DNA from: Cloacibacterium rupense
Lineage (GTDB): Bacteria > Bacteroidota > Bacteroidia > Flavobacteriales > Weeksellaceae
Direction of reading: 5' to 3'
NCBI RefSeq assembly: GCF_014645495.1
Contig: NZ_BMLV01000001.1
Location: 291,996 to 355,995, forward strand
Length of the DNA: 64,000 nt
Shown here: positions 1-64,000 of the stretch, piece by piece
How the letters are laid out: each line of letters begins with the position of its first letter
How positions within the stretch are numbered: position 1 is the first letter of the stretch
Made by a program: the position numbers and the translations under genes
The notes under the pieces: model-generated
Told to the model about the DNA's origin: nothing
Seen by the model: only the letters and a program-made list of their open reading frames with translations
Database searches by the model: none

Positions 1-1737
1 TTTAGAATCTAGATTTTCTTTCATCATTTTAATAAAAATAGAGGGCTTCATTTTAAATTTTCTTTGGAAATTATCAGAAAAACTTTCAGCATTACCGAAT
101 CCTGCTTCTGAGGCCAATTCTTTTATTTCTATGGACAAATATTTTTTATCCGTTTTCATTTTTTCTATAATGTAGTCTAGTCTTAAATCATTGATATATT
201 GTGTAAAGTTTTTCTGTTTGTACACATTAATGATTCTAGACAGATAACCAGAATTGGTATTAAACTCTTCACACAAGGATTTCAGAGTTATTTTTGGGTT
301 GAGAAATTGATTTTCATTTTCGAAAGTATCTAATTTATTTAAAACAGAATCTATGGTTGCTGGGCTTAGTCCAGGTATTTTGCTAATGAGTAATGTTTTA
401 TGATTTTCTAAACGGTCAACAGTTTTTTTAGAGCTGTCAGAATTTTGCTCATTGATTGAAAATTTATTTTTTTCTGCTAAAATTTCTCTAAATCTCTGTT
501 TGTAAGCCTTTTTTACTTTTGAGTATCTGTAAAAAATAAAAGAACCAACAGAAAAACTTAGAATAATGATAAAAATAATGAGCAATTGGTGAAATTTCAG
601 TGAATTTTCAATTTCGTTTTTTTCTTGGATGAGTAATTCTGAGGTATATTCTTTATTGATTTTATTAAAAAGATATTTGTAATTTTTCTCGTAAGAATGG
701 TCTAGAAAGAGTAGTTTATTGATGTACTCTAATTGTTTATCAGTATTTCCTTTTTCTTTGTAATACTGTATTAAATGTTCATAAGCAGGCCTGAATTGAG
801 GGTCTTGATTTTTATCTTTATAATATTCTTTGTCAAGTTTATGGAAATAGTCGACTGCTTGATCTTTCTGGTTGAGTTTCCAATAGGTGAGTCCAAGATA
901 ATATATTTCTGTATAGTGATTAAAAGCATCTTTATATTGTTTAATAGCTTCATTGAGTTTATTGATGGCTAATGAATAATTTTTATTATAGTATGCATCA
1001 ACTCCTTCACAAGATAAGAAATATGCTCTATATACTTCGTGTTTTTTATCTAAATTAATTTTTTGATATGCTTCTTTATAAAGTGGAAGGTTTTCTGATA
1101 TTTTTCCTAATTTAGTATTTGAGTCAATTAGTTGAACTGTTGAGTAGAAATAGTATAATTTGTAGCCTTTTCCAATTTCATTCCGATTAAAGTTTTTATT
1201 AAAGTAGTTATTTATTAATTTAAGCTTTTTCTGAGCTTCATAATTATTACCAATATAAATTTCATTTTCTGCAATTTTATATAAAATTTTATTATTTAAA
1301 TACTCATCATTTAATTTTTTGGAATACTTCTTTGCTATGAAAAGGTTATTAATGCTTTCATGAAACATTGATTTCATATTTAGAATCGTACTTTTATTTA
1401 AATATCCATTTGCAATAAACTCAGGGGCATTAATTCTTTTGGCTAAAGTTATTGTACTATCAGAATATTTTAAGTTTTCAGGATAAGGTGCATAAAAAGT
1501 AATATATCGATAAGCAAAAAATAATGATTTTTTATTGTTTGCTTCTTTTGCCTTTCTAATGTAGATTTTAGCAATCCTTAGTCCTGTTTTACTATCACTA
1601 ATACTATCAAAACAATTATCAATTTCATCCAAACTCATTTTCTCATAATCGACATTTTGAGCATTGATTTTTATTGAAAAAATAAAAAATAATAGGAGGA
1701 GATATAATCTATTGATTATTAGGTTTTTGTAAAACAT
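1..1737 (-). CDS. TPR-repeat, single-pass transmembrane, AraC-family HTH one-component regulator (paralog A). Its last few codons run off the window edge.
   Basis: I translated the minus strand by eye from the ATG at 1735..1737 (MFYKNLIINRLYLLLLFFIFSIKINAQ signal peptide) to position 1 with no stop. It has TPR-like repeats, a hydrophobic segment, and a C-terminal AraC-type HTH (INDLRLDYIIEKMK...FSDNFQRKFKMKPSIFIKMMKENLDS). The ORF track omits it only because the stop lies outside the window. It is about 50% identical to the downstream gene at 1965..3752. Confidence 0.75.
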   Translation of the reverse strand, partial: MFYKNLIINRLYLLLLFFIFSIKINAQNVDYEKMSLDEIDNCFDSISDSKTGLRIAKIYIRKAKEANNKKSLFFAYRYITFYAPYPENLKYSDSTITLAKRINAPEFIANGYLNKSTILNMKSMFHESINNLFIAKKYSKKLNDEYLNNKILYKIAENEIYIGNNYEAQKKLKLINNYFNKNFNRNEIGKGYKLYYFYSTVQLIDSNTKLGKISENLPLYKEAYQKINLDKKHEVYRAYFLSCEGVDAYYNKNYSLAINKLNEAIKQYKDAFNHYTEIYYLGLTYWKLNQKDQAVDYFHKLDKEYYKDKNQDPQFRPAYEHLIQYYKEKGNTDKQLEYINKLLFLDHSYEKNYKYLFNKINKEYTSELLIQEKNEIENSLKFHQLLIIFIIILSFSVGSFIFYRYSKVKKAYKQRFREILAEKNKFSINEQNSDSSKKTVDRLENHKTLLISKIPGLSPATIDSVLNKLDTFENENQFLNPKITLKSLCEEFNTNSGYLSRIINVYKQKNFTQYINDLRLDYIIEKMKTDKKYLSIEIKELASEAGFGNAESFSDNFQRKFKMKPSIFIKMMKENLDSK

Positions 1738-1964
1738 TTACGGATTAAATTATTTGAAAGGCAAATTTAAAACGAAAAATTCAATAAAAAAACATGTAAT
1801 TTTTATGTTTTTCCGGTTGATTCTTATAAAATCCCGGATCCAAAATTGTAGAAATAATAGGCAACTGAGTAAATTTGTATCAGAAATAAAGAGGTAAAAA
1901 AAATAACCATTAAAAATTATCTATTCTTCAGATGACTTCAGTACAATTTGTATTGAAGTTTTTT

Positions 1965-3752
1965 TTATGGATTAGAGTCTAGATTTTCTTTCATCATTTT
2001 AATAAAAATAGAGGGCTTCATTTTAAATTTTCTTTGGAAATTGTCTGAAAAGTTTTCGGTATTGCTAAAACCAGAGAGTCTTGATAATTCCTTAATATCC
2101 ATATTAAGATACTTGTAATCATTTTTTAGAAACTCTAAAATGTAATCTAACCTTAGATCGTTTATGTAAATGTTAAACGTTTTCCCTTTATAAACATTAA
2201 TTATTTTAGACAAATAGGTGGCATTGGTATTAAAGGATTCACTAAGTAGCCTTTGTGAAATTTGTGTGTCTAAGAATTTATTTTCATTTTCAAAATCTTC
2301 TAGTTGATTAAGAATTCTTTCTACAAAATTGGGGTTCAATCCTTGGATTTTATTAAAATAATTGTAATCAAAACTAGCTTCTTTCAGTTCAATTTCAAAT
2401 TTATGCTCATTTTGTATATTTTCTTTTTCAAGATTCTCTACAACTGCGGTTTTAATAGTATTAGTTTTTAATTCTAACTTTTTAGCATCACTTTGGGCAA
2501 TAATTTCTTCGAATCTTTTTTTATAGGTATTTTGAAGTTTTCTGTATCTTATAAAAAAGATACTTACAACTAAAATACTTACAAAAAGCAATATAAGATT
2601 GGTTATTTTTTGTGTATTTAGAGATTTTTCAATTTTATTTTTCTCATCTATAAGTTTTTGATTATCATATTCTTTATTAATTCTATTGTAGAGATATTTA
2701 TAATTTTTTTCATAAGATTTATCCAAAGCCATTAGTTTGTTAATGTATTCTAATTGCTTTTCTGTATTTCCTATAGAGTCATTATATTTAATTAGAATTT
2801 CATAAGCCGTTCTAAAATTTGGATTTAATTTTTTGGTTTTATTGTATTCATTATCAATCTCTTCTAGGTATTTGATAGCTACTTTTTTTCTGCCAGAATG
2901 CCAGAATGATAGGCCTAGATAATAGATATCTGTTATGTGTGGCCATTGGTCATTATAAGAAGTTAAAGATTCTGTTAGTTTGTCAATGGCGGCTTTATAA
3001 TTTTTTTTATAAAAAGCACCCGTACCTTCTAATAAAGTAAAATACGGCTTATATACTAATAAATTTTTAGACTCAATGTATTTGAAAGCTTCATTGATTA
3101 ACTTTTGATTTTCAGATTGTTTTCCTAACTTAATGTTTGTGTCTATGTAAATCATTAATGAATATAAATAATACATAGAATAGCTTTTTCCTAATGGGTC
3201 ATTTGAATTTGATTTTGATTTAAAATATTCTACACATTTTTCCAATTCTTTATTAGCGTCTTCATAAAGTCCTAAGTAAATTTTATTTTGAGCAATGTAA
3301 TACTTTGCTTTATAATATGTATAATCATCACCTATTTCTTCTGAAAATTTACTTGATAGAAGAATATCGTCTAATGCATCACTAAATTTTTCTGCCTCCA
3401 TGTAAATGGTTCCTCTATTAAGGTATGCATAACTAATTAATTTTTTATCATTTGATTTCTTTCCTATCATTAATGTACTGTCAGCATATTTAAAGCTATT
3501 AGGATAATTAGAAGACTTGCTTGCAATTCTATAAGCATATAATAATGTTTCCTGATTTTTATTTTGTTTTGATTTTTTTATATATAAATTAATCCATTTC
3601 CACATTTCTTTTTCAGAATTGTGTGAATCATCAATTTTTTTTTCAATTTCTTCATAAGAATAATTCAACTCTGAATTATTTTGGGCGAATATTTGTATAA
3701 TATTCGACGACAATAAGATAATGATGAAGATAATTCTTAAAAATGGTTTCAT
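1965..3752 (-). CDS. TPR-repeat, single-pass transmembrane, AraC-family HTH one-component regulator (paralog B)
   Basis: 595-aa ORF with an N-terminal signal peptide (MKPFLRIIFIIILLSSNIIQIFAQ). About 380 aa of TPR-like repeats follow, then a TM helix (ITNLILLFVSILVVSIFFIRY) and a C-terminal AraC HTH (YINDLRLDYILEFLKND...FSDNFQRKFKMKPSIFIKMMKENLDSNP). Confidence 0.8.
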   Translation of the reverse strand: MKPFLRIIFIIILLSSNIIQIFAQNNSELNYSYEEIEKKIDDSHNSEKEMWKWINLYIKKSKQNKNQETLLYAYRIASKSSNYPNSFKYADSTLMIGKKSNDKKLISYAYLNRGTIYMEAEKFSDALDDILLSSKFSEEIGDDYTYYKAKYYIAQNKIYLGLYEDANKELEKCVEYFKSKSNSNDPLGKSYSMYYLYSLMIYIDTNIKLGKQSENQKLINEAFKYIESKNLLVYKPYFTLLEGTGAFYKKNYKAAIDKLTESLTSYNDQWPHITDIYYLGLSFWHSGRKKVAIKYLEEIDNEYNKTKKLNPNFRTAYEILIKYNDSIGNTEKQLEYINKLMALDKSYEKNYKYLYNRINKEYDNQKLIDEKNKIEKSLNTQKITNLILLFVSILVVSIFFIRYRKLQNTYKKRFEEIIAQSDAKKLELKTNTIKTAVVENLEKENIQNEHKFEIELKEASFDYNYFNKIQGLNPNFVERILNQLEDFENENKFLDTQISQRLLSESFNTNATYLSKIINVYKGKTFNIYINDLRLDYILEFLKNDYKYLNMDIKELSRLSGFSNTENFSDNFQRKFKMKPSIFIKMMKENLDSNP

Positions 3753-3823
3753 GTACTGTTAATAAAGGAAAAATAAAGATTTCCAAATGTAGATTCTGTA
3801 TTTTTTTACAATATTACTGTTAT

Positions 3824-3893
3824 TTTTTGTAAAAAACCACACATTTTTTATGAAATAACGGTGATTTTTTATAAAACAACGGTTCGTTTTTTT
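3824..3893. promoter_or_regulatory. Three phased direct repeats (~22 bp each) in the divergent promoter region between the TPR/AraC regulator B and a small lipoprotein gene
   Basis: The three units are ttttttgtaaaaaaccacacatttttt, ttttttatgaaataacggtgatttttt and ttttttataaaacaacggttcgttttttt. Each has a T6 tract, an AAC(G/C)-containing core and another T6 tract, at roughly two helical turns spacing. Direct-repeat operators are typical of AraC-family proteins. Confidence 0.4.
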
Positions 3894-3999
3894 GGAATCA
3901 ACTTACATTCAATATAGATTTGCATTATCAAAATGAAACAATTTTTTTTTAATACAAGAATTTTTGTATTAAAATTTAATGAACCTAAAAATATATAAT

Positions 4000-4260
4000 A
4001 TGAAAAAAATAGTATTTGCATTATTAGCGTTTTCATCATTAATGGTCTTGTCATGCAGACAACAAGAAGATTTGATGGATTCAGAAGATTTAAAATCACT
4101 AACGGTATTGAATGAGGCAAAAGCAAAGGTTAATGCTAGAACAATTAGTCCTATCAAACCAAAGCAAGATACCGCTGTGTCTATAAAAAGATTAGATTCT
4201 TCAATTATCTCTTTTCAAGAACTTGAGTATGAAAAAGATAAACCACCTATTGGAAATTAG
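4000..4260 (+). CDS. Small secreted lipoprotein of unknown function (86 aa)
   Basis: The ORF has a lipoprotein signal (MKKIVFALLAFSSLMVLSC). The start was moved from the track's 3979 to the ATG preceding the signal peptide. Two hairpin/T-run terminators follow at about 4301..4330 and 4391..4425. Confidence 0.45.
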   Translation: MKKIVFALLAFSSLMVLSCRQQEDLMDSEDLKSLTVLNEAKAKVNARTISPIKPKQDTAVSIKRLDSSIISFQELEYEKDKPPIGN

Positions 4261-4502
4261 AAGTTAATAAAAGTAGAAATATAGTTATCATTTGTGTTTT
4301 TCTCTTTCGTTACCTTTCTATAGGTAACGGAAGGGATTTTTAATTAATAAGTATTCACATTCATACATTCATATTTTATTAAGTGAAGGTACAGCGTTTA
4401 TAGACGACATTGTACCTTTTTTTGTTTGTGGAATATTCAATAAAAATAAAATATTTTATTAATTCCATAAATTTCATATATTTGTAAAAATGCTAATTCA
4501 TT

Positions 4503-6932
4503 ATGCAAGCAACATATATTGAAACTCAAAATGTAACCTTCTTAGACTTTAAAAAACAAATTCTTGAAGATTATAAACTGGGTAGAATTTCTAGAGAAAT
4601 GTCTTATCTTGCTAGAAGAGAAGTTTTAACCGGGAAAGCAAAATTTGGTATTGTAGGTGATGGTAAAGAATTACCGCAGATTGCAATGGCTAAAGTTTTT
4701 AGAAATGGCGATTTTAGAAGTGGGTATTACAGAGACCAAACATTTGCAATGGCTGTAGGTGCATTAACCGTAGAAAGTTTTTTCGCACAATTATATGCGG
4801 ATACTTCTGTAGAAAGAGAACCTGCTTCCGCAGGAAGACAAATGAACGGACATTTTGCGACCAGAAGTTTAAATGAAGACGGCACTTGGAAAGACCTTAC
4901 TAAAATTAAAAATATTTCTTCTGATATTTCTCCTACTGCTGGTCAAATGCCTAGATTACTAGGGCTGGCACAGGCTTCTAAAGTTTATAAATCAGTGAAA
5001 TTTTCAGGTTCTGAAAAATTCAGTATTAATGGTAATGAAGTGGCTTTTGGTACCATTGGTGATGCATCTACTGCTGAAGGACATTTTTGGGAAACCCTCA
5101 ATGCTGCTTGTGCGCTTCAAGTTCCTATGATTTTATCTATTTGGGATGATGGATATGGAATTTCTGTTCCTACTCATAACCAAAGAGCAAAAGAAGATAT
5201 GGCAGAAATGTTATCTGGCTTCCAAAGAAAACAAGGAAAAACAGAAGGTTGCGAAATAATAAAAGTTAAAGCTTGGGATTATCCCGCGCTTTTAGATGCT
5301 TATGCTAGAGCAGAACATTTTGCTAGAGTAGAATCTGTACCCGTGGTAATTCATGTAGAAGAAGTTACCCAGCCACAAGGTCACTCTACCTCGGGGTCCC
5401 ATGAAAGATATAAATCTGAAGAAAGATTGCAATGGGAAACAGAACATGATGGTCTTTTGAAATTTAAACAATGGATTGCCGAATATTCTATCGAAATTGA
5501 AGGTGAACGCCATACCATTGCTACTTGGGAAGAATTAGATGAAATGGACAAAGAAGCAAAAAAATTTGTTAAAGAAGGTCAAAAAAAATCTTGGGAAGAC
5601 TACAGAGCGAGTATAGATGAGATGAGAAAACTTACTTTGCCATTAGTAGAAGTACTTTCTGTAGATATTCCTGAATTAAAAAAAGAAATTTATAAATTTA
5701 AAACGGTAATTTCTCTAGGCAAAAAAGATGTATTTCATTTAGTAAGAAAAACATTATTATGGACCAGAAATATCAATTCTGAAGAGAGAAACCAACTGAA
5801 AGATATCTATAAAAATTTATTTGAAATTGAAGAGGAAAATTATTCTTCTCATTTATATTCAGAATCGAATTGGAAAGTCACTAAAATAAAAGAAGTAAAA
5901 CCTATTTACTCAGACCATTCAGAAGTAGTAGATGGTAGAGTGGTGATTAGAAATAATTTTGATAAAATTTTTGAAAAATATCCAGAAGCTCTAGTTTTTG
6001 GGGAAGACGCAGGAAATATCGGAGATGTAAATCAAGGGTTAGAAGGGCTTCAAGAAAAATATGGTAGTGTAAGAATTTCAGATACAGGGATTAGAGAAGC
6101 TACTATTTTAGGTCAAGGAATTGGCTTGGCAATGCGTGGCCTTCGTCCTATTGCAGAAATTCAGTACTTAGATTATATATTGTATTGTTTACAAGGCCTT
6201 AGTGATGATTTAGCAACTGTACATTACAGAACCAAAGGCGGTCAAAAAGCACCTGTTATTGTAAGAACTAGAGGACATAGATTAGAAGGAATTTGGCATT
6301 CTGGTTCTCCTATGGCCGGAATTATTAATCTCGTTAAAGGGGTTAATGTGTTGGTTCCTAGAGATTTAACCAGAGCGGCTGGTTTTTATAATACTTTGTT
6401 TCAAAGTGACGAACCAGCAATTGTAGTAGAAACGCTAAATGGTTATAGACTAAAAGAAAAGCAACCAGATAATTTAGGAGAATTTACAGTTCCTATTGGT
6501 AAAATAGAAGTTACCAAAGAAGGTTCAGATGTTACCCTAGTAACTTATGGTTCTACATGGAGAATAGTTACAGAAGCTGCAGAAGAATTAGAAAAATTAG
6601 GAATTTCCGCAGAAGTTATTGATGTACAATCTTTAATTCCTTTTGATTTAGAACACGAAATTTTAGAAAGTGTTAAGAAAACCAACAGACTTGTTGTAAT
6701 AGATGAAGATGTGGAAGGAGGAACCTCTGCATTCATACTTCAACAAATTTTAGAAAAACAAGGTGCATTCAAGTATTTAGATTCTTCACCATTAAGTATT
6801 GCAGCTAAAAACCATAGACCAGCCTATGCAAGTGACGGAGATTACTTCTCTAAACCTTCAGTAGATGATGTGGTAGAAAAAGTGTACTTACTTTTCCACG
6901 AAGTAAATCCTAATAAATTCCCGAAATTTTAA
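4503..6932 (+). CDS. Branched-chain 2-oxoacid dehydrogenase E1 component, fused alpha/beta subunits (TPP-dependent)
   Basis: 809-aa ORF. The N-terminal half has E1-alpha (TPP-binding) features and the C-terminal half is transketolase-like E1-beta (…GEDAGNIGDVNQG…, C-terminal transketolase-C-like region). The fused 800-aa form is typical of Flavobacteriia. Confidence 0.8.
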   Translation: MQATYIETQNVTFLDFKKQILEDYKLGRISREMSYLARREVLTGKAKFGIVGDGKELPQIAMAKVFRNGDFRSGYYRDQTFAMAVGALTVESFFAQLYADTSVEREPASAGRQMNGHFATRSLNEDGTWKDLTKIKNISSDISPTAGQMPRLLGLAQASKVYKSVKFSGSEKFSINGNEVAFGTIGDASTAEGHFWETLNAACALQVPMILSIWDDGYGISVPTHNQRAKEDMAEMLSGFQRKQGKTEGCEIIKVKAWDYPALLDAYARAEHFARVESVPVVIHVEEVTQPQGHSTSGSHERYKSEERLQWETEHDGLLKFKQWIAEYSIEIEGERHTIATWEELDEMDKEAKKFVKEGQKKSWEDYRASIDEMRKLTLPLVEVLSVDIPELKKEIYKFKTVISLGKKDVFHLVRKTLLWTRNINSEERNQLKDIYKNLFEIEEENYSSHLYSESNWKVTKIKEVKPIYSDHSEVVDGRVVIRNNFDKIFEKYPEALVFGEDAGNIGDVNQGLEGLQEKYGSVRISDTGIREATILGQGIGLAMRGLRPIAEIQYLDYILYCLQGLSDDLATVHYRTKGGQKAPVIVRTRGHRLEGIWHSGSPMAGIINLVKGVNVLVPRDLTRAAGFYNTLFQSDEPAIVVETLNGYRLKEKQPDNLGEFTVPIGKIEVTKEGSDVTLVTYGSTWRIVTEAAEELEKLGISAEVIDVQSLIPFDLEHEILESVKKTNRLVVIDEDVEGGTSAFILQQILEKQGAFKYLDSSPLSIAAKNHRPAYASDGDYFSKPSVDDVVEKVYLLFHEVNPNKFPKF

Positions 6933-6958
6933 TTGAATTTCAATTTTATAAAAATTTA

Positions 6959-6994
6959 GAACCTTGCTAATCATCTATTGGCAAGGTTTTTTTG
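6959..6994 (+). terminator. Rho-independent terminator after the BCKDH E1 gene
   Basis: The hairpin aaccttgctaatcatctattggcaaggtt is followed by a T7 run. Confidence 0.6.
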
Positions 6995-7068
6995 TATTTT
7001 TATTAAAAATTTTAAAATATTTTCCAACCATATTTTTTATTCCTGCATCTAACCTATAAAAGCAACGC

Positions 7069-7593
7069 ATGAATCACGAACTTCTCATAAAACTTAAAAA
7101 CAAAGACCGATTGGCGCAAAGGCAAGTTTATGAGCAGTTTGCAGGAAGATTCTACGCAGTTTGCAAAAGATATTTAAAGAAAGACGAAGAAGCAGAAGAA
7201 GCATTAGCAGATACATTTTTTATCATTTTCACCAAAATAGACCAGTTACAAAACTTAGATGTTTTCGAGGCATGGGCAAAGAAAATAGCCGTTAATCAAT
7301 GTCTTCAAACGTTAAGAAAAAAAGAATCAATTTTAATATCAATAGACGAAGAAACCTTTGTAGAAAAGCATTTAGCAGACCAACATTCTGAATCTTCTTT
7401 TGAAAAAGATATTTTGGCATTACTTCATTTTTTACCAGAAGGTTGCCGCACGATATTTAATTTATTTGCTGTAGAAGGTTATCCTCACAGAGAAATTGCA
7501 GAGATGCTATCTATTACCGAAGGTACTTCTAAATCTCAAGTAAATTTTGCCAGAAAAAAACTACAAGAACTATTACAAACTCAAAATGTGTAA
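7069..7593 (+). CDS. ECF-type RNA polymerase sigma-70 factor (sigma-24 family)
   Basis: 174 aa. Region-2-like segment RQVYEQFAGRFYAVCKRYL...ADTFFIIFTKIDQ and region-4 HTH EGCRTIFNLFAVEGYPHREIAEMLSITEGTSKSQVNFARKKLQE. Confidence 0.85.
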   Translation: MNHELLIKLKNKDRLAQRQVYEQFAGRFYAVCKRYLKKDEEAEEALADTFFIIFTKIDQLQNLDVFEAWAKKIAVNQCLQTLRKKESILISIDEETFVEKHLADQHSESSFEKDILALLHFLPEGCRTIFNLFAVEGYPHREIAEMLSITEGTSKSQVNFARKKLQELLQTQNV

Positions 7594-7608
7594 ACAGAAT
7601 TTCTCAAA

Positions 7609-8595
7609 ATGGAAAATTTTAATGAAAATATAGACCAACTTTTCAGCGATGAAAGTAAAAAAGCAGAAGAAAATGCTACTTTTCCTTCTTTCGAAAAGGT
7701 ATGGGAAAAGGTTGAAAATCGTTTAGACGAAGTTGAAAACACAACAAAAAAACGCTTCATTCCTATTTGGTTGCCTTATTCTATTGCCGCATCATTAGTT
7801 TTTACTTTCGGAATAATGTACTTTTTTAATCAAAAAGAAACAATTTCAAATCATTCAAAAATTGCTTCTAATGAAACTTATAAAGTGATTAACAATCAGG
7901 GTTTTAATAATAATTTAGATAGCGCTAATATTGCAAAACTAGACCAATCTATTAAGCAAAATATTGAAAAATCTCAATTAAATGAAACTTCAAATAATAA
8001 TCTAGTAAAAAAGAAAGTAAGTTCACCACAAGTTTTAGCAGCTACCAAGATTTCTAATCAAGATAGTGAATCTTCTAATATCAATACTGAAGTTGATAAG
8101 AGCATTGAAATTTCAAATAATAACGACAATCAATTTATTCTAGCAAAAGCAGCGCCTTCGCCAGTAGTTGAAAATACAGCTTCTTTAGAATCAGAAAGAA
8201 TTATCGAAACTAAAAAATATAAGTCTGCAGAAGTTGCTAAAATGTCTCTTAATAATCAAAAAACGTCTGAACTGCTTACTTCTACAGCAGAACAGTCAAG
8301 TTTTTCAGAGTACGCAGTAAATAATGATGATGATTTTAAAATCAGTAGAAAACACGCCTCAGAACCGCTCTATATTGTTGATGGTTACGTAGCGGACACT
8401 AATTTTCTTAAGAATTACAACAAGAAAAAAATTACCTCTCTCAACATTGTAGAAGGTGATAATGCCAAAAAACTCTACGGAAATCTAGCCAAAAAAGGAG
8501 TAGTGGTTATTACTACAAAAGGTCTAAATTCTCAGGAAGAGGAATACCTCAAAAAAAATTCTAAAAATTATAATTTGTCTGGAACTAGCAATTAA
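7609..8595 (+). CDS. Membrane-anchored protein in the anti-sigma position, with a C-terminal SusC/RagA plug-like segment
   Basis: 328 aa, starting 16 nt after the ECF sigma gene. It has a ~50-aa cytoplasmic N-terminus with no Zn-finger anti-sigma motif, then one TM helix (FIPIWLPYSIAASLVFTFGIMYFF). A long S/N/E-rich low-complexity linker follows. The C-terminus reads PLYIVDGYVADTNFLKNYNKKKITSLNIVEGDNAKKLYGNLAKKGVVVITTKG. This matches the conserved PLYVVDGV...ISVLKDA.A.AIYGSRAANGVI.ITTKKG stretch at the start of the plug of SusC/RagA-type TonB-dependent transporters. Confidence 0.55.
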   Translation: MENFNENIDQLFSDESKKAEENATFPSFEKVWEKVENRLDEVENTTKKRFIPIWLPYSIAASLVFTFGIMYFFNQKETISNHSKIASNETYKVINNQGFNNNLDSANIAKLDQSIKQNIEKSQLNETSNNNLVKKKVSSPQVLAATKISNQDSESSNINTEVDKSIEISNNNDNQFILAKAAPSPVVENTASLESERIIETKKYKSAEVAKMSLNNQKTSELLTSTAEQSSFSEYAVNNDDDFKISRKHASEPLYIVDGYVADTNFLKNYNKKKITSLNIVEGDNAKKLYGNLAKKGVVVITTKGLNSQEEEYLKKNSKNYNLSGTSN

Positions 8596-8631
8596 AATCA
8601 AGCTTTTATTTAATCTTTTAACACAGCAGAT

Positions 8632-11424
8632 ATGAAGAATTTCTATATCTTACTCTTTGTGCATCTTTTTTTGAACGGTTTTTCGCAGAACGAACAACGA
8701 TATTATGCGGGAAATTTCTACAACAAAAAAGACAAACCAGAAAATAATCTGAAGGTAACCAACAAAAATTCAGGGAATTATGAATTTTCAGATCAATACG
8801 GTTTTGTAATTATTCCTGCAAAAGTAGGCGATACTTTGGTTTGGAACAAAAAAAATTTCAGAGTAATACAAAACTATGAATTACAAGAAATTACCAGTAT
8901 TCTAGCTTCAAGAAAGCAAATGAACTCTACTACCGAACAAATAAATGTTTCTTATTTAGAAAAAATAAAAGTTGATTTTAAGAAAAATACAGACAATTCA
9001 GATTATCTGTTTTCCTCAAAAAAAGGAAAAAAACTAAATAATGGAAATTTGAGTAGTTTTTCTAACTATAAAACCGTTAAAGAGGAAGATAGCGTTTTTA
9101 TTTTTAAGAAAAAGAAGTCTTCAAATATCAAATTGAATGGCTCTTTTCAAAGTTGGGTAGAAATCGGTTCTGCTAATGCTTTACCAATAACTCAAAACCA
9201 ATTTGTACAAGGTAGAAATTCTAATGGTAATCTAATTTGGAGAGGTGCAGAAACTGATGAAATGTTCAGTTTCGGACCAGATATTTCTACCTTGAGTTTT
9301 GATGGAAATCCTTATGAATACGATATAAACGGAAAATTAGTTCTGTTGCAAAATGGACTGAAATCTGCCAAAGTTTATAAAAACAGAATCTTACAAAATT
9401 CTATTAAAACTTCTAATCAATTTACTTTGAATACAGCAATTACTGTTGCAGATTTACATTTATTTACCACAAAATTAGATTTGGGAAACACCAAAGAAAA
9501 TTCACTTTTTAGAGATAATTTTACCAATAATAATCATTTGAATGTGAATGTTTTTAGAAATTTTGATGACATCAAAGTAACTTTTGGTTATAAATTAAAT
9601 CAGGAAAAAGCGACTAACAGCAACAGAATAGGTTATTTTAATAGATTATTTCAAAATGCTTTACTTACGCCTATTTCATTTTCTAATGAACAGGGAAATT
9701 TATTAGGAAACAAACAACGCAGTTACAATAGTTTTGCAGATAATCCATATTATTTACTTCAACAAAATAATAAGTATAACTATATTGATAATCAGAATAA
9801 TATATCTTTAAATATAGAAAAAATTAAAGGAAATTTGAAATTTTTTATCAATCAAGCGTATGAAAAAATTTCTACTAAAAATATAGATTTTTACAATCCT
9901 TTTACTGTTGGTTTTTACAGCGGTTTAAATTCTGAAAGACTGCAAAATTTTGAAAATTATAACCTCAATTTCGGCGCTAATTACAGTTTTGGAAATTATA
10001 ATGCTCGTTCTTCTTTTTTCTTTAATAGCTTGATTAATAGTGCTAAAAACGAAATTAATTATCTTCAATTCAATCAAAATAATCAATACAACAGAATTGC
10101 ACAAGATTATATTTTGAAATACAATTTCGATTTTAGAGATAATCAATTTAAATTTAATATAGATGCCGCTAATTCTTTTTATATTTCAAATACTTCAAAA
10201 TCAGAATCTTATTGGTTGCCAAAATTGAATTTTTCAGTAAATTTAGATGATGTTTTTGATAATTATTCATATCATAATTTCAAAATTTTTGGAGCTTATA
10301 ATGAATCTGTAAACGAAATCAGCATTAATAAATCTTTTGCAAATTTTGCGACAACGCAGATTTTGCCTTCTCAAATTTCAAGTTATTTTCCATTAAAAGA
10401 AGTGGTGAGTTTTAAGAATTTAGAACCCATAAAAACCATAGAAAAGAAAGTAGGATTGCAATATAATTTACTGCGAAATAGAATTAATTTAGAAGCAGTT
10501 TATTTCCAAAAAACCTTTACTGATGATGTTTTTCCAACTTTTGAAAACGGAAATCTAATTTTGAAAAATATCGCCAATCATCAAAACAAAGGTTTTGAAT
10601 TAAACCTTCAACTCAATAATTTTTCTTTTGGAGATTCTTCTGAATTTAGAGACAATCACAAGATTACGTTCACCAAATACAGTTCAGAAGTTACCCAAGT
10701 TAATTCACAAAATCTATTCGTTCCGATTGCTGGTTTTAGCAACGTTTACAGAAGTTTGACAAAAGGTGAAGCTTTAGGTGTAATTGTTGGAACTGCTTAC
10801 AAAAGAGACAATTACGGAAATTTTGTGATAGGAAATGACGGTTTTCCGTTGGTTTCTCCAGATTTGAAAGTGATAGGAAATCCAATTCCAGATTTTGTCC
10901 TCAAATTTTCTCACGAATTTAAGTTGTATTATTTCAGTTTAAACATCGATTGGGAATGGAGAAAAGGTGGCGATGTTTGGAACGGAACCGCTGCAAACCT
11001 CGATTATTTCGGGCGTTCTCAAAATTCTGCCGAACAAAGAAACATCGCCAATTACACATTTTCTGGAGTTTTACAAAACGGAAATCCCAATTCTATTTTG
11101 GTAGATTTTTACAACGTAAATCAAAATTTTGAAAACAATCTTTGGTACAGATACGGTTACACTGGAGTTGCCGAAAATTACATTTCAAAAGCCACACAAA
11201 TTCGCTTAAATAACATTTTGCTTTCTTATACAATCAAGCGTAATATTTTGCCATTCAATGAGTTGAAACTTTCCGCTTCGGTTAATAATTTCATACTTTG
11301 GAGCAAATACAAAGGAGTAGATTCCACGCAAAATTTCTACAATTCTAGTGATGTGCAAGGTTTAGATTTCTACAATTTGCCTTCTGTGAAATCGTTTGCT
11401 TTCCAAATTGCTGTTAAATTTTAA
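8632..11424 (+). CDS. SusC/RagA-like outer-membrane beta-barrel protein with an N-terminal carboxypeptidase-regulatory-like domain but no TonB box or plug
   Basis: 930 aa. Signal peptide MKNFYILLFVHLFLNGFSQ, followed by a CarboxypepD_reg-like beta-sandwich (GNYEFSDQYGFVIIPAKVGDTLVW). Barrel-like features include NHQNKGFELNLQL and a C-terminal aromatic residue (…KSFAFQIAVKF). I could find neither a (D/E)xVVVxGYG TonB box nor the IRIRG/PLYVVDG/ITTKKG plug signature. Confidence 0.6.
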   Translation: MKNFYILLFVHLFLNGFSQNEQRYYAGNFYNKKDKPENNLKVTNKNSGNYEFSDQYGFVIIPAKVGDTLVWNKKNFRVIQNYELQEITSILASRKQMNSTTEQINVSYLEKIKVDFKKNTDNSDYLFSSKKGKKLNNGNLSSFSNYKTVKEEDSVFIFKKKKSSNIKLNGSFQSWVEIGSANALPITQNQFVQGRNSNGNLIWRGAETDEMFSFGPDISTLSFDGNPYEYDINGKLVLLQNGLKSAKVYKNRILQNSIKTSNQFTLNTAITVADLHLFTTKLDLGNTKENSLFRDNFTNNNHLNVNVFRNFDDIKVTFGYKLNQEKATNSNRIGYFNRLFQNALLTPISFSNEQGNLLGNKQRSYNSFADNPYYLLQQNNKYNYIDNQNNISLNIEKIKGNLKFFINQAYEKISTKNIDFYNPFTVGFYSGLNSERLQNFENYNLNFGANYSFGNYNARSSFFFNSLINSAKNEINYLQFNQNNQYNRIAQDYILKYNFDFRDNQFKFNIDAANSFYISNTSKSESYWLPKLNFSVNLDDVFDNYSYHNFKIFGAYNESVNEISINKSFANFATTQILPSQISSYFPLKEVVSFKNLEPIKTIEKKVGLQYNLLRNRINLEAVYFQKTFTDDVFPTFENGNLILKNIANHQNKGFELNLQLNNFSFGDSSEFRDNHKITFTKYSSEVTQVNSQNLFVPIAGFSNVYRSLTKGEALGVIVGTAYKRDNYGNFVIGNDGFPLVSPDLKVIGNPIPDFVLKFSHEFKLYYFSLNIDWEWRKGGDVWNGTAANLDYFGRSQNSAEQRNIANYTFSGVLQNGNPNSILVDFYNVNQNFENNLWYRYGYTGVAENYISKATQIRLNNILLSYTIKRNILPFNELKLSASVNNFILWSKYKGVDSTQNFYNSSDVQGLDFYNLPSVKSFAFQIAVKF

Positions 11425-11437
11425 AAACTATCTGAAA

Positions 11438-14400
11438 ATGAAAACTTTACAATATATTTTTCTTTTCCTTTTTGCATTCCAATGTTCATTTGCACAAAAA
11501 TCTTACAAAAATTATTATTCTGAATACGAAAGTATTCCTAATTATCTGAAATCTAATGAAGAAGCAGAACTTTTTTATCAATTATTTGCCAAAAAAGTAA
11601 AATCTGATTACAAAAAAGAAAAGGTTTATGCACAAACCAACCACGTTTTTTTCAAACCGGGAGAAGAACTTTTTTACAAAATTTTGGTGGTAAATGCAGA
11701 AAATAATTCGCCAAGTTTTTTGAGTAAAATAGTAACCGTAGAAATGATAGATCCTTCTGGAACGGTAGTAAATAAAAGAAAATTGCAAGTTCTGAATGGT
11801 TATGCGAAAGGAAATTTCTATTTTCCTGCAGATGTAAAAGGAGGAATTTATAAACTGCGAGTTTATACCAATTATATGCAAAACGAAATCGGGAAAAATT
11901 ATTTCGAAAAAGAACTGACGGTACAAAAAACATCTTCGCCAAGAATTTTAATGAAATTAGACTTCCCAAAAAAAGGATTAAGTGCTGGACAAGAAGTTTT
12001 GGCAGATTTTTCCCTTAAAAATTTGAATAATGAGGTAATTCCTTTTTATCAGTTTTCTTATGAAGTTTACATCGCAGGAAAAGAAGTTTTAAAAAACGAA
12101 GTTTCTACCAATAAAGAAGGTAAAATTCAATTGAAATTTAATTTGCCAAAAGATTTAGAAACCACTGATGTTTTACTCAATATTCGTGTAAATTACGATG
12201 GTTTCAAAGAGTCTATTTCTAGAAATGTACCTGTAACTTTGAATAAAGTAGATTTGTTTTTCTTCCCAGAAAGTGGGAGTTTAGCGAATGATATTTCAAC
12301 CAAAATCGCCTTCAAAGCTTTAAATGAATTTGGACAACCGGTAGATATAAAAGGAGAAATTTTAGACGAAAATCAACAAAAAATTTCAGAATTTGAAGCT
12401 TATAAATTCGGAATGGGAAAATTTAATTTTACTCCTAAAAATGGTAAAAAATATTTCGTAAAAATTCTTCAACCCAATATTTCAAAATTATACGAATTGC
12501 CTTCTGCAAAGGATAATACCGTGGTTTTGAATACTGAAAAATTCAATGGGAAAATTATTTTAAAAATTCAATCTAATGAAATTCAAAATTTAAAATTAAT
12601 CGGAAATTTTAGAAATAAAGAAGTTTTTAGCAAAGAATTTTCTTTACGCCAAAAAGAAGAAATCCAACTTGATGAAAAAAAATTTTCTTCCGGAATTTGC
12701 AGATTTACAGTATATAATACTGAAAATATACCACTTTGTGAACGAGTGATTTACCTTAATAAATCTCGTGAAATGCAAGTGAAAATCACACCGAATAAAA
12801 ATACTTTTATCCCAAGAGAAAAAGTAGAACTCAATATAGAAACGCTTGACGAAAACGGAAAACCAATTGCTGCAAATCTCGGTTTGAGTGTGATAGATGA
12901 CAAACTTTGGACGTATGCTGATGATAAACAAAACACCATATTTTCTTGGCTTCAAATGGATTCTGAAATTGCAGGAAAAATAGAAGAACCTTCATTTTAT
13001 TTCAAAAAAGACGAACCAAAAGCAGACGAAGCTTTGGATTTGGTAATGCTTACCAATGCGTACCGATATTTTGAATTATTGCCGGAAATTAAGGAAAATA
13101 AATTAATGAAATTTGAGTATGAAAAATCGAATTCTGTCTATGGAAAAGTAATTGATGAAAACGGTAAAGATATAGATGCAGAAGTGTTTTTGATGGATTA
13201 TAGTGCCGAACCAAAAGTTTTGAAACAAAGCACAAAAAAAGCGAGATTTTATTTCACCAATTTTCCTTCGGGTAGAGATTATCAATTGATTTCAAAACCT
13301 AAAAATAAGAAGCAAAAAATTTCAATTAAAGTTTTGGCATTTCATCTCGATGGAGAAATTATGGTTACTGAAAGCGAGCTAAAATCTTCACAAAAAGAAG
13401 GAAAAGAATTTGAAAAAATTGAAGAAAATTTTAAAGAAAGAGCTTTAGAAAAAATTCAAAATAAAACAGAAAATCAAGTTCAAGTTGAAAGCAAAAGATA
13501 TTACAGCGGTAAATCTGATTCAACTAAAATTAAAAACATTGAACAAGTAGTAGTGGTAGGTTATGGAATGGCGAAAAAAGAAGCATTAACAAGTTCTGTA
13601 GTTTCGGTTTCAAGAAATGAAATCAATGCCAATATTGTTCAATCGCTTTCTGGAAGAGTGGCAGGTTTAGAAATTACCCAAAATTCAGGAATTCCCGGAA
13701 GTGCTGCCAATATTAGAATTAGAGGAGCTGCTTCTCTCAACGGAAATCAACCGCTTTTTGTGATTGATGGCGTGATTGTAGATAAAATTGATACCAATAT
13801 CAATACCAATGATATTAAAAACATCAGCGTTCTAAAAGATGCGGCTGCAACTTCAATTTATGGAAGCAGAGCTGCAAATGGTGTAATCATTATCAATACC
13901 AACGATGGAATGCCTTACAATGCTAAACACATTAATTTTTCTAAAGATCATTTTGCGTATTTTAATATTTCTTCGGGTTATCTTAAAAATAGTGATAGTT
14001 ACGAGAGAGTTTTCACGTATCCAGTTTACCAAGATACCAAAACGCTTTTTAGAGATGATTTCAGAGAAACTATTTATTGGAATCCTGTCATTCAAACCGA
14101 TGAAAACGGAAAAGCAAAAGTAGAATTTTATAATTCTGATGCCAATACAACTTTCCGAATGATTACAGAAGGTGCTTCTTACAACGGTTTATTAGGAAGA
14201 GCAGAAAAAACGTATGCTGTGAAAAGTAATTTGCAAATAGATGCTAAAATTCCGCAATATATTACGATGGCAGATCAACCAGAAATTCCTTTGGTGATAA
14301 AAAATAACACGGATAAAATTAAAAGAATTAACCTTAATTATTTCTTGCCAAAAAATATAGGATTGTTGAAAAAAGACAGTTTGGTAATTCTTAACCCTAT

Positions 14401-16057
14401 GGAAAACAGAAGATTGCTTTTGCCTTTATTGGCTAATAGAAGTACTAATTCTAGTCTTCAAATTTCTGCAATTACAGATGATGAAAGAGAAACACAAGTG
14501 CTTCCGCTAAAAGTAGAACCGAAAGGTTTCCGTCATTTTATAGATTTTTCGGTAAATAAAGATACGGTTTATCAGTTCAATGTTTTGGATAGAACCATTG
14601 ATGATAATACGTTTTACCGATTGAGAATTTTTAGAAATACCGCTAATAGAATTTTGAATGATTTAGACAGATTGTTAGACGAACCTCACGGTTGTTTTGA
14701 GCAGACTTCTTCTACCACTTATCCTAATTATTTTGTTTTGCAATATTTAAAATCTAAAGGAAAGGTAGATGAAAAATTAGAACAAAAAGCGCTCAAAAAT
14801 TTGAAACACGGTTACAACAGATTGGTGAATTTTGAAACATCGGAAAATGGTTTTAGTCTTTTTGGTAGTAAACCAGCCAATGTAAGTCTCACTGCATTTG
14901 GTTTGATGGAATTTAATGATTTGAAAAATGTATTGAATGTAGATGAAAAAATGCTGGAAAGAACCAAAAAATTTGTTCTATCAAAGAGAAATCCAAATGG
15001 AACCTTCAACCTTTCTAATTATGAATCTTATTATGATAAAAAATCTGAATATTATTGGGCAAAACAAGCGTATATTTTGTATGCACTTTCTTCAATTGGT
15101 TTGAAGGATGAAATTTCTAAACAATATGAAGTAATTCTTAACCATAATAAAGCAACTGGCGATGCTTATCAAATGGCACTTTTGGCAAATGTAGCTTTTG
15201 ATTTAGGCAAAAAACAAGATTACAAAGTTTTGTCAGAAAAACTGTACCGAAAATTTTCTGATAATAAATTAAAATCGGAAGTCAATTTTATGGAAGGAAG
15301 TGGCAAATCTCTTTCTGCGGAAGTTTTGGCTTTGTATGCTATTTCTCTTTTGAAAAGCGACGAAGAGCAATTGAATTTAACCAAAGTAATCGATGCTTTA
15401 GAACTTTCTGATGGTTATTATTCTACTCAATCTAAAGTTTTGGTTTTGAAAGCTTTGTCAGAATATTATTCAAAATTTAATGTAAATTCTTCTAATGCTG
15501 AACCTACAGTAAAACTGAATGGAGAATTATTAAAAGAAGAACAATTGATAACCAATGATTTATTGAAAAAAGGACAAAACCAACTCGAAATTTCCTATCC
15601 AAAAGGAAAAGGTTTGCCTTTGAATTTTTATGCCAGTTATTTCTCGCTTCAACCACCAAAAGATGAAAATTCTACAATTTTTATGGAGGTTAATTTGTCT
15701 CAAAAAGAAGCAAAAATAGGTGATAATGTAAGAATGAATATTAAAATTGAGAACAAAGAAAACCGATATCTTGGAATGATTACTGCAAAAATTGGGATTC
15801 CTGCTGGTTTAACCATTCAACCAAAATTATTGAAGGATATGATTGAGAAAAAGCAAATTGCGTATTATGAAATTTTTGATAATTATTTGGTTTTGTATTG
15901 GTATAAATTAGAAGAAAAAGCAAGTATCAATCTCAATTTAGATTTAAAAGCAGAATTTTCTGGAAGATATATTGGGAAAGCCAACAAAGTTTATGAATAC
16001 TATAAACCCGAAAATTATCATTGGAAAGATGGAGTAGAGGTAAAAATTAATGACTAA
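11438..16057 (+). CDS. Alpha-2-macroglobulin-family protein (MG domains plus thioester domain) with an internal TonB box and SusC/RagA plug-signature insert
   Basis: Start moved to MKTLQYIFLFLFAFQCSFAQ (signal peptide). MG2-like N-terminus (KPGEELFYKILVV...GGIYKLRVYT) and an A2M-type LSVIDDKLW motif. The thioester region reads LLDEPHGCFEQTSSTTYPNYFVLQYL…FETSENGFSLFGSKPANVSLTAFGLMEF, alignable by eye to human A2M LLQMPYGCGEQNM…YKHYDGSYSTFG…WLTAFVLKTF. At nt 13541..13910 sits the insert EQVVVVGYGMAKKEALTSSVVSVSRNEINANIVQSLSGRVAGLEITQNSGIPGSAANIRIRGAASLNGNQPLFVIDGVIVDKIDTNINTNDIKNISVLKDAAATSIYGSRAANGVIIINTNDG. It comprises a TonB box plus the SusC/RagA signature. Confidence 0.7.
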   Translation: MKTLQYIFLFLFAFQCSFAQKSYKNYYSEYESIPNYLKSNEEAELFYQLFAKKVKSDYKKEKVYAQTNHVFFKPGEELFYKILVVNAENNSPSFLSKIVTVEMIDPSGTVVNKRKLQVLNGYAKGNFYFPADVKGGIYKLRVYTNYMQNEIGKNYFEKELTVQKTSSPRILMKLDFPKKGLSAGQEVLADFSLKNLNNEVIPFYQFSYEVYIAGKEVLKNEVSTNKEGKIQLKFNLPKDLETTDVLLNIRVNYDGFKESISRNVPVTLNKVDLFFFPESGSLANDISTKIAFKALNEFGQPVDIKGEILDENQQKISEFEAYKFGMGKFNFTPKNGKKYFVKILQPNISKLYELPSAKDNTVVLNTEKFNGKIILKIQSNEIQNLKLIGNFRNKEVFSKEFSLRQKEEIQLDEKKFSSGICRFTVYNTENIPLCERVIYLNKSREMQVKITPNKNTFIPREKVELNIETLDENGKPIAANLGLSVIDDKLWTYADDKQNTIFSWLQMDSEIAGKIEEPSFYFKKDEPKADEALDLVMLTNAYRYFELLPEIKENKLMKFEYEKSNSVYGKVIDENGKDIDAEVFLMDYSAEPKVLKQSTKKARFYFTNFPSGRDYQLISKPKNKKQKISIKVLAFHLDGEIMVTESELKSSQKEGKEFEKIEENFKERALEKIQNKTENQVQVESKRYYSGKSDSTKIKNIEQVVVVGYGMAKKEALTSSVVSVSRNEINANIVQSLSGRVAGLEITQNSGIPGSAANIRIRGAASLNGNQPLFVIDGVIVDKIDTNINTNDIKNISVLKDAAATSIYGSRAANGVIIINTNDGMPYNAKHINFSKDHFAYFNISSGYLKNSDSYERVFTYPVYQDTKTLFRDDFRETIYWNPVIQTDENGKAKVEFYNSDANTTFRMITEGASYNGLLGRAEKTYAVKSNLQIDAKIPQYITMADQPEIPLVIKNNTDKIKRINLNYFLPKNIGLLKKDSLVILNPMENRRLLLPLLANRSTNSSLQISAITDDERETQVLPLKVEPKGFRHFIDFSVNKDTVYQFNVLDRTIDDNTFYRLRIFRNTANRILNDLDRLLDEPHGCFEQTSSTTYPNYFVLQYLKSKGKVDEKLEQKALKNLKHGYNRLVNFETSENGFSLFGSKPANVSLTAFGLMEFNDLKNVLNVDEKMLERTKKFVLSKRNPNGTFNLSNYESYYDKKSEYYWAKQAYILYALSSIGLKDEISKQYEVILNHNKATGDAYQMALLANVAFDLGKKQDYKVLSEKLYRKFSDNKLKSEVNFMEGSGKSLSAEVLALYAISLLKSDEEQLNLTKVIDALELSDGYYSTQSKVLVLKALSEYYSKFNVNSSNAEPTVKLNGELLKEEQLITNDLLKKGQNQLEISYPKGKGLPLNFYASYFSLQPPKDENSTIFMEVNLSQKEAKIGDNVRMNIKIENKENRYLGMITAKIGIPAGLTIQPKLLKDMIEKKQIAYYEIFDNYLVLYWYKLEEKASINLNLDLKAEFSGRYIGKANKVYEYYKPENYHWKDGVEVKIND

Positions 16058-16062
16058 AAAAG

Positions 16063-16092
16063 TAGACTGACAGAAATGTCAGTTTATTTTTT
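16063..16092 (+). terminator. Terminator after the A2M-family gene
   Basis: The hairpin actgacagaaatgtcagt is followed by ttatttttttaatttatttt. Confidence 0.5.
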
Positions 16093-16165
16093 TAATTTAT
16101 TTTCAAAAATTATTGAAAGTTCAGGAATTTTATTTATCTTTGTCAAAGAAAATCAATCATTAATT

Positions 16166-16669
16166 ATGAAACTAGAAGAAGCCAAAGAAAAATACATTCA
16201 AACTTGGGGCACATTTGCCACCAATTGGGGAATTAATAGAACAATGGCACAAGTTCACGCTTTGCTTTTAGCTTCGGATAAACCACTTTCTACAGACGAA
16301 GTGATGGACGCATTACAAATTTCTAGGGGAAATGCTAATATGAATTTGCGTGATTTAATGAACTGGGGAATTGTAAGAAAAGAATTGGTAAAAGGAGAGA
16401 GGAAGGAATATTTCGTTGCAGATAAAGATGTTTGGTATCTTTTTAAACAAATTACCAAAGAACGCAGGAAAAGAGAAATAGAACCAGTTGTTTCGTTTTT
16501 AGAAGAACTTAAAAATATAGAAGACAATGATTCTAATGAAGCCAAGGAATTCATCAAATTAATGGAAGATTTCTCATCAGTTACTCAAAAAATCAACAAT
16601 ATTATGGATTTGGCGATAAAAAGTGATGATCATTGGTTAGTTGGGAAGATAACAAATTTGTTAAAATAA
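16166..16669 (+). CDS. GbsR/MarR-type winged-helix transcriptional regulator
   Basis: The start was moved to MKLEEAKEKYIQTWGTFATNWGINRTMAQVHALLLASDKPLSTDEVMDALQISRGNANMNLRDLMNWGIVRKELVKGERKEYF. The pattern matches small HTH regulators annotated as GbsR family in Flavobacteriia. Confidence 0.65.
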   Translation: MKLEEAKEKYIQTWGTFATNWGINRTMAQVHALLLASDKPLSTDEVMDALQISRGNANMNLRDLMNWGIVRKELVKGERKEYFVADKDVWYLFKQITKERRKREIEPVVSFLEELKNIEDNDSNEAKEFIKLMEDFSSVTQKINNIMDLAIKSDDHWLVGKITNLLK

Positions 16670-16671
16670 AA

Positions 16672-16740
16672 ACTTTGTCAAAGATTCCTTTGCTTCGCAA
16701 AAACTTTGACAAAGTATAAAAAGGAAGAATCCTTTTTTTA
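16672..16740. promoter_or_regulatory. Perfect 12-bp inverted repeat followed by a short hairpin/T-run, between the GbsR-type regulator gene and the DCC-family gene
   Basis: actttgtcaaag at 16672..16683 pairs with ctttgacaaagt at 16704..16715, separated by a 20-nt spacer. aaaaaggaagaatccttttttt then follows at 16718..16740. Confidence 0.4.
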
Positions 16741-16864
16741 TTTAAAATTAATTTTCAAAAATTACTGAAAATATTATAATTATGAAAAATATAATCATCT
16801 ATTTGTTTCTAATGCTTTACTTCGGGAGAAGTAAGAGAAGTGCGTTTAATCTTTAAAATTTATA

Positions 16865-17683
16865 ATGATGAAAACTCTTAAAAATCACACCCTTATTTAC
16901 GATAAAGATTGCCCAATGTGCGCTGTTTATTCATCGGCTTTTATCGGTTCAGGAATGTTAGACAAAAACGGAAGAGAAGCATTTTGCGAAATTTCTTTGG
17001 AAGACAAAAATCTTTTAGATTATAATAAAGCGAGAAATGAGATTGCTCTCATCAATCATCAAGAAAACAAGGTGATTTATGGTTTAGACAGTTTATTGCT
17101 CATTATCGGAAATTCTTTTCCATTGTTGGTGAAAATTGCAAAAATACAGCCATTGTATTGGTTTTTTCAGAAGCTTTATAAGTTGGTCTCATTTAATAGA
17201 AAACAGATTATTCCTTCTGTAAAAGATACTGAAAAAGATGCTTGTGTTCCTGATTTTAATCTAAAATACAGACTTCTTTACATTGGCTTTGTTGCTGTTC
17301 TTTCAGCCTTTGTTTTAAGTGAATTTTCTCCGAAATTATGGCAAAATCTTACCCCTAATTTTTATAGAGAATTAAGTGTTTGTTTGGCTCAGATTTTTTG
17401 GCAAACACTATTTTTGAAATCTTTTTTAAAAGATAATTTTTGGAATTATTTGGGAAATATGATGACGGTTTCTCTTCTGGGAACTTTATTGCTTATTCCT
17501 GCTTTGTTTCTCAATTTCAATGCGTTATTTTTTGGAGTTTACTTTTTTGCAGTAGTTTCAGTAATGTTTTTTGAGCATTTCAGGAGATGCAAAATCTTAA
17601 AATTAGGATTTCTGCCTACTTTCTCTTGGTTGATTTTCAGACTGACTTTAGCTTTACTAATTTTCGCAATATATTCAAAATAA
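16865..17683 (+). CDS. DCC-family thiol-disulfide oxidoreductase (DUF393-like) fused to a C-terminal polytopic membrane region
   Basis: N-terminus LIYDKDCPMCAVYSSAFIGSGMLD…IYGLDSLLLIIGNSFPLLVKIAKIQPLYWFFQKLYKLVSFNR (DCC motif CPxC). The C-terminal half is strongly hydrophobic. Confidence 0.6.
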   Translation: MMKTLKNHTLIYDKDCPMCAVYSSAFIGSGMLDKNGREAFCEISLEDKNLLDYNKARNEIALINHQENKVIYGLDSLLLIIGNSFPLLVKIAKIQPLYWFFQKLYKLVSFNRKQIIPSVKDTEKDACVPDFNLKYRLLYIGFVAVLSAFVLSEFSPKLWQNLTPNFYRELSVCLAQIFWQTLFLKSFLKDNFWNYLGNMMTVSLLGTLLLIPALFLNFNALFFGVYFFAVVSVMFFEHFRRCKILKLGFLPTFSWLIFRLTLALLIFAIYSK

Positions 17684-17690
17684 ACTAATT

Positions 17691-18392
17691 ATGAATTTCC
17701 TCACCGCAGAATGGCGAAAATTAGCCATTATCAATTACGAAGTAAATCCAGAAATTTTAGAAAAATACCTTCCAAACGGAGTAGAACTAGATTTTTGGGA
17801 CGGAAAATGTTTAATAAGTGTTGTGGGCTTTATGTTTTTAAATACTCAACTTTTGGGCATTTCTGTTCCTTTTCATCGTAATTTCGAAGAACTAAATCTT
17901 CGATTTTATGTCAAAAAATGGGAAAACCAACAATGGAAAAGAGGCGTAGTTTTTATCAAAGAAATTGTTCCTAAAAAAGCACTTTCATTCATTGCCAATA
18001 CTTTTTACAAAGAACATTACGAAACATTGCCAATGAAACATCTAATTTCGGAAAATACAGAAGAAATAACTGTAGAATATTTTTGGGGTGAAAATTTGAA
18101 TAATATCATTCAATTAGTTGCAAAAAATAATCAGCAAAAAATGCTTCAAAATTCTGATTTTGAATTTATTACAGAACATTATTTCGGGTACACCAAAAAT
18201 GGAGAAAAAACTTTTGAATATGAAGTAACGCATCCAAAATGGAAAAATTATGAAGTTTTAAATTCTTTTATTCAAATTGATTTTAAAGAAAATTATGGTG
18301 CTGACTTTGAATTTTTGCAAAACCAAAAACCACATTCTATTTTATTGGCAGAAGGTTCTGAAATTGAGGTGAAAACAAAGAAAATCATATAA
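17691..18392 (+). CDS. DUF2071 (YqjF-like) family protein
   Basis: 233 aa. The N-terminus MNFLTAEWRKLAIINYEVNPEILEKYLPNGVELDFWDGKCLISVVGFMF fits the DUF2071 pattern. It sits adjacent to a DCC gene, a commonly seen pairing. Confidence 0.55.
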   Translation: MNFLTAEWRKLAIINYEVNPEILEKYLPNGVELDFWDGKCLISVVGFMFLNTQLLGISVPFHRNFEELNLRFYVKKWENQQWKRGVVFIKEIVPKKALSFIANTFYKEHYETLPMKHLISENTEEITVEYFWGENLNNIIQLVAKNNQQKMLQNSDFEFITEHYFGYTKNGEKTFEYEVTHPKWKNYEVLNSFIQIDFKENYGADFEFLQNQKPHSILLAEGSEIEVKTKKII

Positions 18393-18394
18393 AT

Positions 18395-18691
18395 ATGACA
18401 GGTTTATATTTTGATTTAGAATATGTAATGTTCTTGCTTACAGTCTCTTCAATTTTTTTGCCAATTCTTTTTTTGATAATATTAAATCTTAAATTTAAAA
18501 AAATGAAGCTTAGCTTGATTATGATTTTTGTTTATAATCTTCTATTTATTTCGGCTTTCTTTTTTTTACAGAAATTAATTAATCAAAGTCATTCAAAGTA
18601 TTTAATTCAAATATTAAAATTTGAAAGTCTAATTGCTTTATTTTTAGCTTTTTATATAATTTTTAAATTGATAAAAAAAATTAAATTATGA
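18395..18691 (+). CDS. Small hydrophobic membrane protein, hypothetical
   Basis: 98-aa ORF with three predicted hydrophobic helices. It is tightly packed between DUF2071 and the epimerase-family gene, with a 4-nt overlap with the latter. No similarity recognised. Confidence 0.35.
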   Translation: MTGLYFDLEYVMFLLTVSSIFLPILFLIILNLKFKKMKLSLIMIFVYNLLFISAFFFLQKLINQSHSKYLIQILKFESLIALFLAFYIIFKLIKKIKL

Positions 18692-19557
18692 AAATCATCA
18701 TTGCAGGAGGTAGCGGTTTTTTAGGTAAAGAACTCGAAACCTATTTTAGAAATAAAAACCACGAGGTAATTATCTTTACCAGAAATCCAAAACAGCAAAA
18801 CGAAATTTTTTGGGATGCTAAAACCATAGGAAATTGGACAGAAATTTTAGAAAATTCAGACGTCCTCATCAATCTTACAGGCAAATCAGTTGATTGCAGA
18901 TACACCGAGAAAAACAAACTGGAAATTTACAATTCTAGAATTTTTTCTACCCGAATTTTACAACAGGCAATTGACACATTGCAAAATCCACCAAAAGTTT
19001 GGCTTAATGCCAGTTCTGCAACCATTTATATTCATTCTGAAACGCATCTTAATACCGAAGAAAACGGGATAATTGGTGATGATTTTTCGATGAATATTTG
19101 TAAGTCTTGGGAACAAGAATTTTTTAAAATAGAAAACGAAAACATCAGAAAAATCGCATTGAGAACTTCTATTGTTTTAGGGAATTCTGGTGGCGCTTTT
19201 CCTAAAATGAAACTCATTACCAAATTGGGTTTAGGAGGTAAACAAGGCAGAGGAAAGCAAATGATGAGTTGGATTTATATAGATGATTTTTGCAGAGCAG
19301 TAGAGTTTTTAATAGAAAATGAAAAAATTTGTGGAGCAGTAAATGTTACCGCTCCCAATCCTCTCACAAACGAAGAATTCATGAAAACTCTACGAAAAAA
19401 ATTAAAAATTCCTTTCGGAATAGCAAGTCCAGTCTGGCTGTTAGAATTAATGTCTATTTTTCTAAAAACAGAAACAGAACTTCTTTTGAAAAGTAGAAAT
19501 GTTTATCCAGAAAAATTAATAAAGAATAAGTTTTATTTTAAATATTCTAATTTTTAA
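18688..19557 (+). CDS. TIGR01777/SDR39U1-type NAD-dependent epimerase-family oxidoreductase
   Basis: The N-terminal Rossmann motif (MKIIIAGGSGFLGKELETYF) and the overall length and pattern match the YfcH-like epimerase family with a DUF1731 C-terminus. Confidence 0.75.
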   Translation: MKIIIAGGSGFLGKELETYFRNKNHEVIIFTRNPKQQNEIFWDAKTIGNWTEILENSDVLINLTGKSVDCRYTEKNKLEIYNSRIFSTRILQQAIDTLQNPPKVWLNASSATIYIHSETHLNTEENGIIGDDFSMNICKSWEQEFFKIENENIRKIALRTSIVLGNSGGAFPKMKLITKLGLGGKQGRGKQMMSWIYIDDFCRAVEFLIENEKICGAVNVTAPNPLTNEEFMKTLRKKLKIPFGIASPVWLLELMSIFLKTETELLLKSRNVYPEKLIKNKFYFKYSNF

Positions 19558-19566
19558 TTTAAACGC

Positions 19567-19598
19567 AAAAAGCAACTCTCATTTCAAGTTGCTTTTTT
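19567..19598. terminator. Bidirectional rho-independent terminator between convergent genes
   Basis: The hairpin aaaaagcaactctcatttcaagttgctttttt is flanked by A and T runs. Confidence 0.6.
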
Positions 19599-20181
19599 AT
19601 TTCTTTGTAACCACTTTTTTGGTTGTGTTCTTAGATTCAGATTTCTGTGCTCTCACCAGTCTTATACTGTCTATTAATCTGTTTCTTCTGTCTCTTATAA
19701 TGCTGTCTTGCCTTCTTTTAGCTATGAAATTGGTATTCCATATTTTTTCTTGTTCTCTTTTTTGGATACTAAATTCGTAGAAATAGAACTCCTGAAAGTA
19801 ATGGTCGACATTCCAGTTTTTATCAATTTTTTTAATTTCTGCAATTCTGTTTCCCAGTTCTTTATCAAAAACTACACTGTCGCTTCTATAGTTTTCTCTT
19901 AAATAATTGAGGCTTCTTTGTACATGGATGATGTTTTCTTTTGCATTACTTTTTATCATTTCCTCAGGAACTCTTTTTATAGGAAGCTTTTTGTAATTGT
20001 CAATATAAAAAGTAGAAAATTTATTCTTTTCTTCGTTTTCTTTGTTTTTTTTGAAAGCACCATGCTTACTAGGCTTTCCAAAGATTTCTTCGGGAAGAAA
20101 AGATATTTTTCTTTGTTGAGAAAAATTAATTTGAAATGCAATAAAAGTTAATACAATAGTAGAGATTTTTACCATAGGCAA
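19597..20181 (-). CDS. Secreted hypothetical protein
   Basis: 194 aa with an N-terminal signal-like hydrophobic segment (MVKISTIVLTFIAFQINFS) and a K/E/R-rich mature part. No family recognised. Confidence 0.4.
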   Translation of the reverse strand: MPMVKISTIVLTFIAFQINFSQQRKISFLPEEIFGKPSKHGAFKKNKENEEKNKFSTFYIDNYKKLPIKRVPEEMIKSNAKENIIHVQRSLNYLRENYRSDSVVFDKELGNRIAEIKKIDKNWNVDHYFQEFYFYEFSIQKREQEKIWNTNFIAKRRQDSIIRDRRNRLIDSIRLVRAQKSESKNTTKKVVTKK

Positions 20182-20434
20182 TTAGTTTTAAATGAATTTG
20201 AGTAGTAATTTTCATCTAAACTTTTGTTTTATGAAAAACAATAGCCATCTCTTAATTTTTGTAAATTTAATAAAAATTTATCATTTGTCATAATAATTAT
20301 ATTATTTATTTAATATTTATATAAAATCACACTCTTTTTATTTTATTTTACAGAGTAATCATTCATTTATTATTAATTATGTAAAGTATAATATGTGCGA
20401 AAAAATCCGTAAATTCGCAAAAATTTTTACAGAA

Positions 20435-21820
20435 ATGAATTACGATATTATTGTTATTGGAAGCGGACCTGGTGGTTATGTTACCGCAATTAGAGCTTCA
20501 CAATTAGGTTTTAAAACCGCTATTGTAGAAAGAGAAAATCTTGGTGGTATTTGCCTTAACTGGGGTTGTATTCCTACCAAAGCTTTGCTTAAATCTGCTC
20601 AAGTTTTTAAATACATTAATCATGCAGAGGATTTCGGATTAAATAAAGTAGAAGCTAGTTTTGAATTTCCAAACGTAGTAGCAAGAAGTAGAGGAGTTGC
20701 CAATAAAATGAGCAAAGGAATTGAATTCTTGATGAAGAAAAATAAAATCGACGTTATTTTAGGGAATGCCAAAGTTCAAAAAGGCAAAAAAATCTCTGTA
20801 GAAAAAGACGGACAAACTACTGAATATTCTGCTAATCATATCATTATCGCAACGGGTGCTCGTTCTAGAGAATTGCCAAATCTTCCACAAGATGGCGTAA
20901 AAGTAATTGGTTATAGACAAGCGCTTACTTTACCCTCTCAACCAAAATCTATGATTGTAGTAGGTTCTGGTGCAATTGGTGTAGAATTCGCGTATTTTTA
21001 TGCTACAATGGGAACTAAAGTGACTGTGGTAGAATTTATGCCAAATATTGTTCCTGTAGAAGATGAAGAAGTTTCTAAACATTTAGAAAAATCTCTGAAA
21101 AAAGCAGGTATTGATGTAATGACAAACGCTTCTGTAGAATCTTTAGATACTTATGGTGAAGGTGTAAAAGCTAATGTAAAAACAGCCAACGGTAACGTAA
21201 CATTAGAAGCTGATATCGTACTTTCTGCGGTAGGAATTGCTGCAAATATTGAAAATATAGGTTTAGAAGAAGTGGGCATCCAAACGGATAAAGGTAGAGT
21301 TTTGGTGAATGAATGGTACCAAACTTCGGTTCCTGGTTATTATGCAATTGGAGATATTATCCCTACTCAAGCTTTAGCACACGTAGCTTCTGCAGAAGGA
21401 ATTACTTGTGTAGAAAAAATCAAAGGAATGCACGTAGAAACCATTGATTATGGTAATATCCCAGGTTGTACCTATTGTTTACCAGAAATTGCTTCTGTAG
21501 GTCTTACAGAAAAACAAGCCAAAGAAAAAGGTTACGAAATAAAAGTAGGTAAATTCCCTTTTTCAGCTTCTGGAAAAGCTACAGCTAATGGTGATACCGA
21601 TGGTTTTGTAAAAGTAATTTTCGATGCTAAATATGGAGAATGGTTAGGTTGTCATATGATTGGAGTAGGGGTAACTGAAATGATTGCAGAGGCTGTAGCC
21701 GCTAGAAAATTAGAAACTACAGGCCACGAAATTTTGAAAACAGTTCATCCACACCCAACTTTATCTGAAGCAGTAATGGAAGCAGTAGCTGCAGCTTACG
21801 GAGAAGTAATTCATATTTAA
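20435..21820 (+). CDS. lpdA: Dihydrolipoyl dehydrogenase (E3 component)
   Basis: The start was moved to MNYDIIVIGSGPGGYVTAIRASQLG. Redox-active disulfide GGICLNWGCIPTK, NAD-binding VVGSGAIGVEFA, and a C-terminal dimerisation region HPHPTLSE. Confidence 0.9.
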   Translation: MNYDIIVIGSGPGGYVTAIRASQLGFKTAIVERENLGGICLNWGCIPTKALLKSAQVFKYINHAEDFGLNKVEASFEFPNVVARSRGVANKMSKGIEFLMKKNKIDVILGNAKVQKGKKISVEKDGQTTEYSANHIIIATGARSRELPNLPQDGVKVIGYRQALTLPSQPKSMIVVGSGAIGVEFAYFYATMGTKVTVVEFMPNIVPVEDEEVSKHLEKSLKKAGIDVMTNASVESLDTYGEGVKANVKTANGNVTLEADIVLSAVGIAANIENIGLEEVGIQTDKGRVLVNEWYQTSVPGYYAIGDIIPTQALAHVASAEGITCVEKIKGMHVETIDYGNIPGCTYCLPEIASVGLTEKQAKEKGYEIKVGKFPFSASGKATANGDTDGFVKVIFDAKYGEWLGCHMIGVGVTEMIAEAVAARKLETTGHEILKTVHPHPTLSEAVMEAVAAAYGEVIHI

Positions 21821-21843
21821 AATAATATGCGCTAAATACAATT

Positions 21844-21871
21844 AAACCACAGATTTTTCTGTGGTTTTTTT
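21844..21871 (+). terminator. Terminator after lpdA
   Basis: The hairpin aaaccacagatttttctgtggttt is followed by a T7 run. Confidence 0.6.
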
Positions 21872-21899
21872 AATTTTACAATTCAAAACTAATAAATTG

Positions 21900-22667
21900 A
21901 TGGAAAAAAAGATAGGATTAGTATTATCAGGCGGTGGAACCAAAGGAATTTCGGAAGCTGGTGTTTTACAATTTTTAGAAGAAAAAAACATCTCTCCAGA
22001 AATTATTGCAGGTACAAGTGCAGGTGCAATTGTAGGTGGTTTGTATGCTTTCGGGAAATCTCCAAATGAAATTTTAGACTTTTTCAAATCAGTTTATTTC
22101 TTTAATTGGAAGCATTTTACGTTGACCAAACCGGGTTTTATTAATTCTGATGTTTTCAGATTGTATCTTAAACCAATCATCGGAGAAATTAAAATTAAAG
22201 ATTTAAAAAAAGAACTCATCATCAATGCTACAGATTTAATTCAAGGAGAAACTTTTGTTTTTAGTGGCGATGATTATCTTTTAGACGCCATCATTGCTTC
22301 ATGCTCAGTTCCAGGATTGGCGAGTCCGTTTAAAAAAGATGAGTTGCTTCTAAGTGATGGCGGAATTCTTAATAATTTTCCTTCTAATTTAATCAAAGAT
22401 AAATGCGACAAGTTGATTGGGGTATATGTGGCACCACTTCAAGATGTGAAAAATATTCAACTGAATTCAATAAAAGCAGTGGCAACTAGAGCTTATGAAC
22501 TTCTAAGTTACAGTGTCGAAAATTATAAATTCAAAGATTGCGATTGGTTGATTTCTCCTAAAGAATTGTCAAACTACGGAATGTTTGAAAGCAAAAAAAC
22601 AAGAATGGACGAACTTTTTCAGTTAGGATATTCTGAAGCAGAAAAAACTTTTCCTAAAGATTTTTAG
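21900..22667 (+). CDS. Patatin-like phospholipase
   Basis: The start was moved to MEKKIGLVLSGGGTKG. It carries the oxyanion-hole GGGxKG motif, the nucleophile elbow GTSAGA, and a catalytic Asp in LLSDGG. Confidence 0.8.
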   Translation: MEKKIGLVLSGGGTKGISEAGVLQFLEEKNISPEIIAGTSAGAIVGGLYAFGKSPNEILDFFKSVYFFNWKHFTLTKPGFINSDVFRLYLKPIIGEIKIKDLKKELIINATDLIQGETFVFSGDDYLLDAIIASCSVPGLASPFKKDELLLSDGGILNNFPSNLIKDKCDKLIGVYVAPLQDVKNIQLNSIKAVATRAYELLSYSVENYKFKDCDWLISPKELSNYGMFESKKTRMDELFQLGYSEAEKTFPKDF

Positions 22668-23003
22668 AATTTATTAAAAATAATTCAATTGATTATCAGT
22701 TAATTATGTAAATCTGTCAAAAAAATGTAACTAAGATGTAACCATCTGCGTATAATGATATGTAGCGCAATTGCTACATAAAGCCAATAACAATGAAAAT
22801 TCATTTTACAAAATTTTATCTTTTAGAAGTTTCGGAATTTATATTCACGATTTTTAATACATCACCGCCTAGATTCTAAATTTTACTGTTAAAAATCATT
22901 TTAACTTTTACATCTCATTTGCCTAACTTTATTTGTCATTTCTAAATAAGTTGGGGCTATCTCTTATTTTCAAAATTTAAAATAACAATTAAATAATTAA
23001 ACT

Positions 23004-24938
23004 ATGTTTGAATTTCAATCTTGGATGATTCCTGTAGGAATTGCCGTATTATCACTTGTGTTTTACAAGTTCATTTTGAGAGTTTTCTTCGGATTAGTAA
23101 TCGTTCCCGAAGATAAAATTGGTTTAGTAACCAAAAAGTTTGTGTTGTTTGGTAAGCAAACCTTACCAGAAGGTAGAATTATCGCCACCAACGGAGAAGC
23201 GGGTTTCCAAGGACAAACCTTAGCTCCGGGAGTTTATTTCGGGAAATGGATTTGGCAATATTCTATTCAATTTCAACCATTTACAGTAATTCCAACAGGT
23301 AAAATTGGTTTGATTTTGGCGAAAGATGGTGCAGAATTAGAAACTGGTAGAATCCTCGGTAGAAAAGTAGAATGTGATTCTTACCAAGACGCTGTGGCTT
23401 TTCTTAATAATGGGGGTAGAAAAGGACGACAAACCGCTATTATTACGCCAGGTTCGTACAGAATTAATACTTTGCTTTTTGATATTGAGTTAACAGATAT
23501 GGTGGTGATTCCAGATAATGCAGTGGGAGTAGTTACTACTTTAGAAGGAAAGCCTCTAGCAGAAGGGCAAATTGCAGGGAAAATCATAGAAGGACACAAT
23601 AAATTTCAAGATATTGATGGCTTCTTGAATGCTGATGGTTACAAAGGTTTGCAAGAACAAGTAATTTTGGCAGGTTCATATTTCTTAAATCCGTGGTTTG
23701 CAAAAATAGAAATGGTGCATATGACGGAGATTCCTATCGGACACGTTGGTGTAGTAATTTCCTACGTAGGTGAAGAAGGAAAAGATTTAAGCGGCAGTGA
23801 ATTTAAACACGGAAATATTGTAGAAAAAGGCTTCAAAGGTGTTTGGGCAGAACCTCTAGGTCCTGGTAAATATCCTGTAAATCCTTACATTATGAAAGTA
23901 GAATTAGTGCCTACCACCAACCTCGTTCTCAACTGGGCTACTGCCAGAAGTGAGTCTCACCAATTAGATAAAAATTTATCTACCATTACCGTGAGAAGTA
24001 AAGATGGTTTCCCTTTTAATCTAGACGTTTCGCAGATTATTCACATACCAACTACCGAAGCTCCAAAAGTAATTGCTAGATTCGGAAATATGGTGAATTT
24101 GGTGAGTCAAGTTCTAGAACCTACCATCGGAAACTATTTCCGTAATTCTGCGCAAGATTCAGATGTTATCGCTTTCCTAGGAACCAGAAAAGAGCGTCAA
24201 CAATCTGCAAGAGAGCATATTGGAAATGTTTTAGACCAATATAATGTTTTCGGAGTTGATACCTTGATTGGTGATATTGTTCCGCCAGAAAGTTTAATGA
24301 AAACTCTTACGGATAGAAAATTGGCAGAAGAACAAAAAATCACTTACGAAACCGAAAAATTGGCTCAAGAAACGCGTCAAACTTTAGAAAAAGAAACCGC
24401 GATTGCAGATATGCAAAAAGAAATTGTAAAAGCAGATCAAGGCGTAGTAATAGCCGAAAGAATAGCAGATGCAAGCGTGAAAAAAGCAACTGGTGATGCT
24501 AATTCTGTAAGATTACAAGCTAATGCAGAAGGGGATAGATTGAAACTTTTGGCAACAGGTGAAGCCGAAAAAACAAGACTTCTTGCAAAAGCAGAATCAG
24601 AGAAAATAGAACTTTTGGCAAAAGCAAATGCAGAACAAATTTCATTAACAGGTAATGCCGAAGCAGAGAAAATTCTTGCCATAGGTAAATCTAATGCAGA
24701 AGCCTACAAACTTTCTGTAGAAGCAATGGGTGGAAACAACTTTACTCAATTAAAAATTATGGAAAATATCGCATCTCAAAATGTGAAAATTATGCCAGAT
24801 GTTTTAATAGGAGGTGGCTCAGATTCTGCAAATGGGGGAATTAGCGGACTTCTTGGACTACAATTGCTAGAACAATTACAAAAGAAAAATACAGAAATCC
24901 CTAATACAAATAATGGTGAATCAGTATCAGATATTTAA
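23004..24938 (+). CDS. Flotillin-like SPFH/band-7 domain protein
   Basis: 644 aa with an N-terminal membrane anchor and an SPFH domain. The long C-terminus is A/E/K-rich with EA-repeat coiled coil (…AKAESEKIELLAKANAEQISLTGNAEAEKILAIGKSNAEAYK…). This is typical of bacterial flotillins (YqiK/FloT-like). Confidence 0.8.
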   Translation: MFEFQSWMIPVGIAVLSLVFYKFILRVFFGLVIVPEDKIGLVTKKFVLFGKQTLPEGRIIATNGEAGFQGQTLAPGVYFGKWIWQYSIQFQPFTVIPTGKIGLILAKDGAELETGRILGRKVECDSYQDAVAFLNNGGRKGRQTAIITPGSYRINTLLFDIELTDMVVIPDNAVGVVTTLEGKPLAEGQIAGKIIEGHNKFQDIDGFLNADGYKGLQEQVILAGSYFLNPWFAKIEMVHMTEIPIGHVGVVISYVGEEGKDLSGSEFKHGNIVEKGFKGVWAEPLGPGKYPVNPYIMKVELVPTTNLVLNWATARSESHQLDKNLSTITVRSKDGFPFNLDVSQIIHIPTTEAPKVIARFGNMVNLVSQVLEPTIGNYFRNSAQDSDVIAFLGTRKERQQSAREHIGNVLDQYNVFGVDTLIGDIVPPESLMKTLTDRKLAEEQKITYETEKLAQETRQTLEKETAIADMQKEIVKADQGVVIAERIADASVKKATGDANSVRLQANAEGDRLKLLATGEAEKTRLLAKAESEKIELLAKANAEQISLTGNAEAEKILAIGKSNAEAYKLSVEAMGGNNFTQLKIMENIASQNVKIMPDVLIGGGSDSANGGISGLLGLQLLEQLQKKNTEIPNTNNGESVSDI

Positions 24939-25084
24939 ATTAATTCAGATTTTTAAATCTTAATTTTAAGCCAGCTTTTTAAGTTGGCTTTTTAAATTAT
25001 TTTTAATTTATGTTAAAGTTATAATAAAATTTATATTATGGATAATATTTGATAAAAATATTTGTTACAAAAAAAAGCAATTAT

Positions 25085-25525
25085 ATGAAGAAACTATTTA
25101 CAGTTCTAATGTTAGGTTTATTTGCATTTATTTTTGCAGAAAACCCTATAAAAGATTTGGCAAAAGCCAAAGAAACGGCTAAAGCTGAACACAAACTTAT
25201 TCTCTTGAAATTTTCTGGTTCAGATTGGTGTGTACCTTGTATAAGACTTCAAAAGCAGATTATGGACACTGAGCAATTTCAATTTTTTTCGGATAAATAT
25301 CTTGTATTGATGGATGCAGATTTTCCGAGACTCAAGAAAAATAAATTGCCAAAAGAAGAACAAGAAAAGAATGAAGCTCTAGCAGAGAAATTCAATAAAG
25401 ACGGAGTTTTCCCTAAATTAGTTTTAATGGACCCTAGTGGCAAAGTCCTAAAATTTTGGGATGGCTTTAATAATTGGTCTCCACAAACATTAATAGATAA
25501 TATAAAACCATTTTTAGAAAAATAA
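25085..25525 (+). CDS. Secreted thioredoxin-fold protein (CxxC)
   Basis: The start was moved to MKKLFTVLMLGLFAFIFA (signal peptide). Thioredoxin-like motif FSGSDWCVPCIRL. Confidence 0.65.
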   Translation: MKKLFTVLMLGLFAFIFAENPIKDLAKAKETAKAEHKLILLKFSGSDWCVPCIRLQKQIMDTEQFQFFSDKYLVLMDADFPRLKKNKLPKEEQEKNEALAEKFNKDGVFPKLVLMDPSGKVLKFWDGFNNWSPQTLIDNIKPFLEK

Positions 25526-25528
25526 TTC

Positions 25529-26449
25529 ATGCTAAAGAAGAGAATTGATAAATTAATGGGAAATCGCTTCGAAATTACCGTTGAAGCAAATTCTAATCAG
25601 GAAGCAGATTATTTTTTGAACCTAGCGGTTAAAGAAATCAAAAGGATAGAAGAAAAACTCTCTACCTACAAAGAACATTCTGAGACTAATTTAGTTAATA
25701 ATAACGCTGGTATAAAACCGGTTACAGTAAGTGAAGAAACCTTTAGACTCATCCAACGAAGCATTAAAATTTCTGAAATTACACAAGGTGCTTTTGATAT
25801 TACTTACGGTTCTATTGATAAACGTTTCTGGAATTTTGATACTCAAATGAAGACTTTGCCAGATAGAGAAACTGCTAAAGAATTAGTGAAACTCATTAAT
25901 TATAAAAATATTGTTCTAGACGAAAATAAATTCACTGTTTTTTTAAAAGAAAAAGGCATGAGAATTGGCTTTGGCGGAATAGGTAAAGGCTATGCAGCCG
26001 AATGTGCAAAAAAAATCCTGATTTCTAATGGTGTAAAAGCTGGAATTGTAAATGCTTCTGGAGATCTTACAGCTTTCGGAAAACCAAAAGAAGTAGAAAA
26101 ATGGACCATAGGAATTGCAAATCCAGATGTAGCTCATCAAACTTTTTCAACTATGGAAATTACAGATTTAGCGGTTGCAACTTCTGGAAATTATGAAAAA
26201 TTTGTAATAATAGAGGGCAAAAAATATTCTCATACTATAGATCCAAAAACGGGTTATCCAATTTCTGGAATAAAAAGTGTTACCATTATTTCTCCCAATG
26301 CAGAAATCTCTGATGCATTTGCCACACCTGTTACTATTATGGGGATAAGAGCAGGGCTTGCAATGATTAACCAAATTAAAGGTATCGAATGTATCATTAT
26401 AGATGATGATAATAACGTCTACACATCTAATCAAATTAATTTACATTAA
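25529..26449 (+). CDS. apbE: FAD:protein FMN transferase (ApbE family)
   Basis: ApbE-like motifs MGNRFEITV…, GFGGIGKGYAAE and TSGNYEKF. The gene abuts the preceding stop. Confidence 0.75.
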   Translation: MLKKRIDKLMGNRFEITVEANSNQEADYFLNLAVKEIKRIEEKLSTYKEHSETNLVNNNAGIKPVTVSEETFRLIQRSIKISEITQGAFDITYGSIDKRFWNFDTQMKTLPDRETAKELVKLINYKNIVLDENKFTVFLKEKGMRIGFGGIGKGYAAECAKKILISNGVKAGIVNASGDLTAFGKPKEVEKWTIGIANPDVAHQTFSTMEITDLAVATSGNYEKFVIIEGKKYSHTIDPKTGYPISGIKSVTIISPNAEISDAFATPVTIMGIRAGLAMINQIKGIECIIIDDDNNVYTSNQINLH

Positions 26450-26474
26450 AAACATATTTAAAAATTAAACAGAT

Positions 26475-26696
26475 ATGAAGAAAAACATTTTAATAATGAT
26501 GGGTGCATTTACCATTCCCATCTTTTTTACCAGTTGTACATCGGTAAAATCTTATCAAAAAAATTATATTAATGATAGTGAAATGCAACTATCTTCTAGG
26601 AAAGTAGAGAAAACAGAAAATAATTTTTTACTATACAGAGAAGGTGCTTCTGGCGCTAATGGAGGTAAAAATGGAGGTGGCTGCGGTTGTAATTAA
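26475..26696 (+). CDS. DUF4266-family small lipoprotein
   Basis: 73 aa with a lipobox FFTSC and a Gly-rich C-terminus ending GGKNGGGCGCN. This is the hallmark of DUF4266. Confidence 0.65.
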   Translation: MKKNILIMMGAFTIPIFFTSCTSVKSYQKNYINDSEMQLSSRKVEKTENNFLLYREGASGANGGKNGGGCGCN

Positions 26697-26713
26697 AATC
26701 TAAAAATCGAAAT

Positions 26714-27964
26714 ATGAAAAAGATTACAACCAGCATTGCTGCTTTGGTTTTTTCGTTGGCTTTCTCCCAAAAAAATACAGATAGTTTATATGAAGTAAGA
26801 CCATTAAAGATTGATGAGATCAATTTTATTTCGGGGTACTATGATCAGACTGGTACGCATTCTGCAATAATGGGAGGTAACGGAAGCGAAAAAATAGAAG
26901 ATTTTCACAATGCTTTAGATATTAGATTAATTAAAAAATCAGGAAAATTAGAACATAGTTTTGGTGTAAACCTAACCGCAGAACATCATACTTCTGCTTC
27001 TACTGCTTACATAGACAAATCTCCTGAAGGTGCTACTACTATTCCTAATGGCATTAAAACCAAAAGAATTGCCCTATCAAAAGCTTCAGGTTCTAATAAT
27101 AATGAAACACATGCAGAAAGTTCTGCTTCTAATTTATTTGGATGGAGATTTAATCCTTCACTGAATTGGAAGGTTAAAAATCTAGAAAAAAACACCACAT
27201 TTGGTTTAGGTGCTTATTATTCATATGAATTTGATTATAATTCATGGGGTGGAGAGGTTTCTTTTGTAAAAGCCTCGCAAGATAATAACAGAGAATTTAG
27301 TATAAAGGCTATGGCTTTTTTTGATCAAAGGCAATACATTATTCCTTATGAATTGAGAAATACGATGAGCTATGGAGATTGGAGAAGCAAAAACTCTTAC
27401 AGTGTTAATATGGCTTATTCTCAGGTTATCAATCAAAGGTTGCAAATTTCATTGTTGGGTGATGTAGCTTATCAACAAGGTTTGCTCTCTACTCCTTATA
27501 ATAGAGTTTATTTTGACAATTATACTGTTTCTAACGAAAAATTACCAGATAAGAGACTTAAAATTCCTGTAGGATTAAGAGCTAATTATTTTTTAGGAGA
27601 CAATTTTATCTTTAGAACATACTATAGGTATTATTGGGATGATTGGGGAATGACCGCACATACTGCGAGTTTAGAAGTTCCTGTTAAGTTTTCCCCTAAC
27701 TTTAGTCTAAGTCCGTTTTTTAGATATCATACACAAACAGGAATCAAGTATTTCAATGAATATGCTACCACGCCTACTGGTCTAGATTTTTATTCATCAG
27801 ATTATGATTTGTCTAAATTTAACAGCCAAAATGTAGGATTAAATTTACATTTTGTACCTCAGGATTGGGGTGTTTTTCACGATGTAGATTTCAGATACAG
27901 TCATTATAAAAGGAGTGATGGTTTATCAGGAAATAACCTCACCTTAAGCCTTACATTCAAATAA
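26714..27964 (+). CDS. DUF3570-family predicted outer-membrane beta-barrel protein
   Basis: 416 aa with a signal peptide. It is rich in alternating aromatic/hydrophilic strands and ends with an aromatic-x-aromatic motif (LTLSLTFK). It occupies the conserved position after DUF4266 and ApbE. Confidence 0.6.
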   Translation: MKKITTSIAALVFSLAFSQKNTDSLYEVRPLKIDEINFISGYYDQTGTHSAIMGGNGSEKIEDFHNALDIRLIKKSGKLEHSFGVNLTAEHHTSASTAYIDKSPEGATTIPNGIKTKRIALSKASGSNNNETHAESSASNLFGWRFNPSLNWKVKNLEKNTTFGLGAYYSYEFDYNSWGGEVSFVKASQDNNREFSIKAMAFFDQRQYIIPYELRNTMSYGDWRSKNSYSVNMAYSQVINQRLQISLLGDVAYQQGLLSTPYNRVYFDNYTVSNEKLPDKRLKIPVGLRANYFLGDNFIFRTYYRYYWDDWGMTAHTASLEVPVKFSPNFSLSPFFRYHTQTGIKYFNEYATTPTGLDFYSSDYDLSKFNSQNVGLNLHFVPQDWGVFHDVDFRYSHYKRSDGLSGNNLTLSLTFK

Positions 27965-28123
27965 CAAAATGATACGCTTCAGAAATTCTGGAGCGTTTTT
28001 ATTATGGCAGCTTTTCCGCCCTCCGTTACCGCTTTTTTGTAAAATTGCCAATGCATTTTCCAAGCTATTTACAAAAAGAGCTCCACTCAGGTCGGGCTGC
28101 AATAGAACAAATCAAAAATGATA

Positions 28124-29314
28124 TTATTTGATAACTTTAAAATAAATAAAAGCACAAAGCAAAGAAAGTCCCGTACATACCAACCAAAGCGGAGGAAACC
28201 CAAAAGAATTGATAATCATTCCACCGATGTAACCTGCGAGAATTTGTCCGATACTCCAAGTCATCATATAGATAGAAGCGTATTTTCCTGTGTTGGTTTT
28301 TCCTGCAAATTTTAGGTAATAAGAATTCATAAATGGTAAAGAAAGAATTTCGCCAAAGGTAATGATGAGCATTCCACCAAAAGCAATGAGAAAAGCATTC
28401 ATCAGGTTCATTCCGCTATTCAAGAAATAGAACAAAACCATCAACAAAGTTCCAGTTACGATGATGATTTTTTTACTATACTTATGGTCAATAGCATTCA
28501 CCAAAACCATTTCTATCATAACAATCAAAAGTCCGTTTAATGACATTACAATTCCTATAATTTGTTCGTCAAGTTTCAAACCCACTTTATAAAACAAAGG
28601 TACGTTGGTAAACAATTGAAAGAAACAAAAAGTGTAGAGTAGCGTTCCTAATATAAAATAAATAAACGGTCGATTTTTGAGCGGAGAAACTTCTTCTTTG
28701 GCTTCTTCTGAATGATTTTTGTGAATTTCTGTAGTTTTAAATTTTAAATTAAGCATTATCAATCCCGCAAAAATACTGGTACAACCGTCAACATAAAACA
28801 GAAGTTTATAATCATAATGAGACAAAATTCCACCCAAAAAAGTACCAATGCTCCAACCAAGATTCATCGCTAATCTTAATAATGCAAATGAACGGGTTCT
28901 AATTTCTGGAGTAGAATTAGCCGCAATGGCTGCGGTATTGGCAGGACGGAAACTCTCATTTACAGCTGCCAAAAGAAAAATTACCACCAAAAAAAGATAA
29001 AAATTTTGCGCAAATGGTGCTAAAATAAAGAAAACTCCACCACCTATTAATGCCGAAACTTGTACAAAATGATAACCAAATTTATCACTCAATCTGCCAC
29101 CAAAATAAGCACCCAAAATAGAACCTAGACCATAAACTGCAATTGCCAAACCTGCTAGCTTAGGCGTTTGATGTAGATATTGTGTACAATATAAGGTAAG
29201 AAATGCAAGCACCATGGTTCCGCTTCGGTTGATGAGCATCACCAAAGAAAGCAACCAAATATTTTTGGGCAAACCTGCAAAAGCTTGTTGATATAATTTA
29301 ATTGGAGATTGCAT
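28124..29314 (-). CDS. MFS transporter
   Basis: 396 aa with about 12 hydrophobic helices. MFS-type motif GRLSDKFG between TM2 and TM3. Confidence 0.8.
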   Translation of the reverse strand: MQSPIKLYQQAFAGLPKNIWLLSLVMLINRSGTMVLAFLTLYCTQYLHQTPKLAGLAIAVYGLGSILGAYFGGRLSDKFGYHFVQVSALIGGGVFFILAPFAQNFYLFLVVIFLLAAVNESFRPANTAAIAANSTPEIRTRSFALLRLAMNLGWSIGTFLGGILSHYDYKLLFYVDGCTSIFAGLIMLNLKFKTTEIHKNHSEEAKEEVSPLKNRPFIYFILGTLLYTFCFFQLFTNVPLFYKVGLKLDEQIIGIVMSLNGLLIVMIEMVLVNAIDHKYSKKIIIVTGTLLMVLFYFLNSGMNLMNAFLIAFGGMLIITFGEILSLPFMNSYYLKFAGKTNTGKYASIYMMTWSIGQILAGYIGGMIINSFGFPPLWLVCTGLSLLCAFIYFKVIK

Positions 29315-29385
29315 TTTAAATAATTAATGAGTGTAAAACAAAAAGTGATGATAATGAATCTTTATTTCTAAACCTCAACCTTAAC

Positions 29386-29739
29386 CTAAAAAAAATATTT
29401 GCTGTAAACTAATATTCCAACAATAATAGAAAGTAAAGTAGATAAAATTACAGCTCCGGCAGCGATATCTTTTATCAAACCTATGTTTTTATTGAAATTA
29501 GGCTCTACAAAATCACAAATTTTTTCGATGGCTGTATTCAAAGTTTCGGCAATTAAAACCAAAAAACAAACCAAGAGAATAAGTGAAGCATCTGTAGAAT
29601 TTAATTTAAAATAAACGATTAAAAATAAATTAATAAGCAGGGCAAAAACCTCCAACTGAAAGTTTCTTTCAGATTTTAACATCCAAAAAACACCTTTGAT
29701 GGAGTAGAGCAAACTCTTATAAAATGGAGGTTTTTTCAC
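29386..29739 (-). CDS. Diacylglycerol kinase family protein (prokaryotic DagK)
   Basis: 117 aa, three TM helices. Conserved LIAETLNTAIEKICD and DIAAGAVIL motifs. Confidence 0.75.
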   Translation of the reverse strand: MKKPPFYKSLLYSIKGVFWMLKSERNFQLEVFALLINLFLIVYFKLNSTDASLILLVCFLVLIAETLNTAIEKICDFVEPNFNKNIGLIKDIAAGAVILSTLLSIIVGILVYSKYFF

Positions 29740-29809
29740 TTTATCTTTCTTTTAAAATTAACCTAATATAAATAATTTTGTCTTCCAACTTCTGACTTCT
29801 AAACTCACT

Positions 29810-31174
29810 TTACCAATTCTGGTCAACCATATAAATTAATTGTGTCATTACCGCAGCTCCTAGAAGCAATTCTCGTCTGTTTACTTTTTCGAAAGTATCT
29901 TCTGGGGTGTGATGGATGTCAAAATATCTCTGAGAATCTGTAGAAAAATTAGAAACAGGTACGTTCAGCTCTCTTAAAGGGGTAATGTCTGCACCACCAT
30001 AATTCCCTGTAAATTCATAAATTCCATAAGGATTAAAAAGTTTTTCCCAAGATTTCATAGATTGGGCTTTTTCGGCATTCATTCCTACAGAAAATCCTCT
30101 CGGCGTGAAGCCTCCACTGTCACTTTCTAAAGCAAAAAGATGGGGCTCGCCAGATTTTTTTACATTTTCTAAGTAAGTTCTACCTCCGCTTAAACCATTT
30201 TCTTCATTGGCAAAACATACCACTCTAATGGTATGATTGTTTTTGATATTCAAATTTTTAAAACTTCTGAGGACTTCTATACTTTGTACAATCCCAGCTC
30301 CATCGTCATGTGCACCTTCACCCACATCCCAAGAATCTAGATGGCCACCAACTACGATTACGCTGTTGTCTTTATTTCCTGTGATTTCTCCAATTACAGA
30401 ATGGGTAAGTTTTTGACCGTTCATGCCACAATTAGAGTTCAGAACAACTTCTACGAGTTGTCTTTTGAGCAATGCTTTTTCTAATTCCTCTGCTGTTTCA
30501 GCTCCAATGGCAACTGCAGGAATTTTAGCAATTCCGTCTTCATATTTAAGGCTTCCAGTGTGAGGAACATCATCAAAATTAGAAGTCAATGAACGGATAA
30601 TCACTGCTTTTCCTCCTTTTTTAGCCACTTCTGAAGCGGTAATTCTCCTATATTTGCCCGCATCACCATAAGCTTGACCAGTTACAATAAACTCTTGCTT
30701 GAAAGGATAATTAAAAAATACAATTTTATCTTTAATCACTTCAGCAGGAAGTTTCTGAAAATCTTCTATACTTTTTACCAAAATTAGATGACCTTTCAAG
30801 TCTTTTCCTTGGGTACCTTCGGAATTTCCTAAAGAAAGCATTTTGATATTTTGCCATTTTCCGTTTCCTATTTTCACTTGTAGAGATTCTTTACCACGCG
30901 TCCACACATTTACCATTACAGGTTGTAGCCAAACTTTATCTGCACCTGCATCTTTCAGTTTTTGCAACGCCCATTGGGTGGCTTTTTCATAATTGGCACT
31001 ACCTGAAAGTCTGTTTCCTATATTTTTGGTAAGTTCTCTTAGGTCTTCGTATCCTTTTCCTTTGGTTAGTATCTCGTCTGAAATTTTTCTAAATTGGGTA
31101 GAATCTTCTTTAAAATTTTGGGCATAAAAAAATCCGCCCAAAAAGAGCGGAAGTAAATACATTAGTTTCTTCAT
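29810..31174 (-). CDS. M28-family zinc aminopeptidase (secreted)
   Basis: The start was moved to MKKLMYLLPLFLGGFFYAQ. M28 metal-ligand motifs HLDSWDVGEGAHDDGAG and FANEENGLSG. Confidence 0.75.
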   Translation of the reverse strand: MKKLMYLLPLFLGGFFYAQNFKEDSTQFRKISDEILTKGKGYEDLRELTKNIGNRLSGSANYEKATQWALQKLKDAGADKVWLQPVMVNVWTRGKESLQVKIGNGKWQNIKMLSLGNSEGTQGKDLKGHLILVKSIEDFQKLPAEVIKDKIVFFNYPFKQEFIVTGQAYGDAGKYRRITASEVAKKGGKAVIIRSLTSNFDDVPHTGSLKYEDGIAKIPAVAIGAETAEELEKALLKRQLVEVVLNSNCGMNGQKLTHSVIGEITGNKDNSVIVVGGHLDSWDVGEGAHDDGAGIVQSIEVLRSFKNLNIKNNHTIRVVCFANEENGLSGGRTYLENVKKSGEPHLFALESDSGGFTPRGFSVGMNAEKAQSMKSWEKLFNPYGIYEFTGNYGGADITPLRELNVPVSNFSTDSQRYFDIHHTPEDTFEKVNRRELLLGAAVMTQLIYMVDQNW

Positions 31175-31264
31175 ATCAAATTTTCTTTTGGGAGTACTAA
31201 AATAGTTAAATTTTGAAACTTCTCCCAAAGAATTTTTAATGCAAGCTAAAATTTAAATAGATTC

Positions 31265-32509
31265 TTAATCCATATCATACATAAGGAGCGCAGTGACCAA
31301 TTTGGGCTCAATGTAAGTACACTTTGGAGGCATTTGAAGGTTTTGGCTGGTCAACTTAGTGATGTCATTAAAACCAACCGGATGTAATCCGAAACCAACT
31401 GAAAACTCTCCAGAATCTATTTTCTCTTTTAATTTTAAAATTCCCTCTACACTAGAACTACCTCTTAAAAAACTCAATCGCTCATTTTCTTCATTGTTGT
31501 TTTCTATTCCTAGAATAGGACTCAGAATATATTTGAATAACAATTGATGGTCTATGCTGTCTAGTCCCATATCTAGATTACGAAGCTCGTGTTTTACGTG
31601 CAGCGAATAAAATTTACCACCCATATACATAGAAATGTGATATTTCTGAGAAGGGTAGTATGGTCTATCATTCTTTTCGTGGATTAAGAAATTTTCTGAA
31701 ATCTTTGCTAAAAATTCTTCTTCCGATAACCCATTAAGGTCTTTCACCAGCCTGTTGTAATCATGAATTTTGATAGATTGATTAGAAACCAAATAACTCA
31801 AAACAAAATTGTATGGTTCATTGCCATTATGTCTTTTGTTTTTTTCTTTTAGTTTCTGAGCATATTTTGCAGAAGAATCTATTCTATGATTGCCATCAGC
31901 CAAATAAAATGTATCAATTTGATCTAGCACTTCTTTGAACTGCTGAAGTTTTAATCTGTTGTCAATTCTCCAGACTTTATGCCTGATTCCTCTTTCGTCA
32001 GTATAATTAATAATGGGAACATTTTTTTCTTCGTGATTCATTAGAAGTTCCACTTTCGGACTAGATTGGTAGGTAAGAAGTAGAGGTTCTGCATGTAGAT
32101 GAACTTTTTCTAAGTAATGAGTAAATTTCTCATATTTATTTTTAAGCGCAGTTTCGTGTCTTTTGATTTTACCATCTAAAAAATCATCAATACTTATCAA
32201 TCCTAATAGTCCTCTAAAAATGGTTTTATTAGGCATAATCTGCTCATAAAGATAATAACTGGATGAATCCTGAACCAATTTATTTTCAGCAAGCATTTCC
32301 TCGAAATTGGTTCTTACTTTGCGCAAATTTCTATCTACATCTTTTGATTTGCTACACAGATAGGGCTTTAACATTTGAATGTAAGACGAGTCTTCTGCAG
32401 CTTTTTTATTGATTTCATCCTGAGAAAAATTTTCTATAGGATGGGTAGGAAATTTATCAATAAAATCATTATGAGGTCTTACTCCTCGAAATGGTTTAAA
32501 TGTGGGCAT
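31265..32509 (-). CDS. DUF1015-family protein
   Basis: N-terminus MPTFKPFRGVRP matches the DUF1015 signature. It overlaps serA by 14 nt, giving the serC-serA-DUF1015 arrangement common in Flavobacteriia. Confidence 0.7.
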   Translation of the reverse strand: MPTFKPFRGVRPHNDFIDKFPTHPIENFSQDEINKKAAEDSSYIQMLKPYLCSKSKDVDRNLRKVRTNFEEMLAENKLVQDSSSYYLYEQIMPNKTIFRGLLGLISIDDFLDGKIKRHETALKNKYEKFTHYLEKVHLHAEPLLLTYQSSPKVELLMNHEEKNVPIINYTDERGIRHKVWRIDNRLKLQQFKEVLDQIDTFYLADGNHRIDSSAKYAQKLKEKNKRHNGNEPYNFVLSYLVSNQSIKIHDYNRLVKDLNGLSEEEFLAKISENFLIHEKNDRPYYPSQKYHISMYMGGKFYSLHVKHELRNLDMGLDSIDHQLLFKYILSPILGIENNNEENERLSFLRGSSSVEGILKLKEKIDSGEFSVGFGLHPVGFNDITKLTSQNLQMPPKCTYIEPKLVTALLMYDMD

Positions 32510-33461
32510 AATATTCTCTACTTATTTTTATAATTTGTTCGGCTAATTCTATACCTGTTTTTTCTAATGCGTCTATGGTTACAGAAGCTAAATTTGGGGA
32601 TAATGATAAAGAAGGATGCATCAGTACCTGTATATCTGGTTTGGGCTCATATTCGAAAACGTCTAATGCGGCACCAGCCAGTTTTTTGTTTTCTAAATAA
32701 TCTACTAATGTAACCTCATTTACAGCACCTTTGGCTAAGTTGACAAAGTAAGCCCCTTCTTTCATAATCTCAAATTCTTCAAAATCTATAAGGTACCCCG
32801 ATTTTTCGGTATTAATGACACTTATAAAGTCTGATTTTTCTAAAATTTCTTCAAATTTAACAGATTTTAACTCAAAAACAAGTTTTTGACCATCAAAAAA
32901 ATCCAAAGTTACTTTTTCTGTCTTTGAAATTTCATTATAAGTTAAGACATTCATCCCTAGTGAAATGCCTATTTTAATGACTTCTGCAGCATGATTTCCA
33001 CTACCAATTACGCCTAAAGTTTTACCGAAAAGTTCTGTAGAATTTTGATAAGATTTTTTTAACAAATTGAATTTGGTATCTCCTTCCAGAGGCATCATTC
33101 TGTTGGCATCATGTAAAAATCTAGCCAATGAAAAAAAATGAGCAAAAACCAATTCTGCTGCCGCTCTAGAATATGAATGTGGAGTAGAAATTACATATAG
33201 ACCTTTTTCTATTGCATAATCTACTGCTACATTATTCATGTCTATACCAGATTTTCCTATGATTTTTAAGTTTTTGCAAGAGTCTATCACTTCACCATCA
33301 ATAGAGGTAGCGTTCTTTACCAATAAAACGTCAACTTGATTTTCATTGATGAATCGGATAAGGTGTTCTTGTGAGACTCTATGCTCTAGAATTTCGTGAC
33401 CAGCTTCTTTTAAAAGCGTTTCGCCAGAGCTTGAAATTCCGTCATTTGCTAAAACTTTCAT
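32496..33461 (-). CDS. serA: D-3-phosphoglycerate dehydrogenase-like 2-hydroxyacid dehydrogenase
   Basis: NAD-binding GVIGSGNHAAEV. D-isomer-specific 2-hydroxyacid dehydrogenase pattern. Located next to serC. Confidence 0.75.
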   Translation of the reverse strand: MKVLANDGISSSGETLLKEAGHEILEHRVSQEHLIRFINENQVDVLLVKNATSIDGEVIDSCKNLKIIGKSGIDMNNVAVDYAIEKGLYVISTPHSYSRAAAELVFAHFFSLARFLHDANRMMPLEGDTKFNLLKKSYQNSTELFGKTLGVIGSGNHAAEVIKIGISLGMNVLTYNEISKTEKVTLDFFDGQKLVFELKSVKFEEILEKSDFISVINTEKSGYLIDFEEFEIMKEGAYFVNLAKGAVNEVTLVDYLENKKLAGAALDVFEYEPKPDIQVLMHPSLSLSPNLASVTIDALEKTGIELAEQIIKISREYYAHI

Positions 33462-33537
33462 AAAACTAAGAAAATTGGGTCTAGTAGTTGAGATTTGGTA
33501 TTAATTTTTCAATGAACACCAAATCTCAATAACTTAT

Positions 33538-34593
33538 TTACAGAGATTTCATTACATCTACCAAAACTTGTACGCTTTCTATAGGCATTGCATTATAAAT
33601 ACTTGCTCTATAACCGCCAAGGCTTCTGTGTCCATTTAATCCGCTTATTCCAGCAGCTTTCCAAGCAGCATCAAATGCTTCTTTTTTAGACTCGTCTGTT
33701 AGATAAAAAGAAACATTCATGGTACTTCTATCTTCTGGTACAGAAAAACATTCGAAAAGTGGATTGCTGTCTATTTCATCATAAAGCAATTTTGCTTTAG
33801 CATTATTTCTAGCTTCAGCTGCGCTTATTCCACCATTGTTTTCTATCCATTGTAAGGTTAATAATGAACAATAAACAGCAAATACTGGCGGAGTATTAAA
33901 CATAGAATCTTTAGAAATATGAAGAGAATAATCTAAATAAGAAGGGATATTTCTACCTGTTTTTCCTAAAATATCTTTTTTTACAACCACTAGAGTAGCA
34001 CCAGAAGGGCCCATATTTTTCTGTGCACCGGCATAGATAATTCCAAATTGTGAAAAATCTATTTCTCTAGAAAAAATATCAGAACTCATATCGCAAACAA
34101 TAGGAACTTCCGTTTTTGGGAAATCCTTCATCTGGGTTCCATAGATGGTATTGTTAGAAGTGCAGTGGAAAAAATCGTATTCAGTACCTACAGTGTAATC
34201 TTTTGGGATGAAAGAATATTTTTCTTCTTTAGAAGAGCCAACTACATCTACCGTACCGAATTTTTTTCCTTCTTTTATGGCGGCGGCTGCCCAACTTCCA
34301 GAATCTAAATACGCTGCTTTTCCGCCTTCTTTCATTAGATTGAACGGTGCCATTACAAACTGTAAACTTGCACCACCTTGTAAGAAAAGTACTTCGTAGT
34401 CATCTCCTAATTTCATCAGTTTCTTTACCAAAGCTCTGGCTTCTTCCATTACCGCAATAAATTCTTTGCTTCTATGCGAGATTTCTAGAATAGATAATCC
34501 CATTCCGTTAAAATCTAATACGGCCTGTGATGCCTTCTCAAAAACTTCTTGTGGTAAAATGCTTGGTCCAGCACTGAAATTGTGTTTCTTCAT
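33538..34593 (-). CDS. serC: Phosphoserine aminotransferase
   Basis: MKKHNFSAGPSILPQEVFEKA… is the typical SerC N-terminus, with a PLP-lysine region. Confidence 0.9.
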   Translation of the reverse strand: MKKHNFSAGPSILPQEVFEKASQAVLDFNGMGLSILEISHRSKEFIAVMEEARALVKKLMKLGDDYEVLFLQGGASLQFVMAPFNLMKEGGKAAYLDSGSWAAAAIKEGKKFGTVDVVGSSKEEKYSFIPKDYTVGTEYDFFHCTSNNTIYGTQMKDFPKTEVPIVCDMSSDIFSREIDFSQFGIIYAGAQKNMGPSGATLVVVKKDILGKTGRNIPSYLDYSLHISKDSMFNTPPVFAVYCSLLTLQWIENNGGISAAEARNNAKAKLLYDEIDSNPLFECFSVPEDRSTMNVSFYLTDESKKEAFDAAWKAAGISGLNGHRSLGGYRASIYNAMPIESVQVLVDVMKSL

Positions 34594-34624
34594 ATTTTCT
34601 AAATTCTATTTTTCTGATTTATCA

Positions 34625-34660
34625 TTAAAAAAACCCGCTCTTAGAACGGGGTTTTGGGGT
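34625..34660 (-). terminator. Terminator after the ferredoxin gene
   Basis: On the minus strand, the hairpin ccccgttctaagagcggg is followed by T7. Confidence 0.5.
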
Positions 34661-35011
34661 TTATTCGCCGTGTAAAAATGCCTTTTTACTTAGTAATTCC
34701 GTATCCGTTTCTACGTGGTCATCGTCTGGTACACAGCAATCTACTGGGCACACCGCAGCACACTGAGGCTCTTCATGAAAGCCTTTGCACTCTGTACATT
34801 TATCTGGAACAATGTAGTAAACATCATCACTCACAGGTTTTTGAGCTGCATTAGCATCTATCGTTAATCCAGATTTTAGGGTAACGGTTCCCTTTAAAGA
34901 GGTTCCTTCAGAAGCTTTCCAATCTACTGCTCCTTCATAGATTGCGTTATTTGGACATTCTGGTTCACAAGCACCGCAATTGATACATTCGTCTGTTATT
35001 ATAATAGCCAT
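34661..35011 (-). CDS. 4Fe-4S dicluster ferredoxin
   Basis: The start was moved to MAIIITDECINCGACEPECP. A second cluster motif is CTECKGFHEEPQCAAVCP. Confidence 0.8.
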   Translation of the reverse strand: MAIIITDECINCGACEPECPNNAIYEGAVDWKASEGTSLKGTVTLKSGLTIDANAAQKPVSDDVYYIVPDKCTECKGFHEEPQCAAVCPVDCCVPDDDHVETDTELLSKKAFLHGE

Positions 35012-35145
35012 TGCTACGTTTTTTTTAAATTTGCACAAAATTAGTAATTTTCAACTTACCGAGAAAAGATTTCGGTGGTAAAACTTATCTTTTTTTAGGT
35101 ATTTTTTATAAATTTTAATCAATCAATCAAAAAATAAAGCATCTA

Positions 35146-36183
35146 ATGAAGCAAGATTTTAAAATACAGGGGCTAAGCAAGTTGGGGAAATTTCTTCATC
35201 ATTTTTTAGAAAAACCTACCGAAGATTATTCTCAAGACGAAGCCGAACTCTTTGCTCTGATGAAGAGAAGTGAAGTAGAAAACCCTTGGTTCACACAAGA
35301 GAATCAAAGATTTTGCTTTAAAAACTGGGCGGATATTTTAAAAGAAGAAAATATAAAAAATTGGTTAGCTAATTACAAAATATCTCACCATTCCAAAAGA
35401 GTAGGACTCATTTTGGCAGGAAACATACCATTGGTTGGTTTTCACGACGTGATTTGTGTAATGCTTAGCAATCATATTCCAATAATCAAACTCTCGTCTA
35501 AAGACAAACTCATTTTACCTTTCTTACTCAATAAATGGGGAGAATTTTCTGAATGGAATTTAGAATATCAAATGGTAGAAAAATTGACAGAATTTGATGC
35601 GGTAATTGCCACTGGAAGCAATAATACGGCACGTTACTTAGAGTATTACTTTAAGGATTCTCTTTCTATAATCAGAAAAAACAGAACTTCTGTAGCGGTG
35701 ATAAAAGGTGATGAAACCAATGAAGAATTGCAACTATTAGCAGAAGATATTTTCAGGTATTTTGGCTTGGGTTGTAGAAATGTAACCCGACTTTTTATTC
35801 CGAAAGATTTTGAATTAAGCAGACTTTTTGAGAATTTTATTCACTTTAAAGATATTATTAATCACCACAAATATGCTAACAATTATGATTACAATAGAGC
35901 AATTTATCTTTTAAATAGAGAATTGTTTTGGGATAATAATTTTGTGATGTTAAAAGAAGATGAAGCCTTGTTTTCTCCGCTTTCAGTTTTGAATTTTAGC
36001 AGATACGAAAGTATAGAACAAGTGAAGTCTTTTCTTGATGAAAACGAAACCAATATTCAGTGTATCGTGGCGAAGGCAGAACTAGAAATCACAAATTCTA
36101 TTCATTTCGGAGAAGCGCAAAATCCTAGTCTAGACACTTACGCAGACAATGTAGATACCATGAAGTTTCTAGAAGTTATCTAA
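35146..36183 (+). CDS. Acyl-CoA reductase (LuxC-like) family protein
   Basis: 345 aa. Its pattern and its position next to the ferredoxin and serC correspond to the conserved Flavobacteriia acyl-CoA reductase gene. The assignment is by family resemblance only. Confidence 0.55.
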   Translation: MKQDFKIQGLSKLGKFLHHFLEKPTEDYSQDEAELFALMKRSEVENPWFTQENQRFCFKNWADILKEENIKNWLANYKISHHSKRVGLILAGNIPLVGFHDVICVMLSNHIPIIKLSSKDKLILPFLLNKWGEFSEWNLEYQMVEKLTEFDAVIATGSNNTARYLEYYFKDSLSIIRKNRTSVAVIKGDETNEELQLLAEDIFRYFGLGCRNVTRLFIPKDFELSRLFENFIHFKDIINHHKYANNYDYNRAIYLLNRELFWDNNFVMLKEDEALFSPLSVLNFSRYESIEQVKSFLDENETNIQCIVAKAELEITNSIHFGEAQNPSLDTYADNVDTMKFLEVI

Positions 36184-36198
36184 AATCAATCATTAATC

Positions 36199-37047
36199 AT
36201 GGAAATCACCATTCAAAATCAAAATGCAAAAGCGGTTATCAAAACCAAAGGCGCAGAGCTAAGTTCACTTCAAAAAGAAGGTAAAAATTATATCTGGGAA
36301 GTAAATTCCGAATTTTGGAATAAAACTTCACCCATACTTTTTCCGATAGTTGGGGCTTTGAAAAATGGAGAATATCAATTTGAAGATAAGTTGTATCAGC
36401 TTCCTCGACATGGTTTTGCTAGAGATTTTGAGTTTGAAGTCGCAGAAAAATCAGAAAATTCTGTGGTGTTTTCTTTGAAAAGTTCAGAAGAAACTAATAA
36501 GGTTTATCCGTTTGATTTTGAATTGAAAATTTCTTATGTATTAGAAAACAATACATTGATAGTGAAGTATGAGGTCATCAATCATTCTTCAGAGAAAATG
36601 TATTATTCTATAGGTGCGCATCCTGCATTTGCAATAGATGGCAATTTCGAGGAATATTCTTTGATTTTTGATGAAGAAAAAGATTTGGAAACTTATCAAT
36701 TGAGTCAAGATTTATTTTCTGGTAAAACCGAAATCGTTAAACTTGAAGGAAATAGTTTGTCTTTACAATATCATCTTTTTGAGAATGATGCCTTGGTTTT
36801 TAAGAATTTTGCCACAAAATCTTTAACCTTAGCAAAAAATAACAAACCTGTTATGAAAGTGGAGTTTCCAGAATTTCCGTATTTAGGAATTTGGACCAAA
36901 AAAGATGCGCCTTTTATTTGCATAGAACCTTGGTTGGGCATTGCAGATAATGCATCCACATCAGGAAATTTAACCGAAAAAGAGGGAATTCAAATGCTAG
37001 AACCCAATACAGCAAAATCTGTGTCTTGGTCTGTAGAATTGTTTTAA
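36199..37047 (+). CDS. Aldose 1-epimerase family protein
   Basis: 282 aa. Mutarotase-like motifs FPIVGALKNGEY…LPRHGFARD, and the catalytic-region HPAF. Confidence 0.7.
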   Translation: MEITIQNQNAKAVIKTKGAELSSLQKEGKNYIWEVNSEFWNKTSPILFPIVGALKNGEYQFEDKLYQLPRHGFARDFEFEVAEKSENSVVFSLKSSEETNKVYPFDFELKISYVLENNTLIVKYEVINHSSEKMYYSIGAHPAFAIDGNFEEYSLIFDEEKDLETYQLSQDLFSGKTEIVKLEGNSLSLQYHLFENDALVFKNFATKSLTLAKNNKPVMKVEFPEFPYLGIWTKKDAPFICIEPWLGIADNASTSGNLTEKEGIQMLEPNTAKSVSWSVELF

Positions 37048-37109
37048 AATTTTGCCAATCTCAAAAAAAGATTTAATTTTAGCTTTTTAATCAATAAAAA
37101 CAAAAATCT

Positions 37110-37799
37110 ATGGAATTTCAAAGTACATTAGTTTCTCAATCTTCAGAGATTGAAAAAGCAGAATTTTACAAAAAAACTTATTTACACGTTGGCTTAGCAA
37201 TCTTAGCATTTGCCGGACTAGAGTATCTATTATTATTTAACATCCCAGAGGATTATATCATTGCGATGGTTTCTAACAGAATCTCATGGTTGTTTATTTT
37301 AGGACTGTTTTGGTTAGGTTCTACATTGGCTAATAAATGGACGCTTTCTCAGAGTAAAAATGTTCAATATCTAGGACTGTTATTTTATATAGTTTTAGAA
37401 GCGGTGATTTTCTTACCATTAATTTATATGGCTATTGTCTATACTAACGGAATAGAAGTGCTGAAGCAGGCTGCTATTATGACAGGGATGTTATTTGCGG
37501 GATTAACCGCTCTAGCTTTTTTCAGCAATAGAGATTTTTCTTTCTTGAAAAATGTAATTGTTATTGGTGGTTTTTTAGCTTTAGGTTTAATTGTTGTTGC
37601 TGCAATTTTTGGATTTAATCTTGGGCTATGGTTCTCTTTGGGAATGGTGATTTTAGCCTCTGCTAGTATATTATATGAAACCCAAAAATTAAAAGATGTT
37701 TACACACCTAATCAGTATGTAGGAGCTTCTTTGCAATTATTTGCTTCAATCATGCTATTGTTTTGGTATATTTTGAGAATTTTATCAAGTAGAAAATAA
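37110..37799 (+). CDS. Bax inhibitor-1/YccA family membrane protein
   Basis: 229 aa with seven hydrophobic helices. BI-1-like N-terminus (…FYKKTYLHVGLAILAFAGLEY). Confidence 0.75.
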   Translation: MEFQSTLVSQSSEIEKAEFYKKTYLHVGLAILAFAGLEYLLLFNIPEDYIIAMVSNRISWLFILGLFWLGSTLANKWTLSQSKNVQYLGLLFYIVLEAVIFLPLIYMAIVYTNGIEVLKQAAIMTGMLFAGLTALAFFSNRDFSFLKNVIVIGGFLALGLIVVAAIFGFNLGLWFSLGMVILASASILYETQKLKDVYTPNQYVGASLQLFASIMLLFWYILRILSSRK

Positions 37800-37832
37800 A
37801 ATACTAATTATTTATTATAGAAAATCCAGATG

Positions 37833-38147
37833 TTACAATCTGGATTTTTTTGTGTTTAATTCTGTAATAAAAATCATCACCGTCTCACCGAATCTAGCAG
37901 CTATTCTTTCAGAAATATTCAACAATTCTGTCTCGGTGAATTCTTTTCTTTTTTGGTCATTCTCGAAAATCAAAAGTAAATTGGTGTTTTTTCCTTCGGT
38001 TAGCATTTCAGACTTTACCTCCGACAAAATATATTTTTCTACATCGTATAGATTCTCTATCATTAAGGCTAATTCTGTGTCTACATATTGATTCCAGTTT
38101 TCTATCTGGCTTTCTACCGTGTGAAAGGTGATGCTTAGAATGCTCAT
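37833..38147 (-). CDS. DUF4286-family protein
   Basis: 104 aa. MSILSITFHTVESQIENWNQYV… resembles DUF4286 proteins of Bacteroidota. Confidence 0.5.
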   Translation of the reverse strand: MSILSITFHTVESQIENWNQYVDTELALMIENLYDVEKYILSEVKSEMLTEGKNTNLLLIFENDQKRKEFTETELLNISERIAARFGETVMIFITELNTKKSRL

Positions 38148-38188
38148 TTTTCTTATTTTTGAAAATTATTTTACAAAAATACTTAAAA

Positions 38189-38560
38189 ATGACTAAAGGT
38201 TTTTTCACGATACTACTTTTATTAATTTCAAATGTTTTTATGACTTTTGCTTGGTATGGTCATCTCAAATTTCAAGAATGGGGCTGGATGAAGAAATCTG
38301 TACTTTGGTCTGTAATCTTAATTAGTTGGGGGTTTGCATTGTTTGAATATATTTTCCAGGTTCCTGCCAATAGAATTGGGTTTAAGGAAAATGGAGGCCC
38401 TTTCTCTTTGTTTCAATTAAAAATTATTCAAGAGGTCATTACACTCACCGTATTCACTGTTTTTGCCATTCTATTTTTTAAAACAGAAAGTTTTAAATGG
38501 AATCATCTAGCAGCTTTTGTGTGCCTCATTCTAGCGGTTTATTTTGTTTTCAGAAAGTAG
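38189..38560 (+). CDS. DMT-superfamily small membrane protein (DUF486)
   Basis: The start was moved to MTKGFFTILLLLISNVFMTFAWYGHLKF. Four TM helices. Confidence 0.6.
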   Translation: MTKGFFTILLLLISNVFMTFAWYGHLKFQEWGWMKKSVLWSVILISWGFALFEYIFQVPANRIGFKENGGPFSLFQLKIIQEVITLTVFTVFAILFFKTESFKWNHLAAFVCLILAVYFVFRK

Positions 38561-38789
38561 AATTAATTCAATTTTCTAAAAATAATTCCATTTTCAGAAA
38601 TGAAAAATCATCTTTTATTGATGATTAAAAAAACTTGAAAAAAATCATATTTGTGGATAATAATTTCAGGGAAAACTTGGGAGATTTTCGGGTATTTTTC
38701 GTATATTCGTGCGTTATTTGAAAATGAAAAATTAAGAAGTCAATTGTCATGTTTAATCGGTTGATTTCCATTTAATTAAAAAATAAAAT

Positions 38790-41369
38790 ATGCATAAAGA
38801 AGGAGAAAGACTTATTCCTATCAACATTGTTGATGAAATGAAAACGTCTTACATAGATTATTCTATGTCGGTAATTGTGTCTAGAGCGTTACCAGATGTA
38901 AGAGACGGCCTCAAACCTGTACACAGAAGAGTTTTGTATGGTATGTATGGTTTAGGCGTTTTTTCTAACAGAAAATACTTGAAATCTGCGAGAATTGTTG
39001 GGGATGTTTTAGGTAAATACCATCCTCACGGTGACTCTTCAGTTTATGATGCTATGGTAAGAATGGCACAACCATGGAGTTTACGTTATCCTCAGGTTGA
39101 CGGACAAGGGAACTTCGGGTCTATGGATGGTGATCCACCTGCTGCAATGCGTTATACCGAAGCCAGACTAAAGAAAATTTCAGACGAAATTCTTTCTGAT
39201 TTAGATAAAGAAACAGTAGATTTTCAAAATAACTTTGACGATTCCCTTACCGAACCAAAAGTTTTACCTACTAAAATCCCTAATTTATTAGTAAATGGTA
39301 CTTCTGGTATTGCAGTAGGTATGGCAACCAACATGGCGCCACATAATTTGTCTGAATCTATAGATGCTATTTGTGCTTATATAGACAACAGAGAAATTAC
39401 AATTGATGAGCTAATGAAACACATCATTGCTCCAGATTTCCCAACAGGTGGTATTATCTATGGTTATGACGGGGTGAGAGATGCCTTCCATACAGGTAGA
39501 GGTAGAATTGTGTTAAGAGCCAAAGTAAGTTTCGAAGAAGTACACAATAGAAATGCCATCATTGTTACTGAAATTCCTTACCAAGTCAATAAAGCAGAGA
39601 TGATTGCCAGAACTGCAGAATTGGTGAAAGATGATAAAATACCTGGAATTTATGAAATTCGTGATGAATCTGATAGAAACGGACTTCGAGTTGTTTACGA
39701 ATTGAAAAATGACGCCATCCCAAATGTAGTTCTTAATTTATTATATAAATATACTTCGCTTCAAACTTCTTTCTCTGTTAATAATATTGCATTGGTAAAA
39801 GGTAGACCAGAGCAATTGAACTTGAAGGATATCATCCATCATTTCGTAGACCACAGACACGAAGTAATTGTAAGAAGAACTCAGTACGAACTAAGAAAAG
39901 CACAAGAAAGAGCACATATCTTAGAAGGCTTTATGAAGGTGATTGGTTCTCAAGAATCTTTGGATAAAGCAATTGCCATCATCCGTCATTCTGCCAATCC
40001 TCAGGAAGCGAAAGAAGGCTTAATTGCAGAATTCGAACTTTCTGAAATCCAAGCTCAAGCCATTCTAGACCTAAGACTAGCACGTCTTACCGGAATGGAA
40101 CTAGATAAAATCCGTGCTGAATACGAAGAAATAATGGCTCTCATCAAAGATTTAGAAGATATCCTTTCTAATGAACCTAGAAGATACCAAATCATAAAAG
40201 ACGAACTTCTAGAGATTAAAGCGAAATACGGAGATGAAAGACGTTCAGAAATAGATTATTCTGGTGGCGAAATGTCGATAGAAGACCTTATCCCGAATGA
40301 AAAAGTAGTTCTTACCATTTCACACGCAGGTTATATCAAAAGAACACCTCTTTCTGAATACAAAATACAAAGTAGAGGTGGAGTAGGCAATAGAGCGGCA
40401 ACTACCAGAGACGAAGATTTCTTAGAGTACATCGTTTCTGCAACCAACCATCAATACATGATGTTCTTTACAGAAAAAGGTAAATGTTATTGGTTGAGAG
40501 TTTTCGAAATCCCTGAAGGTTCTAAAACGGCTAAAGGTAGAGCAGTTCAGAATTTAATCAATATCGAACCTGATGATAAAATCAGAGCTTATATTAGAAC
40601 CAATGACCTTAAAGATGCAGAGTACGTAAATTCTATGTATCTGGTGATGGTAACTAAAAAAGGTATTATCAAGAAAACTTCTCTTGAACAATATTCTAGA
40701 CCAAGAGTTAATGGTATCAATGCCATCGAAATCAGAGAAGATGACCAATTGTTAGAAGCAAAATTAACAACGGGTAACTCTGAAATTATGATCGCTACCA
40801 GAGGTGGTAAGTGTATCCGTTTCCCAGAAGAAAAAGTAAGAGCCGTGGGCAGAACTTCTATCGGAGTGCGTGGAGTAGACCTTTCTGATGGAGATGAAGT
40901 AATTGGTATGATTGTTGTCAATGATATGGAAAAAGAATCTGTATTGGTTGTTTCTGAGAGAGGATATGGTAAACGTACCGCTGTAGAAGATTATAGAATT
41001 ACCAACAGAGGTGGAAAAGGCGTGATTACACTCAACATTACCGAAAAAACAGGTGACCTTATCGCTATACAATCTGTAACTGATGAAGATGGTCTAATGA
41101 TTATCAATAAATCTGGAGTGGCCATTAGAATGGGCTTAGATGCCCTTAGAATAATGGGAAGAAATACGCAAGGGGTGAAATTGATTAATCTTAAAGCAAA
41201 TGATGAAATTGCTGCCGTAGCCAAGGTAACAATGGATAAAGATGTAGAAGACGAAGAATCTGAACTAAATGCTGAAGCGGAAAATACTGATGCAATAGCA
41301 TCAACATCCACCGATACAGAAGAAACCAAAGATTCTAAGGAGGATACTTTACAAAACGACGAAGAATAA
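38790..41369 (+). CDS. gyrA: DNA gyrase subunit A
   Basis: 859 aa. Active-site region and QRDR (…[17 protein letters not shown]…), and C-terminal beta-pinwheel repeats with an acidic tail. Confidence 0.95.
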
Positions 41370-41432
41370 TAATTATATTTACAAAGGACAAGTCGTGGCT
41401 TGTCCTTTTTCATTAAAATCAAATTTAGCGTT

Positions 41433-42821
41433 ATGAAAAAAATAATTTTAACTGCAGCAGTTCTTGCTTTCAGTTTTTCATTGGCACAGAAAAAAGAAAT
41501 TGCTAATGCTTTTAAAGCTATTGAATCTGGAGATGTAGCTACCGCTAACTCTCAAATTTCTGCTGCTGAAGCTAGTTTAGGAGGTAAAACCTACTTGCTA
41601 GAGCCTTCAGTGTTAGAACAATATTATTATGCAAAAGGAATTGCTTTATTAAAAGCGGGTAAAACTTCTGAAGGTGCCGAAATTTTAGCAAAAATTAGTG
41701 AATTAGGAAAAGCTAAAATTTACACAGGTAAAAACTCCGAAAAACAAAAAGTGTATTTTGTAGGAAAATCAGAAGCAGATGCATCTGGTGTTACTGGCCT
41801 TAAAGAAGAAACTTATGTTCCTACTACAACTTCTAAAATTGGAAACGAAGTTAATCCTATCCTCAATAAAATAAATGAGGAAACCATGAAGGAGTACAAT
41901 GCCAAAAACTATGCTCAAGCTGGAAAAGGATTTTTAGAAATTCATAACCTATTAAAAGCAGCCGGAAGCGAAGATAAAGTTTACAAGTATTATGCTGCAT
42001 TGGCTTTTGCACAAGGAAATATTGCTGATGAGTCTTCTAAATTATTCAAAGAATTGATTGATGAAGGGTATACTGGTGTAAAATCTGAATACAAAGCCAA
42101 AAATAAAAAATCAGGACAAGTAGAATCTCTTGATAAAAATACTTTTGACCTTTATAAAAAAATGGGGGCTACATCAGAATATACTGATTTTAAAGAAGAA
42201 AAAACCCCTAGTGTTGAACAAGAATTGTATGAAACGGCTGCTGCTTTATACATAGATGCTCAAAAATATGATGATGCTTTAAATATCATCGAAAAAGGAT
42301 TAGTAAAATTTCCGAAAAGTTCTAAACTTTCTGAACAAAAAGGAACAACTTACTATAAATCTGGTAAAATGGACCAGTTCATGTCTAACCTAAAAGAACA
42401 AGTAGCCAAAGACCCTACCGATAAAGTAAGCTGGTATAATCTAGGTGTTTTAGCAAGTAAAGACCCTTCTAAAATGGCAGAAGCTGAAGGTTATTTTAAA
42501 AAATCCTTAGAAATTGACCCTACCTATAAAGAGGCTTTACAAGGAGTGATTTTTAATATCTATATTAATGGAGATGATAAAGCCATTGAAGCTATAGATG
42601 CTGCCAGAAAAGCAAAAAAAACAGAATTGTTTAACAAACTCCTTGCCGAAAGAAGAGATAGATTTGCTAAAGCTCTTCCTTATGCTGAAAAATGGTATGC
42701 TTTAGATTCTAAAAATTTAGAAGTAGTTTCACTTTTAAAAGGACTTTATCAAACCGCTCATAATGATGCTAAATTCCAAGAAATGAAAGCTGTAGAAGCA
42801 GCTCTCAAAGCGGGTAAATAA
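41433..42821 (+). CDS. TPR-repeat lipoprotein, hypothetical
   Basis: The start was moved to MKKIILTAAVLAFSFSLAQ. Repeated TPR-like AxxxY/G patterns. The gene overlaps nothing. Confidence 0.55.
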   Translation: MKKIILTAAVLAFSFSLAQKKEIANAFKAIESGDVATANSQISAAEASLGGKTYLLEPSVLEQYYYAKGIALLKAGKTSEGAEILAKISELGKAKIYTGKNSEKQKVYFVGKSEADASGVTGLKEETYVPTTTSKIGNEVNPILNKINEETMKEYNAKNYAQAGKGFLEIHNLLKAAGSEDKVYKYYAALAFAQGNIADESSKLFKELIDEGYTGVKSEYKAKNKKSGQVESLDKNTFDLYKKMGATSEYTDFKEEKTPSVEQELYETAAALYIDAQKYDDALNIIEKGLVKFPKSSKLSEQKGTTYYKSGKMDQFMSNLKEQVAKDPTDKVSWYNLGVLASKDPSKMAEAEGYFKKSLEIDPTYKEALQGVIFNIYINGDDKAIEAIDAARKAKKTELFNKLLAERRDRFAKALPYAEKWYALDSKNLEVVSLLKGLYQTAHNDAKFQEMKAVEAALKAGK

Positions 42822-42873
42822 TTCTTTTATAAATAGTATTTTTAATAAAAAGTTCTGATGTTTTCAGAACTTT

Positions 42874-43527
42874 TTATTTTTTGGTAATCAAAAGTTTTTC
42901 GCAAACCATTTTACTCATAGATTCTTTTTTTGAGTCATAGCTTATCGTAAAAGAAGAATCAAATTTTTCTATGGATAAAATTTCTATCTCTTTTCCTAAT
43001 GACAACTCTCTTTGATTCAGATAATTTAAAAAATCATCTGTAGAGATGGTTACAGAACGCAGAATCACAACATCTCCTATTTTGCATTCACTGAGTTTTT
43101 TAAAGTTTTGATTGATAATGTTACCATCCTTATCAGGAATGGGTTCACCATGGGGGTCTATTTTGGGGTAATTCAATAATTCATCCATCTTATCAAAAAA
43201 AATCTCAGAATGTAGATGTTCTAGTTGTTCTGCAATTTCATGTACATTTTCCCAACCAAATCCCATCTTTTCTACCAAAAACATCTCTGTAAGTCTATGT
43301 TTTCTTACAACTATGGCAGATTCTTTCATTCCAGATTCTGTAACTTTTATCGGTTTGTAAGTCTCATAGATCACCCAATTTTTATCCGCAAACTTCTTCA
43401 TCATGCTATTCACTGATGGCATTTTAATGTTTAAAAACTTACTCAGCTCATTTACGGTAACTTGATTTTCAGCATCCATTAAATGAAAAATAGCTTTTAG
43501 ATAATTTTCTTCTGTTAAAGAGTTCAT
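42874..43527 (-). CDS. DtxR/MntR-family metal-dependent transcriptional regulator with a C-terminal FeoA-like domain
   Basis: The preferred start is MNSLTEENYLKAIFHLM (the DtxR N-terminal HTH pattern). The track start at 43563 is preceded by only 13 nt and a hairpin plus T-run. Metal-binding and dimerisation region present. The C-terminus is SH3-like (FeoA). Confidence 0.7.
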   Translation of the reverse strand: MNSLTEENYLKAIFHLMDAENQVTVNELSKFLNIKMPSVNSMMKKFADKNWVIYETYKPIKVTESGMKESAIVVRKHRLTEMFLVEKMGFGWENVHEIAEQLEHLHSEIFFDKMDELLNYPKIDPHGEPIPDKDGNIINQNFKKLSECKIGDVVILRSVTISTDDFLNYLNQRELSLGKEIEILSIEKFDSSFTISYDSKKESMSKMVCEKLLITKK

Positions 43528-43761
43528 GTTGTTGTTAGATGAATTAATTTTCAAATCTAACATTATTTTTTAACATAAAAAAACCTCCAATTTTCATTGG
43601 AGGTAAAAACTAATAACCATGAAAACTCAAATTAAACATGAGAATCGTTATTATTATTACAAATAACGTGCCAAAAAGAAAATGGCGTCTCGTTGAATAA
43701 GTTTCCATTGCAAAACTACAAAAAAAAATATTACATTTGCAAAAAAAATTTAAAAAAAATT

Positions 43762-44181
43762 ATGTCAAGTAACATTACATTTACAATGATTAAGCCAGAT
43801 GCGGTTGCTGATGGCCACATTGGGGCGATTTTAGAAATGATTTCTAATGCAGGATTTAAATTCAAAGCTTTAAAATTAACTCAACTTACCGTAGCAGATG
43901 CTAAAAAATTCTATGAAATTCACGCAGAAAGACCTTTCTATGGAGAATTGGTAGATTTTATGTCTTCAGGTCCTATTGTAGCTGCCGTTTTAGAAAAAGA
44001 AAATGCAGTAGAGGATTTCAGAAAATTAATTGGCGCTACCAATCCAGCAGAAGCTGCTGAAGGGACGATTAGAAAAAAATATGCAAGAAGTGTAGGAGAA
44101 AATGCAGTACACGGTTCTGATTCTGATGAAAATGCTTTGATAGAAGCTACTTTCCATTTTTCTGGAAGAGAGATTTTTTAA
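43762..44181 (+). CDS. ndk: Nucleoside diphosphate kinase
   Basis: The start was moved to [15 protein letters not shown]. Active-site NAVHGSDS. Confidence 0.9.
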
Positions 44182-44229
44182 TAAATTTCAACACATAAAA
44201 TAAAAAAGTTCGAGAATTTCTCGAACTTT

Positions 44230-44502
44230 TTACTTTTTATCCTTCATAGCATCATCTATATCTGGCGATGCACTTATTCTTGAAATAAATTCTGTTGTTC
44301 CTTTAGTTTTTGCAATTTTATTGGCAAATTTTATTCCTAAAATAATTCCACTAATTGTGAAAAAACCAAATAAAAAGCTACTTTCTAAATAATATTTGCA
44401 GGCATAACCAATTGCAAGCCCAATAATAGTAGGAGAGGCAACGATTTCTATCCAATAAATGGCATCTATTAATTTTTCAAAAATAGTCTTTTTATTTTCC
44501 AT
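44230..44502 (-). CDS. Small membrane protein, hypothetical
   Basis: 90 aa, two hydrophobic helices. Confidence 0.35.
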   Translation of the reverse strand: MENKKTIFEKLIDAIYWIEIVASPTIIGLAIGYACKYYLESSFLFGFFTISGIILGIKFANKIAKTKGTTEFISRISASPDIDDAMKDKK

Positions 44503-44511
44503 TTTTTTAGA

Positions 44512-45162
44512 TTAAACTTTCAACAGTTCAATGGTTCTTTCAGGATTTTCACTCGCAAAAACAGCATTTCCTGCTACCAAAACATCTGCACCGGCATCGA
44601 AAAGTTTTGCCGCATTTTCTGTATTCACACCACCGTCTATTTCAATTAAAGCAGTAGAATTATTTTCAAGAATCAATTCTTTGGTTTCTCTGATTTTTTT
44701 ATAAGTATTTTCAATAAATTTTTGTCCACCAAATCCTGGGTTTACGCTCATCAAAAGTACCAAGTCAACTTCTGTAATAATATCTTCTAAAACCCAAACC
44801 GGAGTAGAAGGATTAAGCACCACACCAGCTTTGGCCCCTTTATCTTGAATAAAATTGATGGTTCTGTGTAGATGCGTGCACGCTTCGTAATGTACAGAAA
44901 CCAAGTCTGCTCCGTAATTGATAAATTCTTCTACATATTTTTCTGGCTCTACAATCATCAAGTGCACATCTATGAATTTTTTGGCATGTTGATGAATGGT
45001 TTTCATCACAGGAAAACCAAATGAAATGTTGGGCACAAATCTACCATCCATTACATCTACATGAAACCAATCTGCAGCAGATTGATTGATCATTTCGATA
45101 TCGCGTTGTAAATTCCCGAAATCTGCTGCTAAAACAGAGGGGGCAATGAGTTTTGTTTTCAT
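44512..45162 (-). CDS. rpe: Ribulose-phosphate 3-epimerase
   Basis: 216 aa. MKTKLIAPSVLAADF…HVDVMDG…DVHLMIV… are conserved Rpe motifs. Confidence 0.9.
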   Translation of the reverse strand: MKTKLIAPSVLAADFGNLQRDIEMINQSAADWFHVDVMDGRFVPNISFGFPVMKTIHQHAKKFIDVHLMIVEPEKYVEEFINYGADLVSVHYEACTHLHRTINFIQDKGAKAGVVLNPSTPVWVLEDIITEVDLVLLMSVNPGFGGQKFIENTYKKIRETKELILENNSTALIEIDGGVNTENAAKLFDAGADVLVAGNAVFASENPERTIELLKV

Positions 45163-45163
45163 T

Positions 45164-45592
45164 TTATTTTTTACTTTCTATAATTGTTGTTTTTGCAAAT
45201 AGATCTCCAATTCTTTGTCCTCTTTCAGAGTTTTTAATATTAATATATGCTGGTAATCCGAAAAAAGAAAAATCGATAAAATCTAGTAAATGTCTTTTGA
45301 AAGAATGTTTAATCTCAATTTTTTTGTTATTAATTTGAATTACTTTTAAATCTAATAAATAATGTCCCAAACTTGCTTTTAAAATAGATTCGGTAACTAC
45401 AAAATAAATTATCCAAAATAAAAAGATTGGTAATGCTTTAAAACCTGAAACATAGTATGCATCTTCATCATTTTTATCACCAAAATAGATAAGATAAAAA
45501 AGACAAAAGGTAAAATAGATTAAATAATCTAATAAAAAAGCAAAAATTCTTTTTCTTAAAATTTTTGATTTCATTTGCTTAATACATGACAA
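45164..45592 (-). CDS. RDD-family membrane protein
   Basis: 142 aa. RDD-like pattern with two TM helices (…RQRIGDLFAKTTII). Confidence 0.55.
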   Translation of the reverse strand: MSCIKQMKSKILRKRIFAFLLDYLIYFTFCLFYLIYFGDKNDEDAYYVSGFKALPIFLFWIIYFVVTESILKASLGHYLLDLKVIQINNKKIEIKHSFKRHLLDFIDFSFFGLPAYINIKNSERGQRIGDLFAKTTIIESKK

Positions 45593-45615
45593 TTTTTAAA
45601 ATAATGTCTTAACCG

Positions 45616-45730
45616 CAAAAGTGACAAAATTTTTTTTACCTATAAGCAATACAAAAGTAAAAAAAGTAAAATATTTCGCTTTTTTTACTTTTGAAACACT
45701 TGTTTTCAATCATTTCTTTTGTCACTTTTG
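45616..45730. repeat. Nested inverted-repeat element: an outer 14-bp IR flanking an inner 15-bp perfect IR hairpin
   Basis: Outer pair: caaaagtgacaaaa at 45616..45629 with ttttgtcacttttg at 45717..45730. Inner pair: caaaagtaaaaaaag at 45652..45666 with ctttttttacttttg at 45679..45693. The inner loop taaaatatttcg resembles the loop of the adjacent rpoD terminator. Confidence 0.5.
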
Positions 45731-45788
45731 TGGTTTATGAATTTTTGTACTAAATTTCATTTGTTAAGAAATTGATTTCTTTTTAAAT

Positions 45789-45820
45789 AAAAAAGTGGCG
45801 AAAATATTTCGCCACTTTTT
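45789..45820 (-). terminator. Rho-independent terminator of rpoD
   Basis: Hairpin aaaaagtggcgaaaatatttcgccacttttt with a GC stem and flanking A/T runs. Confidence 0.7.
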
Positions 45821-45854
45821 GCTAAATGCTAGTAGCTATAAGCTATCAGCTAAA

Positions 45855-46721
45855 TTATTTACCTAGGTAAGATTTCAAGATTTTGCTTCTAGAGTTGTGT
45901 TTCAATCTCTTAATGGCTTTTTCTTTAATCTGTCTTACTCTTTCTCTGGTTAAATCAAATGTTTCGCCTATTTCTTCTAAAGTCATAGGATGTTTTCCGT
46001 TTAATCCGAAATACAATCTTACCAAATCAGCTTCTCTTGGAGTAAGCGTTTGTAATGCTCTTTCAATCTCGATTTGTAGAGATTCTAGCATCAAATCTTT
46101 ATCAGGACTTGGTGATTCTCCCGAACGTAAAACATCATACAAGTTAGAATCTTCTCCTTCTACCAATGGTGCATCCATAGAAAGGTGACGACCACTGTTT
46201 TTCATAGATTCTTTAATGTCTTCTTCGCTCATGTCTAGAACTTCTGCCAATTCTTCTGGTGAAGGTGGTCTCTCATTTTCTTGTTCTAAGTGGGCATAAG
46301 CTTTGTTGATTTTGTTGATAGAACCAATTTTGTTTAATGGTAGCCTTACAATTCTAGATTGCTCTGCTAGAGCTTGTAGAATAGATTGTCTAATCCACCA
46401 AACTGCATAAGAAATAAATTTGAAACCTCTGGTCTCGTCATATCTTTTAGCAGCTTTCATTAATCCTAGGTTTCCTTCGTTAATTAAATCCGGAAGTGAT
46501 AAACCTTGGTTTTGGTATTGCTTAGAAACTGATACCACGAAACGCAAATTTGCTTTAATTAATTTCTCTAAAGCCGCTCTATCACCCGCTCTAATGCGCT
46601 GTGCTAAATCTACTTCTTCATCTGCGGTGATGAGTTCTACCTTACCAATTTCTTGTAAGTACTTGTCTAGAGAAGCGGTTTCTCTATTCGTAACTTGTTT
46701 TGTAATTTTAAGCTGTCTCAT
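45855..46721 (-). CDS. rpoD: Primary RNA polymerase sigma factor RpoD (short Bacteroidota form)
   Basis: 288 aa. Region 2.4 [10 protein letters not shown], region 3, and region 4.2 [28 protein letters not shown]. It lacks region 1.1, as in Bacteroidota sigma A. Confidence 0.9.
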
Positions 46722-46855
46722 ATACTATTCTAACTCCTAAATAAGAGTTCTATTTTATTATACGATTATTTCTATAGAAAGGTTACACATTATTTAAAAT
46801 TTCTATAATATTTTTTCTAATTATATTCAATATCTTTGTTTAAAAGAAAAATCAA

Positions 46856-48163
46856 ATGAAGAAATTCGTGTTTTTTTTAACAATCCTTACCTCTATTTTT
46901 TTATTCTCGCAGAATTCTGTAACCAAAATTGTACCATCCACTAAATCTGATGGTTACATCATCAATATTAAAACCCAAAACCTAGCAGGTAAAACCATCA
47001 AACTTTCTATCTATAGCGGAAGTTACAAACAAGCCTATAGAATAGATAGCGTAAAAGTAAAAACCAATTCCGAAACTATTTCATTTAAACAAAAGCAAAA
47101 AATTATTCCTGTAATTTATCAAATGGCAATTTCTGGAAAACCTGCCAAATCTGATATTTTATTGAGCAACGGAAATGTACTAAATTTTGCTTTAAATACT
47201 GATAACGCCAATGAACTAACCACCAATGATGCACTCAATAAATCTTTTTTGGAGTATCAAAAAATGCCCGCATCTGAACAAAAAAATACAGCACTAAAAA
47301 CGCTTCAAGCTAAATTTCCACAAAATGAAGCACTCAAAATTTTTACCCTTTTTGAGCTAAGAAAAACACTAAAAAAACCAAATAATATTGATGGTGCTAC
47401 TTTCAGAAAAAGCCTCTTAAATGGGGTAAATCTTAATGATAAAGCTATTCAGTTAATGCCCAATGCCTATGCTTTTCTTAATAACTTCTTCAGTGCTTTG
47501 CCCATTGATAACGAAAATTATAAATCTGGGGTAGATTTACTTTTAAACAAACAAAACTGTGAGAGCCCTAATTTCAAATTTTATGTAGAATGGATTTTCA
47601 AAAATTTAGAACTTCATCAAACACAGAATATAAATGATACAGCACAATATGTTTTTAATCAATATGTAAATACTAAATCTTGTGTTGAACTACAAAACTC
47701 TTTCTATAATTCTACATTTAAGAAACTATCTTCTTTTACTAAATTGCCTGTTGGTGCAGTTTTGCCAGAGTTTGAGATGAAAAAAATAAATGGCGAGACT
47801 TACCGTTTTTCAGATTTTAAAAATGAGAAAGTAAATATTGTAATGTTCTACGACCCACTTTGCGAACATTGCCAAACCGAAGTGCCTAAATTGACCAAAG
47901 AAATAGAAGAACTAGAAAAAGAAACCAACCAAAAAATAGGTAAATTGGCCATCTTAAACGGTAGTTCTACACTTTGGAAGGATTTTGTAGATAAAAATAA
48001 TTTAAAAGATTGGGTAAATGTAACTTATAAAGAGGGGGATACCAAAACCCAAGAAAATCTAGATGCATTTGCCAATCCTAAATTCTACATTTTGGATAAG
48101 AATGGTAAAATCATCTTAAAAACTTATGGTTATTCTTTTGTTAGAAGCCAACTGTTGAAATAA
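46856..48163 (+). CDS. Secreted thioredoxin-fold (TlpA/AhpC-like) protein with an N-terminal beta-sandwich domain
   Basis: 435 aa with a signal peptide. The C-terminal thioredoxin-like region carries FYDPLCEHCQ (CxxC). Confidence 0.55.
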   Translation: MKKFVFFLTILTSIFLFSQNSVTKIVPSTKSDGYIINIKTQNLAGKTIKLSIYSGSYKQAYRIDSVKVKTNSETISFKQKQKIIPVIYQMAISGKPAKSDILLSNGNVLNFALNTDNANELTTNDALNKSFLEYQKMPASEQKNTALKTLQAKFPQNEALKIFTLFELRKTLKKPNNIDGATFRKSLLNGVNLNDKAIQLMPNAYAFLNNFFSALPIDNENYKSGVDLLLNKQNCESPNFKFYVEWIFKNLELHQTQNINDTAQYVFNQYVNTKSCVELQNSFYNSTFKKLSSFTKLPVGAVLPEFEMKKINGETYRFSDFKNEKVNIVMFYDPLCEHCQTEVPKLTKEIEELEKETNQKIGKLAILNGSSTLWKDFVDKNNLKDWVNVTYKEGDTKTQENLDAFANPKFYILDKNGKIILKTYGYSFVRSQLLK

Positions 48164-48178
48164 ATTTTAAAAATAATA

Positions 48179-49210
48179 ATGAAATTTTCTTTTAAAAATG
48201 ACTATTCCGAAGGTTGCCATCCCAAAATTTTGGAGGCACTTTCAAAATATAATTTAGACCAACAAAACGGGTACGGACTAGATATTTACTCAGAAAATGT
48301 AGCAAACATCATCAGAGAAAAATCAAAATCTCCACAATCCAAAGTGCATTTGGTAAGCGGTGGTACACAAGCTAATCTCATTGTGATTTCCAGTATTTTA
48401 AGACCTCACGAAAGTGTAGTTTCTGCCAATACAGGACATATTTTTACCAATGAATCTGGTGCCATAGAAGCGACTGGACATAAAGTACACGGTGTAGAAA
48501 CCAAAGATGGAAAACTAAGACCAGAAGATATTCAGAATGTGCTAGAGGTACATACCAATGTTCCGCATCAGGTGAAACAGAAGTTGGTTTACATTTCTAA
48601 TTCTACCGAAGTAGGAACCATTTACACCAAAAAAGAACTAGAAAATCTTTCAGAATTTTGCAAAGAAAAGAACCTATATCTTTTTATGGATGGAGCTAGA
48701 TTAGGGCACGCTCTTACTGCTAAAAGCAACGATATAACTTGGGAAGACATCGCCAGATTAACAGATGTATATTATCTAGGAGGAACCAAAAACGGCGCAT
48801 TAATAGGAGAAGCTATTGTAATCAATAACGTGAGTTTACAAGAAGAATTTGGTTTTCATCTGAAGCAAAAAGGAGCACTGTTGGCCAAAGGAAGATTACT
48901 CGGAATTCAGTTTCAAGAACTTCTAAAAAATGATTTGTATTGGGAATTGGCAGAACATGCCAATCTACAAGCCGAAAAAATAAAAGAAGCTTTCCAAGAA
49001 ATTGGCGCAGATTTTTTAGCTGAAACAGATACCAACCAAATTTTCCCTATTTTAGAAAATTCTCAAATTGAGAAACTTTCAGAACAATTTGATTTTTATG
49101 TTTGGAAAAAAATAGATTCAGAGAAATCTGCCATCAGAATTATTACGTCTTGGGCTACTTATGGTGCGGTGGTAGAGAATTTCTGTAATGAAATATTGAA
49201 ATTGAAATAA
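48179..49210 (+). CDS. Threonine aldolase family PLP-dependent enzyme
   Basis: 343 aa. DYSEGCHP, GGTQANL and the PLP-lysine region GGTKNG. Confidence 0.8.
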   Translation: MKFSFKNDYSEGCHPKILEALSKYNLDQQNGYGLDIYSENVANIIREKSKSPQSKVHLVSGGTQANLIVISSILRPHESVVSANTGHIFTNESGAIEATGHKVHGVETKDGKLRPEDIQNVLEVHTNVPHQVKQKLVYISNSTEVGTIYTKKELENLSEFCKEKNLYLFMDGARLGHALTAKSNDITWEDIARLTDVYYLGGTKNGALIGEAIVINNVSLQEEFGFHLKQKGALLAKGRLLGIQFQELLKNDLYWELAEHANLQAEKIKEAFQEIGADFLAETDTNQIFPILENSQIEKLSEQFDFYVWKKIDSEKSAIRIITSWATYGAVVENFCNEILKLK

Positions 49211-49235
49211 AAAGTATTAACACTTAAACTTAAAT

Positions 49236-50576
49236 ATGAAAAAATTAATATGCTCTCTTCTTTTAATTCCTGCATTTTTCTCTGCGCAACAGACCGTTTC
49301 CAGAGATGCACAAATAGCGAATTATGTGTCACAAGTGAGTGCAGATTCTTTGAAATCTCACATCAATAAACTAGTTAGTTTCGGAACTCGTCATACCATG
49401 AGTTCTACAACTGATGCTAAAAAAGGAATTGGCGCAGCTAGAAGTTGGGTGCTTTCTAAATTCAGAAATTATGCTAAAAATGCTGATGGAAGAATGGAAG
49501 TTTTTCTGCAAAACCAAACCATTCAGCCAGATGGCAAGAGAATCAATCAAGCAACTGATTTAGGAAATGCCATTGCCATTTTACATGGAACTGACCCTAA
49601 TGATAAAAGAATTTTTATGATGGGCGGTCATCTTGATTCCAGAGTTTCTGATGTCATGAATGCAAAAGATTTCGCACCAGGTGCCAATGACGATGGCAGC
49701 GGAGTAGGCGCTGTAATAGAATCTGCAAGAATTCTGAGCCAATCTAAATTCCCAGCAACTATAGTTTTTGTAGCATTTTCTGGTGAAGAACAAGGCTTGT
49801 TAGGCGCTAAAATGCTTGCCGAGAAAGCAAAAACCGAAAATTGGCAGTTAGAAGCTTTGCTGAATAATGATATGATTGGGAATAATCTCTCCAGTGAAAC
49901 CAATTTAATTAATGCCAATCAGTTAAGAGTTTTTTCCGAAGGTTTGCCGCAATTTGATTGGGATAAAAAAGCACAAAATATCAGAAATTTAGGTTTAGAA
50001 AACGATGGCGACGCCAGACAATTGGCAAGATACATCAAAGAAGTAGGAGAGCGTTATGTTGATAATTTAGAAGTGAAATTGATTTATAGAAACGATAGAT
50101 TTCTTCGCGGGGGCGACCATACTTCTTTTGTAAATCAAGGTTTTGCAGCGGTGAGATTAACGGAATTTAATGAAAATTATGACCATCAACACCAAGATAT
50201 CAGAAAAGAAAACGGTAAACAATATGGGGATTTACCAGAATTTATGGATTTTGAATATTTTAAGAAAAACGTAGGAATCAATGTTTCGGTGTTGGCTAAC
50301 TTGGCAAAATCTCCTTCAAAACCTGAAAATGTAAAAATGGAGGTCAAAGAATTAACCAATTTCACCACCATTCATTGGGAAAAACCAAAAAATGGAGAAG
50401 TAGCTGGTTACTACGTTCTCATGCGCGAAACAGATGCTTCAACTTGGCAAAAGAAATTTTTCACCAAAGAAAACTCAATCAAATTGCCATACTCTAAAGA
50501 CAATTATTTCTTTGCAGTGCAAGCCGTAAATAACTCAGGGAACGAAAGTCTCATCGTTATCCCAAGTGTAAAATAA
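49236..50576 (+). CDS. M28-family peptidase with a C-terminal fibronectin-III-like domain
   Basis: Signal peptide. M28 motifs GGHLDSRV, GANDDGSGV and FSGEEQGLLG. The C-terminal beta-sandwich reads …NFTTIHWEKPKNGEVAGYYVLMRE. Confidence 0.75.
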   Translation: MKKLICSLLLIPAFFSAQQTVSRDAQIANYVSQVSADSLKSHINKLVSFGTRHTMSSTTDAKKGIGAARSWVLSKFRNYAKNADGRMEVFLQNQTIQPDGKRINQATDLGNAIAILHGTDPNDKRIFMMGGHLDSRVSDVMNAKDFAPGANDDGSGVGAVIESARILSQSKFPATIVFVAFSGEEQGLLGAKMLAEKAKTENWQLEALLNNDMIGNNLSSETNLINANQLRVFSEGLPQFDWDKKAQNIRNLGLENDGDARQLARYIKEVGERYVDNLEVKLIYRNDRFLRGGDHTSFVNQGFAAVRLTEFNENYDHQHQDIRKENGKQYGDLPEFMDFEYFKKNVGINVSVLANLAKSPSKPENVKMEVKELTNFTTIHWEKPKNGEVAGYYVLMRETDASTWQKKFFTKENSIKLPYSKDNYFFAVQAVNNSGNESLIVIPSVK

Positions 50577-50580
50577 TAGA

Positions 50581-50609
50581 AAAGTCCCGAAAATTTCGGG
50601 ACTTTTTTT
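50581..50609. terminator. Bidirectional terminator between convergent genes
   Basis: aaagtcccgaaaatttcgggacttttttt. Confidence 0.65.
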
Positions 50610-50775
50610 GTGTTAACTTTTAAACGCAAAGATTATTATTGCTTTACAAAGATTTTAAGGAAGCAAAGAAAGTGAATAAATTCACTCTTGAAGCGTTAGC
50701 TTAATCAATTCCGTTTACGGAATAAGCTTTGCTCACTAAAAGATATATTTTTTTTAAATTCTTTGCGTTTTAAAA

Positions 50776-53727
50776 TCATAACTGCTTTTTGAAACCAACT
50801 TCTTTTCTCCACTTTTTAAATTCTCCCGGAGACATCGTTCCTTGCGGAACTTCGGTTACTCTTTTGCTTTTAGATTTTGGTCTTTCTTTCACTTCCAGCG
50901 TTTTCTTTTCCGTAACTCCGTTAATAGAAATTTCTAAGGTATATTTCCCTGGAGTAATGTAAACATGGCCATCATCTGCTTTTTTAGACTTCTCTGCAGC
51001 ATTTACCGTTAAATCATAATCAACAATGTTAAAGCCTTTATCAGCGGTTTGATGAATGGTTTTTACCGTTTCATTTTGTGCATTATTAATTCTAATGACA
51101 GCTTTTCCAGCATTTTTAGTGTAAAATTCTATGGGGAAATTTTGCTTTTCAATTTCAGTGAAATTATTATTGGCTTTGCCCCAATTTTCTTTGAAATTAA
51201 TGCTTTCTACATCATAAATGATTAATTCCTTAGCTAAATCTTCAGCAGTCATTTTTTGTAATTTCTTCACATCGGCAATATAAATAGAGCGACCATGAGT
51301 TGCTACAATCAATTCATTATCTCTGTGATGAACTTTCAAATCGTGAACAGCAACGTTTGGAAGAGTGGCATTATTGGCAGACATAAACGTTTTTCCTCGG
51401 TCAAGTGAAATGTACAAACCGTTATCCGTTCCTACATACAAAAGATTTTCGTTGTTATGGTCTTCTCTTATAACGTTGATGGGTTCTAAAGGTAAATCTT
51501 CGCCAATTTTTATCCAAGTTTTCCCGAAATCATCAGAACTGTAAAGCAGAGCACGGAAATCATCTTCTCGGTAGGCATTTAAGCTTAAATAAACTCTAGA
51601 TTCCGAAAAAGAAGAAGGTTGTACCATAGAAACCCAAAATCCCGGGAAATCTCCTATTTTTTGCCAAGAATTTCCGCCGTCTTTGCTTACATTCACCAAT
51701 CCATCATCACTTCCTGCATAAATTAAACCAAATTTTTTCGGACTTTCTTCTATGGTTGAAAGGGTAGAATATGGCACGTTCTCTTGTTTGGTATTTCTGG
51801 TTAAATCTCCAGATATTTTTTGCCAAGTTTCGCCTTTGTCCATACTTCTGTAAACGCTTTGTGCACCAAAATAAACAATATCTTGATTATGACGAGAAAT
51901 CTGGAAAGGTGCTTCCCAATTAAAACGAAGTGGGTTTTCACCAATTTCTCTTGGAACTTCTAGATATTTTCTTTCATTGGTTTTTTTGTTAATTCTAAAA
52001 TAATTCCCAAACTGAAAACCAGTGTAAATAGTGGCATTATCTCGGAAATCTACACGAACTTGCATTCCGTCTCCTCCAAGAAGGAATTTGAAATTGTCAC
52101 CGTTGTCAAATTTTCCTTTTTTATAATCAAATTTATTGCTTGATGGTCCATACCAAACACCATTATCTTGCATTCCACCGTACACATTGTATGGTTTTTC
52201 TAAATCATAATCCACAGAATAAAACTGCGAAACAGGCAAAGAGTTGCAGTGAATATATGAATTCCCATTGTCATAAGAAATATTGATTCCGCCGTCATTT
52301 CCATTGATAAAATGATTATCATTTTTAGGGTTAAACCAAATAGCGTGATGGTCTGCATGTACGTTTGGTGAATCTATAGATTTAAATGATTTTCCGCCAT
52401 TTTCCGATACCAAAATCGGAACTCCAGCAATAATTACCTTATCTGGATTGGTGGGAGAAACCCAAATTTGACCGAAATAATATCCATAGGTATAATACAA
52501 ACCATCTAGATTTTTTTCGTTGGTTTTTTTCCAAGATTTTCCAGCATCATCAGAGCGGTAAACTTCTGCACCTTCAATTTCGATGTTGAATAAATCATCA
52601 TTCCCGTTGTGTGTATAGTTAAATATATCTTTTACGGTAATTTTATTTTCTCGTACTGATTTTTTTAGATTTTCAGAGGTGTATCTTTCTGGGAAACGTT
52701 CTCCGTCTAGATATTCATTGATGGTTTTATCATCTAAAGCCAAGAACTCTTCTTTGGTGATTTTTTGCATTTTGGCTTTGTCCAAAGATTTTTCTGTCTT
52801 TTCTTCTTTTGTAGTTGAAACAGGTCTGTTTTTTTGATGGTCAACGATGGCATAAATAATATTCGGATTTTTTGGGAAAATAGAAAGCCCAATTCTACCT
52901 ACATTTTCATCAGCTGGAAAGCCAGAATTTTTTGTTGAAATTTTTTGCCAAGATGCTCCACCATCATTCGATTTGAAAACTCCAGAAGAAGCACCACTTT
53001 CTACAAATTTCCACGCTTTACGTTCTTTATACCAAAGCGTTGCGTAAACTTCTTTTGGATTTTGAGGATTGATGGCGAAATCAATTGCTCCAGAGTTTTG
53101 GTCTGCCGAAAGGGTGTTTTTCCAAGTTTTGCCACCATCAGTTGTTTTGAAAATACCTCTTTCTGCATTTGGAGAATACAAATGTCCAACTGCTGCTACC
53201 CAAATTTCATTCGGGTTTTCCGGATTTACCACAATTCTTCCAATGTGATGTGTATCTTTTAAGCCTAGATTTTGCCAAGTTTTCCCTTGGTTCGTACTTT
53301 TAAAAATGCCCATTCCTGCATAAGATGAACGAGAAGAATTGCTTTCGCCGGTCCCTATAAAGATGGTTTTGGTTTTCCAGTCTACTGCAATATCGCCAAT
53401 AGTCATTACAGCTTCTTTATCAAAAATAGGAGTGAAGGTGGTTCCGTTATTTTGGGTGTACCACAATCCACCAGAAGCATAAGCTACATAAAATTCTATA
53501 GGATTCTCAGGATTAGCATCTATATCTGTTACTCTACCGCTCATGGTAGTGGGACCAATATTTCTAAAATTTAAATTTTTAAAAATAGAGCGGTTTTCTA
53601 GTTCTTTTCTTTGTTCATAACCTTTCCAACGTTCTTCGGGTGAGGTAGTATTGAGTTGAAGTTTTTGAGCGTGATAAAATGAAAAAGCCAGAATAGCAGA
53701 AGAGAATAGAATTTTTTGATAATTCAT
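50776..53727 (-). CDS. Large secreted BNR/Asp-box repeat beta-propeller protein (sortilin/Vps10-like or GH74-like)
   Basis: 983 aa with a signal peptide. It has at least 10 Asp-box repeats (STNQGKTW, TTDGGKTW, SNDGGASW, SDDAGKSW, SENGGKSF, MDKGETW, SKDGGNSW, SDDFGKTW, SLDRGKTF). Confidence 0.65.
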   Translation of the reverse strand: MNYQKILFSSAILAFSFYHAQKLQLNTTSPEERWKGYEQRKELENRSIFKNLNFRNIGPTTMSGRVTDIDANPENPIEFYVAYASGGLWYTQNNGTTFTPIFDKEAVMTIGDIAVDWKTKTIFIGTGESNSSRSSYAGMGIFKSTNQGKTWQNLGLKDTHHIGRIVVNPENPNEIWVAAVGHLYSPNAERGIFKTTDGGKTWKNTLSADQNSGAIDFAINPQNPKEVYATLWYKERKAWKFVESGASSGVFKSNDGGASWQKISTKNSGFPADENVGRIGLSIFPKNPNIIYAIVDHQKNRPVSTTKEEKTEKSLDKAKMQKITKEEFLALDDKTINEYLDGERFPERYTSENLKKSVRENKITVKDIFNYTHNGNDDLFNIEIEGAEVYRSDDAGKSWKKTNEKNLDGLYYTYGYYFGQIWVSPTNPDKVIIAGVPILVSENGGKSFKSIDSPNVHADHHAIWFNPKNDNHFINGNDGGINISYDNGNSYIHCNSLPVSQFYSVDYDLEKPYNVYGGMQDNGVWYGPSSNKFDYKKGKFDNGDNFKFLLGGDGMQVRVDFRDNATIYTGFQFGNYFRINKKTNERKYLEVPREIGENPLRFNWEAPFQISRHNQDIVYFGAQSVYRSMDKGETWQKISGDLTRNTKQENVPYSTLSTIEESPKKFGLIYAGSDDGLVNVSKDGGNSWQKIGDFPGFWVSMVQPSSFSESRVYLSLNAYREDDFRALLYSSDDFGKTWIKIGEDLPLEPINVIREDHNNENLLYVGTDNGLYISLDRGKTFMSANNATLPNVAVHDLKVHHRDNELIVATHGRSIYIADVKKLQKMTAEDLAKELIIYDVESINFKENWGKANNNFTEIEKQNFPIEFYTKNAGKAVIRINNAQNETVKTIHQTADKGFNIVDYDLTVNAAEKSKKADDGHVYITPGKYTLEISINGVTEKKTLEVKERPKSKSKRVTEVPQGTMSPGEFKKWRKEVGFKKQL

Positions 53728-53883
53728 TGTAAAGAAGTTTTTTCAAATATAACTAAATTTTTCCTTTTTTTAAAGGTATCTTATTAGCGATAGAACTAGC
53801 TTTTATAGATTTTGTATTTATTATCAGATATTTGAAATTGAAACTATTGTTTTATTTTGAACTCAATAAGTGAAAAATAAAAT

Positions 53884-54438
53884 CTATTTTACCCAACAAT
53901 CAATTACGTGGTCATCTACCATTCCTGTAGCTTGCATATGCGCATAAACTACCGTAGAACCCAGAAATTTAAAACCTCTCTTCTTAAGATCTTTTGCCAA
54001 TTGATCAGAAATTTCAGTAGTTGCAGGTACTTCTTTTAATGTTTTTGGCAAGTTTATAATGGGTTTACCACCTACAAAACCCCAAATATATTGAGAAAAA
54101 CTCCCAAATTCACGTTGTACTTCCATGAATTTTTGTGCATTAGAAATAGTTGCCATTATTTTTAGTCGATTTCTTATAATTCCTGCATCTTGCATCAGTT
54201 CTTCTACTTTTTCATCGGGATATTGGGCTATTTTTTTATAATCAAAATCATCAAATGCTTTTCTGAAATTCTCACGCTTTCGCAGAATCGTAATCCAACT
54301 CAACCCAGCCTGAAAACTCTCTAAAACCAAAAACTCAAAAATAGTCTCGTCATCATATACTGGTTTTCCCCATTCTTCATCATGATATTTTTGATACAGT
54401 TCATCTTTTCCGCACCATGCACATCTTATTTTTTCCAT
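53884..54438 (-). CDS. tag: DNA-3-methyladenine glycosylase I
   Basis: 184 aa. Zn-binding N-terminus (…RCAWCGKDELYQKYHDEEWG) and an HhH region. Confidence 0.85.
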   Translation of the reverse strand: MEKIRCAWCGKDELYQKYHDEEWGKPVYDDETIFEFLVLESFQAGLSWITILRKRENFRKAFDDFDYKKIAQYPDEKVEELMQDAGIIRNRLKIMATISNAQKFMEVQREFGSFSQYIWGFVGGKPIINLPKTLKEVPATTEISDQLAKDLKKRGFKFLGSTVVYAHMQATGMVDDHVIDCWVK

Positions 54439-54707
54439 TTTATCTTAAACTTTAATTATTACTTTTAATTAATTGAATATAAGCTTTTTAAACTTTAATA
54501 AAACTTTATGAATTGCTTAACATTTTTTTTGCAATTCTTCTGCTAAATTTGTATTCGTTAAAAGTACAAATTTTTGTACCCATCATTACAAACCTCCTAA
54601 TAATAGTTATTCATAAAATCAAATTTTTGTTTGCAAGAACCGAGAAATCGGTTCTTTTTTTATGCTGTAAACAATAATTATTTTAAATTTGCCAAAATTA
54701 AATTATT

Positions 54708-55514
54708 ATGTACGGATTACTTAAAGGTAAAAAAGGAATTATTTTCGGTGCACTTAATGACCAATCTATCGCTTGGAAAGTGGCAGAACGTTGCCACGAA
54801 GAAGGTGCAGAATTTATCCTTTCTAACGCTCCTATCGCTATGAGAATGGGCGAAATAAACGCTTTAGCAGAAAAAACAGGTTCAGAAGTAATTGGCGCAG
54901 ACGCTACTTCTATGGAAGATTTAGAAAAACTCTTTGATGCTGCTATTGCAAAATTCGGAAAAATTGATTTTATCTTACATTCCATTGGGATGTCTGTTAA
55001 CGTTAGAAAAGGCAAACATTACACAGATATTAATTATGATTGGCTAGAAAAAGGTTGGGATGTATCTGCCGTTTCTTTCCACAAAGTAATGAAAACAGCT
55101 TGGGAAAAAGATTGTATGAATGAGTGGGGCTCTATCTTGGCACTTACTTACATTGCTGCTCAACGTACCTTCCCAGATTATAATGACATGGCAGATAATA
55201 AATCTTACCTAGAATCTATCGCTAGAACTTTCGGCTACTATTGGGGCGAAAGAAAAGTAAGAGTAAACACCATTTCTCAATCTCCTACCATGACTACCGC
55301 TGGTTCTGGAGTGAAAGGTTTTGGAGGTTTCTTAGGATTTGCAGAAGATATGTCGCCGCTCGGAAACGCTACTGCATTAGATTGTGCTAATTATTGTGTA
55401 GCCATGTTCTCAGATTTAACCAAGAGAGTCACCATGCAAAACTTGTTCAATGACGGTGGTTTCAGCAATACCGGAGTTTCTCAGAAAGTAGTAGAAAAAT
55501 ACAACGGAGAATAA
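54708..55514 (+). CDS. fabI: Enoyl-[acyl-carrier-protein] reductase (NADH), FabI type
   Basis: 268 aa. LLKGKKGIIFGALNDQSIAW…, a catalytic Y…K region, and the SDR fold. Confidence 0.85.
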   Translation: MYGLLKGKKGIIFGALNDQSIAWKVAERCHEEGAEFILSNAPIAMRMGEINALAEKTGSEVIGADATSMEDLEKLFDAAIAKFGKIDFILHSIGMSVNVRKGKHYTDINYDWLEKGWDVSAVSFHKVMKTAWEKDCMNEWGSILALTYIAAQRTFPDYNDMADNKSYLESIARTFGYYWGERKVRVNTISQSPTMTTAGSGVKGFGGFLGFAEDMSPLGNATALDCANYCVAMFSDLTKRVTMQNLFNDGGFSNTGVSQKVVEKYNGE

Positions 55515-55560
55515 CAATTCCCTAAATTCCACTTCTTTGAAGACGGGGTAGTTAAGAATA

Positions 55561-55597
55561 AATCCATTCACCGCAAAAGTTGAATGGATTTTTTTGT
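55561..55597 (+). terminator. Terminator of fabI
   Basis: aatccattcaccgcaaaagttgaatggatt followed by T7. Confidence 0.65.
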
Positions 55598-55617
55598 GAC
55601 ATCCAATCAAAATCCTT

Positions 55618-55740
55618 CTCCAATAAAAAAATGGAAGATTTTGCATCCTTTAGGACCGAGGTAAATATAATTTTCCATTTTTTTCCTCCCAACTTCCATC
55701 TCCCAACTTCCATCTTCCAACTCCCTAAATTCACGTAATT
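55618..55740. repeat. Copy A of a ~75-nt repeated element: a pyrimidine-rich plus-strand tract with embedded hairpin and a 14-mer direct repeat. On the minus strand it reads as a purine-rich tract, then hairpin, then T7.
   Basis: aaaaaaatggaagattttgcatcctttaggaccgaggtaaatataattttccatttttttcctcccaacttccatctcccaacttccatcttccaactccc. It shares about 85% identity over ~75 nt with 58690..58772. Confidence 0.5.
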
Positions 55741-55841
55741 CGAAAAAATTCGTATAATTCTCATAAAATTACCAGATATTCAAAAAAAAATTCTTAATTT
55801 GCTATCAAAACACAGATGAAATTTAAGAAAATTGGGATGAA

Positions 55842-57284
55842 ATGAAGAAATATGTATTGTTTTTCTTAGTGTTTACTGCGTTTGTTTTTGGGCAAAAAAC
55901 AGATTCTTTGGTGTCCAAAATAATTGCTAATCAATCACTTATGAAAAGTGATATGGAAAAAGGCTTTCAAGAATTATTAACTTTAGAGAAAAAAGCCAAA
56001 CAAAGCAAAAATTACAACGCAGAGCTAGAAGTGCTTAACAATAAAGCCTTTTATTATTTTACCAAAGCAGATTACAACAAAGCATATCAAATAGCACAAA
56101 GATTAGAAAAAGAAGCAGTATCTTCTAAAAACAAAAGATTAGAAGCTATTGCTATGAATAGATTGGGCATCACCTTAAATTTTTTGGAAATGTATGAAGA
56201 TGCCGAAAAAAAATTATTGAGCGCACAAAATTTTATTTTATCTAATGATTTCCACGATAAAAACCTCATTTTAGCCAATAATTACCAATTCCTTTCTGAT
56301 TTATATACCCATACTGAGAAATTTGACAAAGCCATTAATTACATCAAAAAAACAATCCCTGAGTATGATAAAATCAAAAATCCAATAGAAAAAAAGAACC
56401 AAAAATCCAAAGGATTTAGCAATATAGGTTTACAATATCTTTCTATTGATTTAGATTCTGCCGCTTTTTATTTTCAAAAATCATTGAACCTACAAGAAAA
56501 AATTCAAGTAAAAAACTATAATGTAGGCAATTATGTAGGACTAGGAGAGGTATATAACAGGAAAGGGCAATATAATAAATCAATAGAATTTCTGAAAAAA
56601 GCCGAAGAATTAAACAATCAAGTGCAAGACAGTTACTACATGACTTCTATCTATGATTTGCTTCAAGATTCTTATAAAAAAATTGGTAATGAGAAAGAGC
56701 ATAACAAATACAAGTTATTATTCTTAGAAAATTTACAAGAAGAAAATATTGAGAAACTCAATGGGGTAAATACAATCGCAAAAGAAGCTAAAAAAGTTTC
56801 AGAAATCGCCGAAAACGAAAATAAAAGCAAGACCAAAGTAGCTGTTTTTTCTTTTTTAATAGCTTTATTATCAGTAGGTTTCCTTTTTTATTTCATTAGA
56901 AACTTTAAAAGAAAAAAGCTTGAGAAAGAAGAAATTCAAAGAACGCTAGTTCAAAAAGAGAAAGAGCTTGTGAATTTAGAAGGGAAGGTAAGTGACCTAT
57001 TAGATGAAGTGATTTCTTTAGCCAAATCCAACAATGCTAACTTTTATTCTAGATTTCTAGATTTATATCCAGATTTTGAAAAAAAATTATTAGAAATAAA
57101 TCCGAAAATGACCAATTCTGAATTGCAATTTTGTGCGCTTCTGAAACTTAATTTTTCATCAAAAGAAATTGCCAATTACACTTTTATTTCGGTAAGAACG
57201 GCGCAAAATAAAAAATACAGAGTACGTTCTAAACTTAATATCCCTAATGAATTAGATACTTATGTGTTTTTCAATAATTTGTAA
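55842..57284 (+). CDS. TPR-repeat, single-pass transmembrane protein with a C-terminal LuxR/GerE-like HTH (one-component regulator)
   Basis: 480 aa with a signal peptide. TPR-like repeats (about 300 aa), a TM helix (VAVFSFLIALLSVGFLFYFI), and a C-terminal region (TNSELQFCALLKLNFSSKEIANYTFISVRTAQNKKYRVRSKL) resembling a LuxR-type HTH. Confidence 0.5.
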   Translation: MKKYVLFFLVFTAFVFGQKTDSLVSKIIANQSLMKSDMEKGFQELLTLEKKAKQSKNYNAELEVLNNKAFYYFTKADYNKAYQIAQRLEKEAVSSKNKRLEAIAMNRLGITLNFLEMYEDAEKKLLSAQNFILSNDFHDKNLILANNYQFLSDLYTHTEKFDKAINYIKKTIPEYDKIKNPIEKKNQKSKGFSNIGLQYLSIDLDSAAFYFQKSLNLQEKIQVKNYNVGNYVGLGEVYNRKGQYNKSIEFLKKAEELNNQVQDSYYMTSIYDLLQDSYKKIGNEKEHNKYKLLFLENLQEENIEKLNGVNTIAKEAKKVSEIAENENKSKTKVAVFSFLIALLSVGFLFYFIRNFKRKKLEKEEIQRTLVQKEKELVNLEGKVSDLLDEVISLAKSNNANFYSRFLDLYPDFEKKLLEINPKMTNSELQFCALLKLNFSSKEIANYTFISVRTAQNKKYRVRSKLNIPNELDTYVFFNNL

Positions 57285-57414
57285 TGCTTTGATTATCATT
57301 GCTTTAAAACATAGAGTAGGTGATGAGTAGCTTGTTTTTCGTTTGATTTTAATGAATTTTATCATATTTGCACTGCAAAAACACAACACAAGGAAAACAC
57401 AAATGATGAAATAA

Positions 57415-57445
57415 AACCAGTCGAGAGATTGACTGGTTTTATTTT
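57415..57445 (+). terminator. Terminator downstream of the TPR/LuxR-like gene
   Basis: aaccagtcgagagattgactggtt followed by ttatttt. Confidence 0.5.
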
Positions 57446-57486
57446 AAAAAAAAATCCAAAAAATTCATTTCAAATTAAACTCAATG

Positions 57487-57520
57487 AAAAAGGTGAAAGT
57501 CAACTGACTTCCACCTTTTT
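57487..57520. terminator. Bidirectional terminator-like hairpin
   Basis: aaaaaggtgaaagtcaactgacttccaccttttt with one mismatch in a 10-bp stem. On the minus strand it would terminate the nucleoside phosphorylase gene. Confidence 0.45.
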
Positions 57521-57585
57521 CTGCTATATAAGTATAATAATTATTTTGCGCTTTGCATTAAAAAACCTCCATCATACCACTACAT

Positions 57586-57676
57586 TCTTACAACTTCACG
57601 ACTTTACAACTTCACAATTTCACGATTTCACAACTTTACAACTTTACAACTTCACAATTTCACAACTTCACGACTT
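57586..57676. repeat. Degenerate octamer tandem array, about 11 copies (TTCACAAC/TTTACAAC on the plus strand, GTGAAGTT/GTAAAGTT on the minus strand), in the 3' region of the phosphorylase gene
   Basis: cttacaacttcacgactttacaacttcacaatttcacgatttcacaactttacaactttacaacttcacaatttcacaacttcacgactt. It is G-depleted on the plus strand. Confidence 0.6.
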
Positions 57677-57704
57677 AACCTAAGAACACAACGTGTGTAA
57701 AATC

Positions 57705-58559
57705 TTATTGAATCACCCTTTCCAACACCCATTCAATCATTTTCTTTTCAGAAGCGTGGTGGTCAGCCGCAAATTCTCCACGTCTTCTATTGGCAATGAC
57801 ATTGTTGATGGTAATGGCTTTATGCCCAAGAAGTTTAGACAGGCCATAAATGGCAGAAGTTTCCATTTCGAAGTTGGTAACTCCCAAATCATTCAAAACT
57901 TCTAAAAATTGCTCATCTGTTGATTTTAAACGCAATTGTCGGCCTTGTGGCGCATAAAACCCTGGGAAGGTTGCCGTATTGCCCACATATTTGGCATCTT
58001 TAAAGTATTCGTATTGCGAGGCAGTCCATTCAGAAAAATAGAGTAGAGGTTTTATCTTTTCGTAAGGAAATTTTTCTAAGAAATTTCTAGAAAATTCATT
58101 CTCAAATTCATAGTCTACATAAAAATGCAAGAGTCCATCTAATCCTACCACATTCTCAGAAACCAACATATTATCTACCTCAACATCAGGATTTACACTA
58201 CCGCAAGTTCCTAGTCTGAACAGTTGTAAAGCGGTATGTTCTGTTTTAAATTCTTTTTTTGCTAAATCGATATTCACCAGAGCATCCAGCTCATTCATGA
58301 CAATATCTATATTCTCTGTACCAATTCCAGTAGACATTACGGTAATTCTTTCACCTCGTAGCATACCGGTGTGAGTATAGAATTCTCTTTTGTTTTTTTT
58401 GACTTCTATCTTATCAAAATATTGAGATACTTTCGGTACTCTGTCTGGGTCACCTACGAGTAAAATTTTCTCAGCAATATCTTCAGGTTTTAGATTCAGG
58501 TGATAAACGCTCCCATCTTGGTTCAATACCAATTCCGAAGCAGCAAGTTGATTGAGCAT
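57705..58559 (-). CDS. Nucleoside phosphorylase family (PNP/UDP/MTAN-type) protein
   Basis: The preferred start is MLNQLAASELVLNQDGSVYHLNLKPEDIAEKILLVGDPDRV. Downstream motifs VMSTGIGTENIDIV and FEMETSAIYG are typical of the PNP_UDP_1 fold. The coordinate of the moved start is approximate, plus or minus 1 nt. Confidence 0.65.
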   Translation of the reverse strand: MLNQLAASELVLNQDGSVYHLNLKPEDIAEKILLVGDPDRVPKVSQYFDKIEVKKNKREFYTHTGMLRGERITVMSTGIGTENIDIVMNELDALVNIDLAKKEFKTEHTALQLFRLGTCGSVNPDVEVDNMLVSENVVGLDGLLHFYVDYEFENEFSRNFLEKFPYEKIKPLLYFSEWTASQYEYFKDAKYVGNTATFPGFYAPQGRQLRLKSTDEQFLEVLNDLGVTNFEMETSAIYGLSKLLGHKAITINNVIANRRRGEFAADHHASEKKMIEWVLERVIQ

Positions 58560-58640
58560 AACTTTTATTTTTTTAAAAAAGGGTAGTAAATTTACTGACT
58601 TTTTCCGAATAAAGAAACTATTTCTTAAAATAAAATTCAT

Positions 58641-58856
58641 TTTATCCCAATCTCATCTTCCATCACCCATCAATCATCCATCATCTCAACAACCCACTCC
58701 AAAAAAAGGAAGATTTTACTTCCTTTAGGACCGAGGCAAATAAAATCTTCCTATTTTTCTCCCATCTTCCATCACCCATCATTCACGCTTCACCATTTAT
58801 AAATCATCACCCATCCATCATCTATCATCTATCATCTATCATCTATCATCCATCAC
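58641..58856. repeat. Repeat-rich leader/3'UTR: copy B of the ~75-nt element, flanked by 19-nt direct repeats, plus a (CATCTAT)x5 heptamer array
   Basis: catcttccatcacccatca occurs at about 58655 and about 58765 on either side of aaaaaaaggaagattttacttcctttaggaccgaggcaaataaaatcttcctatttttctccc. The heptamer tract atcatctatcatctatcatctatcatctatcatcc lies at about 58816..58850. On the minus strand the element forms a 12-bp stem hairpin plus T7, downstream of the SUI1-family gene. Confidence 0.55.
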
Positions 58857-59180
58857 CTAACCCCCAACTCTCTTAGTCCTAAAACCCATTTCCTGAAGAA
58901 TTTTCATAATCTTATCACGATTATCTCCTTGTATGATGATAATTCCATCTTTTTCGCTGCCTCCAATGCCTAGAGTAGTCTTTATCTTTTTAGAAATGTT
59001 TTTAAGTTCTTCTTCGCTACCTTCAAAGCCTTCTATTAACGTTACGGGTTTGCCATTTCTTCCTTTCTTCTCAAACTTACAAATAAGAGGAGATTTTTGC
59101 TCAGATTGTTCTTCTGGCATTTCGAAGTCTTGTTCTTCGTGGTCCGGGAAAAGGTTTTTTAATTGGTCTCTTAAGTCCAT
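58857..59180 (-). CDS. SUI1/YciH-family translation initiation factor-like protein
   Basis: 107 aa. …KFEKKGRNGKPVTLIEGFEGSEEELKNISKKIKTTLGIGGSEKDGIIIIQGDNRDKIMKILQEMGF matches the SUI1 fold. Confidence 0.8.
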   Translation of the reverse strand: MDLRDQLKNLFPDHEEQDFEMPEEQSEQKSPLICKFEKKGRNGKPVTLIEGFEGSEEELKNISKKIKTTLGIGGSEKDGIIIIQGDNRDKIMKILQEMGFRTKRVGG

Positions 59181-59195
59181 TGAAAAATAAATATA

Positions 59196-59999
59196 TTATT
59201 TGAATACCAAAGCCAAAATGGTAACAACAATAGAAGCCACAGAGATATAGATACCTGCGTTAGGGTCTAGTCTAGAGGTTTTAGTTACCGTAGGGTTTCC
59301 ACTTACAAAAATGACATCGTTTTGCTTAATTTGATAAAAAGGAGAGTTGATAAAATCTGCTTTTGTCAAGTCGATTCTGGTTTTAGTAATTTGTCCATTT
59401 TCATTTCTTACCACCAATACATTATCTCTTTCACCATATTTAGTCAAATCTCCTGCCAATCCCAGTGCGGTCAATAGGGTAGCTTGCCCATCGGGAACGG
59501 TATACGTAGCAGGTCGATTCACTTGTCCGAGTACAGTCACCTTAAAATTGATGATATTGATATTGACAATAGGGTTTACTACATATTTCTTCATTCGATT
59601 TTGTAGATATTGGGCAAACTCTTCTTTAGTTTTGTTAGTGGTATCCAATAATCCTAGGATAGGGAAATTAATGGTTCCGTCTTCTTTTACCACATAAGTA
59701 GGATTTTGCGAAACATTAACTCTATTGATGTTCTGTGAACCATTTATCATATTATAATTCGGACTATCAGAATTGCTGATGTTTTGATTAAAAGGGGCTA
59801 CCACTTCCATATCGTCTGCAGAAATCATTATGCTCAATTGATCGCCTGGTTGTAGGGTAGAAGCAGCACTTTTAATGGAAGCTTCCGTAGCCAACTCATC
59901 TATATTTTTCATGTAATTCAGCTCTTGTTTGGGAGCACATGAATCGAGAATTAGCAATGAGACAAAAAGAAAGAATAAGGTTGAAAATAGATTTTTCAT
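59196..59999 (-). CDS. Polysaccharide biosynthesis/export protein (Wza-like outer-membrane lipoprotein)
   Basis: 267 aa with lipobox LLILDSC. Polysaccharide-export and SLBB-like region (…LQPGDQLSIMISA…VKEDGTINFPILG). Confidence 0.7.
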   Translation of the reverse strand: MKNLFSTLFFLFVSLLILDSCAPKQELNYMKNIDELATEASIKSAASTLQPGDQLSIMISADDMEVVAPFNQNISNSDSPNYNMINGSQNINRVNVSQNPTYVVKEDGTINFPILGLLDTTNKTKEEFAQYLQNRMKKYVVNPIVNINIINFKVTVLGQVNRPATYTVPDGQATLLTALGLAGDLTKYGERDNVLVVRNENGQITKTRIDLTKADFINSPFYQIKQNDVIFVSGNPTVTKTSRLDPNAGIYISVASIVVTILALVFK

Positions 60000-60056
60000 T
60001 TGAAAAATTTTTGTTTTTTTGTTATAAAGATTGTTTTACTTGGTAAATTTAAGAAT

Positions 60057-60818
60057 TTATGCTTTTATACCGAATTTTTGTTTCAAAAGTAGATAAATAA
60101 ATTTACTGTTGGTATACGCATATCGTTTGAATAATCGCTTAGGCTCTTGTATAAATCGATAAAACCACTCTAAACTCAATTCTTGCATCCATTTTGGAGC
60201 TCTTTTTTGTTCTCCTATTAACACAGGAAGCGCGCCACCTATTCCAATCATACAAGCGTTAATCTTGCCTTTCATAGAAGACATCCACTTTTCTTGTTTC
60301 GGACAGCCCAAGGCTACAAATACAATTTGTGCGCCAGTTCTATGGATGTCAGAGATAATTTGTAGTTCCTCTTCCTCGGTTAGAGCTCTAAAGGGGGGAC
60401 TATAAAAACCTACAGCATCCAATTGTGGATATTCCTTTTTTACATAAGCTTCTGTAGCGCGTTGGGTGGCTTCAGAACCTCCATAGAAATAGACTTTTAA
60501 TCCTTGTTGCTCACTGGCAGCTAACAAATCGGGTAACAAATCCATGCCAGCTACTCTGTCTTGTTCTATGCCATAGAGCCATTTGATTCCTTTTGCCAGC
60601 GGCATACCATCTGGAGTAACCATATCTGCTGAATTCACAATATCTCGAAATTCGGGGTTGTCGTAGGCCTCTATACACATATGTACATTGGCGACACAAA
60701 TATAGGATGATATGTTATGCTTACTTAAATAGATGATATTCTCTAACATATTATCATAATTTTTTACTGTTATGTTTAGAGATAAAATCCTTTTATATTC
60801 CATACCATTATATTTCAA
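60057..60818 (-). CDS. WecB/TagA/CpsF-family glycosyltransferase
   Basis: 253 aa. Its pattern (…VTPDGMPL…, …FVALGCPKQEKW…) matches the N-acetylmannosaminyltransferase family. The GC content is visibly higher than that of the flanking genes. Confidence 0.75.
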   Translation of the reverse strand: MKYNGMEYKRILSLNITVKNYDNMLENIIYLSKHNISSYICVANVHMCIEAYDNPEFRDIVNSADMVTPDGMPLAKGIKWLYGIEQDRVAGMDLLPDLLAASEQQGLKVYFYGGSEATQRATEAYVKKEYPQLDAVGFYSPPFRALTEEEELQIISDIHRTGAQIVFVALGCPKQEKWMSSMKGKINACMIGIGGALPVLIGEQKRAPKWMQELSLEWFYRFIQEPKRLFKRYAYTNSKFIYLLLKQKFGIKA

Positions 60819-60828
60819 TTAATTAAAA

Positions 60829-61983
60829 TTATTTTTTTGAGATCATCATTTCATAGAGATTAATAGATCCATCAGAAGGTTTACTTTGATACATCCAAAA
60901 CTTCAAGATTTTACTGTTTTGCTCTTTAATAAAAAAAGTAGATTTATAAGAATCATTAATTATAGGTTTTTCTATAACATCAAAATTTTTTCCATCATTA
61001 GAATATGCAAGGTATAGGGTGTCACCATAATTTACATCAGAATTTCCAATATTTAAAAGCATAAGGTAATAGTTACTAGAAGAATATATTACTTCTAGAT
61101 GCCAGGGATCTCTATTATTACCCCAGGGTCTATTTTTAAAATTACAAATATTTTCTTTACTGTAACTTTCATAATCTCTATCAAAACTATCACTCTTTCT
61201 CAATGAGACAAATCTTTTTGTTTGATTTCCGTAGCCTTCCTCTATCTTGCATGCATTGGTTGAAGAAATAACATCATATACCAACCATTTATTATTCACA
61301 TTTAGAAATGAAGGAGATAAAATTTGAGAATTTTCATTTGCTCCGTTTGAATTCGAGGAATAAACTAAATTTTTATCTGTCCAATGCAATCCATCAGAAG
61401 ATGTTCTAGAAACCACAAAACGAGTATAAGTCTTATTATCGTTCAAATAATTTTTCTCAAAAAAATTGCCTCTATAATAAAGTATTAACTGATTATTTTG
61501 AAATAGTAAATTAACATCACTCCAATATGAGTTTATTGCATTACATGATGGTCTATCTATTGGACCGCTTGTAATGTCTTTCCAATCAATTCCATCATTT
61601 GAGCCAAAAATATGAGGATTTTCGTATTGCGAAGGATTTTTTTCTAAATCTATTTTTCCAAAATATGGAGTCATAGACATCCAATATTTATAGCCATTAA
61701 AACCAGTGGGAATATATACTATTGATGGGTGAGCAATACCAGAATTGATAATAGGAACTCTTTTAGCATCATCTAAATTATTAGAGCTACTTCTTCCTAT
61801 AGCGGTTGTATTAAATTCAACATTAGATTTTACTAATGTTAATTTTATGTTTAATTGATTATCAAATGATGAAAATTCTGTGCCGTTATCAATAATAGGT
61901 ATATTATTATCATTGTCTTCTCTATAACTACTACATTGAGTAAAAAATATTGTAAGGATAATAAAAAGTATTACTTTTTTCAT
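60829..61983 (-). CDS. Hypothetical lipoprotein in a polysaccharide locus (possibly a beta-propeller, glycosidase-like fold)
   Basis: 384 aa with lipobox FFTQCSS. It is extremely AT-rich. Repeated W/D-containing blade-like motifs (IDWKDI, LHWTDKN). No confident family. Confidence 0.35.
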   Translation of the reverse strand: MKKVILFIILTIFFTQCSSYREDNDNNIPIIDNGTEFSSFDNQLNIKLTLVKSNVEFNTTAIGRSSSNNLDDAKRVPIINSGIAHPSIVYIPTGFNGYKYWMSMTPYFGKIDLEKNPSQYENPHIFGSNDGIDWKDITSGPIDRPSCNAINSYWSDVNLLFQNNQLILYYRGNFFEKNYLNDNKTYTRFVVSRTSSDGLHWTDKNLVYSSNSNGANENSQILSPSFLNVNNKWLVYDVISSTNACKIEEGYGNQTKRFVSLRKSDSFDRDYESYSKENICNFKNRPWGNNRDPWHLEVIYSSSNYYLMLLNIGNSDVNYGDTLYLAYSNDGKNFDVIEKPIINDSYKSTFFIKEQNSKILKFWMYQSKPSDGSINLYEMMISKK

Positions 61984-62004
61984 ATTTCATTGTGTTTCGT
62001 TATT

Positions 62005-63093
62005 CTATGTTTTTTGAATAATATTCATTAAATTGATTTCAAATTTATCTAAAATATATTTATTTAAGAATTTTATTCTTCCTTTTTTTCCCATTTCCAT
62101 GGATGTTTTTGGATTTAAAATTAATTTTTCAATTGCTAAGGATAATTCTAAAAAATCTTTTTGGGGTACAATGATTCCATTTTCTCCATCATATACAATA
62201 TCAGGAATACCACCTTCAGAAGATGATATTATGGGCAATGAGAATTGCATGGCTTCCAATAATACCAATGGAAAACAATCTTGATAAGTAGGAAATATAA
62301 ACAAGTTAGCATTCTTATAAATATATTCCTTTTCTTTTCCATATTTTTTTCCTAAATACTTTACATGTTTAGAAAGATTTAATGCTGTAACTTTTTTTTC
62401 AAATTCTTCTTTGCTGATATCTCCTTCTCCTCCTACAAAAATTGCTTCAAATTTTAAATCTCTATTTTTTAAAATTTCTAAGGCAGATAGCAATATATAT
62501 ACTCCCTTACTTTCTATTAAATTAGATAAAAATAATATTTGAGGAATTTCATTTTTTCTTTCTAAATCTTCACTTTTTAATTCTTTGATTTCTGGCACAC
62601 CATTCGGACAAATTCTTATCTGCTCTTGTGATACAAAATTTTCTATATCATCATATAGATACTGAGAAAGCAAAATGACTTTAGTGTTTCTAAAAACCTT
62701 TTGATAAAGCCAATGATTAATTGGGCTTTCTGATGCTTTCTTTACCCCTTTATTATGCAGATGATAGATGATATTAATACGAAATAATTTGATTAAAAAC
62801 ACCAAAACACAATCTCTATAAAATGCAAATCCTGTGGTAGTGAGTGCAAAATAAACTTGTTGGGGACGATGAATTATGATTTCTTTGATCAAGTTCAAAA
62901 TTAGACCAATCATGCCTAACAATTTGCCAACAGAAATTTTACCAGATTCATCTACTGATTTTGACGCAAGTAAATTCAGGTATCTAGCATTGAAATTATT
63001 ATTGATAATTTTACTTTCCTTAATCCATTGTCCTACCATAGAAGAACCGTGAACTGGGGGAGGCAAGTGTAGCAAAAACAATACCCTTTTCAT
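62005..63093 (-). CDS. Glycosyltransferase family 4 (GT-B, retaining)
   Basis: 362 aa. The C-terminal EX7E-type motif region reads …FPTYQDCFPLVLLEAMQFSLPIISSSEGGIPDIVYDGENGIIV. Confidence 0.75.
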   Translation of the reverse strand: MKRVLFLLHLPPPVHGSSMVGQWIKESKIINNNFNARYLNLLASKSVDESGKISVGKLLGMIGLILNLIKEIIIHRPQQVYFALTTTGFAFYRDCVLVFLIKLFRINIIYHLHNKGVKKASESPINHWLYQKVFRNTKVILLSQYLYDDIENFVSQEQIRICPNGVPEIKELKSEDLERKNEIPQILFLSNLIESKGVYILLSALEILKNRDLKFEAIFVGGEGDISKEEFEKKVTALNLSKHVKYLGKKYGKEKEYIYKNANLFIFPTYQDCFPLVLLEAMQFSLPIISSSEGGIPDIVYDGENGIIVPQKDFLELSLAIEKLILNPKTSMEMGKKGRIKFLNKYILDKFEINLMNIIQKT

Positions 63094-63105
63094 GTTATTA
63101 TAGTT

Positions 63106-64000
63106 TTAAAAGCCGATAAAATATCGAAAACGTGAGTAAATTCTAATGGGGATACTGTGATAATAATAACACATTTTGTCAATTTCAGCAGTATTAGTAA
63201 TTGGTTTTTTTAAATTAAAATCAGTTCTTATTCCATCATCTAAAATAGTTTTAAAACGTGAATATTGATGTTTAGTATTACTACCATCTGCATTGAAACC
63301 TATGTTTTGAACCAATGAATCATAAGGAAATATTGAATTTTTTTTTTGTTTAAATTGTGAATAACAAAACCGAATAGCCCAAGACTTCCCTTTTCCTTCT
63401 TTTACAGAACGAAGCATGCTGTATAAATCGCTTCCATTTACATTAAAAGCTCTTTGTATCTTTTTATTATTCTTAATATTTTCCCAATCTTTTACTTCCC
63501 AATCTATAGTTTCCCATCGATCTTTCCAAGTAGCCCATCCCCATGATGAAGAACGACCGTGGGCATAGACATCATGTAGCTCATTTTTATCTTTTTTTAT
63601 TTTAAGACCAAATCCACATATTGAGATGATTTGCTTTTCTTCTTCATAAAAATCTAAACACTGATTCATATAATTCAAAAAATTAGGGGTTGTAACTAGA
63701 TCATCTTCAAGAACTATTACTTTTCCGTGTTTATTGATGATTTCAGTAACTCCAGAAATTATAGAATCTGCCAAGCCTTTATTGTGAATTGATTCCTTGA
63801 TTTCTATAGAAGCAAACCCGTCAATATTTTTCAAATATTGTCTCAATTCTGTTACTTTTAAATAGTCAGACTCATTTTTATAGCCATCAGAAAAAATAAT
63901 CAGATGGCTCTTCTTTGCTAAAAAATTGAGTTGTAGAGCTTCAATCGTTTTTTTTGTGGCTTCTAGTCTGTTGTATGTAAATAATACGATAGGGGCTAAA
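63106..64000 (-). CDS. Glycosyltransferase (GT2-like) whose N-terminus runs off the window edge
   Basis: The track ORF starts at an internal TTG. By-eye translation continues in frame upstream to the window end (…LAPIVLFTYNRLEATKKTIEALQLNFLAKKSHLIIFSDGYKNESDYLKVTELRQYLKNIDGF…). There is a DxD-like VLEDDLV motif. Family assignment is tentative. Confidence 0.5.
   Translation of the reverse strand, partial: LAPIVLFTYNRLEATKKTIEALQLNFLAKKSHLIIFSDGYKNESDYLKVTELRQYLKNIDGFASIEIKESIHNKGLADSIISGVTEIINKHGKVIVLEDDLVTTPNFLNYMNQCLDFYEEEKQIISICGFGLKIKKDKNELHDVYAHGRSSSWGWATWKDRWETIDWEVKDWENIKNNKKIQRAFNVNGSDLYSMLRSVKEGKGKSWAIRFCYSQFKQKKNSIFPYDSLVQNIGFNADGSNTKHQYSRFKTILDDGIRTDFNLKKPITNTAEIDKMCYYYHSIPIRIYSRFRYFIGF

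Follow-up and report, generated by a model that had tools for sequence, protein, structure and literature searches.

A plugless SusC-type barrel and a neighbouring alpha-2-macroglobulin that carries a TonB box and plug in Cloacibacterium rupense

A 64,000-nucleotide stretch of Cloacibacterium rupense DNA (the window) contains four genes that combine an ECF sigma factor with parts of a SusC/RagA-type TonB-dependent transporter (TBDT) and an alpha-2-macroglobulin (A2M)-family protein. The locus raises the question of how the TBDT modules are divided among these proteins and what such a division might do. The initial annotation described a split over three proteins and knew of no described system with this layout; we likewise found no publication describing a split-barrel/A2M-plug layout.

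Layout of the locus

All four genes (g1–g4) are intact, co-directional ORFs on the + strand, the strand of every feature given below, and lie where the annotation had placed them. Terminator-like hairpins bracket them, as had been noted. One, with a 14-pair stem followed by a T run, belongs to the upstream E1-dehydrogenase gene (6958..6990) and forms the 5' boundary of the four-gene unit; the other, with an 18-pair stem and a T run, lies directly past the g4 stop codon (16055..16094). The reported g2–g3 gap of 36 nt is correct, while the g1–g2 gap is 15 nt rather than 16 nt. The reported gene overlap is the product of a mechanical TTG start at 11396. Because g4 homologues are 1538–1540 residues long and the signal peptide MKTLQYIFLFLFAFQCSFAQ is accounted for by the ATG at 11438, we place the g4 start there, which leaves a 13-nt gap between g3 and g4.

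Division of the SusC modules between g3 and g4

The 930-residue g3 protein (8632..11424) gave no Pfam match in profile searches and matched the SusC/RagA model TIGR04056 at model positions 278–981 only (9e-25; 87 bits against a cutoff of 368). By BLASTP it is colinear with residues 233–1048 of a canonical SusC (P0225), starting at the last plug strand, and the alignment skips residues 117–232 of that SusC. An AF2 model (pLDDT 85) shows an N-terminal β-sandwich (8692-8916) behind the signal peptide, a disordered linker and 22 strands without a plug; a remnant of the last plug strand (9067-9117) precedes the barrel. The best Foldseek matches of the model were SusC BT2264 (E 1.9e-37), BT1763 and RagA. 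These data bear out the description of g3 as a SusC-like barrel that lacks TonB box and plug, and the chain ends in an aromatic residue (...AVKF), as described. The CarboxypepD_reg domain assigned to it holds structurally, and Pfam finds it in distant homologues, although not in g3 itself.

The modules missing from g3 are found in g4 (11438..16057; 1539 residues from the ATG), a secreted thioester protein of the A2M family. Pfam profiles identified MG2, Plug (PF07715, 7.2e-13), A2M, TED_complement (9.5e-25) and A2M_recep domains. The protein matches TIGR04056 at positions 76–219 (5.8e-48) and the SusC/RagA signature TIGR04057 with 58 bits, over the cutoff of 46.2 bits. An insert between the A2M_BRD domain and the FRETIYW start of the A2M (MG7) domain, that is, at the bait-region position, comprises the full SusC N-terminal half. 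It contains a CarboxypepD_reg-like β-sandwich (residues 562–640; 13121..13357), equivalent to the SusC N-terminal extension, at whose position PF13620 matches in two homologues (P0038 and P0061). A hypervariable, charged and disordered linker with low pLDDT follows (residues 641–700; 13358..13537) and is a candidate bait segment, and the TonB box and complete plug domain occupy residues 701–845 (13538..13972). The TonB box IEQVVVVGYG (13538-13567) and the GCFEQ of the thioester site PHGCFEQTSS (14684..14713) were verified in the sequence. From the TonB box through the plug end, the insert aligns to residues 105–266 of the solved SusC BT1763 (E 4.4e-27). The β-sandwich is the only insert part that is modelled confidently (pLDDT 70–80), the centre of g4 being poorly modelled (pLDDT 52). 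The annotation of g4 as an A2M-family protein with an internal TonB box and a full plug signature was thus well founded, and the distribution of TBDT modules over separate proteins is real. The split is, however, two-way rather than three-way, g3 providing the barrel and g4 the N-terminal extension, TonB box and plug.

Hundreds of g4 homologues share this architecture. Among 83 of them, GCFEQ is invariant (83/83), as are the plug motifs IRG, PL..DG and LKD...YG among homologues, while column entropy along the protein peaks at residues 661–700 (2.3–2.8 bits), which places the most variable segment immediately ahead of the TonB box. The g4 signal peptide is of the SPI type; there is no conserved lipobox in the homologues and no T9SS C-terminal domain in g4, features that together suggest a periplasmic location.

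The two proteins resemble SusC/RagA TBDTs (BT1763, BT2264, RagA) in the 22-strand barrel fold and C-terminal aromatic residue of g3 and in the N-terminal extension, TonB box, plug and SusC/RagA signature of the g4 insert. They differ in that barrel and plug reside on two polypeptides, with the plug inside a 1539-residue A2M, in the absence of a SusD/RagB lid gene and PUL context, and in that neither protein attains the family's curated score. Known bacterial A2Ms comprise Type I (ECAM/SaA2M), thioester lipoproteins paired with PBP1c, and Type II (MagD), which lack the thioester and belong to a six-gene mag operon (PMC5764988). With these g4 has in common a body of MG domains, a C-terminal domain of the receptor-binding or MG8 type, a segment that varies at the bait position and a presumably periplasmic location; with Type I it also shares a TED with CxEQ. 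Unlike them, it has no lipobox, pbpC neighbour or mag genes, its bait position holds a TBDT N-terminal half, and its partner is an outer-membrane barrel, not an inner-membrane anchor. The best sequence matches of its TED region are CD109, TEP1, human A2M and C3, and no solved bacterial A2M matched that region at E ≤ 1e-3. Judged on these features, g4 would amount to a third bacterial A2M type. In complement C3, C4 and C5 an ANA domain occupies the bait-equivalent position, and cleavage there activates the thioester protein (PMC9352918). The g4 insert is likewise a folded domain at this insertion hot-spot, before an FPETWLW-type α' chain start (FRETIYW in g4), but it is the N-terminal half of a TBDT and not an anaphylatoxin domain, in a bacterial protein predicted to be outer-membrane-associated.

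Conservation of the pair and its link to an ECF sigma factor

To assess the pairing we compared 86 loci, namely 83 together with those of Aquimarina, Chitinophaga and one Cytophagia MAG. In all 86, and within the 83 wherever neighbouring sequence was covered, g3 adjoins g4, and the pairing spans Weeksellaceae, Flavobacteriaceae, Chitinophagales and Cytophagia. The Aquimarina, Chitinophaga and Cytophagia MAG pairs retain 29–36% barrel identity, and the gene order is reversed in the Cytophagia MAG. One divergent A2M (L091) is flanked by a g3-like barrel on both sides, and two A2M relatives with a TonB_C domain instead of the plug have no barrel neighbour. Two A2Ms with a Plug insert (L089 and L090) also occur without an adjacent barrel; the insert therefore does not strictly need a neighbouring barrel, and their partner could be encoded elsewhere. 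The g3 barrel with the g4 A2M-plug protein is thus what is conserved at the core of the system.

The identification of g1 as an ECF sigma factor (7069..7593; 174 residues) was confirmed by matches to Sigma70_r2 (8.5e-11), Sigma70_r4_2 (1.9e-13) and TIGR02937 (sigma70-ECF; 77.6 bits, cutoff 42.9 bits). An ECF-type promoter-like motif, CCAACC-N15-GCATCT (7024..7050), ends 18 nt 5' of the g1 ATG and occurs nowhere else in the 64-kb window (0.00 occurrences expected by chance). Allowing for a variable spacer (N15/16), the motif is found upstream of g1 in every examined locus with a g1 homologue, and also upstream of g3 in three loci where g3 is detached and the sigma pair lies elsewhere (L005, L006 and L060); the full motif was not found upstream of g3 in L002 and L003. 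In other genomes an ECF sigma gene is followed by a fusion protein in which an A2M-plug is combined with an N-terminal motif and a TM helix of the g2 type. The proposed coupling to an ECF sigma factor is upheld by this common motif and these fusions. Lineages differ in whether the sigma/g2 pair adjoins g3 and g4, lies elsewhere or is missing, and the Chitinophagales, Aquimarina and Cytophagia loci have no sigma link. Thus, the term "ECF-sigma operon" suits the Cloacibacterium genus and not the whole family, where the conserved unit is g3 and g4, and the sigma link is looser than the g3/g4 pairing, but real.

The 328-residue g2 protein (7609..8595), which is 100% identical to a C. rupense hypothetical protein, is a single-pass membrane protein in the anti-sigma position. 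Its cytoplasmic motif FPSFEKVWEKVENRLD (7681-7728) precedes a TM helix (7756-7830), from which about 180 residues of low-complexity linker lead to a C-terminal partial plug-like domain, with the segment PLYIVDG...VVVITTKG of the SusC/RagA signature region at 8356..8523. As annotated, no anti-sigma or FecR domain was recognised, Pfam profiles returning no match. The sole hit was a weak one to TIGR04057 (E 0.012, residues 275–304), which corresponds to the C-terminal core of the plug and not, as had been proposed, to its first strands. Homologues do match Plug significantly (C. glaciei, 4.4e-10; L002, 4.1e-9), and long forms contain a complete TonB box and plug and a T9SS sorting domain, while the short form (327–329 residues) is conserved in the genus. 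The N-terminal motif is common to the long forms and the anti-sigma/A2M fusion proteins (four short sequences). The plug copy in g2, which is partial here, is an extra one and not a missing piece. Its position suggests an anti-sigma role.

FecI/FecR/FecA-type signalling combines an ECF sigma factor, a FecR-like anti-sigma factor and a TBDT with an STN domain. The C. rupense locus is similar in its succession of an ECF sigma gene, a single-pass membrane protein and TonB-dependent outer-membrane components, and in its apparent autoregulation from an ECF-type promoter. It differs in having no FecR, DUF4974 or STN domain and in that the periplasmic end of g2 is itself plug-like. Because profile searches found no STN signalling domain in any of the four proteins, "transducer", as the system had been called, is a misnomer.

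A candidate split transporter and the alternatives

The best reading, which we regard as on balance probable, is that g3 and g4 constitute a naturally split, ECF-controlled TBDT in which a thioester trap or sensor in the periplasm is docked beneath an outer-membrane barrel. The two would form one TonB-dependent outer-membrane device made as two polypeptides: g3, a SusC-type barrel of 22 strands that has lost its TonB box and plug, and g4, a putatively Sec-exported, non-lipidated thioester A2M whose bait-region position carries the module missing from g3. The g4 plug would enter the barrel from the periplasmic side, which is topologically allowed because a TBDT plug has both of its ends on that side. 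Docking would close the channel and anchor the A2M body at the periplasmic face of the outer membrane, with the TonB box within reach of TonB. The bait region of an A2M can be replaced in full, and activation requires a chain break (PMC9352918). An incoming protease might cut the exposed hypervariable linker and so activate the thioester, as in other A2Ms, with the reactive C-terminal fragment (plug-MG7-TED) staying anchored in the barrel. In Cloacibacterium, g3 and g4 would be transcribed with g1 and g2 from the CCAACC-N15/16-GCATCT promoter, and g2, through its long linker and partial plug-like C-terminus, could convey to the sigma factor what state the barrel/A2M complex is in. The data show the domains present, the loss of the plug from g3 and its gain by g4, the conservation of the pair, the common promoter motif and the fusions; docking, a periplasmic location, protease sensing and an anti-sigma role of g2 are inferred, as is the coupling of protease trapping to TonB or sigma signalling that the annotation had suggested. 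LptD-LptE, a two-protein plug-and-barrel in which a separately encoded small lipoprotein (LptE) fills the lumen of an outer-membrane barrel for LPS insertion, offers a parallel to a plug provided in trans. Folds and function are unrelated, however, and LptE is no TonB-box-bearing TBDT plug inside a giant protein.

The alternative that survives best, though we think it unlikely, holds that g3 is an autonomous open channel that the g4 insert never enters. For the lidless, often plugless "Type S" SusC-like transporters of gut Bacteroides, encoded in carbohydrate loci, a function as open channels that admit small glycans has been proposed, and small sugars are still transported by a SusC whose plug is deleted (bioRxiv 10.1101/2025.11.13.688124); g3 might therefore work without a plug. 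Like them, g3 is a SusC-type barrel without plug or SusD lid. The insert would then be a TonB-binding handle or an elaborate bait, the two genes being neighbours only through a shared pathway. The Plug-insert A2Ms without an adjacent barrel fit such a scheme, as do g2-type proteins, which also bear plug domains without a dedicated barrel, and the sister A2Ms with TonB_C at the same site, which may therefore be a general hook for the TonB machinery. Left unexplained, however, are why the sole plug-deleted barrel family here adjoins a plug-bearing A2M at all 86 loci, in four lineages and both gene orders, and why the g4 plug so strongly conserves the full canonical SusC core motifs. Moreover, unlike Type S transporters, g3 is always paired with a protein that has a complete plug and TonB box, and no CAZyme, PUL or other carbohydrate context is present.

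We consider it improbable that g3 is a pore through which the A2M is exported or anchored for display at the cell surface, with the plug segment as a stalk in the barrel and the thioester protein trapping external proteases or binding surfaces outside the cell. Protein secretion can depend on TBDT-like proteins, as is reported for Myxococcus Oar and PopC (PMC6434023). The best g4 TED matches, thioester proteins of the TEP, C3 and CD109 types, act on surfaces, and the T9SS sorting domain of long g2 forms hints at surface biology. Yet g4 has neither a T9SS C-terminal domain nor a lipoprotein export signal. With both plug ends periplasmic, folded MG domains of ~700 residues on each side would have to cross the outer membrane, and because the TonB box is conserved, the insert is probably reachable from the periplasm.

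A similarly low probability attaches to protein or peptide import as by RagAB, in which a periplasmic A2M body would replace SusD/RagB function and capture imported polypeptides, covalently or sterically, once TonB opens the plug. The SusC/RagA-like fold and plug, the conserved TonB box and the lack of a SusD or RagB gene nearby are all compatible with import, but irreversible thioester capture fits feeding poorly, the conserved neighbourhood is without peptidase or transport genes, and both ECF control and the A2M fusions with an anti-sigma-type module speak for a role in stress sensing or defence. That the locus is merely a decayed or mis-assembled SusC locus without its own function, a pseudogene or chimeric artefact, as the low TIGR04056 score and missing Pfam matches of g3 might suggest, has next to no likelihood and is effectively refuted by the conservation data, with all four ORFs intact, g3 modelled as a confident complete barrel, and architecture, length and motifs kept across hundreds of genomes and MAGs from several orders.

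The g3/g4 pairing is conserved yet unstudied, and the naturally split transporter that we favour may hold a trap or sensor docked beneath a channel in the outer membrane.

The g1–g4 locus and its setting

The four co-directional open reading frames claimed in the initial annotation are all present on the forward strand: g1 (7069-7593), encoding an ECF sigma factor of 174 aa; g2 (7609-8595), encoding a 328-aa protein in the anti-sigma position; g3 (8632-11424), encoding a 930-aa SusC-type barrel; and g4 (ATG at 11438, end at 16057), encoding a 1539-aa alpha-2-macroglobulin (A2M). The terminators said to bracket them were recovered as terminator-like hairpins at 6958-6990 and 16055-16094. The 36-nt gap between g2 and g3 stands, while that between g1 and g2 is 15 nt rather than 16 nt. 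The overlap between g3 and g4 in the initial annotation is the product of a mechanically chosen TTG start at 11396, which would overlap g3 by 29 nt (window 11396-11437); the preferred ATG at 11438 leaves a 13-nt gap. We place the g4 start at this ATG because its homologues are 1538-1540 aa long and because a signal peptide follows from it (MKTLQYIFLFLFAFQCSFAQ). One homologue, P0002 (1599 aa), was apparently called from a still earlier start.

The window has a G+C content of 31.6% and comes from Cloacibacterium rupense or a near-identical strain (Weeksellaceae), as g2 shows 100% identity to a hypothetical protein of that species. In this family the chromosomal site of g1–g4 is conserved. The locus is flanked by an E1-type 2-oxoacid dehydrogenase gene on one side (4503-6932) and, on the other (16076-19557), by a run of TrmB-like regulator, DCC1-like, DUF2071 and epimerase genes; C. 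glaciei and genomes of the type represented by locus L002 have the same flanking genes. A weak terminator-like hairpin of 6 pairs within the g3 coding sequence (10345-10360) is probably a chance match, as sites of this kind are no more numerous in the region than shuffling would lead one to expect. A PADLOC scan for defence systems gave no match for any of the four proteins.

A plug-deleted barrel paired with a plug-bearing A2M

The g3 protein is a SusC from which the plug has been deleted. It has no Pfam match, Plug included, and no match to the SusC/RagA signature TIGR04057, and it aligns with TIGR04056 over model positions 278-981 only (9e-25). By BLASTP, g3 residues 150-930 are colinear with residues 233-1048 of the canonical SusC protein P0225 (E 3e-21), whose Pfam domains are CarbopepD_reg_2 (26-106) and Plug (117-238). 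The alignment begins exactly at the last plug strand (SVFIFKKKKSS in g3 versus GVIIITTKNGS). A confident AF2 model of g3 built on 40 homologues (pLDDT 85, pTM 0.75) has a beta-sandwich (21-95), disorder (98-144) and two short strands ahead of 22 long ones; no domain of plug size is seen. A sequence search of the PDB with g3 found nothing and only a fold search was informative; in Foldseek the best matches were SusC BT2264 (E 1.9e-37, TM 0.64-0.66), BT1763 and RagA. The full set of 22 strands in the g3 model led us to drop the idea that g4 might donate the first barrel strand.

The missing portion is found in g4, which matches TIGR04056 at positions 76-219 (5.8e-48) and scores 58 bits against TIGR04057, above the cutoff of 46.2. 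Against the whole-protein TIGR04056 cutoff of 368.25 bits both proteins fall below, g3 with 87.2 and g4 with 163.9. Pfam domains in g4 comprise MG2 (1.4e-9), Plug (7.2e-13), A2M (2e-9), TED_complement (9.5e-25) and A2M_recep (5.7e-5), and its sequence was confirmed to contain IEQVVVVGYG as the TonB box and PHGCFEQTSS as the thioester site. The GCFEQ motif (14690-14704), invariant in 83 of 83 g4 homologues, contains the CxEQ of the A2M superfamily and predicts a thioester; the TonB box and plug motifs are conserved as well. The g4 insert aligns with residues 105-266 of the solved SusC BT1763, a stretch that runs from its TonB box (DEVVVTGY) to the end of its plug, with an E value of 4.4e-27. 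These results agree with the initial reading of g3 as a SusC-like barrel devoid of a plug and of g4 as an A2M carrying an internal TonB box and the full plug signature.

Among g4 homologues the domain order is MG2, A2M_BRD (end at ~462), CarboxypepD_reg (540-600), Plug (681-782), A2M/MG7 (844-931), the thioester domain (TED) and the receptor-binding domain. The insert stops right before FRETIYW, which corresponds to the FPETWLW-type motif opening the alpha' chain. In A2M this site holds the bait region and in C3 the ANA domain (PMC9352918). The bait position of g4 is occupied by the entire N-terminal half of a SusC, namely CarboxypepD_reg, TonB box and plug, together with a hypervariable, disordered segment of 40-60 aa before the TonB box. 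Residues 661-700, charged-rich and directly preceding the TonB box, show the highest variability in the whole protein (entropy 2.3-2.8 bits over 83 homologues). They are disordered in an AF2 model of residues 401-1100 whose quality (pLDDT 52, pTM 0.30) restricts its use to domain-level order and disorder. Residues 661-700 look as a retained bait segment would and are a candidate for one.

The N-termini of g4 and its homologues carry SPI-type signal peptides with no conserved lipobox cysteine, and Pfam detected no T9SS sorting domain in g4, which is probably periplasmic. By sequence, its TED region resembles those of CD109, TEP1, human A2M and C3; solved bacterial A2Ms gave no match to this region at E <= 1e-3.

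Hundreds of proteins, annotated by NCBI as "TonB-dependent receptor plug domain-containing protein", share the g4 architecture. An exhaustive search returned ~900 clusters at 50% identity (E <= 1e-30), and by eye ~60 of the best 150 were matched in one stretch across the insert. A genome scan yielded 80 loci from Chryseobacterium, Epilithonimonas, Frigoriflavimonas, Chitinophaga, Ferruginibacter and Flavisolibacter. In these and three further loci (80 + 3), a g3 homologue lies immediately upstream of g4 wherever upstream sequence was reached, although in L077, at a contig end, only its last 163 residues are visible. Searches begun in reverse, from distant g3 relatives (29-36% identity), again led to barrels adjoining an A2M-plug gene, in Aquimarina (Flavobacteriaceae), Chitinophaga and a Cytophagia MAG, the last with reversed gene order. 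Since the pairing holds in distant taxa and in the reversed MAG locus, the conserved core is g3 plus g4, irrespective of gene order. Loss of the plug from the barrel and its gain by the A2M are complementary, and the pairing of the two genes is near universal. Given this conservation we rejected a reading of the locus as decayed, a pseudogene or an assembly artefact, and consider it extremely improbable.

No SusD/RagB-type lid gene adjoins g3–g4, and Pfam annotation of the genes around the homologues revealed none either. Two g3-like barrels enclose a divergent A2M in L091. This duplicated cluster (4331-17405) comprises a barrel of 812 aa, an A2M of 1568 aa in which Pfam detected no plug, a second barrel of 804 aa and a 907-aa protein that is the counterpart of the A2M N-terminal half.

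The sigma module, fusions and TonB_C relatives

The g1 protein is small, contains regions sigma-2 and sigma-4 only (Sigma70_r2, 8.5e-11; Sigma70_r4_2, 1.9e-13; Pfam) and scores 77.6 bits against TIGR02937 (cutoff 42.9), which makes it an ECF (group 4) sigma-70 factor, as initially annotated. The g2 protein, described at the outset as having no recognisable anti-sigma or FecR domain, indeed has no Pfam domain, and FecR, DUF4974 and STN gave no Pfam or NCBIfam match in g2, g3, g4 or the long g2 homologues. It consists of a short cytoplasmic N-terminus, KKR, one TM helix, a low-complexity linker of ~180 aa and a plug-like C-terminus, so that the single TM helix and long linker of the earlier description are both present. 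The C-terminus (PLYIVDG...VVVITTKG) has a single match, to the SusC/RagA signature TIGR04057, and that one is weak (E 0.012, 15.5 bits; cutoff 46.2). We propose that g2 may act as an anti-sigma factor: it begins 15 nt after g1 and has a predicted N-in single-pass topology, with KKR before the TM helix. Its conserved short cytoplasmic motif is also present in proteins behind other ECF sigma genes.

Long g2 homologues of 770-839 aa, found in many Chryseobacterium and Epilithonimonas genomes (L035, 4763-7075; L028, 2734-5079; L002, 18056-20575), share the N-terminus and TM helix of g2. Behind these come a TonB box and plug, both complete (EIDEVVVTAYG...), then a VWA domain and, at the C-terminus, a T9SS sorting domain. 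The T9SS signal is odd on a protein that appears to be anchored in the inner membrane. What look like gaps of 1.4-3.5 kb separating the sigma pair from g3 are not unrelated inserted genes but these longer g2 forms; in some loci an extra gene for a YfbK-like VWA lipoprotein also lies within the gap. VWA proteins recur beside the module at positions that vary by genome (L028, 5170-7077; L001, 12871-14841; L091, 234-2867), some of them YfbK-like lipoproteins with TSP3-type repeats.

Co-occurrence of a plugless barrel and an A2M/plug protein downstream of an ECF sigma factor held for the barrel and the A2M across taxa, but the sigma pair accompanies them only in the Weeksellaceae, either adjacent or 7-9 kb downstream; no g1 or g2 homologue was found near g3–g4 in Chitinophagales, Aquimarina or the Cytophagia MAG. 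A shared promoter motif and gene fusions both link the sigma module to g3–g4. The bipartite motif, CCAACC-N15/16-GCATCT, occurs as a single copy in the 64-kb window (chance expectation 0.00), ends 18 nt before the g1 ATG and precedes g1 wherever an examined locus has that gene; its boxes are invariant, while its spacer varies. It is found again upstream of a detached g3 in L005, L006 and L060; in L002 and L003 (~5100-5230) the detached g3 has a partial motif only, CCAACG..., with no GCATCT.

The fusions are encoded in L089 (6427-12226) and L090 (6329-12856), where the gene directly behind that for an ECF sigma factor (31-32% identity to g1) encodes a 1741-aa or 1951-aa protein. In these proteins the g2-like motif F..W.K.E..LD and a TM helix are joined by a linker to a complete A2M that includes CarboxypepD_reg and Plug inserts and GCFEQ. 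An alignment of the motif from four short sequences is suggestive of a g2 N-terminal module fused to g4. Upstream of both, the CCAACC box is kept and the downstream box differs. No plugless barrel adjoins either fusion gene. A rule that Plug-insert A2Ms always come with an adjacent plugless barrel is therefore broken by L089 and L090, leaving a strong tendency only.

A sister family carries a different insert. In P0417 (L087, 5864-10756) and P0420 (L088, 8001-13001) the bait position holds two CarboxypepD_reg domains and a TonB C-terminal domain (PF03544; 6e-17 and 4e-18, respectively), the latter replacing the TonB box and plug; neither locus has a barrel gene nearby. That the A2M scaffold carries either partner, TonB or TonB box, argues that the bait site links the thioester protein to TonB-dependent outer-membrane machinery.

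A possible split TonB-dependent transporter

The most economical reading of these data, which we consider moderately probable, is a split TonB-dependent transporter (TBDT) in which the g4 plug is seated in the g3 barrel. Since a TBDT plug has its two ends on the periplasmic side, the topology permits the g4 plug to enter from there. By filling the barrel from that side, the plug would tether a periplasmic thioester A2M beneath the outer membrane with its TonB box exposed. A cut in the hypervariable linker, the proposed protease-sensing step, could then activate the trap, while the plug-MG7-TED fragment would stay anchored in the barrel. ECF control, together with the plug-like C-terminus of g2 and the anti-sigma/A2M fusions, suggests that the sigma factor is informed of the state of the complex.

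Alternatively, g3 may be an autonomous open channel and the g4 insert a non-plugging element. Naturally plugless, lidless SusC-like glycan channels, "Type S", have been proposed in a carbohydrate-utilisation context (bioRxiv 10.1101/2025.11.13.688124), and L089 and L090, with no adjacent barrel, also favour an insert that serves another end. The g3 barrel is likewise plugless and lidless, but it has no CAZyme or PUL genes nearby and is always paired with a plug-bearing A2M, and we regard an open channel as unlikely. Display of the A2M on the cell surface through the g3 barrel is highly improbable in our estimate, and equally so a RagAB-like importer with g4 as its periplasmic capture protein.

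A bolder extension of the docking model, itself quite unlikely, is a complement-like envelope sentinel. The A2M, plugged into the barrel through its bait region, would form the first natural two-polypeptide TBDT; bait cleavage by a protease, or TonB force on the embedded TonB box, would at once fire the trap, shift gating and signal via the plug-bearing anti-sigma factor to an ECF sigma factor that raises expression of the system. If this were true, the TonB_C sisters and the anti-sigma/A2M fusions would be variants of one Bacteroidota strategy in which thioester proteins are wired to TonB machinery.

The g3 protein shares the 22-strand barrel of SusC/RagA TBDTs, and the system may work like one. 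However, the plug and TonB box that SusC/RagA proteins hold in the chain of the barrel are both in g4 here. Neither protein qualifies as a SusC/RagA member, because they are separate chains that score far below the cutoff and have no SusD. FecIRA-type signalling is not matched either, as there is no FecR or STN domain. LptD-LptE offers the closest parallel to a plug provided in trans, and the ANA domain of C3 the closest to a folded module at the g4 insertion site. The g4 protein is a genuine member of the A2M superfamily, with MG domains, TED, CxEQ and a C-terminal receptor-binding/MG8 domain. Bacterial Type I A2Ms (ECAM/SaA2M) are lipoproteins encoded in an operon with PBP1c (pbpC), and Type II A2Ms (MagD) have no CxEQ and belong to a six-gene magABCDEF operon (PMC5764988). 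Unlike Type I, g4 has no lipobox, and no pbpC is found at g1–g4 or the homologous loci; unlike Type II, it has CxEQ, and its neighbour genes differ from the mag operon.

We class the g3–g4 system as a putative split TBDT and a candidate third type of bacterial A2M. Full-text literature searches on macroglobulin, TonB, plug, anti-sigma and T9SS returned no description of a barrel paired with an A2M-plug protein, and database names are automatic only, in keeping with the initial impression that no system with this layout had been described. TBDTs are treated as single polypeptides whose plug and barrel fold together, and a conserved natural system whose plug comes in trans from another protein would open a way to study how plugs are inserted and extracted and how TonB force is transmitted. 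Two types of bacterial A2M, both associated with the inner membrane, are now distinguished; the g4 family would add a type that docks at the outer membrane, bears a thioester and has a folded module at the insertion site of the complement proteins. Finally, the ECF link, the anti-sigma/A2M fusions and the relatives with TonB_C inserts, taken together, suggest that an envelope network for defence or sensing still awaits exploration. The Bacteroidota concerned (Chryseobacterium, Cloacibacterium, Chitinophaga) are common in soil, water and wastewater and include opportunistic pathogens.

Follow-up and report, generated by a model that had tools for sequence, protein, structure and literature searches.

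Among the machines known from the Gram-negative envelope and from innate immunity, TonB-dependent transporters and alpha-2-macroglobulins (A2Ms) are two of the most thoroughly studied, and each is understood as self-contained. In a locus of Cloacibacterium rupense the two meet in a single reading frame, which raises the question of what the plug of a transporter does inside a thioester protein. The window analyzed here is a stretch of 64,000 nucleotides of contig NZ_BMLV01000001.1 (assembly GCF_014645495.1, positions 291,996 to 355,995). The original prediction, made from the letters of this stretch, described an A2M-family protein with a TonB box and a SusC/RagA plug inserted near the bait region, called its thioester site a variant, and proposed a physical link to a TonB-dependent outer-membrane component. 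The features discussed below are collected in Table 1.

Table 1. Features of the four-gene unit and of the plug-bearing A2M protein, numbered from the first nucleotide of the window.
Feature	Position (nt)	Strand	Details
Terminator-like hairpin 3' of the E1 dehydrogenase gene that precedes the unit	6958..6990	+	14-bp stem then T run; likely 5' boundary of the four-gene unit, suggestive by position only
ECF-type sigma-70 factor	7069..7593	+	174 aa; Pfam Sigma70_r2 and Sigma70_r4_2; TIGR02937, 77.6 bits (cut-off 42.9)
Putative anti-sigma factor	7609..8595	+	328 aa; short N-terminus; one hydrophobic helix, aa 51-69
Plugless SusC/RagA-like outer-membrane barrel (predicted)	8632..11424	+	930 aa; NCBIfam, AlphaFold, Foldseek, PDB profile search
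A2M-family thioester protein with embedded TonB box and plug	11438..16057	+	ATG at 11438, stop at 16057; 1539 aa; ORF translation, Pfam, NCBIfam
Sec-type signal peptide (MKTLQYIFLFLFAFQCSFA|Q)	11438..11494	+	SPase-I type, 'SFA|Q'; probable cleavage site
MG2 domain	11621..11905	+	Pfam PF01835, aa 62-156, 38.7 bits (cut-off 32.8)
Helical LNK-like segment	12902..13129	+	aa 489-564, after LSVIDD; AlphaFold secondary structure, model residues 150-225
Beta-sandwich resembling the CarboxypepD_reg-type N-terminal extension of SusC proteins	13133..13342	+	aa 566-635; six strands, pLDDT ~80 (AlphaFold)
Disordered charged linker directly before the TonB box	13352..13537	+	aa 639-700; candidate bait-like, protease-accessible segment
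TonB box IEQVVVVGYG	13538..13567	+	aa 701-710; aligns with the DEVVVTGY TonB box of BT1763
SusC/RagA-type plug domain	13577..13909	+	aa 714-824; SusC signature nt 13811-13900
Second flexible linker with a remnant homologous to the first SusC barrel strand (INFSKDHFAYFNIS)	13910..14068	+	aa 825-877; low pLDDT
A2M domain (MG7 region)	14069..14332	+	Pfam PF00207, aa 878-965, 37.6 bits (cut-off 21)
Thioester domain (TED)	14648..15466	+	Pfam PF07678, aa 1071-1343, E 9e-25; all-helical toroid, high pLDDT (AlphaFold)
Thioester motif G-C-F-E-Q	14690..14704	+	aa 1085-1089
C-terminal MG8 / receptor-binding-type domain	15773..16018	+	Pfam A2M_recep, aa 1446-1527, 24.1 bits (cut-off 21.7)
Terminator-like hairpin overlapping the A2M stop codon	16055..16094	+	18-bp stem and T run; likely 3' end of the unit

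Judged by its domains, the protein is a genuine member of the A2M/thioester superfamily, with an array of macroglobulin (MG) domains that includes the A2M domain (MG7), a TED with a CxEQ motif, and a C-terminal MG8 domain of the kind by which the thioester is shielded. MG2 belongs to the N-terminal part of this array (aa ~20-488), which ends in the LSVIDD motif (aa 483-488). The MG2, A2M, TED and A2M_recep matches all lie above their Pfam cut-offs, which bears out the predicted family membership; a bMG10 match in the C-terminal domain (22.5 bits) falls under its own. The AlphaFold model is confident over aa ~1350-1539. The residues C-F-E-Q had been placed exactly, while their description as an aberrant thioester site is ruled out: GCFEQ is kept in all family representatives that contain the TED region, as well as in four distant loci examined, and is the norm of the family. 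Bacterial A2Ms use CLEQ, and the general motif is therefore CxEQ.

The model also has the overall shape of an A2M. Foldseek returned A2ML1 at E 6e-40 and CD109, A2M, TEP1, SaA2M and ECAM at E 1e-38 to 7e-36, and the body is modeled in a native-like state, with TM scores of 0.41-0.44 to native A2ML1, CD109, A2M, TEP1 and ECAM against 0.20-0.25 to activated forms. The protein is probably Sec-exported, non-lipidated and periplasmic. A lipoprotein anchor was considered and rejected, since close homologues have F at the place of the cysteine in the window protein's signal peptide and a lipobox is missing from 223 of 237 family members. [quoted passage not shown]

The insert lies where A2Ms carry the bait region, as had been proposed. 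In the Pfam domain order the plug directly precedes PF00207, and in the AlphaFold model the LNK-like helical segment is followed by one beta-sandwich, the plug and then MG7, so that the bait position is taken up by a disordered linker of ~80 residues together with the TonB box and plug. The whole looks like a complete SusC N-terminal module. Homologues match PF13620/PF13715 at the position of the beta-sandwich, and the window protein gives zero Pfam matches over this stretch (aa 566-635); this domain was absent from the original prediction. The pLDDT falls below 50 over aa 639-719, and within this region the linker of aa 639-700, a candidate bait-like segment, is conserved across the family in neither sequence nor length. 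The TonB box that follows is conserved family-wide with the consensus [IL][ES]EVVVxGY.

The plug was identified by three comparisons, with E-values far beyond chance. Pfam Plug (PF07715) covers aa 714-816 at E 7e-13 (49.4 bits against a cut-off of 23.9), and the SusC/RagA signature TIGR04057 of NCBIfam covers aa 792-821 (58 bits against 46.2). In a PDB sequence search, aa 700-859 aligned to residues 105-266 of the SusC homologue BT1763 (5t3r_D, E 4e-27), a stretch that spans the DEVVVTGY TonB box through the plug with ~50% identity in the plug. Part of this alignment extends past the plug, where the barrel-strand remnant in the second linker matches BT1763 residues ~235-266 ('INFDASVSASMYQS'). 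Profile searches thus upheld both halves of the original claim, the TED and the plug. The AlphaFold model has a mixed alpha/beta fold for the plug, at a pLDDT of only 50-75, and the disordered linker before the TonB box. The plug sits between two low-confidence linkers of ~80 and ~50 residues. Of the parts of a TonB-dependent transporter, the A2M polypeptide therefore has the TonB box and a plug with SusC/RagA signature; no 22-strand barrel was found in it with Pfam or TIGR04056, and the latter model is matched only at positions 76-219, corresponding to TonB box and plug, with a full-model score of 164 bits against a cut-off of 368.

The barrel is encoded next door. The A2M gene starts 13 nt after the stop codon of a gene whose product is predicted to be a SusC-type 22-strand barrel without a TonB box or plug of its own. 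In this protein a signal peptide is followed by a beta-sandwich at the N-terminus (aa ~22-80), by a linker of low complexity and, from about aa 164, by the barrel. Its identity comes from NCBIfam, predicted structure and a PDB profile search only, the Pfam search having given zero matches. The AlphaFold model has a mean pLDDT of 86.9, and its top Foldseek match is the SusC protein BT2264 (5fq6, E 4.5e-37, TM 0.65). Neither Pfam nor TIGR04056 found a TonB box or plug in this barrel protein, and Pfam found a Plug match in none of about 100 barrel homologues. TIGR04056 is matched at model positions 278-981 only (87 bits against a cut-off of 368), and the alignment of the family profile to BT2264 sets in at chain residue 161, where the 'VVMITTKSG' plug signature ends. 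A profile-profile alignment between the barrel family and a canonical SusC was confined to the C-terminal third and is uninformative on the N-terminal boundary. The two proteins are complementary halves of SusC, model positions 76-219 in the A2M protein and 278-981 in the barrel protein, split exactly at the boundary between plug and barrel. No SusD-family match was found among the operon proteins or in related loci, and the gene that follows the barrel is the A2M gene. The partner barrel was absent from the original prediction, and with it the proposed coupling to a TonB-dependent outer-membrane component has taken concrete form.

This architecture is widespread. Plug-bearing A2Ms were found in at least 583 species genomes, in about 75 clusters at 50% identity, and the uninterrupted A2M-plug reading frame occurs across Flavobacteriales, Chitinophagales, Cytophagales and Bacteroidales. 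At overall identities of 30-50% the catalytic and coupling motifs are conserved. The plug is kept in 236 of 240 family members, and its motifs IRG, PLxVxDG and YGSRAxNGV persist across the family alongside the TonB box and GCFEQ, a pattern which suggests that TonB box, plug motifs and GCFEQ are under purifying selection. In principle the unusual architecture could be an artefact or a decay product, arising when a rearrangement disrupts a SusC gene, or from faulty assembly or a chimeric gene call, and nothing beyond that unusual architecture speaks for this; the same uninterrupted frame with conserved motifs in so many species refutes it, and we regard its probability as negligible.

The pairing of the two genes is strict in both directions. 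Where a locus contained a complete plug-bearing A2M and enough upstream DNA to be informative, a barrel adjoined it in every case (72 of 72), usually with a gap of 4 nt or an overlap, and no such barrel had a plug. Conversely, an A2M gene follows all 20 plugless barrels that have downstream DNA, and is found beside none of about 50 canonical, plug-encoding SusC genes. The pair is retained in a Cytophagia MAG despite inverted gene order. Three A2M relatives in which a TonB C-terminal domain (TonB_C) replaces the plug have no adjacent barrel, nor does the only plug-less A2M of the genome set.

Taken together, these observations suggest that the adjacent genes encode one split TonB-dependent outer-membrane device, with a periplasmic thioester protein donating the plug in trans, and we put the probability of this reading at roughly 60%. 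The barrel gene product would be a SusC-type channel from which TonB box and plug have been lost, and the A2M would carry the complete SusC N-terminal module, comprising beta-sandwich, flexible linker, TonB box, plug and a remnant of barrel strand 1. Because both ends of the plug face the periplasm and it is flanked by two disordered linkers, the plug should be able to reach into the partner barrel from the periplasmic side and seal it. A thioester protein of about 170 kDa would then be tethered directly under an outer-membrane channel, its exposed TonB box available for engagement by TonB, and the A2M would be gate and trap at once. A pull by TonB on the plug, or a protease cut in the exposed linker, would bring an entering or attacking agent into contact with the thioester cage at the periplasmic mouth of the channel. 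The domain content of the two proteins, the position of the split, the reciprocal co-occurrence and the conserved motifs are observed, whereas insertion of the plug in trans, the periplasmic location of the A2M, dependence on TonB and a protective or capturing function are inferred. Should the model be correct, plug and barrel would be separate, exchangeable parts in nature, bacterial A2Ms could be assigned a specific site of action, the mouth of a channel in the outer membrane, and the pair would offer a tractable model of TonB force passing via a plug into another protein. Direct tests are possible, as the hundreds of Bacteroidota species that have the system include Chryseobacterium and Chitinophaga, which can be cultured.

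The proposed device resembles several known systems and differs from each. With the SusC/RagA transporters BT1763, BT2264 and RagA it shares the TonB box, plug and signature, located in the A2M, and a SusC-like barrel with a beta-sandwich N-terminal extension, encoded by the neighboring gene. It departs from these transporters in that plug and barrel are made as separate polypeptides, the former set between two 700-aa halves of another protein, in that the TonB box is missing from the barrel protein, and in that the operon has no gene for a SusD-type lid. The FhuA cork and barrel have reportedly been reconstituted in the laboratory as separate polypeptides, with the separate plug entering the barrel in vivo and function restored. 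A plug on a separate chain is thus feasible in principle, although the FhuA split was engineered, whereas the split described here is natural, conserved, and leaves the plug embedded in a large unrelated protein.

Among the A2Ms, ECAM (YfhM) of E. coli and SaA2M of Salmonella share the multi-MG scaffold, the CxEQ TED, the C-terminal MG domain, a native fold at a TM score of about 0.41 and, probably, the periplasmic location. ECAM is characterized by a lipid anchor and linkage to pbpC. The window A2M has neither an N-terminal lipobox nor an adjacent pbpC, no transglycosylase/transpeptidase gene adjoining it; it has a transporter plug at the bait position, and its proposed anchoring would be to the outer membrane via the barrel rather than to the inner membrane via a lipid. 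In sequence the TED is nearer to CD109, TEP1 and A2M than to ECAM, and the PDB search gave no ECAM or SaA2M match at E <= 1e-3. The eukaryotic thioester proteins (A2M, A2ML1, CD109, insect TEP1, complement C3) are the best matches in TED sequence and overall fold, and the insertion site in the window protein corresponds to their bait/ANA position. They differ from the window protein in that the latter is bacterial, has GCFEQ in place of GCGEQ, and has its bait replaced or extended by a SusC N-terminal module.

Upstream of the barrel lie an ECF sigma gene, which holds the same position in Chryseobacterium glaciei, and a putative anti-sigma gene so named from its position; this pair was absent from the original prediction. 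At its C-terminal end (aa 248-321, nt 8350-8571) the anti-sigma-like protein resembles the latter half of a SusC plug, signature included, with a match to positions 72-147 of a family plug HMM (E 6e-18) and a weak one to TIGR04057 (15.5 bits). Orthologues in 33 Chryseobacterium-type loci have a full Pfam Plug match, and these loci, like the window, have the ECF sigma and plug-bearing membrane-protein genes directly 5' of the barrel. This arrangement in the lineage of the window suggests that the system is induced by envelope signals. It has also been considered whether the pair is itself a signaling device, in which the A2M would sense a protease through linker cleavage or thioester activation, the plug would move, and a relay to the plug-bearing anti-sigma-like protein would free the ECF sigma factor. 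Classical TonB-dependent transducers do signal to anti-sigma factors (PMC11637429). Yet the sigma and anti-sigma genes are missing from Chitinophaga, Aquimarina, Cytophagia and most other loci, and a third plug gene is absent in 40 of 73 loci, so that the core role of the conserved pair must be something other than signaling. As an account of that pair we hold it to be improbable; it would at best be a lineage-specific addition, compatible with the split-transporter model.

Neighboring genes co-occur for many reasons, shared regulation among them. Nor does a plugless barrel necessarily await a plug, since the 'Type S' SusC-like transporters of Bacteroides, naturally plugless, smaller, hollow proteins for small sugars that act alone, are reported to work as open channels without plug or lid (preprint 10.1101/2025.11.13.688124). 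The barrel may likewise be an autonomous hollow channel, and the A2M plug a TonB-binding or envelope-anchoring handle or an interaction module that stays outside the barrel, with the trap merely sharing the operon. Both these natural transporters and an engineered plug deletion remain functional (same preprint), and plug-like modules occur in other contexts, namely the anti-sigma-like protein, VWA/T9SS-CTD proteins and small proteins with 2-5 tandem repeats, so that such a module may serve a role other than plugging. The TonB_C variants point the same way, as the insertion site evidently tolerates other modules of the TonB system. We nevertheless consider an autonomous channel unlikely. It would not account for the reciprocal and exclusive co-occurrence (72/72 and 20/20 as against 0 of about 50 canonical SusC genes), for a split that falls exactly at the plug/barrel boundary, or for the missing barrel beside A2M variants without a plug. 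In addition, although Type S proteins are also SusC-related barrels without plug or SusD lid, the barrel described here has full size (930 aa) and in every case has a plug-bearing partner encoded beside it, and an unplugged, lidless 22-strand barrel of this size would be expected to form a very wide pore. A further alternative is TonB-powered export or display, in which the plug would target the A2M to the barrel and its TonB-driven movement would thread part or all of the protein to the surface, where external proteases would be trapped. Extracellular proteases are the targets of A2Ms elsewhere, a competing signal for surface export is not recognizable in the protein, and an analogy exists in Oar, a TonB-dependent transporter needed for secretion of the protease PopC (PMC6434023). 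Against this, the termini of the plug are periplasmic in all solved transporters, which is established structural knowledge and places the flanking 700-aa halves in the periplasm; a 22-strand barrel cannot let through a folded protein of 170 kDa with several domains and a buried thioester; and the AlphaFold model is a compact, native-like A2M. Export or display is accordingly very improbable.

Within the split-transporter reading, a more specific and tentative proposal, which we regard as a real but doubtful possibility, is that the pair is an envelope machine of a new kind, a TonB-dependent outer-membrane gate with its plug built into a thioester protein. TonB force applied at the bait position would open the channel and trigger the conformational change of the A2M, leading to covalent capture of an entering protease, bacteriocin or protein nutrient, and the TonB_C sister variants would represent a second wiring of thioester proteins to TonB. 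In A2M the change is reportedly triggered when the cleaved bait retracts from the central channel, (PMC9352918); in the gate proposed here the pull of TonB could replace or complement proteolysis as the trigger.

The individual domains are known to database annotation, where members of the family appear as 'TonB-dependent receptor plug domain-containing protein', 'MG2 domain-containing protein' or 'alpha-2-macroglobulin-like protein', and also as 'TonB-dependent receptor' or 'hypothetical protein', with the pair not recognized; its recognition would correct the current annotation. Literature searches found no publication describing a macroglobulin-TonB-plug-SusC architecture in Bacteroidetes and, for a natural split of plug and barrel, general papers on TonB-dependent transporters only. 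The novelty claimed for the protein has thus survived in part: the two-gene system is undescribed in the literature that could be searched, while its plug-bearing member is common and machine-annotated.

Other searches of the locus were uneventful. PADLOC gave zero defence-system matches for the four operon proteins and Rfam zero RNA families for the window, promoter-like sites were no more numerous than in shuffled sequence, and terminator-like sites in the region were not above chance in number. The neighbors of the A2M gene are the ECF sigma, anti-sigma-like and barrel genes together with TrmB-like, DCC1-like and DUF2071 genes.

Within the alpha-2-macroglobulin (A2M)-family protein, the TonB box and plug are real, with matches in Pfam, NCBIfam and solved structures that lie far beyond chance, and the coordinates of the TonB box and of the thioester motif GCFEQ are those of the original prediction. 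MG, thioester (TED) and receptor-binding features place the protein in the A2M/thioester superfamily, and its thioester may be reactive. The full SusC model TIGR04056 matches it at model positions 76-219 only, which correspond to TonB box and plug. The levan SusC BT1763 aligns over its residues 105-266, beginning at its TonB box DEVVVTGY, with aa 700-859 of the A2M protein at ~50% identity, and the C-terminal half of the A2M protein matches solved structures of CD109, TEP1, A2M, A2ML1 and C3. By sequence, CD109, TEP1 and A2M are nearer than the ECAM-type bacterial A2Ms, whose lipobox and pbpC linkage are both missing here.

Coordinates of the features in the window (nt, or aa of the A2M protein) and in comparison loci
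Feature	Position	Detail
Terminator-like hairpins	6958-6990, 16055-16094	bracket four genes
ECF sigma factor	7069..7593	precedes the pair
Single-pass membrane protein	7609..8595	328 aa; between ECF sigma factor and barrel
Barrel ORF	8632..11424	930 aa; ends 13 nt upstream of A2M gene
A2M-family ORF	11438..16057	+ strand; 1539 aa
TonB box IEQVVVVGYG	13538-13567
Thioester motif GCFEQ	14690-14704
MG2	aa 62-156	Pfam
Helical LNK-like segment	aa 489-564	AlphaFold
Six-strand beta-sandwich	aa 566-635	AlphaFold
Disordered stretch with TonB box	aa 639-719	AlphaFold, pLDDT <50
TonB-dependent receptor Plug	aa 714-816	Pfam, E 7e-13, 49.4 bits vs gathering score 23.9
Plug, mixed alpha/beta	aa 720-824	AlphaFold, pLDDT 50-75
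SusC/RagA signature TIGR04057	aa 792-821	NCBIfam, 58 bits vs 46.2
Second low-confidence linker	aa 825-877	AlphaFold
MG7, CUB, TED, MG8	after aa 877	AlphaFold, confident
A2M domain	aa 878-965	Pfam
Thioester domain (TED)	aa 1071-1343	Pfam, E 9e-25
Receptor-binding domain	aa 1446-1527	Pfam
Counterparts of 7609-8595	L009:2178-4622, L010:3545-4666, L019:2418-4685, L029:1894-4632
TonB_C-variant A2M loci	L005:10001-14908, L006:3018-7925, L007:384-5201	P0450, P0464, P0479

An AlphaFold model of aa 340-1539 (alignment of 98 sequences; mean pLDDT 78) gives the domain order after the LSVIDD motif, and the bait position is occupied by a disordered linker, the TonB box and the plug. The confidence of the plug plausibly fits a plug modeled without its barrel. 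In relatives, CarboxypepD_reg matches at the position of the beta-sandwich, and with linker, TonB box and plug following, the insert thus has the appearance of a complete SusC N-terminal module, sitting at the bait or anaphylatoxin insert position of A2M/C3. Overall, the model is closer to native A2M-family structures (TM 0.41-0.44) than to activated ones (0.20-0.25). Two longer family members, P0294 (1741 aa) and P0297 (1951 aa), have an extra ~130-190 aa N-terminally and a clear CarboxypepD_reg domain ahead of the plug, and the insert of P0297 holds two plug stretches.

The original prediction caught the insert but overlooked the partner gene directly upstream. This barrel protein has no Pfam match and no TonB box, and TIGR04056 matches it at model positions 278-981 only, the barrel without the plug; it and the A2M protein each score far below the cut-off of that model. 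Its AlphaFold model is confident (mean pLDDT 86.9), with the SusC proteins BT2264 and BT1763 and RagA as best structural matches (E down to 4.5e-37, TM 0.65). In BT2264, the alignment of the barrel-family profile covers chain residue 161 to the end, starting on the final residues of the plug signature VVMITTKSG, and the A2M insert runs from TonB box through signature into a short terminal stretch with homology to the first barrel strand of SusC. Since the profile starts at the signature and the insert ends just past it, the two are, as judged from homology, complementary halves of SusC, divided where plug and barrel meet. The A2M protein carries a SusC TonB box and plug, but neither of the two proteins is a SusC by itself, and no SusD gene accompanies the pair. 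The barrel retains an N-terminal beta-sandwich, where distant homologues match CarboxypepD_reg. A weak NCBIfam match of its first 140 residues (window 8632-9051) to a "BamP family beta-barrel-assembly machinery protein" (E 2.9e-6; 26.9 bits, cut-off 230) probably reflects a common beta-sandwich N-terminal domain. After the first barrel strand, a mostly non-regular segment (aa 184-256, window 9181-9399; PITQNQFVQGRN...FSFGPDISTLSFDG) with invariant Q188, G194, G199, S213 and G215 is the best-conserved part of the barrel family, is recognizable in BT2264 and is a candidate plug contact surface.

The family is widespread. More than 120 full-length proteins with the same Pfam architecture came up in a protein search, mostly from Chryseobacterium and usually named "TonB-dependent receptor plug domain-containing protein", and a query from Cytophagia gave 120 more, belonging to Cytophagales, Chitinophagales, Bacteroidales and Flavobacteriales. 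When 1.84 billion cluster representatives were searched exhaustively with the plug/A2M junction (E <= 1e-30), 95 clusters matched, ~75 of them spanning both parts. With one genome scanned per species, at least 583 species have relatives; the closest among the matches listed is Flavobacteriales bacterium UBA1937 (93%). GCFEQ is kept in all representatives containing the TED, the plug in 236 of 240 members, and a signal peptide without lipobox in 223 of 237; the TonB box follows the consensus [IL][ES]EVVVxGY, and the plug motifs IRG, PLxVxDG and YGSRAxNGV are conserved. Automated annotation already names the domains, and the family is common. The window thus holds a typical representative of a big family, which partly agrees with what the original prediction had named as its refutation, but a targeted literature search found no description of the architecture or gene pair. 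The insert of P0437 (1535 aa) lacks a TonB box and has only a degenerate plug remnant (YYMDGKRL...HIITKGK); this protein and the plug-bearing P0399, whose longest contigs are both 47,611 bp, may be paralogues in one genome.

To assess the pairing, HMMs for barrel, plug and the two A2M halves were run on the stop-to-stop ORFs of every locus in the set. Among 80 genome loci, the barrel directly adjoins the plug-bearing A2M gene in all 72 that have this gene complete with at least 3 kb of upstream DNA, typically at a spacing of 4 nt or overlapping, and the HMM scan found no plug in these barrels. At L078, the sole plug-less A2M locus with room among the 80, no barrel was found. Reciprocally, all 23 true barrel-family members (HMM score >=400) in metagenomes are without a plug and an A2M gene follows in 20/20 with downstream DNA, while none of ~50 canonical SusC genes (own plug, weak barrel score) in the same scan has an A2M neighbor. 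One Cytophagia MAG retains the pair in inverted order. At one metagenome locus, a 936-aa ORF directly upstream of the pair (L101:4729-7536) matches the N-terminal MG half of A2M at 342 bits and the C-terminal-half model, at 43 bits, over no more than its first ~60 positions.

A natural control is provided by three A2M relatives in which a TonB C-terminal domain replaces the plug at the same insertion point. Their insert holds two CarboxypepD_reg domains, a TonB box (e.g., LEEVVVIGFG) and PF03544 (E 6e-13 to 7e-18), and no adjacent barrel gene was found at their loci; the barrel therefore goes with the plug rather than with the A2M scaffold. The neighboring TonB box and TonB_C within a single insert hint at self-binding or at docking to other transporters.

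The best-supported reading, with a probability of roughly 60%, is a naturally split TonB-dependent transporter whose plug is supplied in trans by a periplasmic thioester protein. Both plug termini lie at the periplasmic face in solved transporter structures, and two long flexible linkers make insertion of the plug into the barrel sterically plausible. The A2M protein would then sit at the periplasmic opening of a channel for which it is itself the gate, TonB could engage its TonB box, and proteases would be able to reach the disordered linker at the bait position. A protective or capture role for the pair, which is less certain than the trans-plug architecture, may follow, and there is a real, though lesser, chance that the pair is a mechanistically new machine in which TonB force acts on a thioester protein.

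An artefactual architecture is excluded by the conservation data. The barrel could instead be an autonomous hollow channel, for which there is precedent (10.1101/2025.11.13.688124), or the pair a TonB-powered export system, with Oar/PopC as precedent (PMC6434023). Signaling has also to be considered, as a device formed by the pair; the sigma and putative anti-sigma genes are, however, lineage-restricted, the pair being retained without them in Chitinophaga and Aquimarina, and signaling thus cannot be the core role.

In the window, the C-terminus of the single-pass membrane protein (plug-like part 8350-8571) matches the second half of the plug in the family HMM (E 6e-18). Its counterpart has a full Plug match in 33 Chryseobacterium-type loci and in most Chryseobacterium genomes is a full plug with a TonB-box region, in some cases with VWA and a T9SS C-terminal sorting domain added, or with vWF_A, VWA and YfbK_C. 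Counting this protein, each barrel in this lineage has two plug-bearing proteins. As boundaries of the four genes, the hairpins are suggestive by position only because terminator-like sites are not enriched overall. Downstream (window 16076-18392) lie genes for a TrmB/MarR-like regulator, a DCC1-like thiol-disulfide oxidoreductase and DUF2071, an order shared with Chryseobacterium glaciei, which fits a window of Chryseobacterium-related (Weeksellaceae-type) origin; C. glaciei has an additional VWA/YfbK_C protein gene directly after the A2M gene. Seven proteins of 346-877 aa (P0296, P0302, P0305, P0307, P0325, P0341 and P0372) match the plug-signature segment (query aa ~108-189) 3-5 times in tandem, and the SusC plug sub-module is therefore repeated outside transporters too.

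Follow-up and report, generated by a model that had tools for sequence, protein, structure and literature searches.

Two intergenic hairpins of Cloacibacterium rupense belong to a conserved-loop palindromic repeat family of Bacteroidota associated with DUF559 nuclease genes

The DNA analyzed here is a 64-kb stretch of the Cloacibacterium rupense genome (NZ_BMLV01000001.1:291996-355995), hereafter the window, with a G+C content of ~31%. Two similar hairpins, designated copies A and B, lie in the spacers on either side of a TPR protein gene and a nucleoside phosphorylase (PNP) gene. The features of this region, together with one doubtful hairpin elsewhere in the window, are given below, with positions counted from the first nucleotide of the window.

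16672-16715, plus strand, doubtful degenerate third copy, stem ACTTTGTCAAAG/CTTTGACAAAGT, loop ATTCCTTTGCTTCGCAAAA
53884-54438, minus strand, methyladenine glycosylase gene
54708-55514, plus strand, fabI-type reductase gene
55625-55684, plus strand, copy A hairpin: 5' arm 55625-55642 (AAAAAAATGGAAGATTTT), loop 55643-55666, 3' arm 55667-55684 (ATAATTTTCCATTTTTTT)
55646-55661, plus strand, conserved loop core of copy A, TCCTTTAGGACCGAGG, an exact 16-mer conserved family-wide
55685-55727, plus strand, G-free tract right of copy A, 2.6 units of CTCCCAACTTCCAT, among the longest G-poor tracts of the window
55842-57284, plus strand, TPR protein gene
57705-58559, minus strand, PNP_UDP_1 nucleoside phosphorylase gene
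58640-58700, plus strand, G-free tract left of copy B, containing 58651-58683; no counterpart in the related loci L074, L070, and L072
58701-58758, plus strand, copy B hairpin: 5' arm 58701-58718 (AAAAAAAGGAAGATTTTA), loop 58719-58740, 3' arm 58741-58758 (TAAAATCTTCCTATTTTT)
58721-58736, plus strand, conserved loop core of copy B, TCCTTTAGGACCGAGG, the exact 16-mer
58759-58870, plus strand, G-free tract right of copy B, with seven CATCTAT units at 58812-58859; no counterpart in relatives
58857-59180, minus strand, SUI1 gene

The longest open reading frame of the phosphorylase (57705-58640, 311 aa) overcalls the gene. Close homologs are all 284 aa, so the start was placed at ATG 58559 rather than 58640, giving a SUI1-PNP spacer of 297 nt. 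Copy B lies within this spacer, 98 nt past the SUI1 stop codon on the minus strand. Copy A is found 110 nt past the fabI stop codon on the plus strand, between fabI, which is followed by its own hairpin and T7 (55561-55597), and a promoter-like site (55730-55758) ahead of the TPR gene. Tandem units of 7-14 nt, nearly devoid of G on the plus strand, make up the tracts that surround both copies. Besides the tracts listed above, a shorter one lies left of copy A (~55600-55624), and another at ~57555-57690 comprises 11 units of ACAACTTC; the G-free tracts are the longest of their kind in the window and are not matched by any counterpart in L074. Weaker similarity between the copies continues into their flanks, which consist of C, T, and A only. 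The G-free tract of copy A is shared in part with copy B and is therefore part of the duplicated unit. Copy B is also flanked by 33-nt direct repeats (58651-58683 and 58760-58792, 85% identical) that belong to the repetitive array. Similar G-poor arrays follow the hairpin at four loci outside the window (L014, L015, L021, and L031).

Several other repeats were observed in the window. The PNP-TPR spacer (57445-57705, ~260 nt) contains a hairpin that is a perfect palindrome (57486-57521) and, after it, the ACAACTTC array, a layout that resembles copies A and B with a different loop; this segment has no counterpart in L074. Next to it, a hairpin at 57409-57444 (AAATAAAACCAGTC...GACTGGTTTTATTT) sits between the convergent TPR and PNP genes. 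Since a related hairpin occupies the matching place in L074, this one is probably a shared two-way terminator of TPR and PNP. At the start of the window, two sets of direct repeats ~2 kb apart (2-102 and 1972-2072, 101 nt, 89%; 646-836 and 2667-2857, 191 nt, 71%) are probably tandem paralogous genes.

A repeat search of the 64-kb window aligned positions 55626-55683 with 58701-58758 at 86% identity, ungapped over 58 nt, in agreement with the original prediction of two similar copies at these places. Indels of 1 and 2 nt between the copies speak against a protein-coding function. The 16-mer TCCTTTAGGACCGAGG is found at exactly two places in the window, and allowing up to three mismatches adds none, against a mean of 0.15 in shuffled sequence. 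It consists of an inner mini-hairpin (TCC-TTTA-GGA), a CC linker, and GAGG, with TAAA directly following. The stem GGAAGATTTT/AAAATCTTCC is perfect in copy B and carries one G.T pair and one mismatch in copy A. An A7 on the 5' side, together with T7 (copy A) or T5 (copy B) on the 3' side, extends the stems to ~18 bp, enclosing a loop of 22-24 nt. The stems are rich in A+T, with G-C at only four of the ~18 pairs. Folded as plus-strand RNA, copies A and B reach -17.0 (z -2.9) and -18.5 kcal/mol (z -4.6), respectively, and are stabler than their shuffles. The T-run at the stem end is T7 in copy A and T5 in copy B on the plus strand, and T7 in both copies on the minus strand. The A-run and T-run flanks are symmetric, so a hairpin followed by a T-run is true of both strands and not of the minus strand alone, on which the original prediction had placed the element. 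A terminator scan of the window flagged neither copy.

Relatives were retrieved by scanning the pattern TCCTTTAGGACCGAGGNAAAT over reference genomes and TCCTTTAGGACCGAGGYAAA over metagenomes. The reference genomes yielded five motif loci (one in a Flavobacteriaceae MAG, one in a Weeksellaceae MAG, and one on each of three contigs of a single Bacteroidales MAG), and the metagenomes yielded 41. Overall, ~50 further instances were found in Flavobacteriaceae, Weeksellaceae, and Bacteroidales sequences. A looser pattern, TCCTTTAGGANNGAGGYAAA, matched viral contigs three times without a hairpin context, and these matches were set aside as chance. A covariance model built from the relatives (R1) recovers two copies in the 64 kb, copy B at 61.4 bits (E ~1e-11, span 58707-58752) and copy A at 50.5 bits (E ~1e-8, span 55632-55677), and finds additional members with variant loops in the collected loci. 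The repeated unit postulated by the original prediction is real. Control DNA totaling ~144 kb yielded no matches to R1: none at E ≤1 in 34.7 kb taken from relatives of the window, none in 45.8 kb around distant viral-contig DUF559 genes (28-58% identical) that served as a negative control, and none with E under 0.05 elsewhere in the window. The hairpin at 16672-16715 scores 20.7 bits (E 0.057) and is not established as a third copy. Its loop, ATTCCTTTGCTTCGCAAAA, is faintly like the motif. The same ACTTTGTCAAAG/CTTTGACAAAGT stem also occurs with another loop in a Weeksellaceae MAG (L004, ~990-1025), and these hairpins may constitute a second palindromic repeat family that is defined by its stem.

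Conservation within the family is confined to the loop. The motif forms the loop of a hairpin with a stem of 8-27 bp in all elements but one (L011/L045), in which a perfect motif follows a hairpin whose loop holds the complementary copy. Stem sequences are wholly different between lineages, comprising at least 13 unrelated stem families, and the bases flanking the stems are not conserved. The loop (~20 nt) hardly varies among three bacterial families, in contrast to the completely changed stems, and it is presumably the recognized part of the element, in keeping with the functional loop that the original prediction had proposed. Its consensus reads YCC-TTYA-GGR, 2-5 variable bases, RRGG, and YAAA; a narrower form reads (C)(A/T) TCC-TTYA-GGA, 2-4 variable bases, GAGG, and YAAA.

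The stems, unrelated in sequence between lineages, show covariation. An initial MAFFT alignment of 27 hairpins (A2), in which unequal loop lengths left the 3' arms out of register, was replaced by an ungapped alignment of 12 equal-length sequences (A3). In A3, the 12-bp stem is 97.2% paired, compared with 36-58% when the partner arm is slid, and changes on both sides occur at all 12 pairs; none of 500 shuffles attained the observed score. Stem covariation is likewise seen in 48 distinct sequences. Together with the further copies in Bacteroidota sequences, this result runs counter to the outcome that the original prediction had named as its refutation, namely only two copies and no covariation. 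Within the core, the first and tenth bases covary (UA 40, CG 3, UG 1), supporting the inner 3-bp mini-hairpin, and the inner helix is larger in G+C-rich relatives. An alternative pairing of CCUU with RRGG is also kept, through one-sided changes (G.U pairs) only. Under symmetric scoring on the motif strand, stem wobble pairs comprise 15 G:T and 8 A:C, which weakly favors the plus (motif) strand of the window if the hairpin folds from a single strand. The minus-strand choice of the original prediction therefore finds no footing in either the flanks or the wobble pairs.

The family does not correspond to any entry of Rfam 15 in the scans run, the known-family alternative that the original prediction had also allowed for: no match reached the gathering score in the window or in 14 motif loci, matches at E ≤10 around copies A and B were at chance level only, and none occurred at E ≤0.1 in seven DUF559 loci. 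In the literature searched, the motif was absent in all four spellings, and no description of the element was found. Within the limits of the searches made, the hairpin repeat family is apparently undescribed. Resemblances to the sarcin-ricin loop (AGGACCG), to SRP RNA helix 8, and to an anti-Shine-Dalgarno mimic were 7-nt similarities only and were dropped.

All members lie between genes, with none of 41 non-redundant instances falling inside an open reading frame of at least 90 aa. A hairpin and its downstream gene share a strand in 22 cases and lie on opposite strands in 16, showing no orientation bias; for the upstream gene, the counts are 13 and 23. Most members lack a T-run. The absence of an orientation bias and of the T-run lends no support to the original suggestion that copy A marks the 3' end of an independent small transcript. 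Several copies occur per contig set, as in 11 exact matches on nine contigs of Ga0079306 and the copies on three contigs of one MAG. Pairs in inverted arrangement, with the two hairpins adjacent or ~50-100 nt apart, are frequent (L002, L004, L009/L018, L011, L015, L022, L028, and L049). In one Bacteroidales MAG, such a pair lies inside a 280-nt unit bounded by the terminal inverted repeats ACTATTGTCCGA...TCGGACAATAGT; outside this unit, flanks are unrelated between copies. A G+C-rich hairpin (tcccgcc...ggcggga), a further small palindrome, was also noted as a nested insertion in the complementary motif copy of one Bacteroidales unit (L005, ~4040-4085, minus strand).

At the site of copy B, the closest relatives carry no hairpin. 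Homologs of the phosphorylase are found in Elizabethkingia, Chryseobacterium, Bergeyella, Riemerella, and Kaistella (~85%), i.e., in Weeksellaceae. The SUI1-PNP spacer of 297 nt in the window is 73 nt in L074, where the PNP protein is 95% identical, and 122 nt in L070 and L072 (89%); these three spacers contain neither the hairpin nor the arrays. From these sequences, copy B and its arrays are lineage-specific DNA, most simply a recent gain. The same comparison does not support termination of SUI1, proposed by the original prediction, as the reason for copy B, given that relatives carry the same SUI1-PNP pair without a hairpin there. Neither a target-site duplication nor an exact insertion boundary could be defined, given the strong divergence of intergenic DNA in the relatives. 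Relative to L070 and L072, the window has the glycosylase-fabI segment in inverted orientation and an additional gene, that of the TPR protein (55842-57284), and lacks epimerase and DUF2141 genes; this rearrangement (53884-58559) has its breakpoints in repeat-bearing spacers. In L028 and L036, a hairpin copy precedes a PNP homolog of 51% identity. A conserved PNP regulator was rejected as an explanation, as relatives at 89-95% identity are without the hairpin and the L028 stem matches the other copies of its own genome. We treat the shared position as coincidence or site preference, not conservation.

Beyond generic Bacteroidota families and duplicate loci, the only recurrent neighbor of the hairpins is a small gene encoding a DUF559 protein. 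The motif-first search returned two loci in which an inverted pair of hairpins encloses an open reading frame of 130-141 aa, and both encoded proteins are DUF559 (PF04480, E ~1e-32):

L034: hairpin, minus strand, 9007-9052; gene, 9074-9499; hairpin, plus strand, 9539-9584
L048: hairpin, minus strand, 14-60; gene, 78-470; hairpin, plus strand, 486-531

A second unit in L048 comprises a hairpin (636-682) and a gene fragment (700-795). The sample approached from the gene is small, at eight protein clusters (three judged by eye), with flanks retrieved for seven. Five DUF559 protein clusters have a canonical-motif hairpin within ~70 nt of a 125-144 aa gene, and three of the five are bracketed by an inverted pair. 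In P0040 and P0028, a minus-strand hairpin lies 24 nt before the ATG and a plus-strand hairpin 10 nt past the stop codon. P0005 is a tandem array of 667-nt units, in each of which the gene is preceded by a motif hairpin and followed by a complementary copy, and in P0046 the unit overlaps the start codon, with a canonical match beside the gene. By eye, P0093, P0079, and P0103 display a G+C-rich version of the architecture, for example, CCCTCCC-TTTCA-GGGGAGGG-CC-GGGGAGGGG-TAAAAA; R1 detects none of these three. Unit orientation around the gene varies, with L050 and L083 differing from L034, L048, and L056.

The DUF559 protein has 901 homologs at E ≤1e-10, and those with a named source are all labeled Bacteroidota. 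It matches PDB 3HRL (DUF559) at 9e-17, weakly matches 3R3P, the Vsr-like catalytic domain of the homing endonuclease I-Bth0305I (E 0.005), and retains invariant D, E-x-D, and H residues. Many of the homologs are on contigs of 1-2 kb, which suggests that the units break assemblies, and four independent protein clusters (L050, L048, L058/L060, and L083) contain DUF559 units in tandem arrays, with periods of ~485-680 nt. An alignment of the P0005 array spacer with the interior of the gene-less Bacteroidales unit scores 54, versus a shuffle mean of 26.7 (sd 4.1); gene-less pairs thus look like cassettes that have lost the gene. In Ga0079306_1000080, the hairpins flanking the gene have stems unlike those of the dispersed copies. 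These dispersed copies lie within a unit bounded by terminal inverted repeats of its own and may therefore be moved by a different transposase. On a marine Bacteroidota contig (L056), another palindromic repeat, GCGAAGTTTSSAAACTTCGC, was observed within a 46-nt direct repeat (2300-2345 and 2976-3021), and also at 3134-3158, where it flanks a DUF559 cassette and marks the tandem-copy junction. The window itself contains no DUF559 homolog detectable by tblastn.

On balance, copies A and B are probably solitary, non-autonomous members of a Bacteroidota-wide, REP/MITE-like palindromic family tied to DUF559 nucleases, which has the appearance of a selfish repeat. The shared stem and the partly shared G-free flanks indicate that the two copies arose by recent intragenomic copying. 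The interpretation given in the original prediction is partly supported: a mobile REP/MITE-like unit is the reading favored by the inverted pairs, the intergenic location, the differences in presence between relatives, and the bracketing of DUF559 genes, and the functional loop also holds; the minus-strand small transcript does not. Under the favored reading, a unit is a long stem of arbitrary sequence that presents the conserved ~22-nt loop. Units adjoin genes of a DUF559 clade, in several clusters as a bracketing inverted pair, and gene-less pairs and single units are scattered intergenically. The loop may be the recognition element of the DUF559 nuclease, presented on a hairpin, on a cruciform, or as paired half-sites. 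Spread could then proceed through repair of nuclease-triggered breaks or gene conversion, in a homing-like manner, or through an unspecified transposition step. To our knowledge, a lone PD-(D/E)xK nuclease is not a known transposase, and the spreading step is conjecture. A host-level function could explain the near-invariance of the loop across orders equally well. Copies would stay alike within a genome, and stems would drift between lineages by compensatory change. As a likely by-product, the A7 and T5-7 flanks may stop transcription in both directions, in which case copy A would separate fabI transcription from that of the TPR gene, with copy B placed between the SUI1 and nucleoside phosphorylase genes.

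The main rival is a structured RNA transcribed from the motif (plus) strand, the conserved loop of which binds a Bacteroidota protein or pairs with another RNA; where it flanks a DUF559 gene, the mRNA of that gene would be the target of the complementary loops on its 5' and 3' sides. We judge this explanation unlikely, although it is in line with the strong stem covariation, the significantly stable plus-strand folds, the motif-strand excess of G:T over A:C pairs with the U.G in the inner helix, and the retention of the CCUU/RRGG pairing only with G.U pairs. The strand bias does not single out RNA, given that G.T pairs are also tolerated in single-stranded DNA. Orientation relative to neighboring genes is unbiased, the frequent opposite-orientation pairs would make one unit of each antisense, the hairpin is missing from the same spacer in close relatives, as would be unexpected for a conserved cis-regulator, and no Rfam family matches.

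Two simpler explanations fare worse. Ordinary intrinsic terminators that resemble each other by chance, with copy B ending SUI1 on the minus strand and copy A acting as a second terminator after fabI on the plus strand, would fit the T5-T7 past the stem on both strands of both window copies and their positions 98 and 110 nt past the respective stop codons. This account is improbable: termination needs no 22-24 nt loop that is near-invariant across bacterial orders, the A+T-rich stems escaped the terminator scan, most family members lack the T-run, fabI already has its own hairpin and T7, and relatives terminate SUI1 without the element. Chance similarity of two A+T-rich intergenic stretches, for which only the low genomic G+C content speaks, is refuted by the exact 16-mer occurring twice against 0.15 expected even with three mismatches, by the 86% identity over 58 nt, and by the ~50 relatives elsewhere; its probability is negligible.

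The favored reading, a mobile palindromic family tied to DUF559 nucleases, can be placed among known systems. REP/BIME elements and REPtrons (RAYT) of Proteobacteria are likewise short intergenic multi-copy palindromes, often in inverted pairs, with a small nuclease gene bracketed by two inverted units, lineage-specific stems, and possible side roles as terminators or mRNA stabilizers. The gene here, in contrast, encodes a DUF559 PD-(D/E)xK protein (Vsr-like; PF04480, PDB 3HRL) and not an HUH Y1 transposase. The conserved part here is a 20-nt loop with an inner mini-hairpin, whereas REPs have a 5' GTAG head and a conserved stem; no GTAG-type head is present at the 5' end of the palindromes in the family. 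The hosts are also different (Bacteroidota), and copy numbers are low (two in 64 kb). The arrangement is REPtron-like, built on a different nuclease family. MITEs are non-autonomous deletion derivatives of insertion sequences. The gene-less inverted pairs resemble two DUF559-cassette ends minus the gene, the units are intergenic and multi-copy, their presence differs between relatives (copy B versus L074, L070, and L072), and the Bacteroidales composite unit has clear terminal inverted repeats. The basic unit is nonetheless the reverse of a MITE in that its arms vary and its center is conserved, no associated transposase of a known family was found, and no target-site duplication could be recognized against the diverged relatives.

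Two further comparisons concern the nuclease and the hairpin separately. Vsr-like homing endonucleases of the I-Bth0305I family share a related nuclease fold (3R3P), a small free-standing gene between two halves of recognizable sequence, and "empty" versions elsewhere. Enzymes of that family home into introns or between split phage genes and have long asymmetric targets (PMC3239194, PMC2677866). The flanks in the present case are instead hairpin repeats in bacterial intergenic DNA, and the relatedness is one of sequence. Rho-independent terminators resemble the two window copies in having a hairpin and a T-run, here on both strands, and differ in lacking a sequence-conserved loop of 22-24 nt and an A+T-rich stem; the T-run is itself missing in most family members. 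The hallmark of an intrinsic terminator is a G+C-rich stem with a short loop (~3-8 nt), a description that copies A and B do not fit, with loops of 22-24 nt and four G-C pairs of ~18.

For the window alone, the implication is modest: the hairpins are two recently acquired repeats and not a gene-specific regulator. The units probably break metagenome assemblies and mark points of rearrangement or insertion, as in the window, and they may act as two-way terminators that reshape operon boundaries. If the DUF559 link holds, it would explain a conserved 20-nt sequence found from Flavobacteriales to Bacteroidales and would show that REP-like repeats arose around a second, unrelated enzyme class. We know of no role for DUF559 (PF04480), a large family with solved structures; the link would provide a testable function for part of it, as a hairpin-repeat nuclease. 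A bolder and tentative extension, which we consider possible but rather less probable than the assignment of copies A and B, is that the small Bacteroidota DUF559 proteins, and perhaps G+C-rich equivalents in other lineages, are the nucleases of an unrecognized class of selfish element, in which a Vsr-like enzyme recognizes conserved-loop hairpins at the ends of the cassette that encodes it and gives rise to solitary REP-like copies across genomes. If true, this class would parallel the REPtron with another enzyme at its core, and part of a very large domain family would gain a role.
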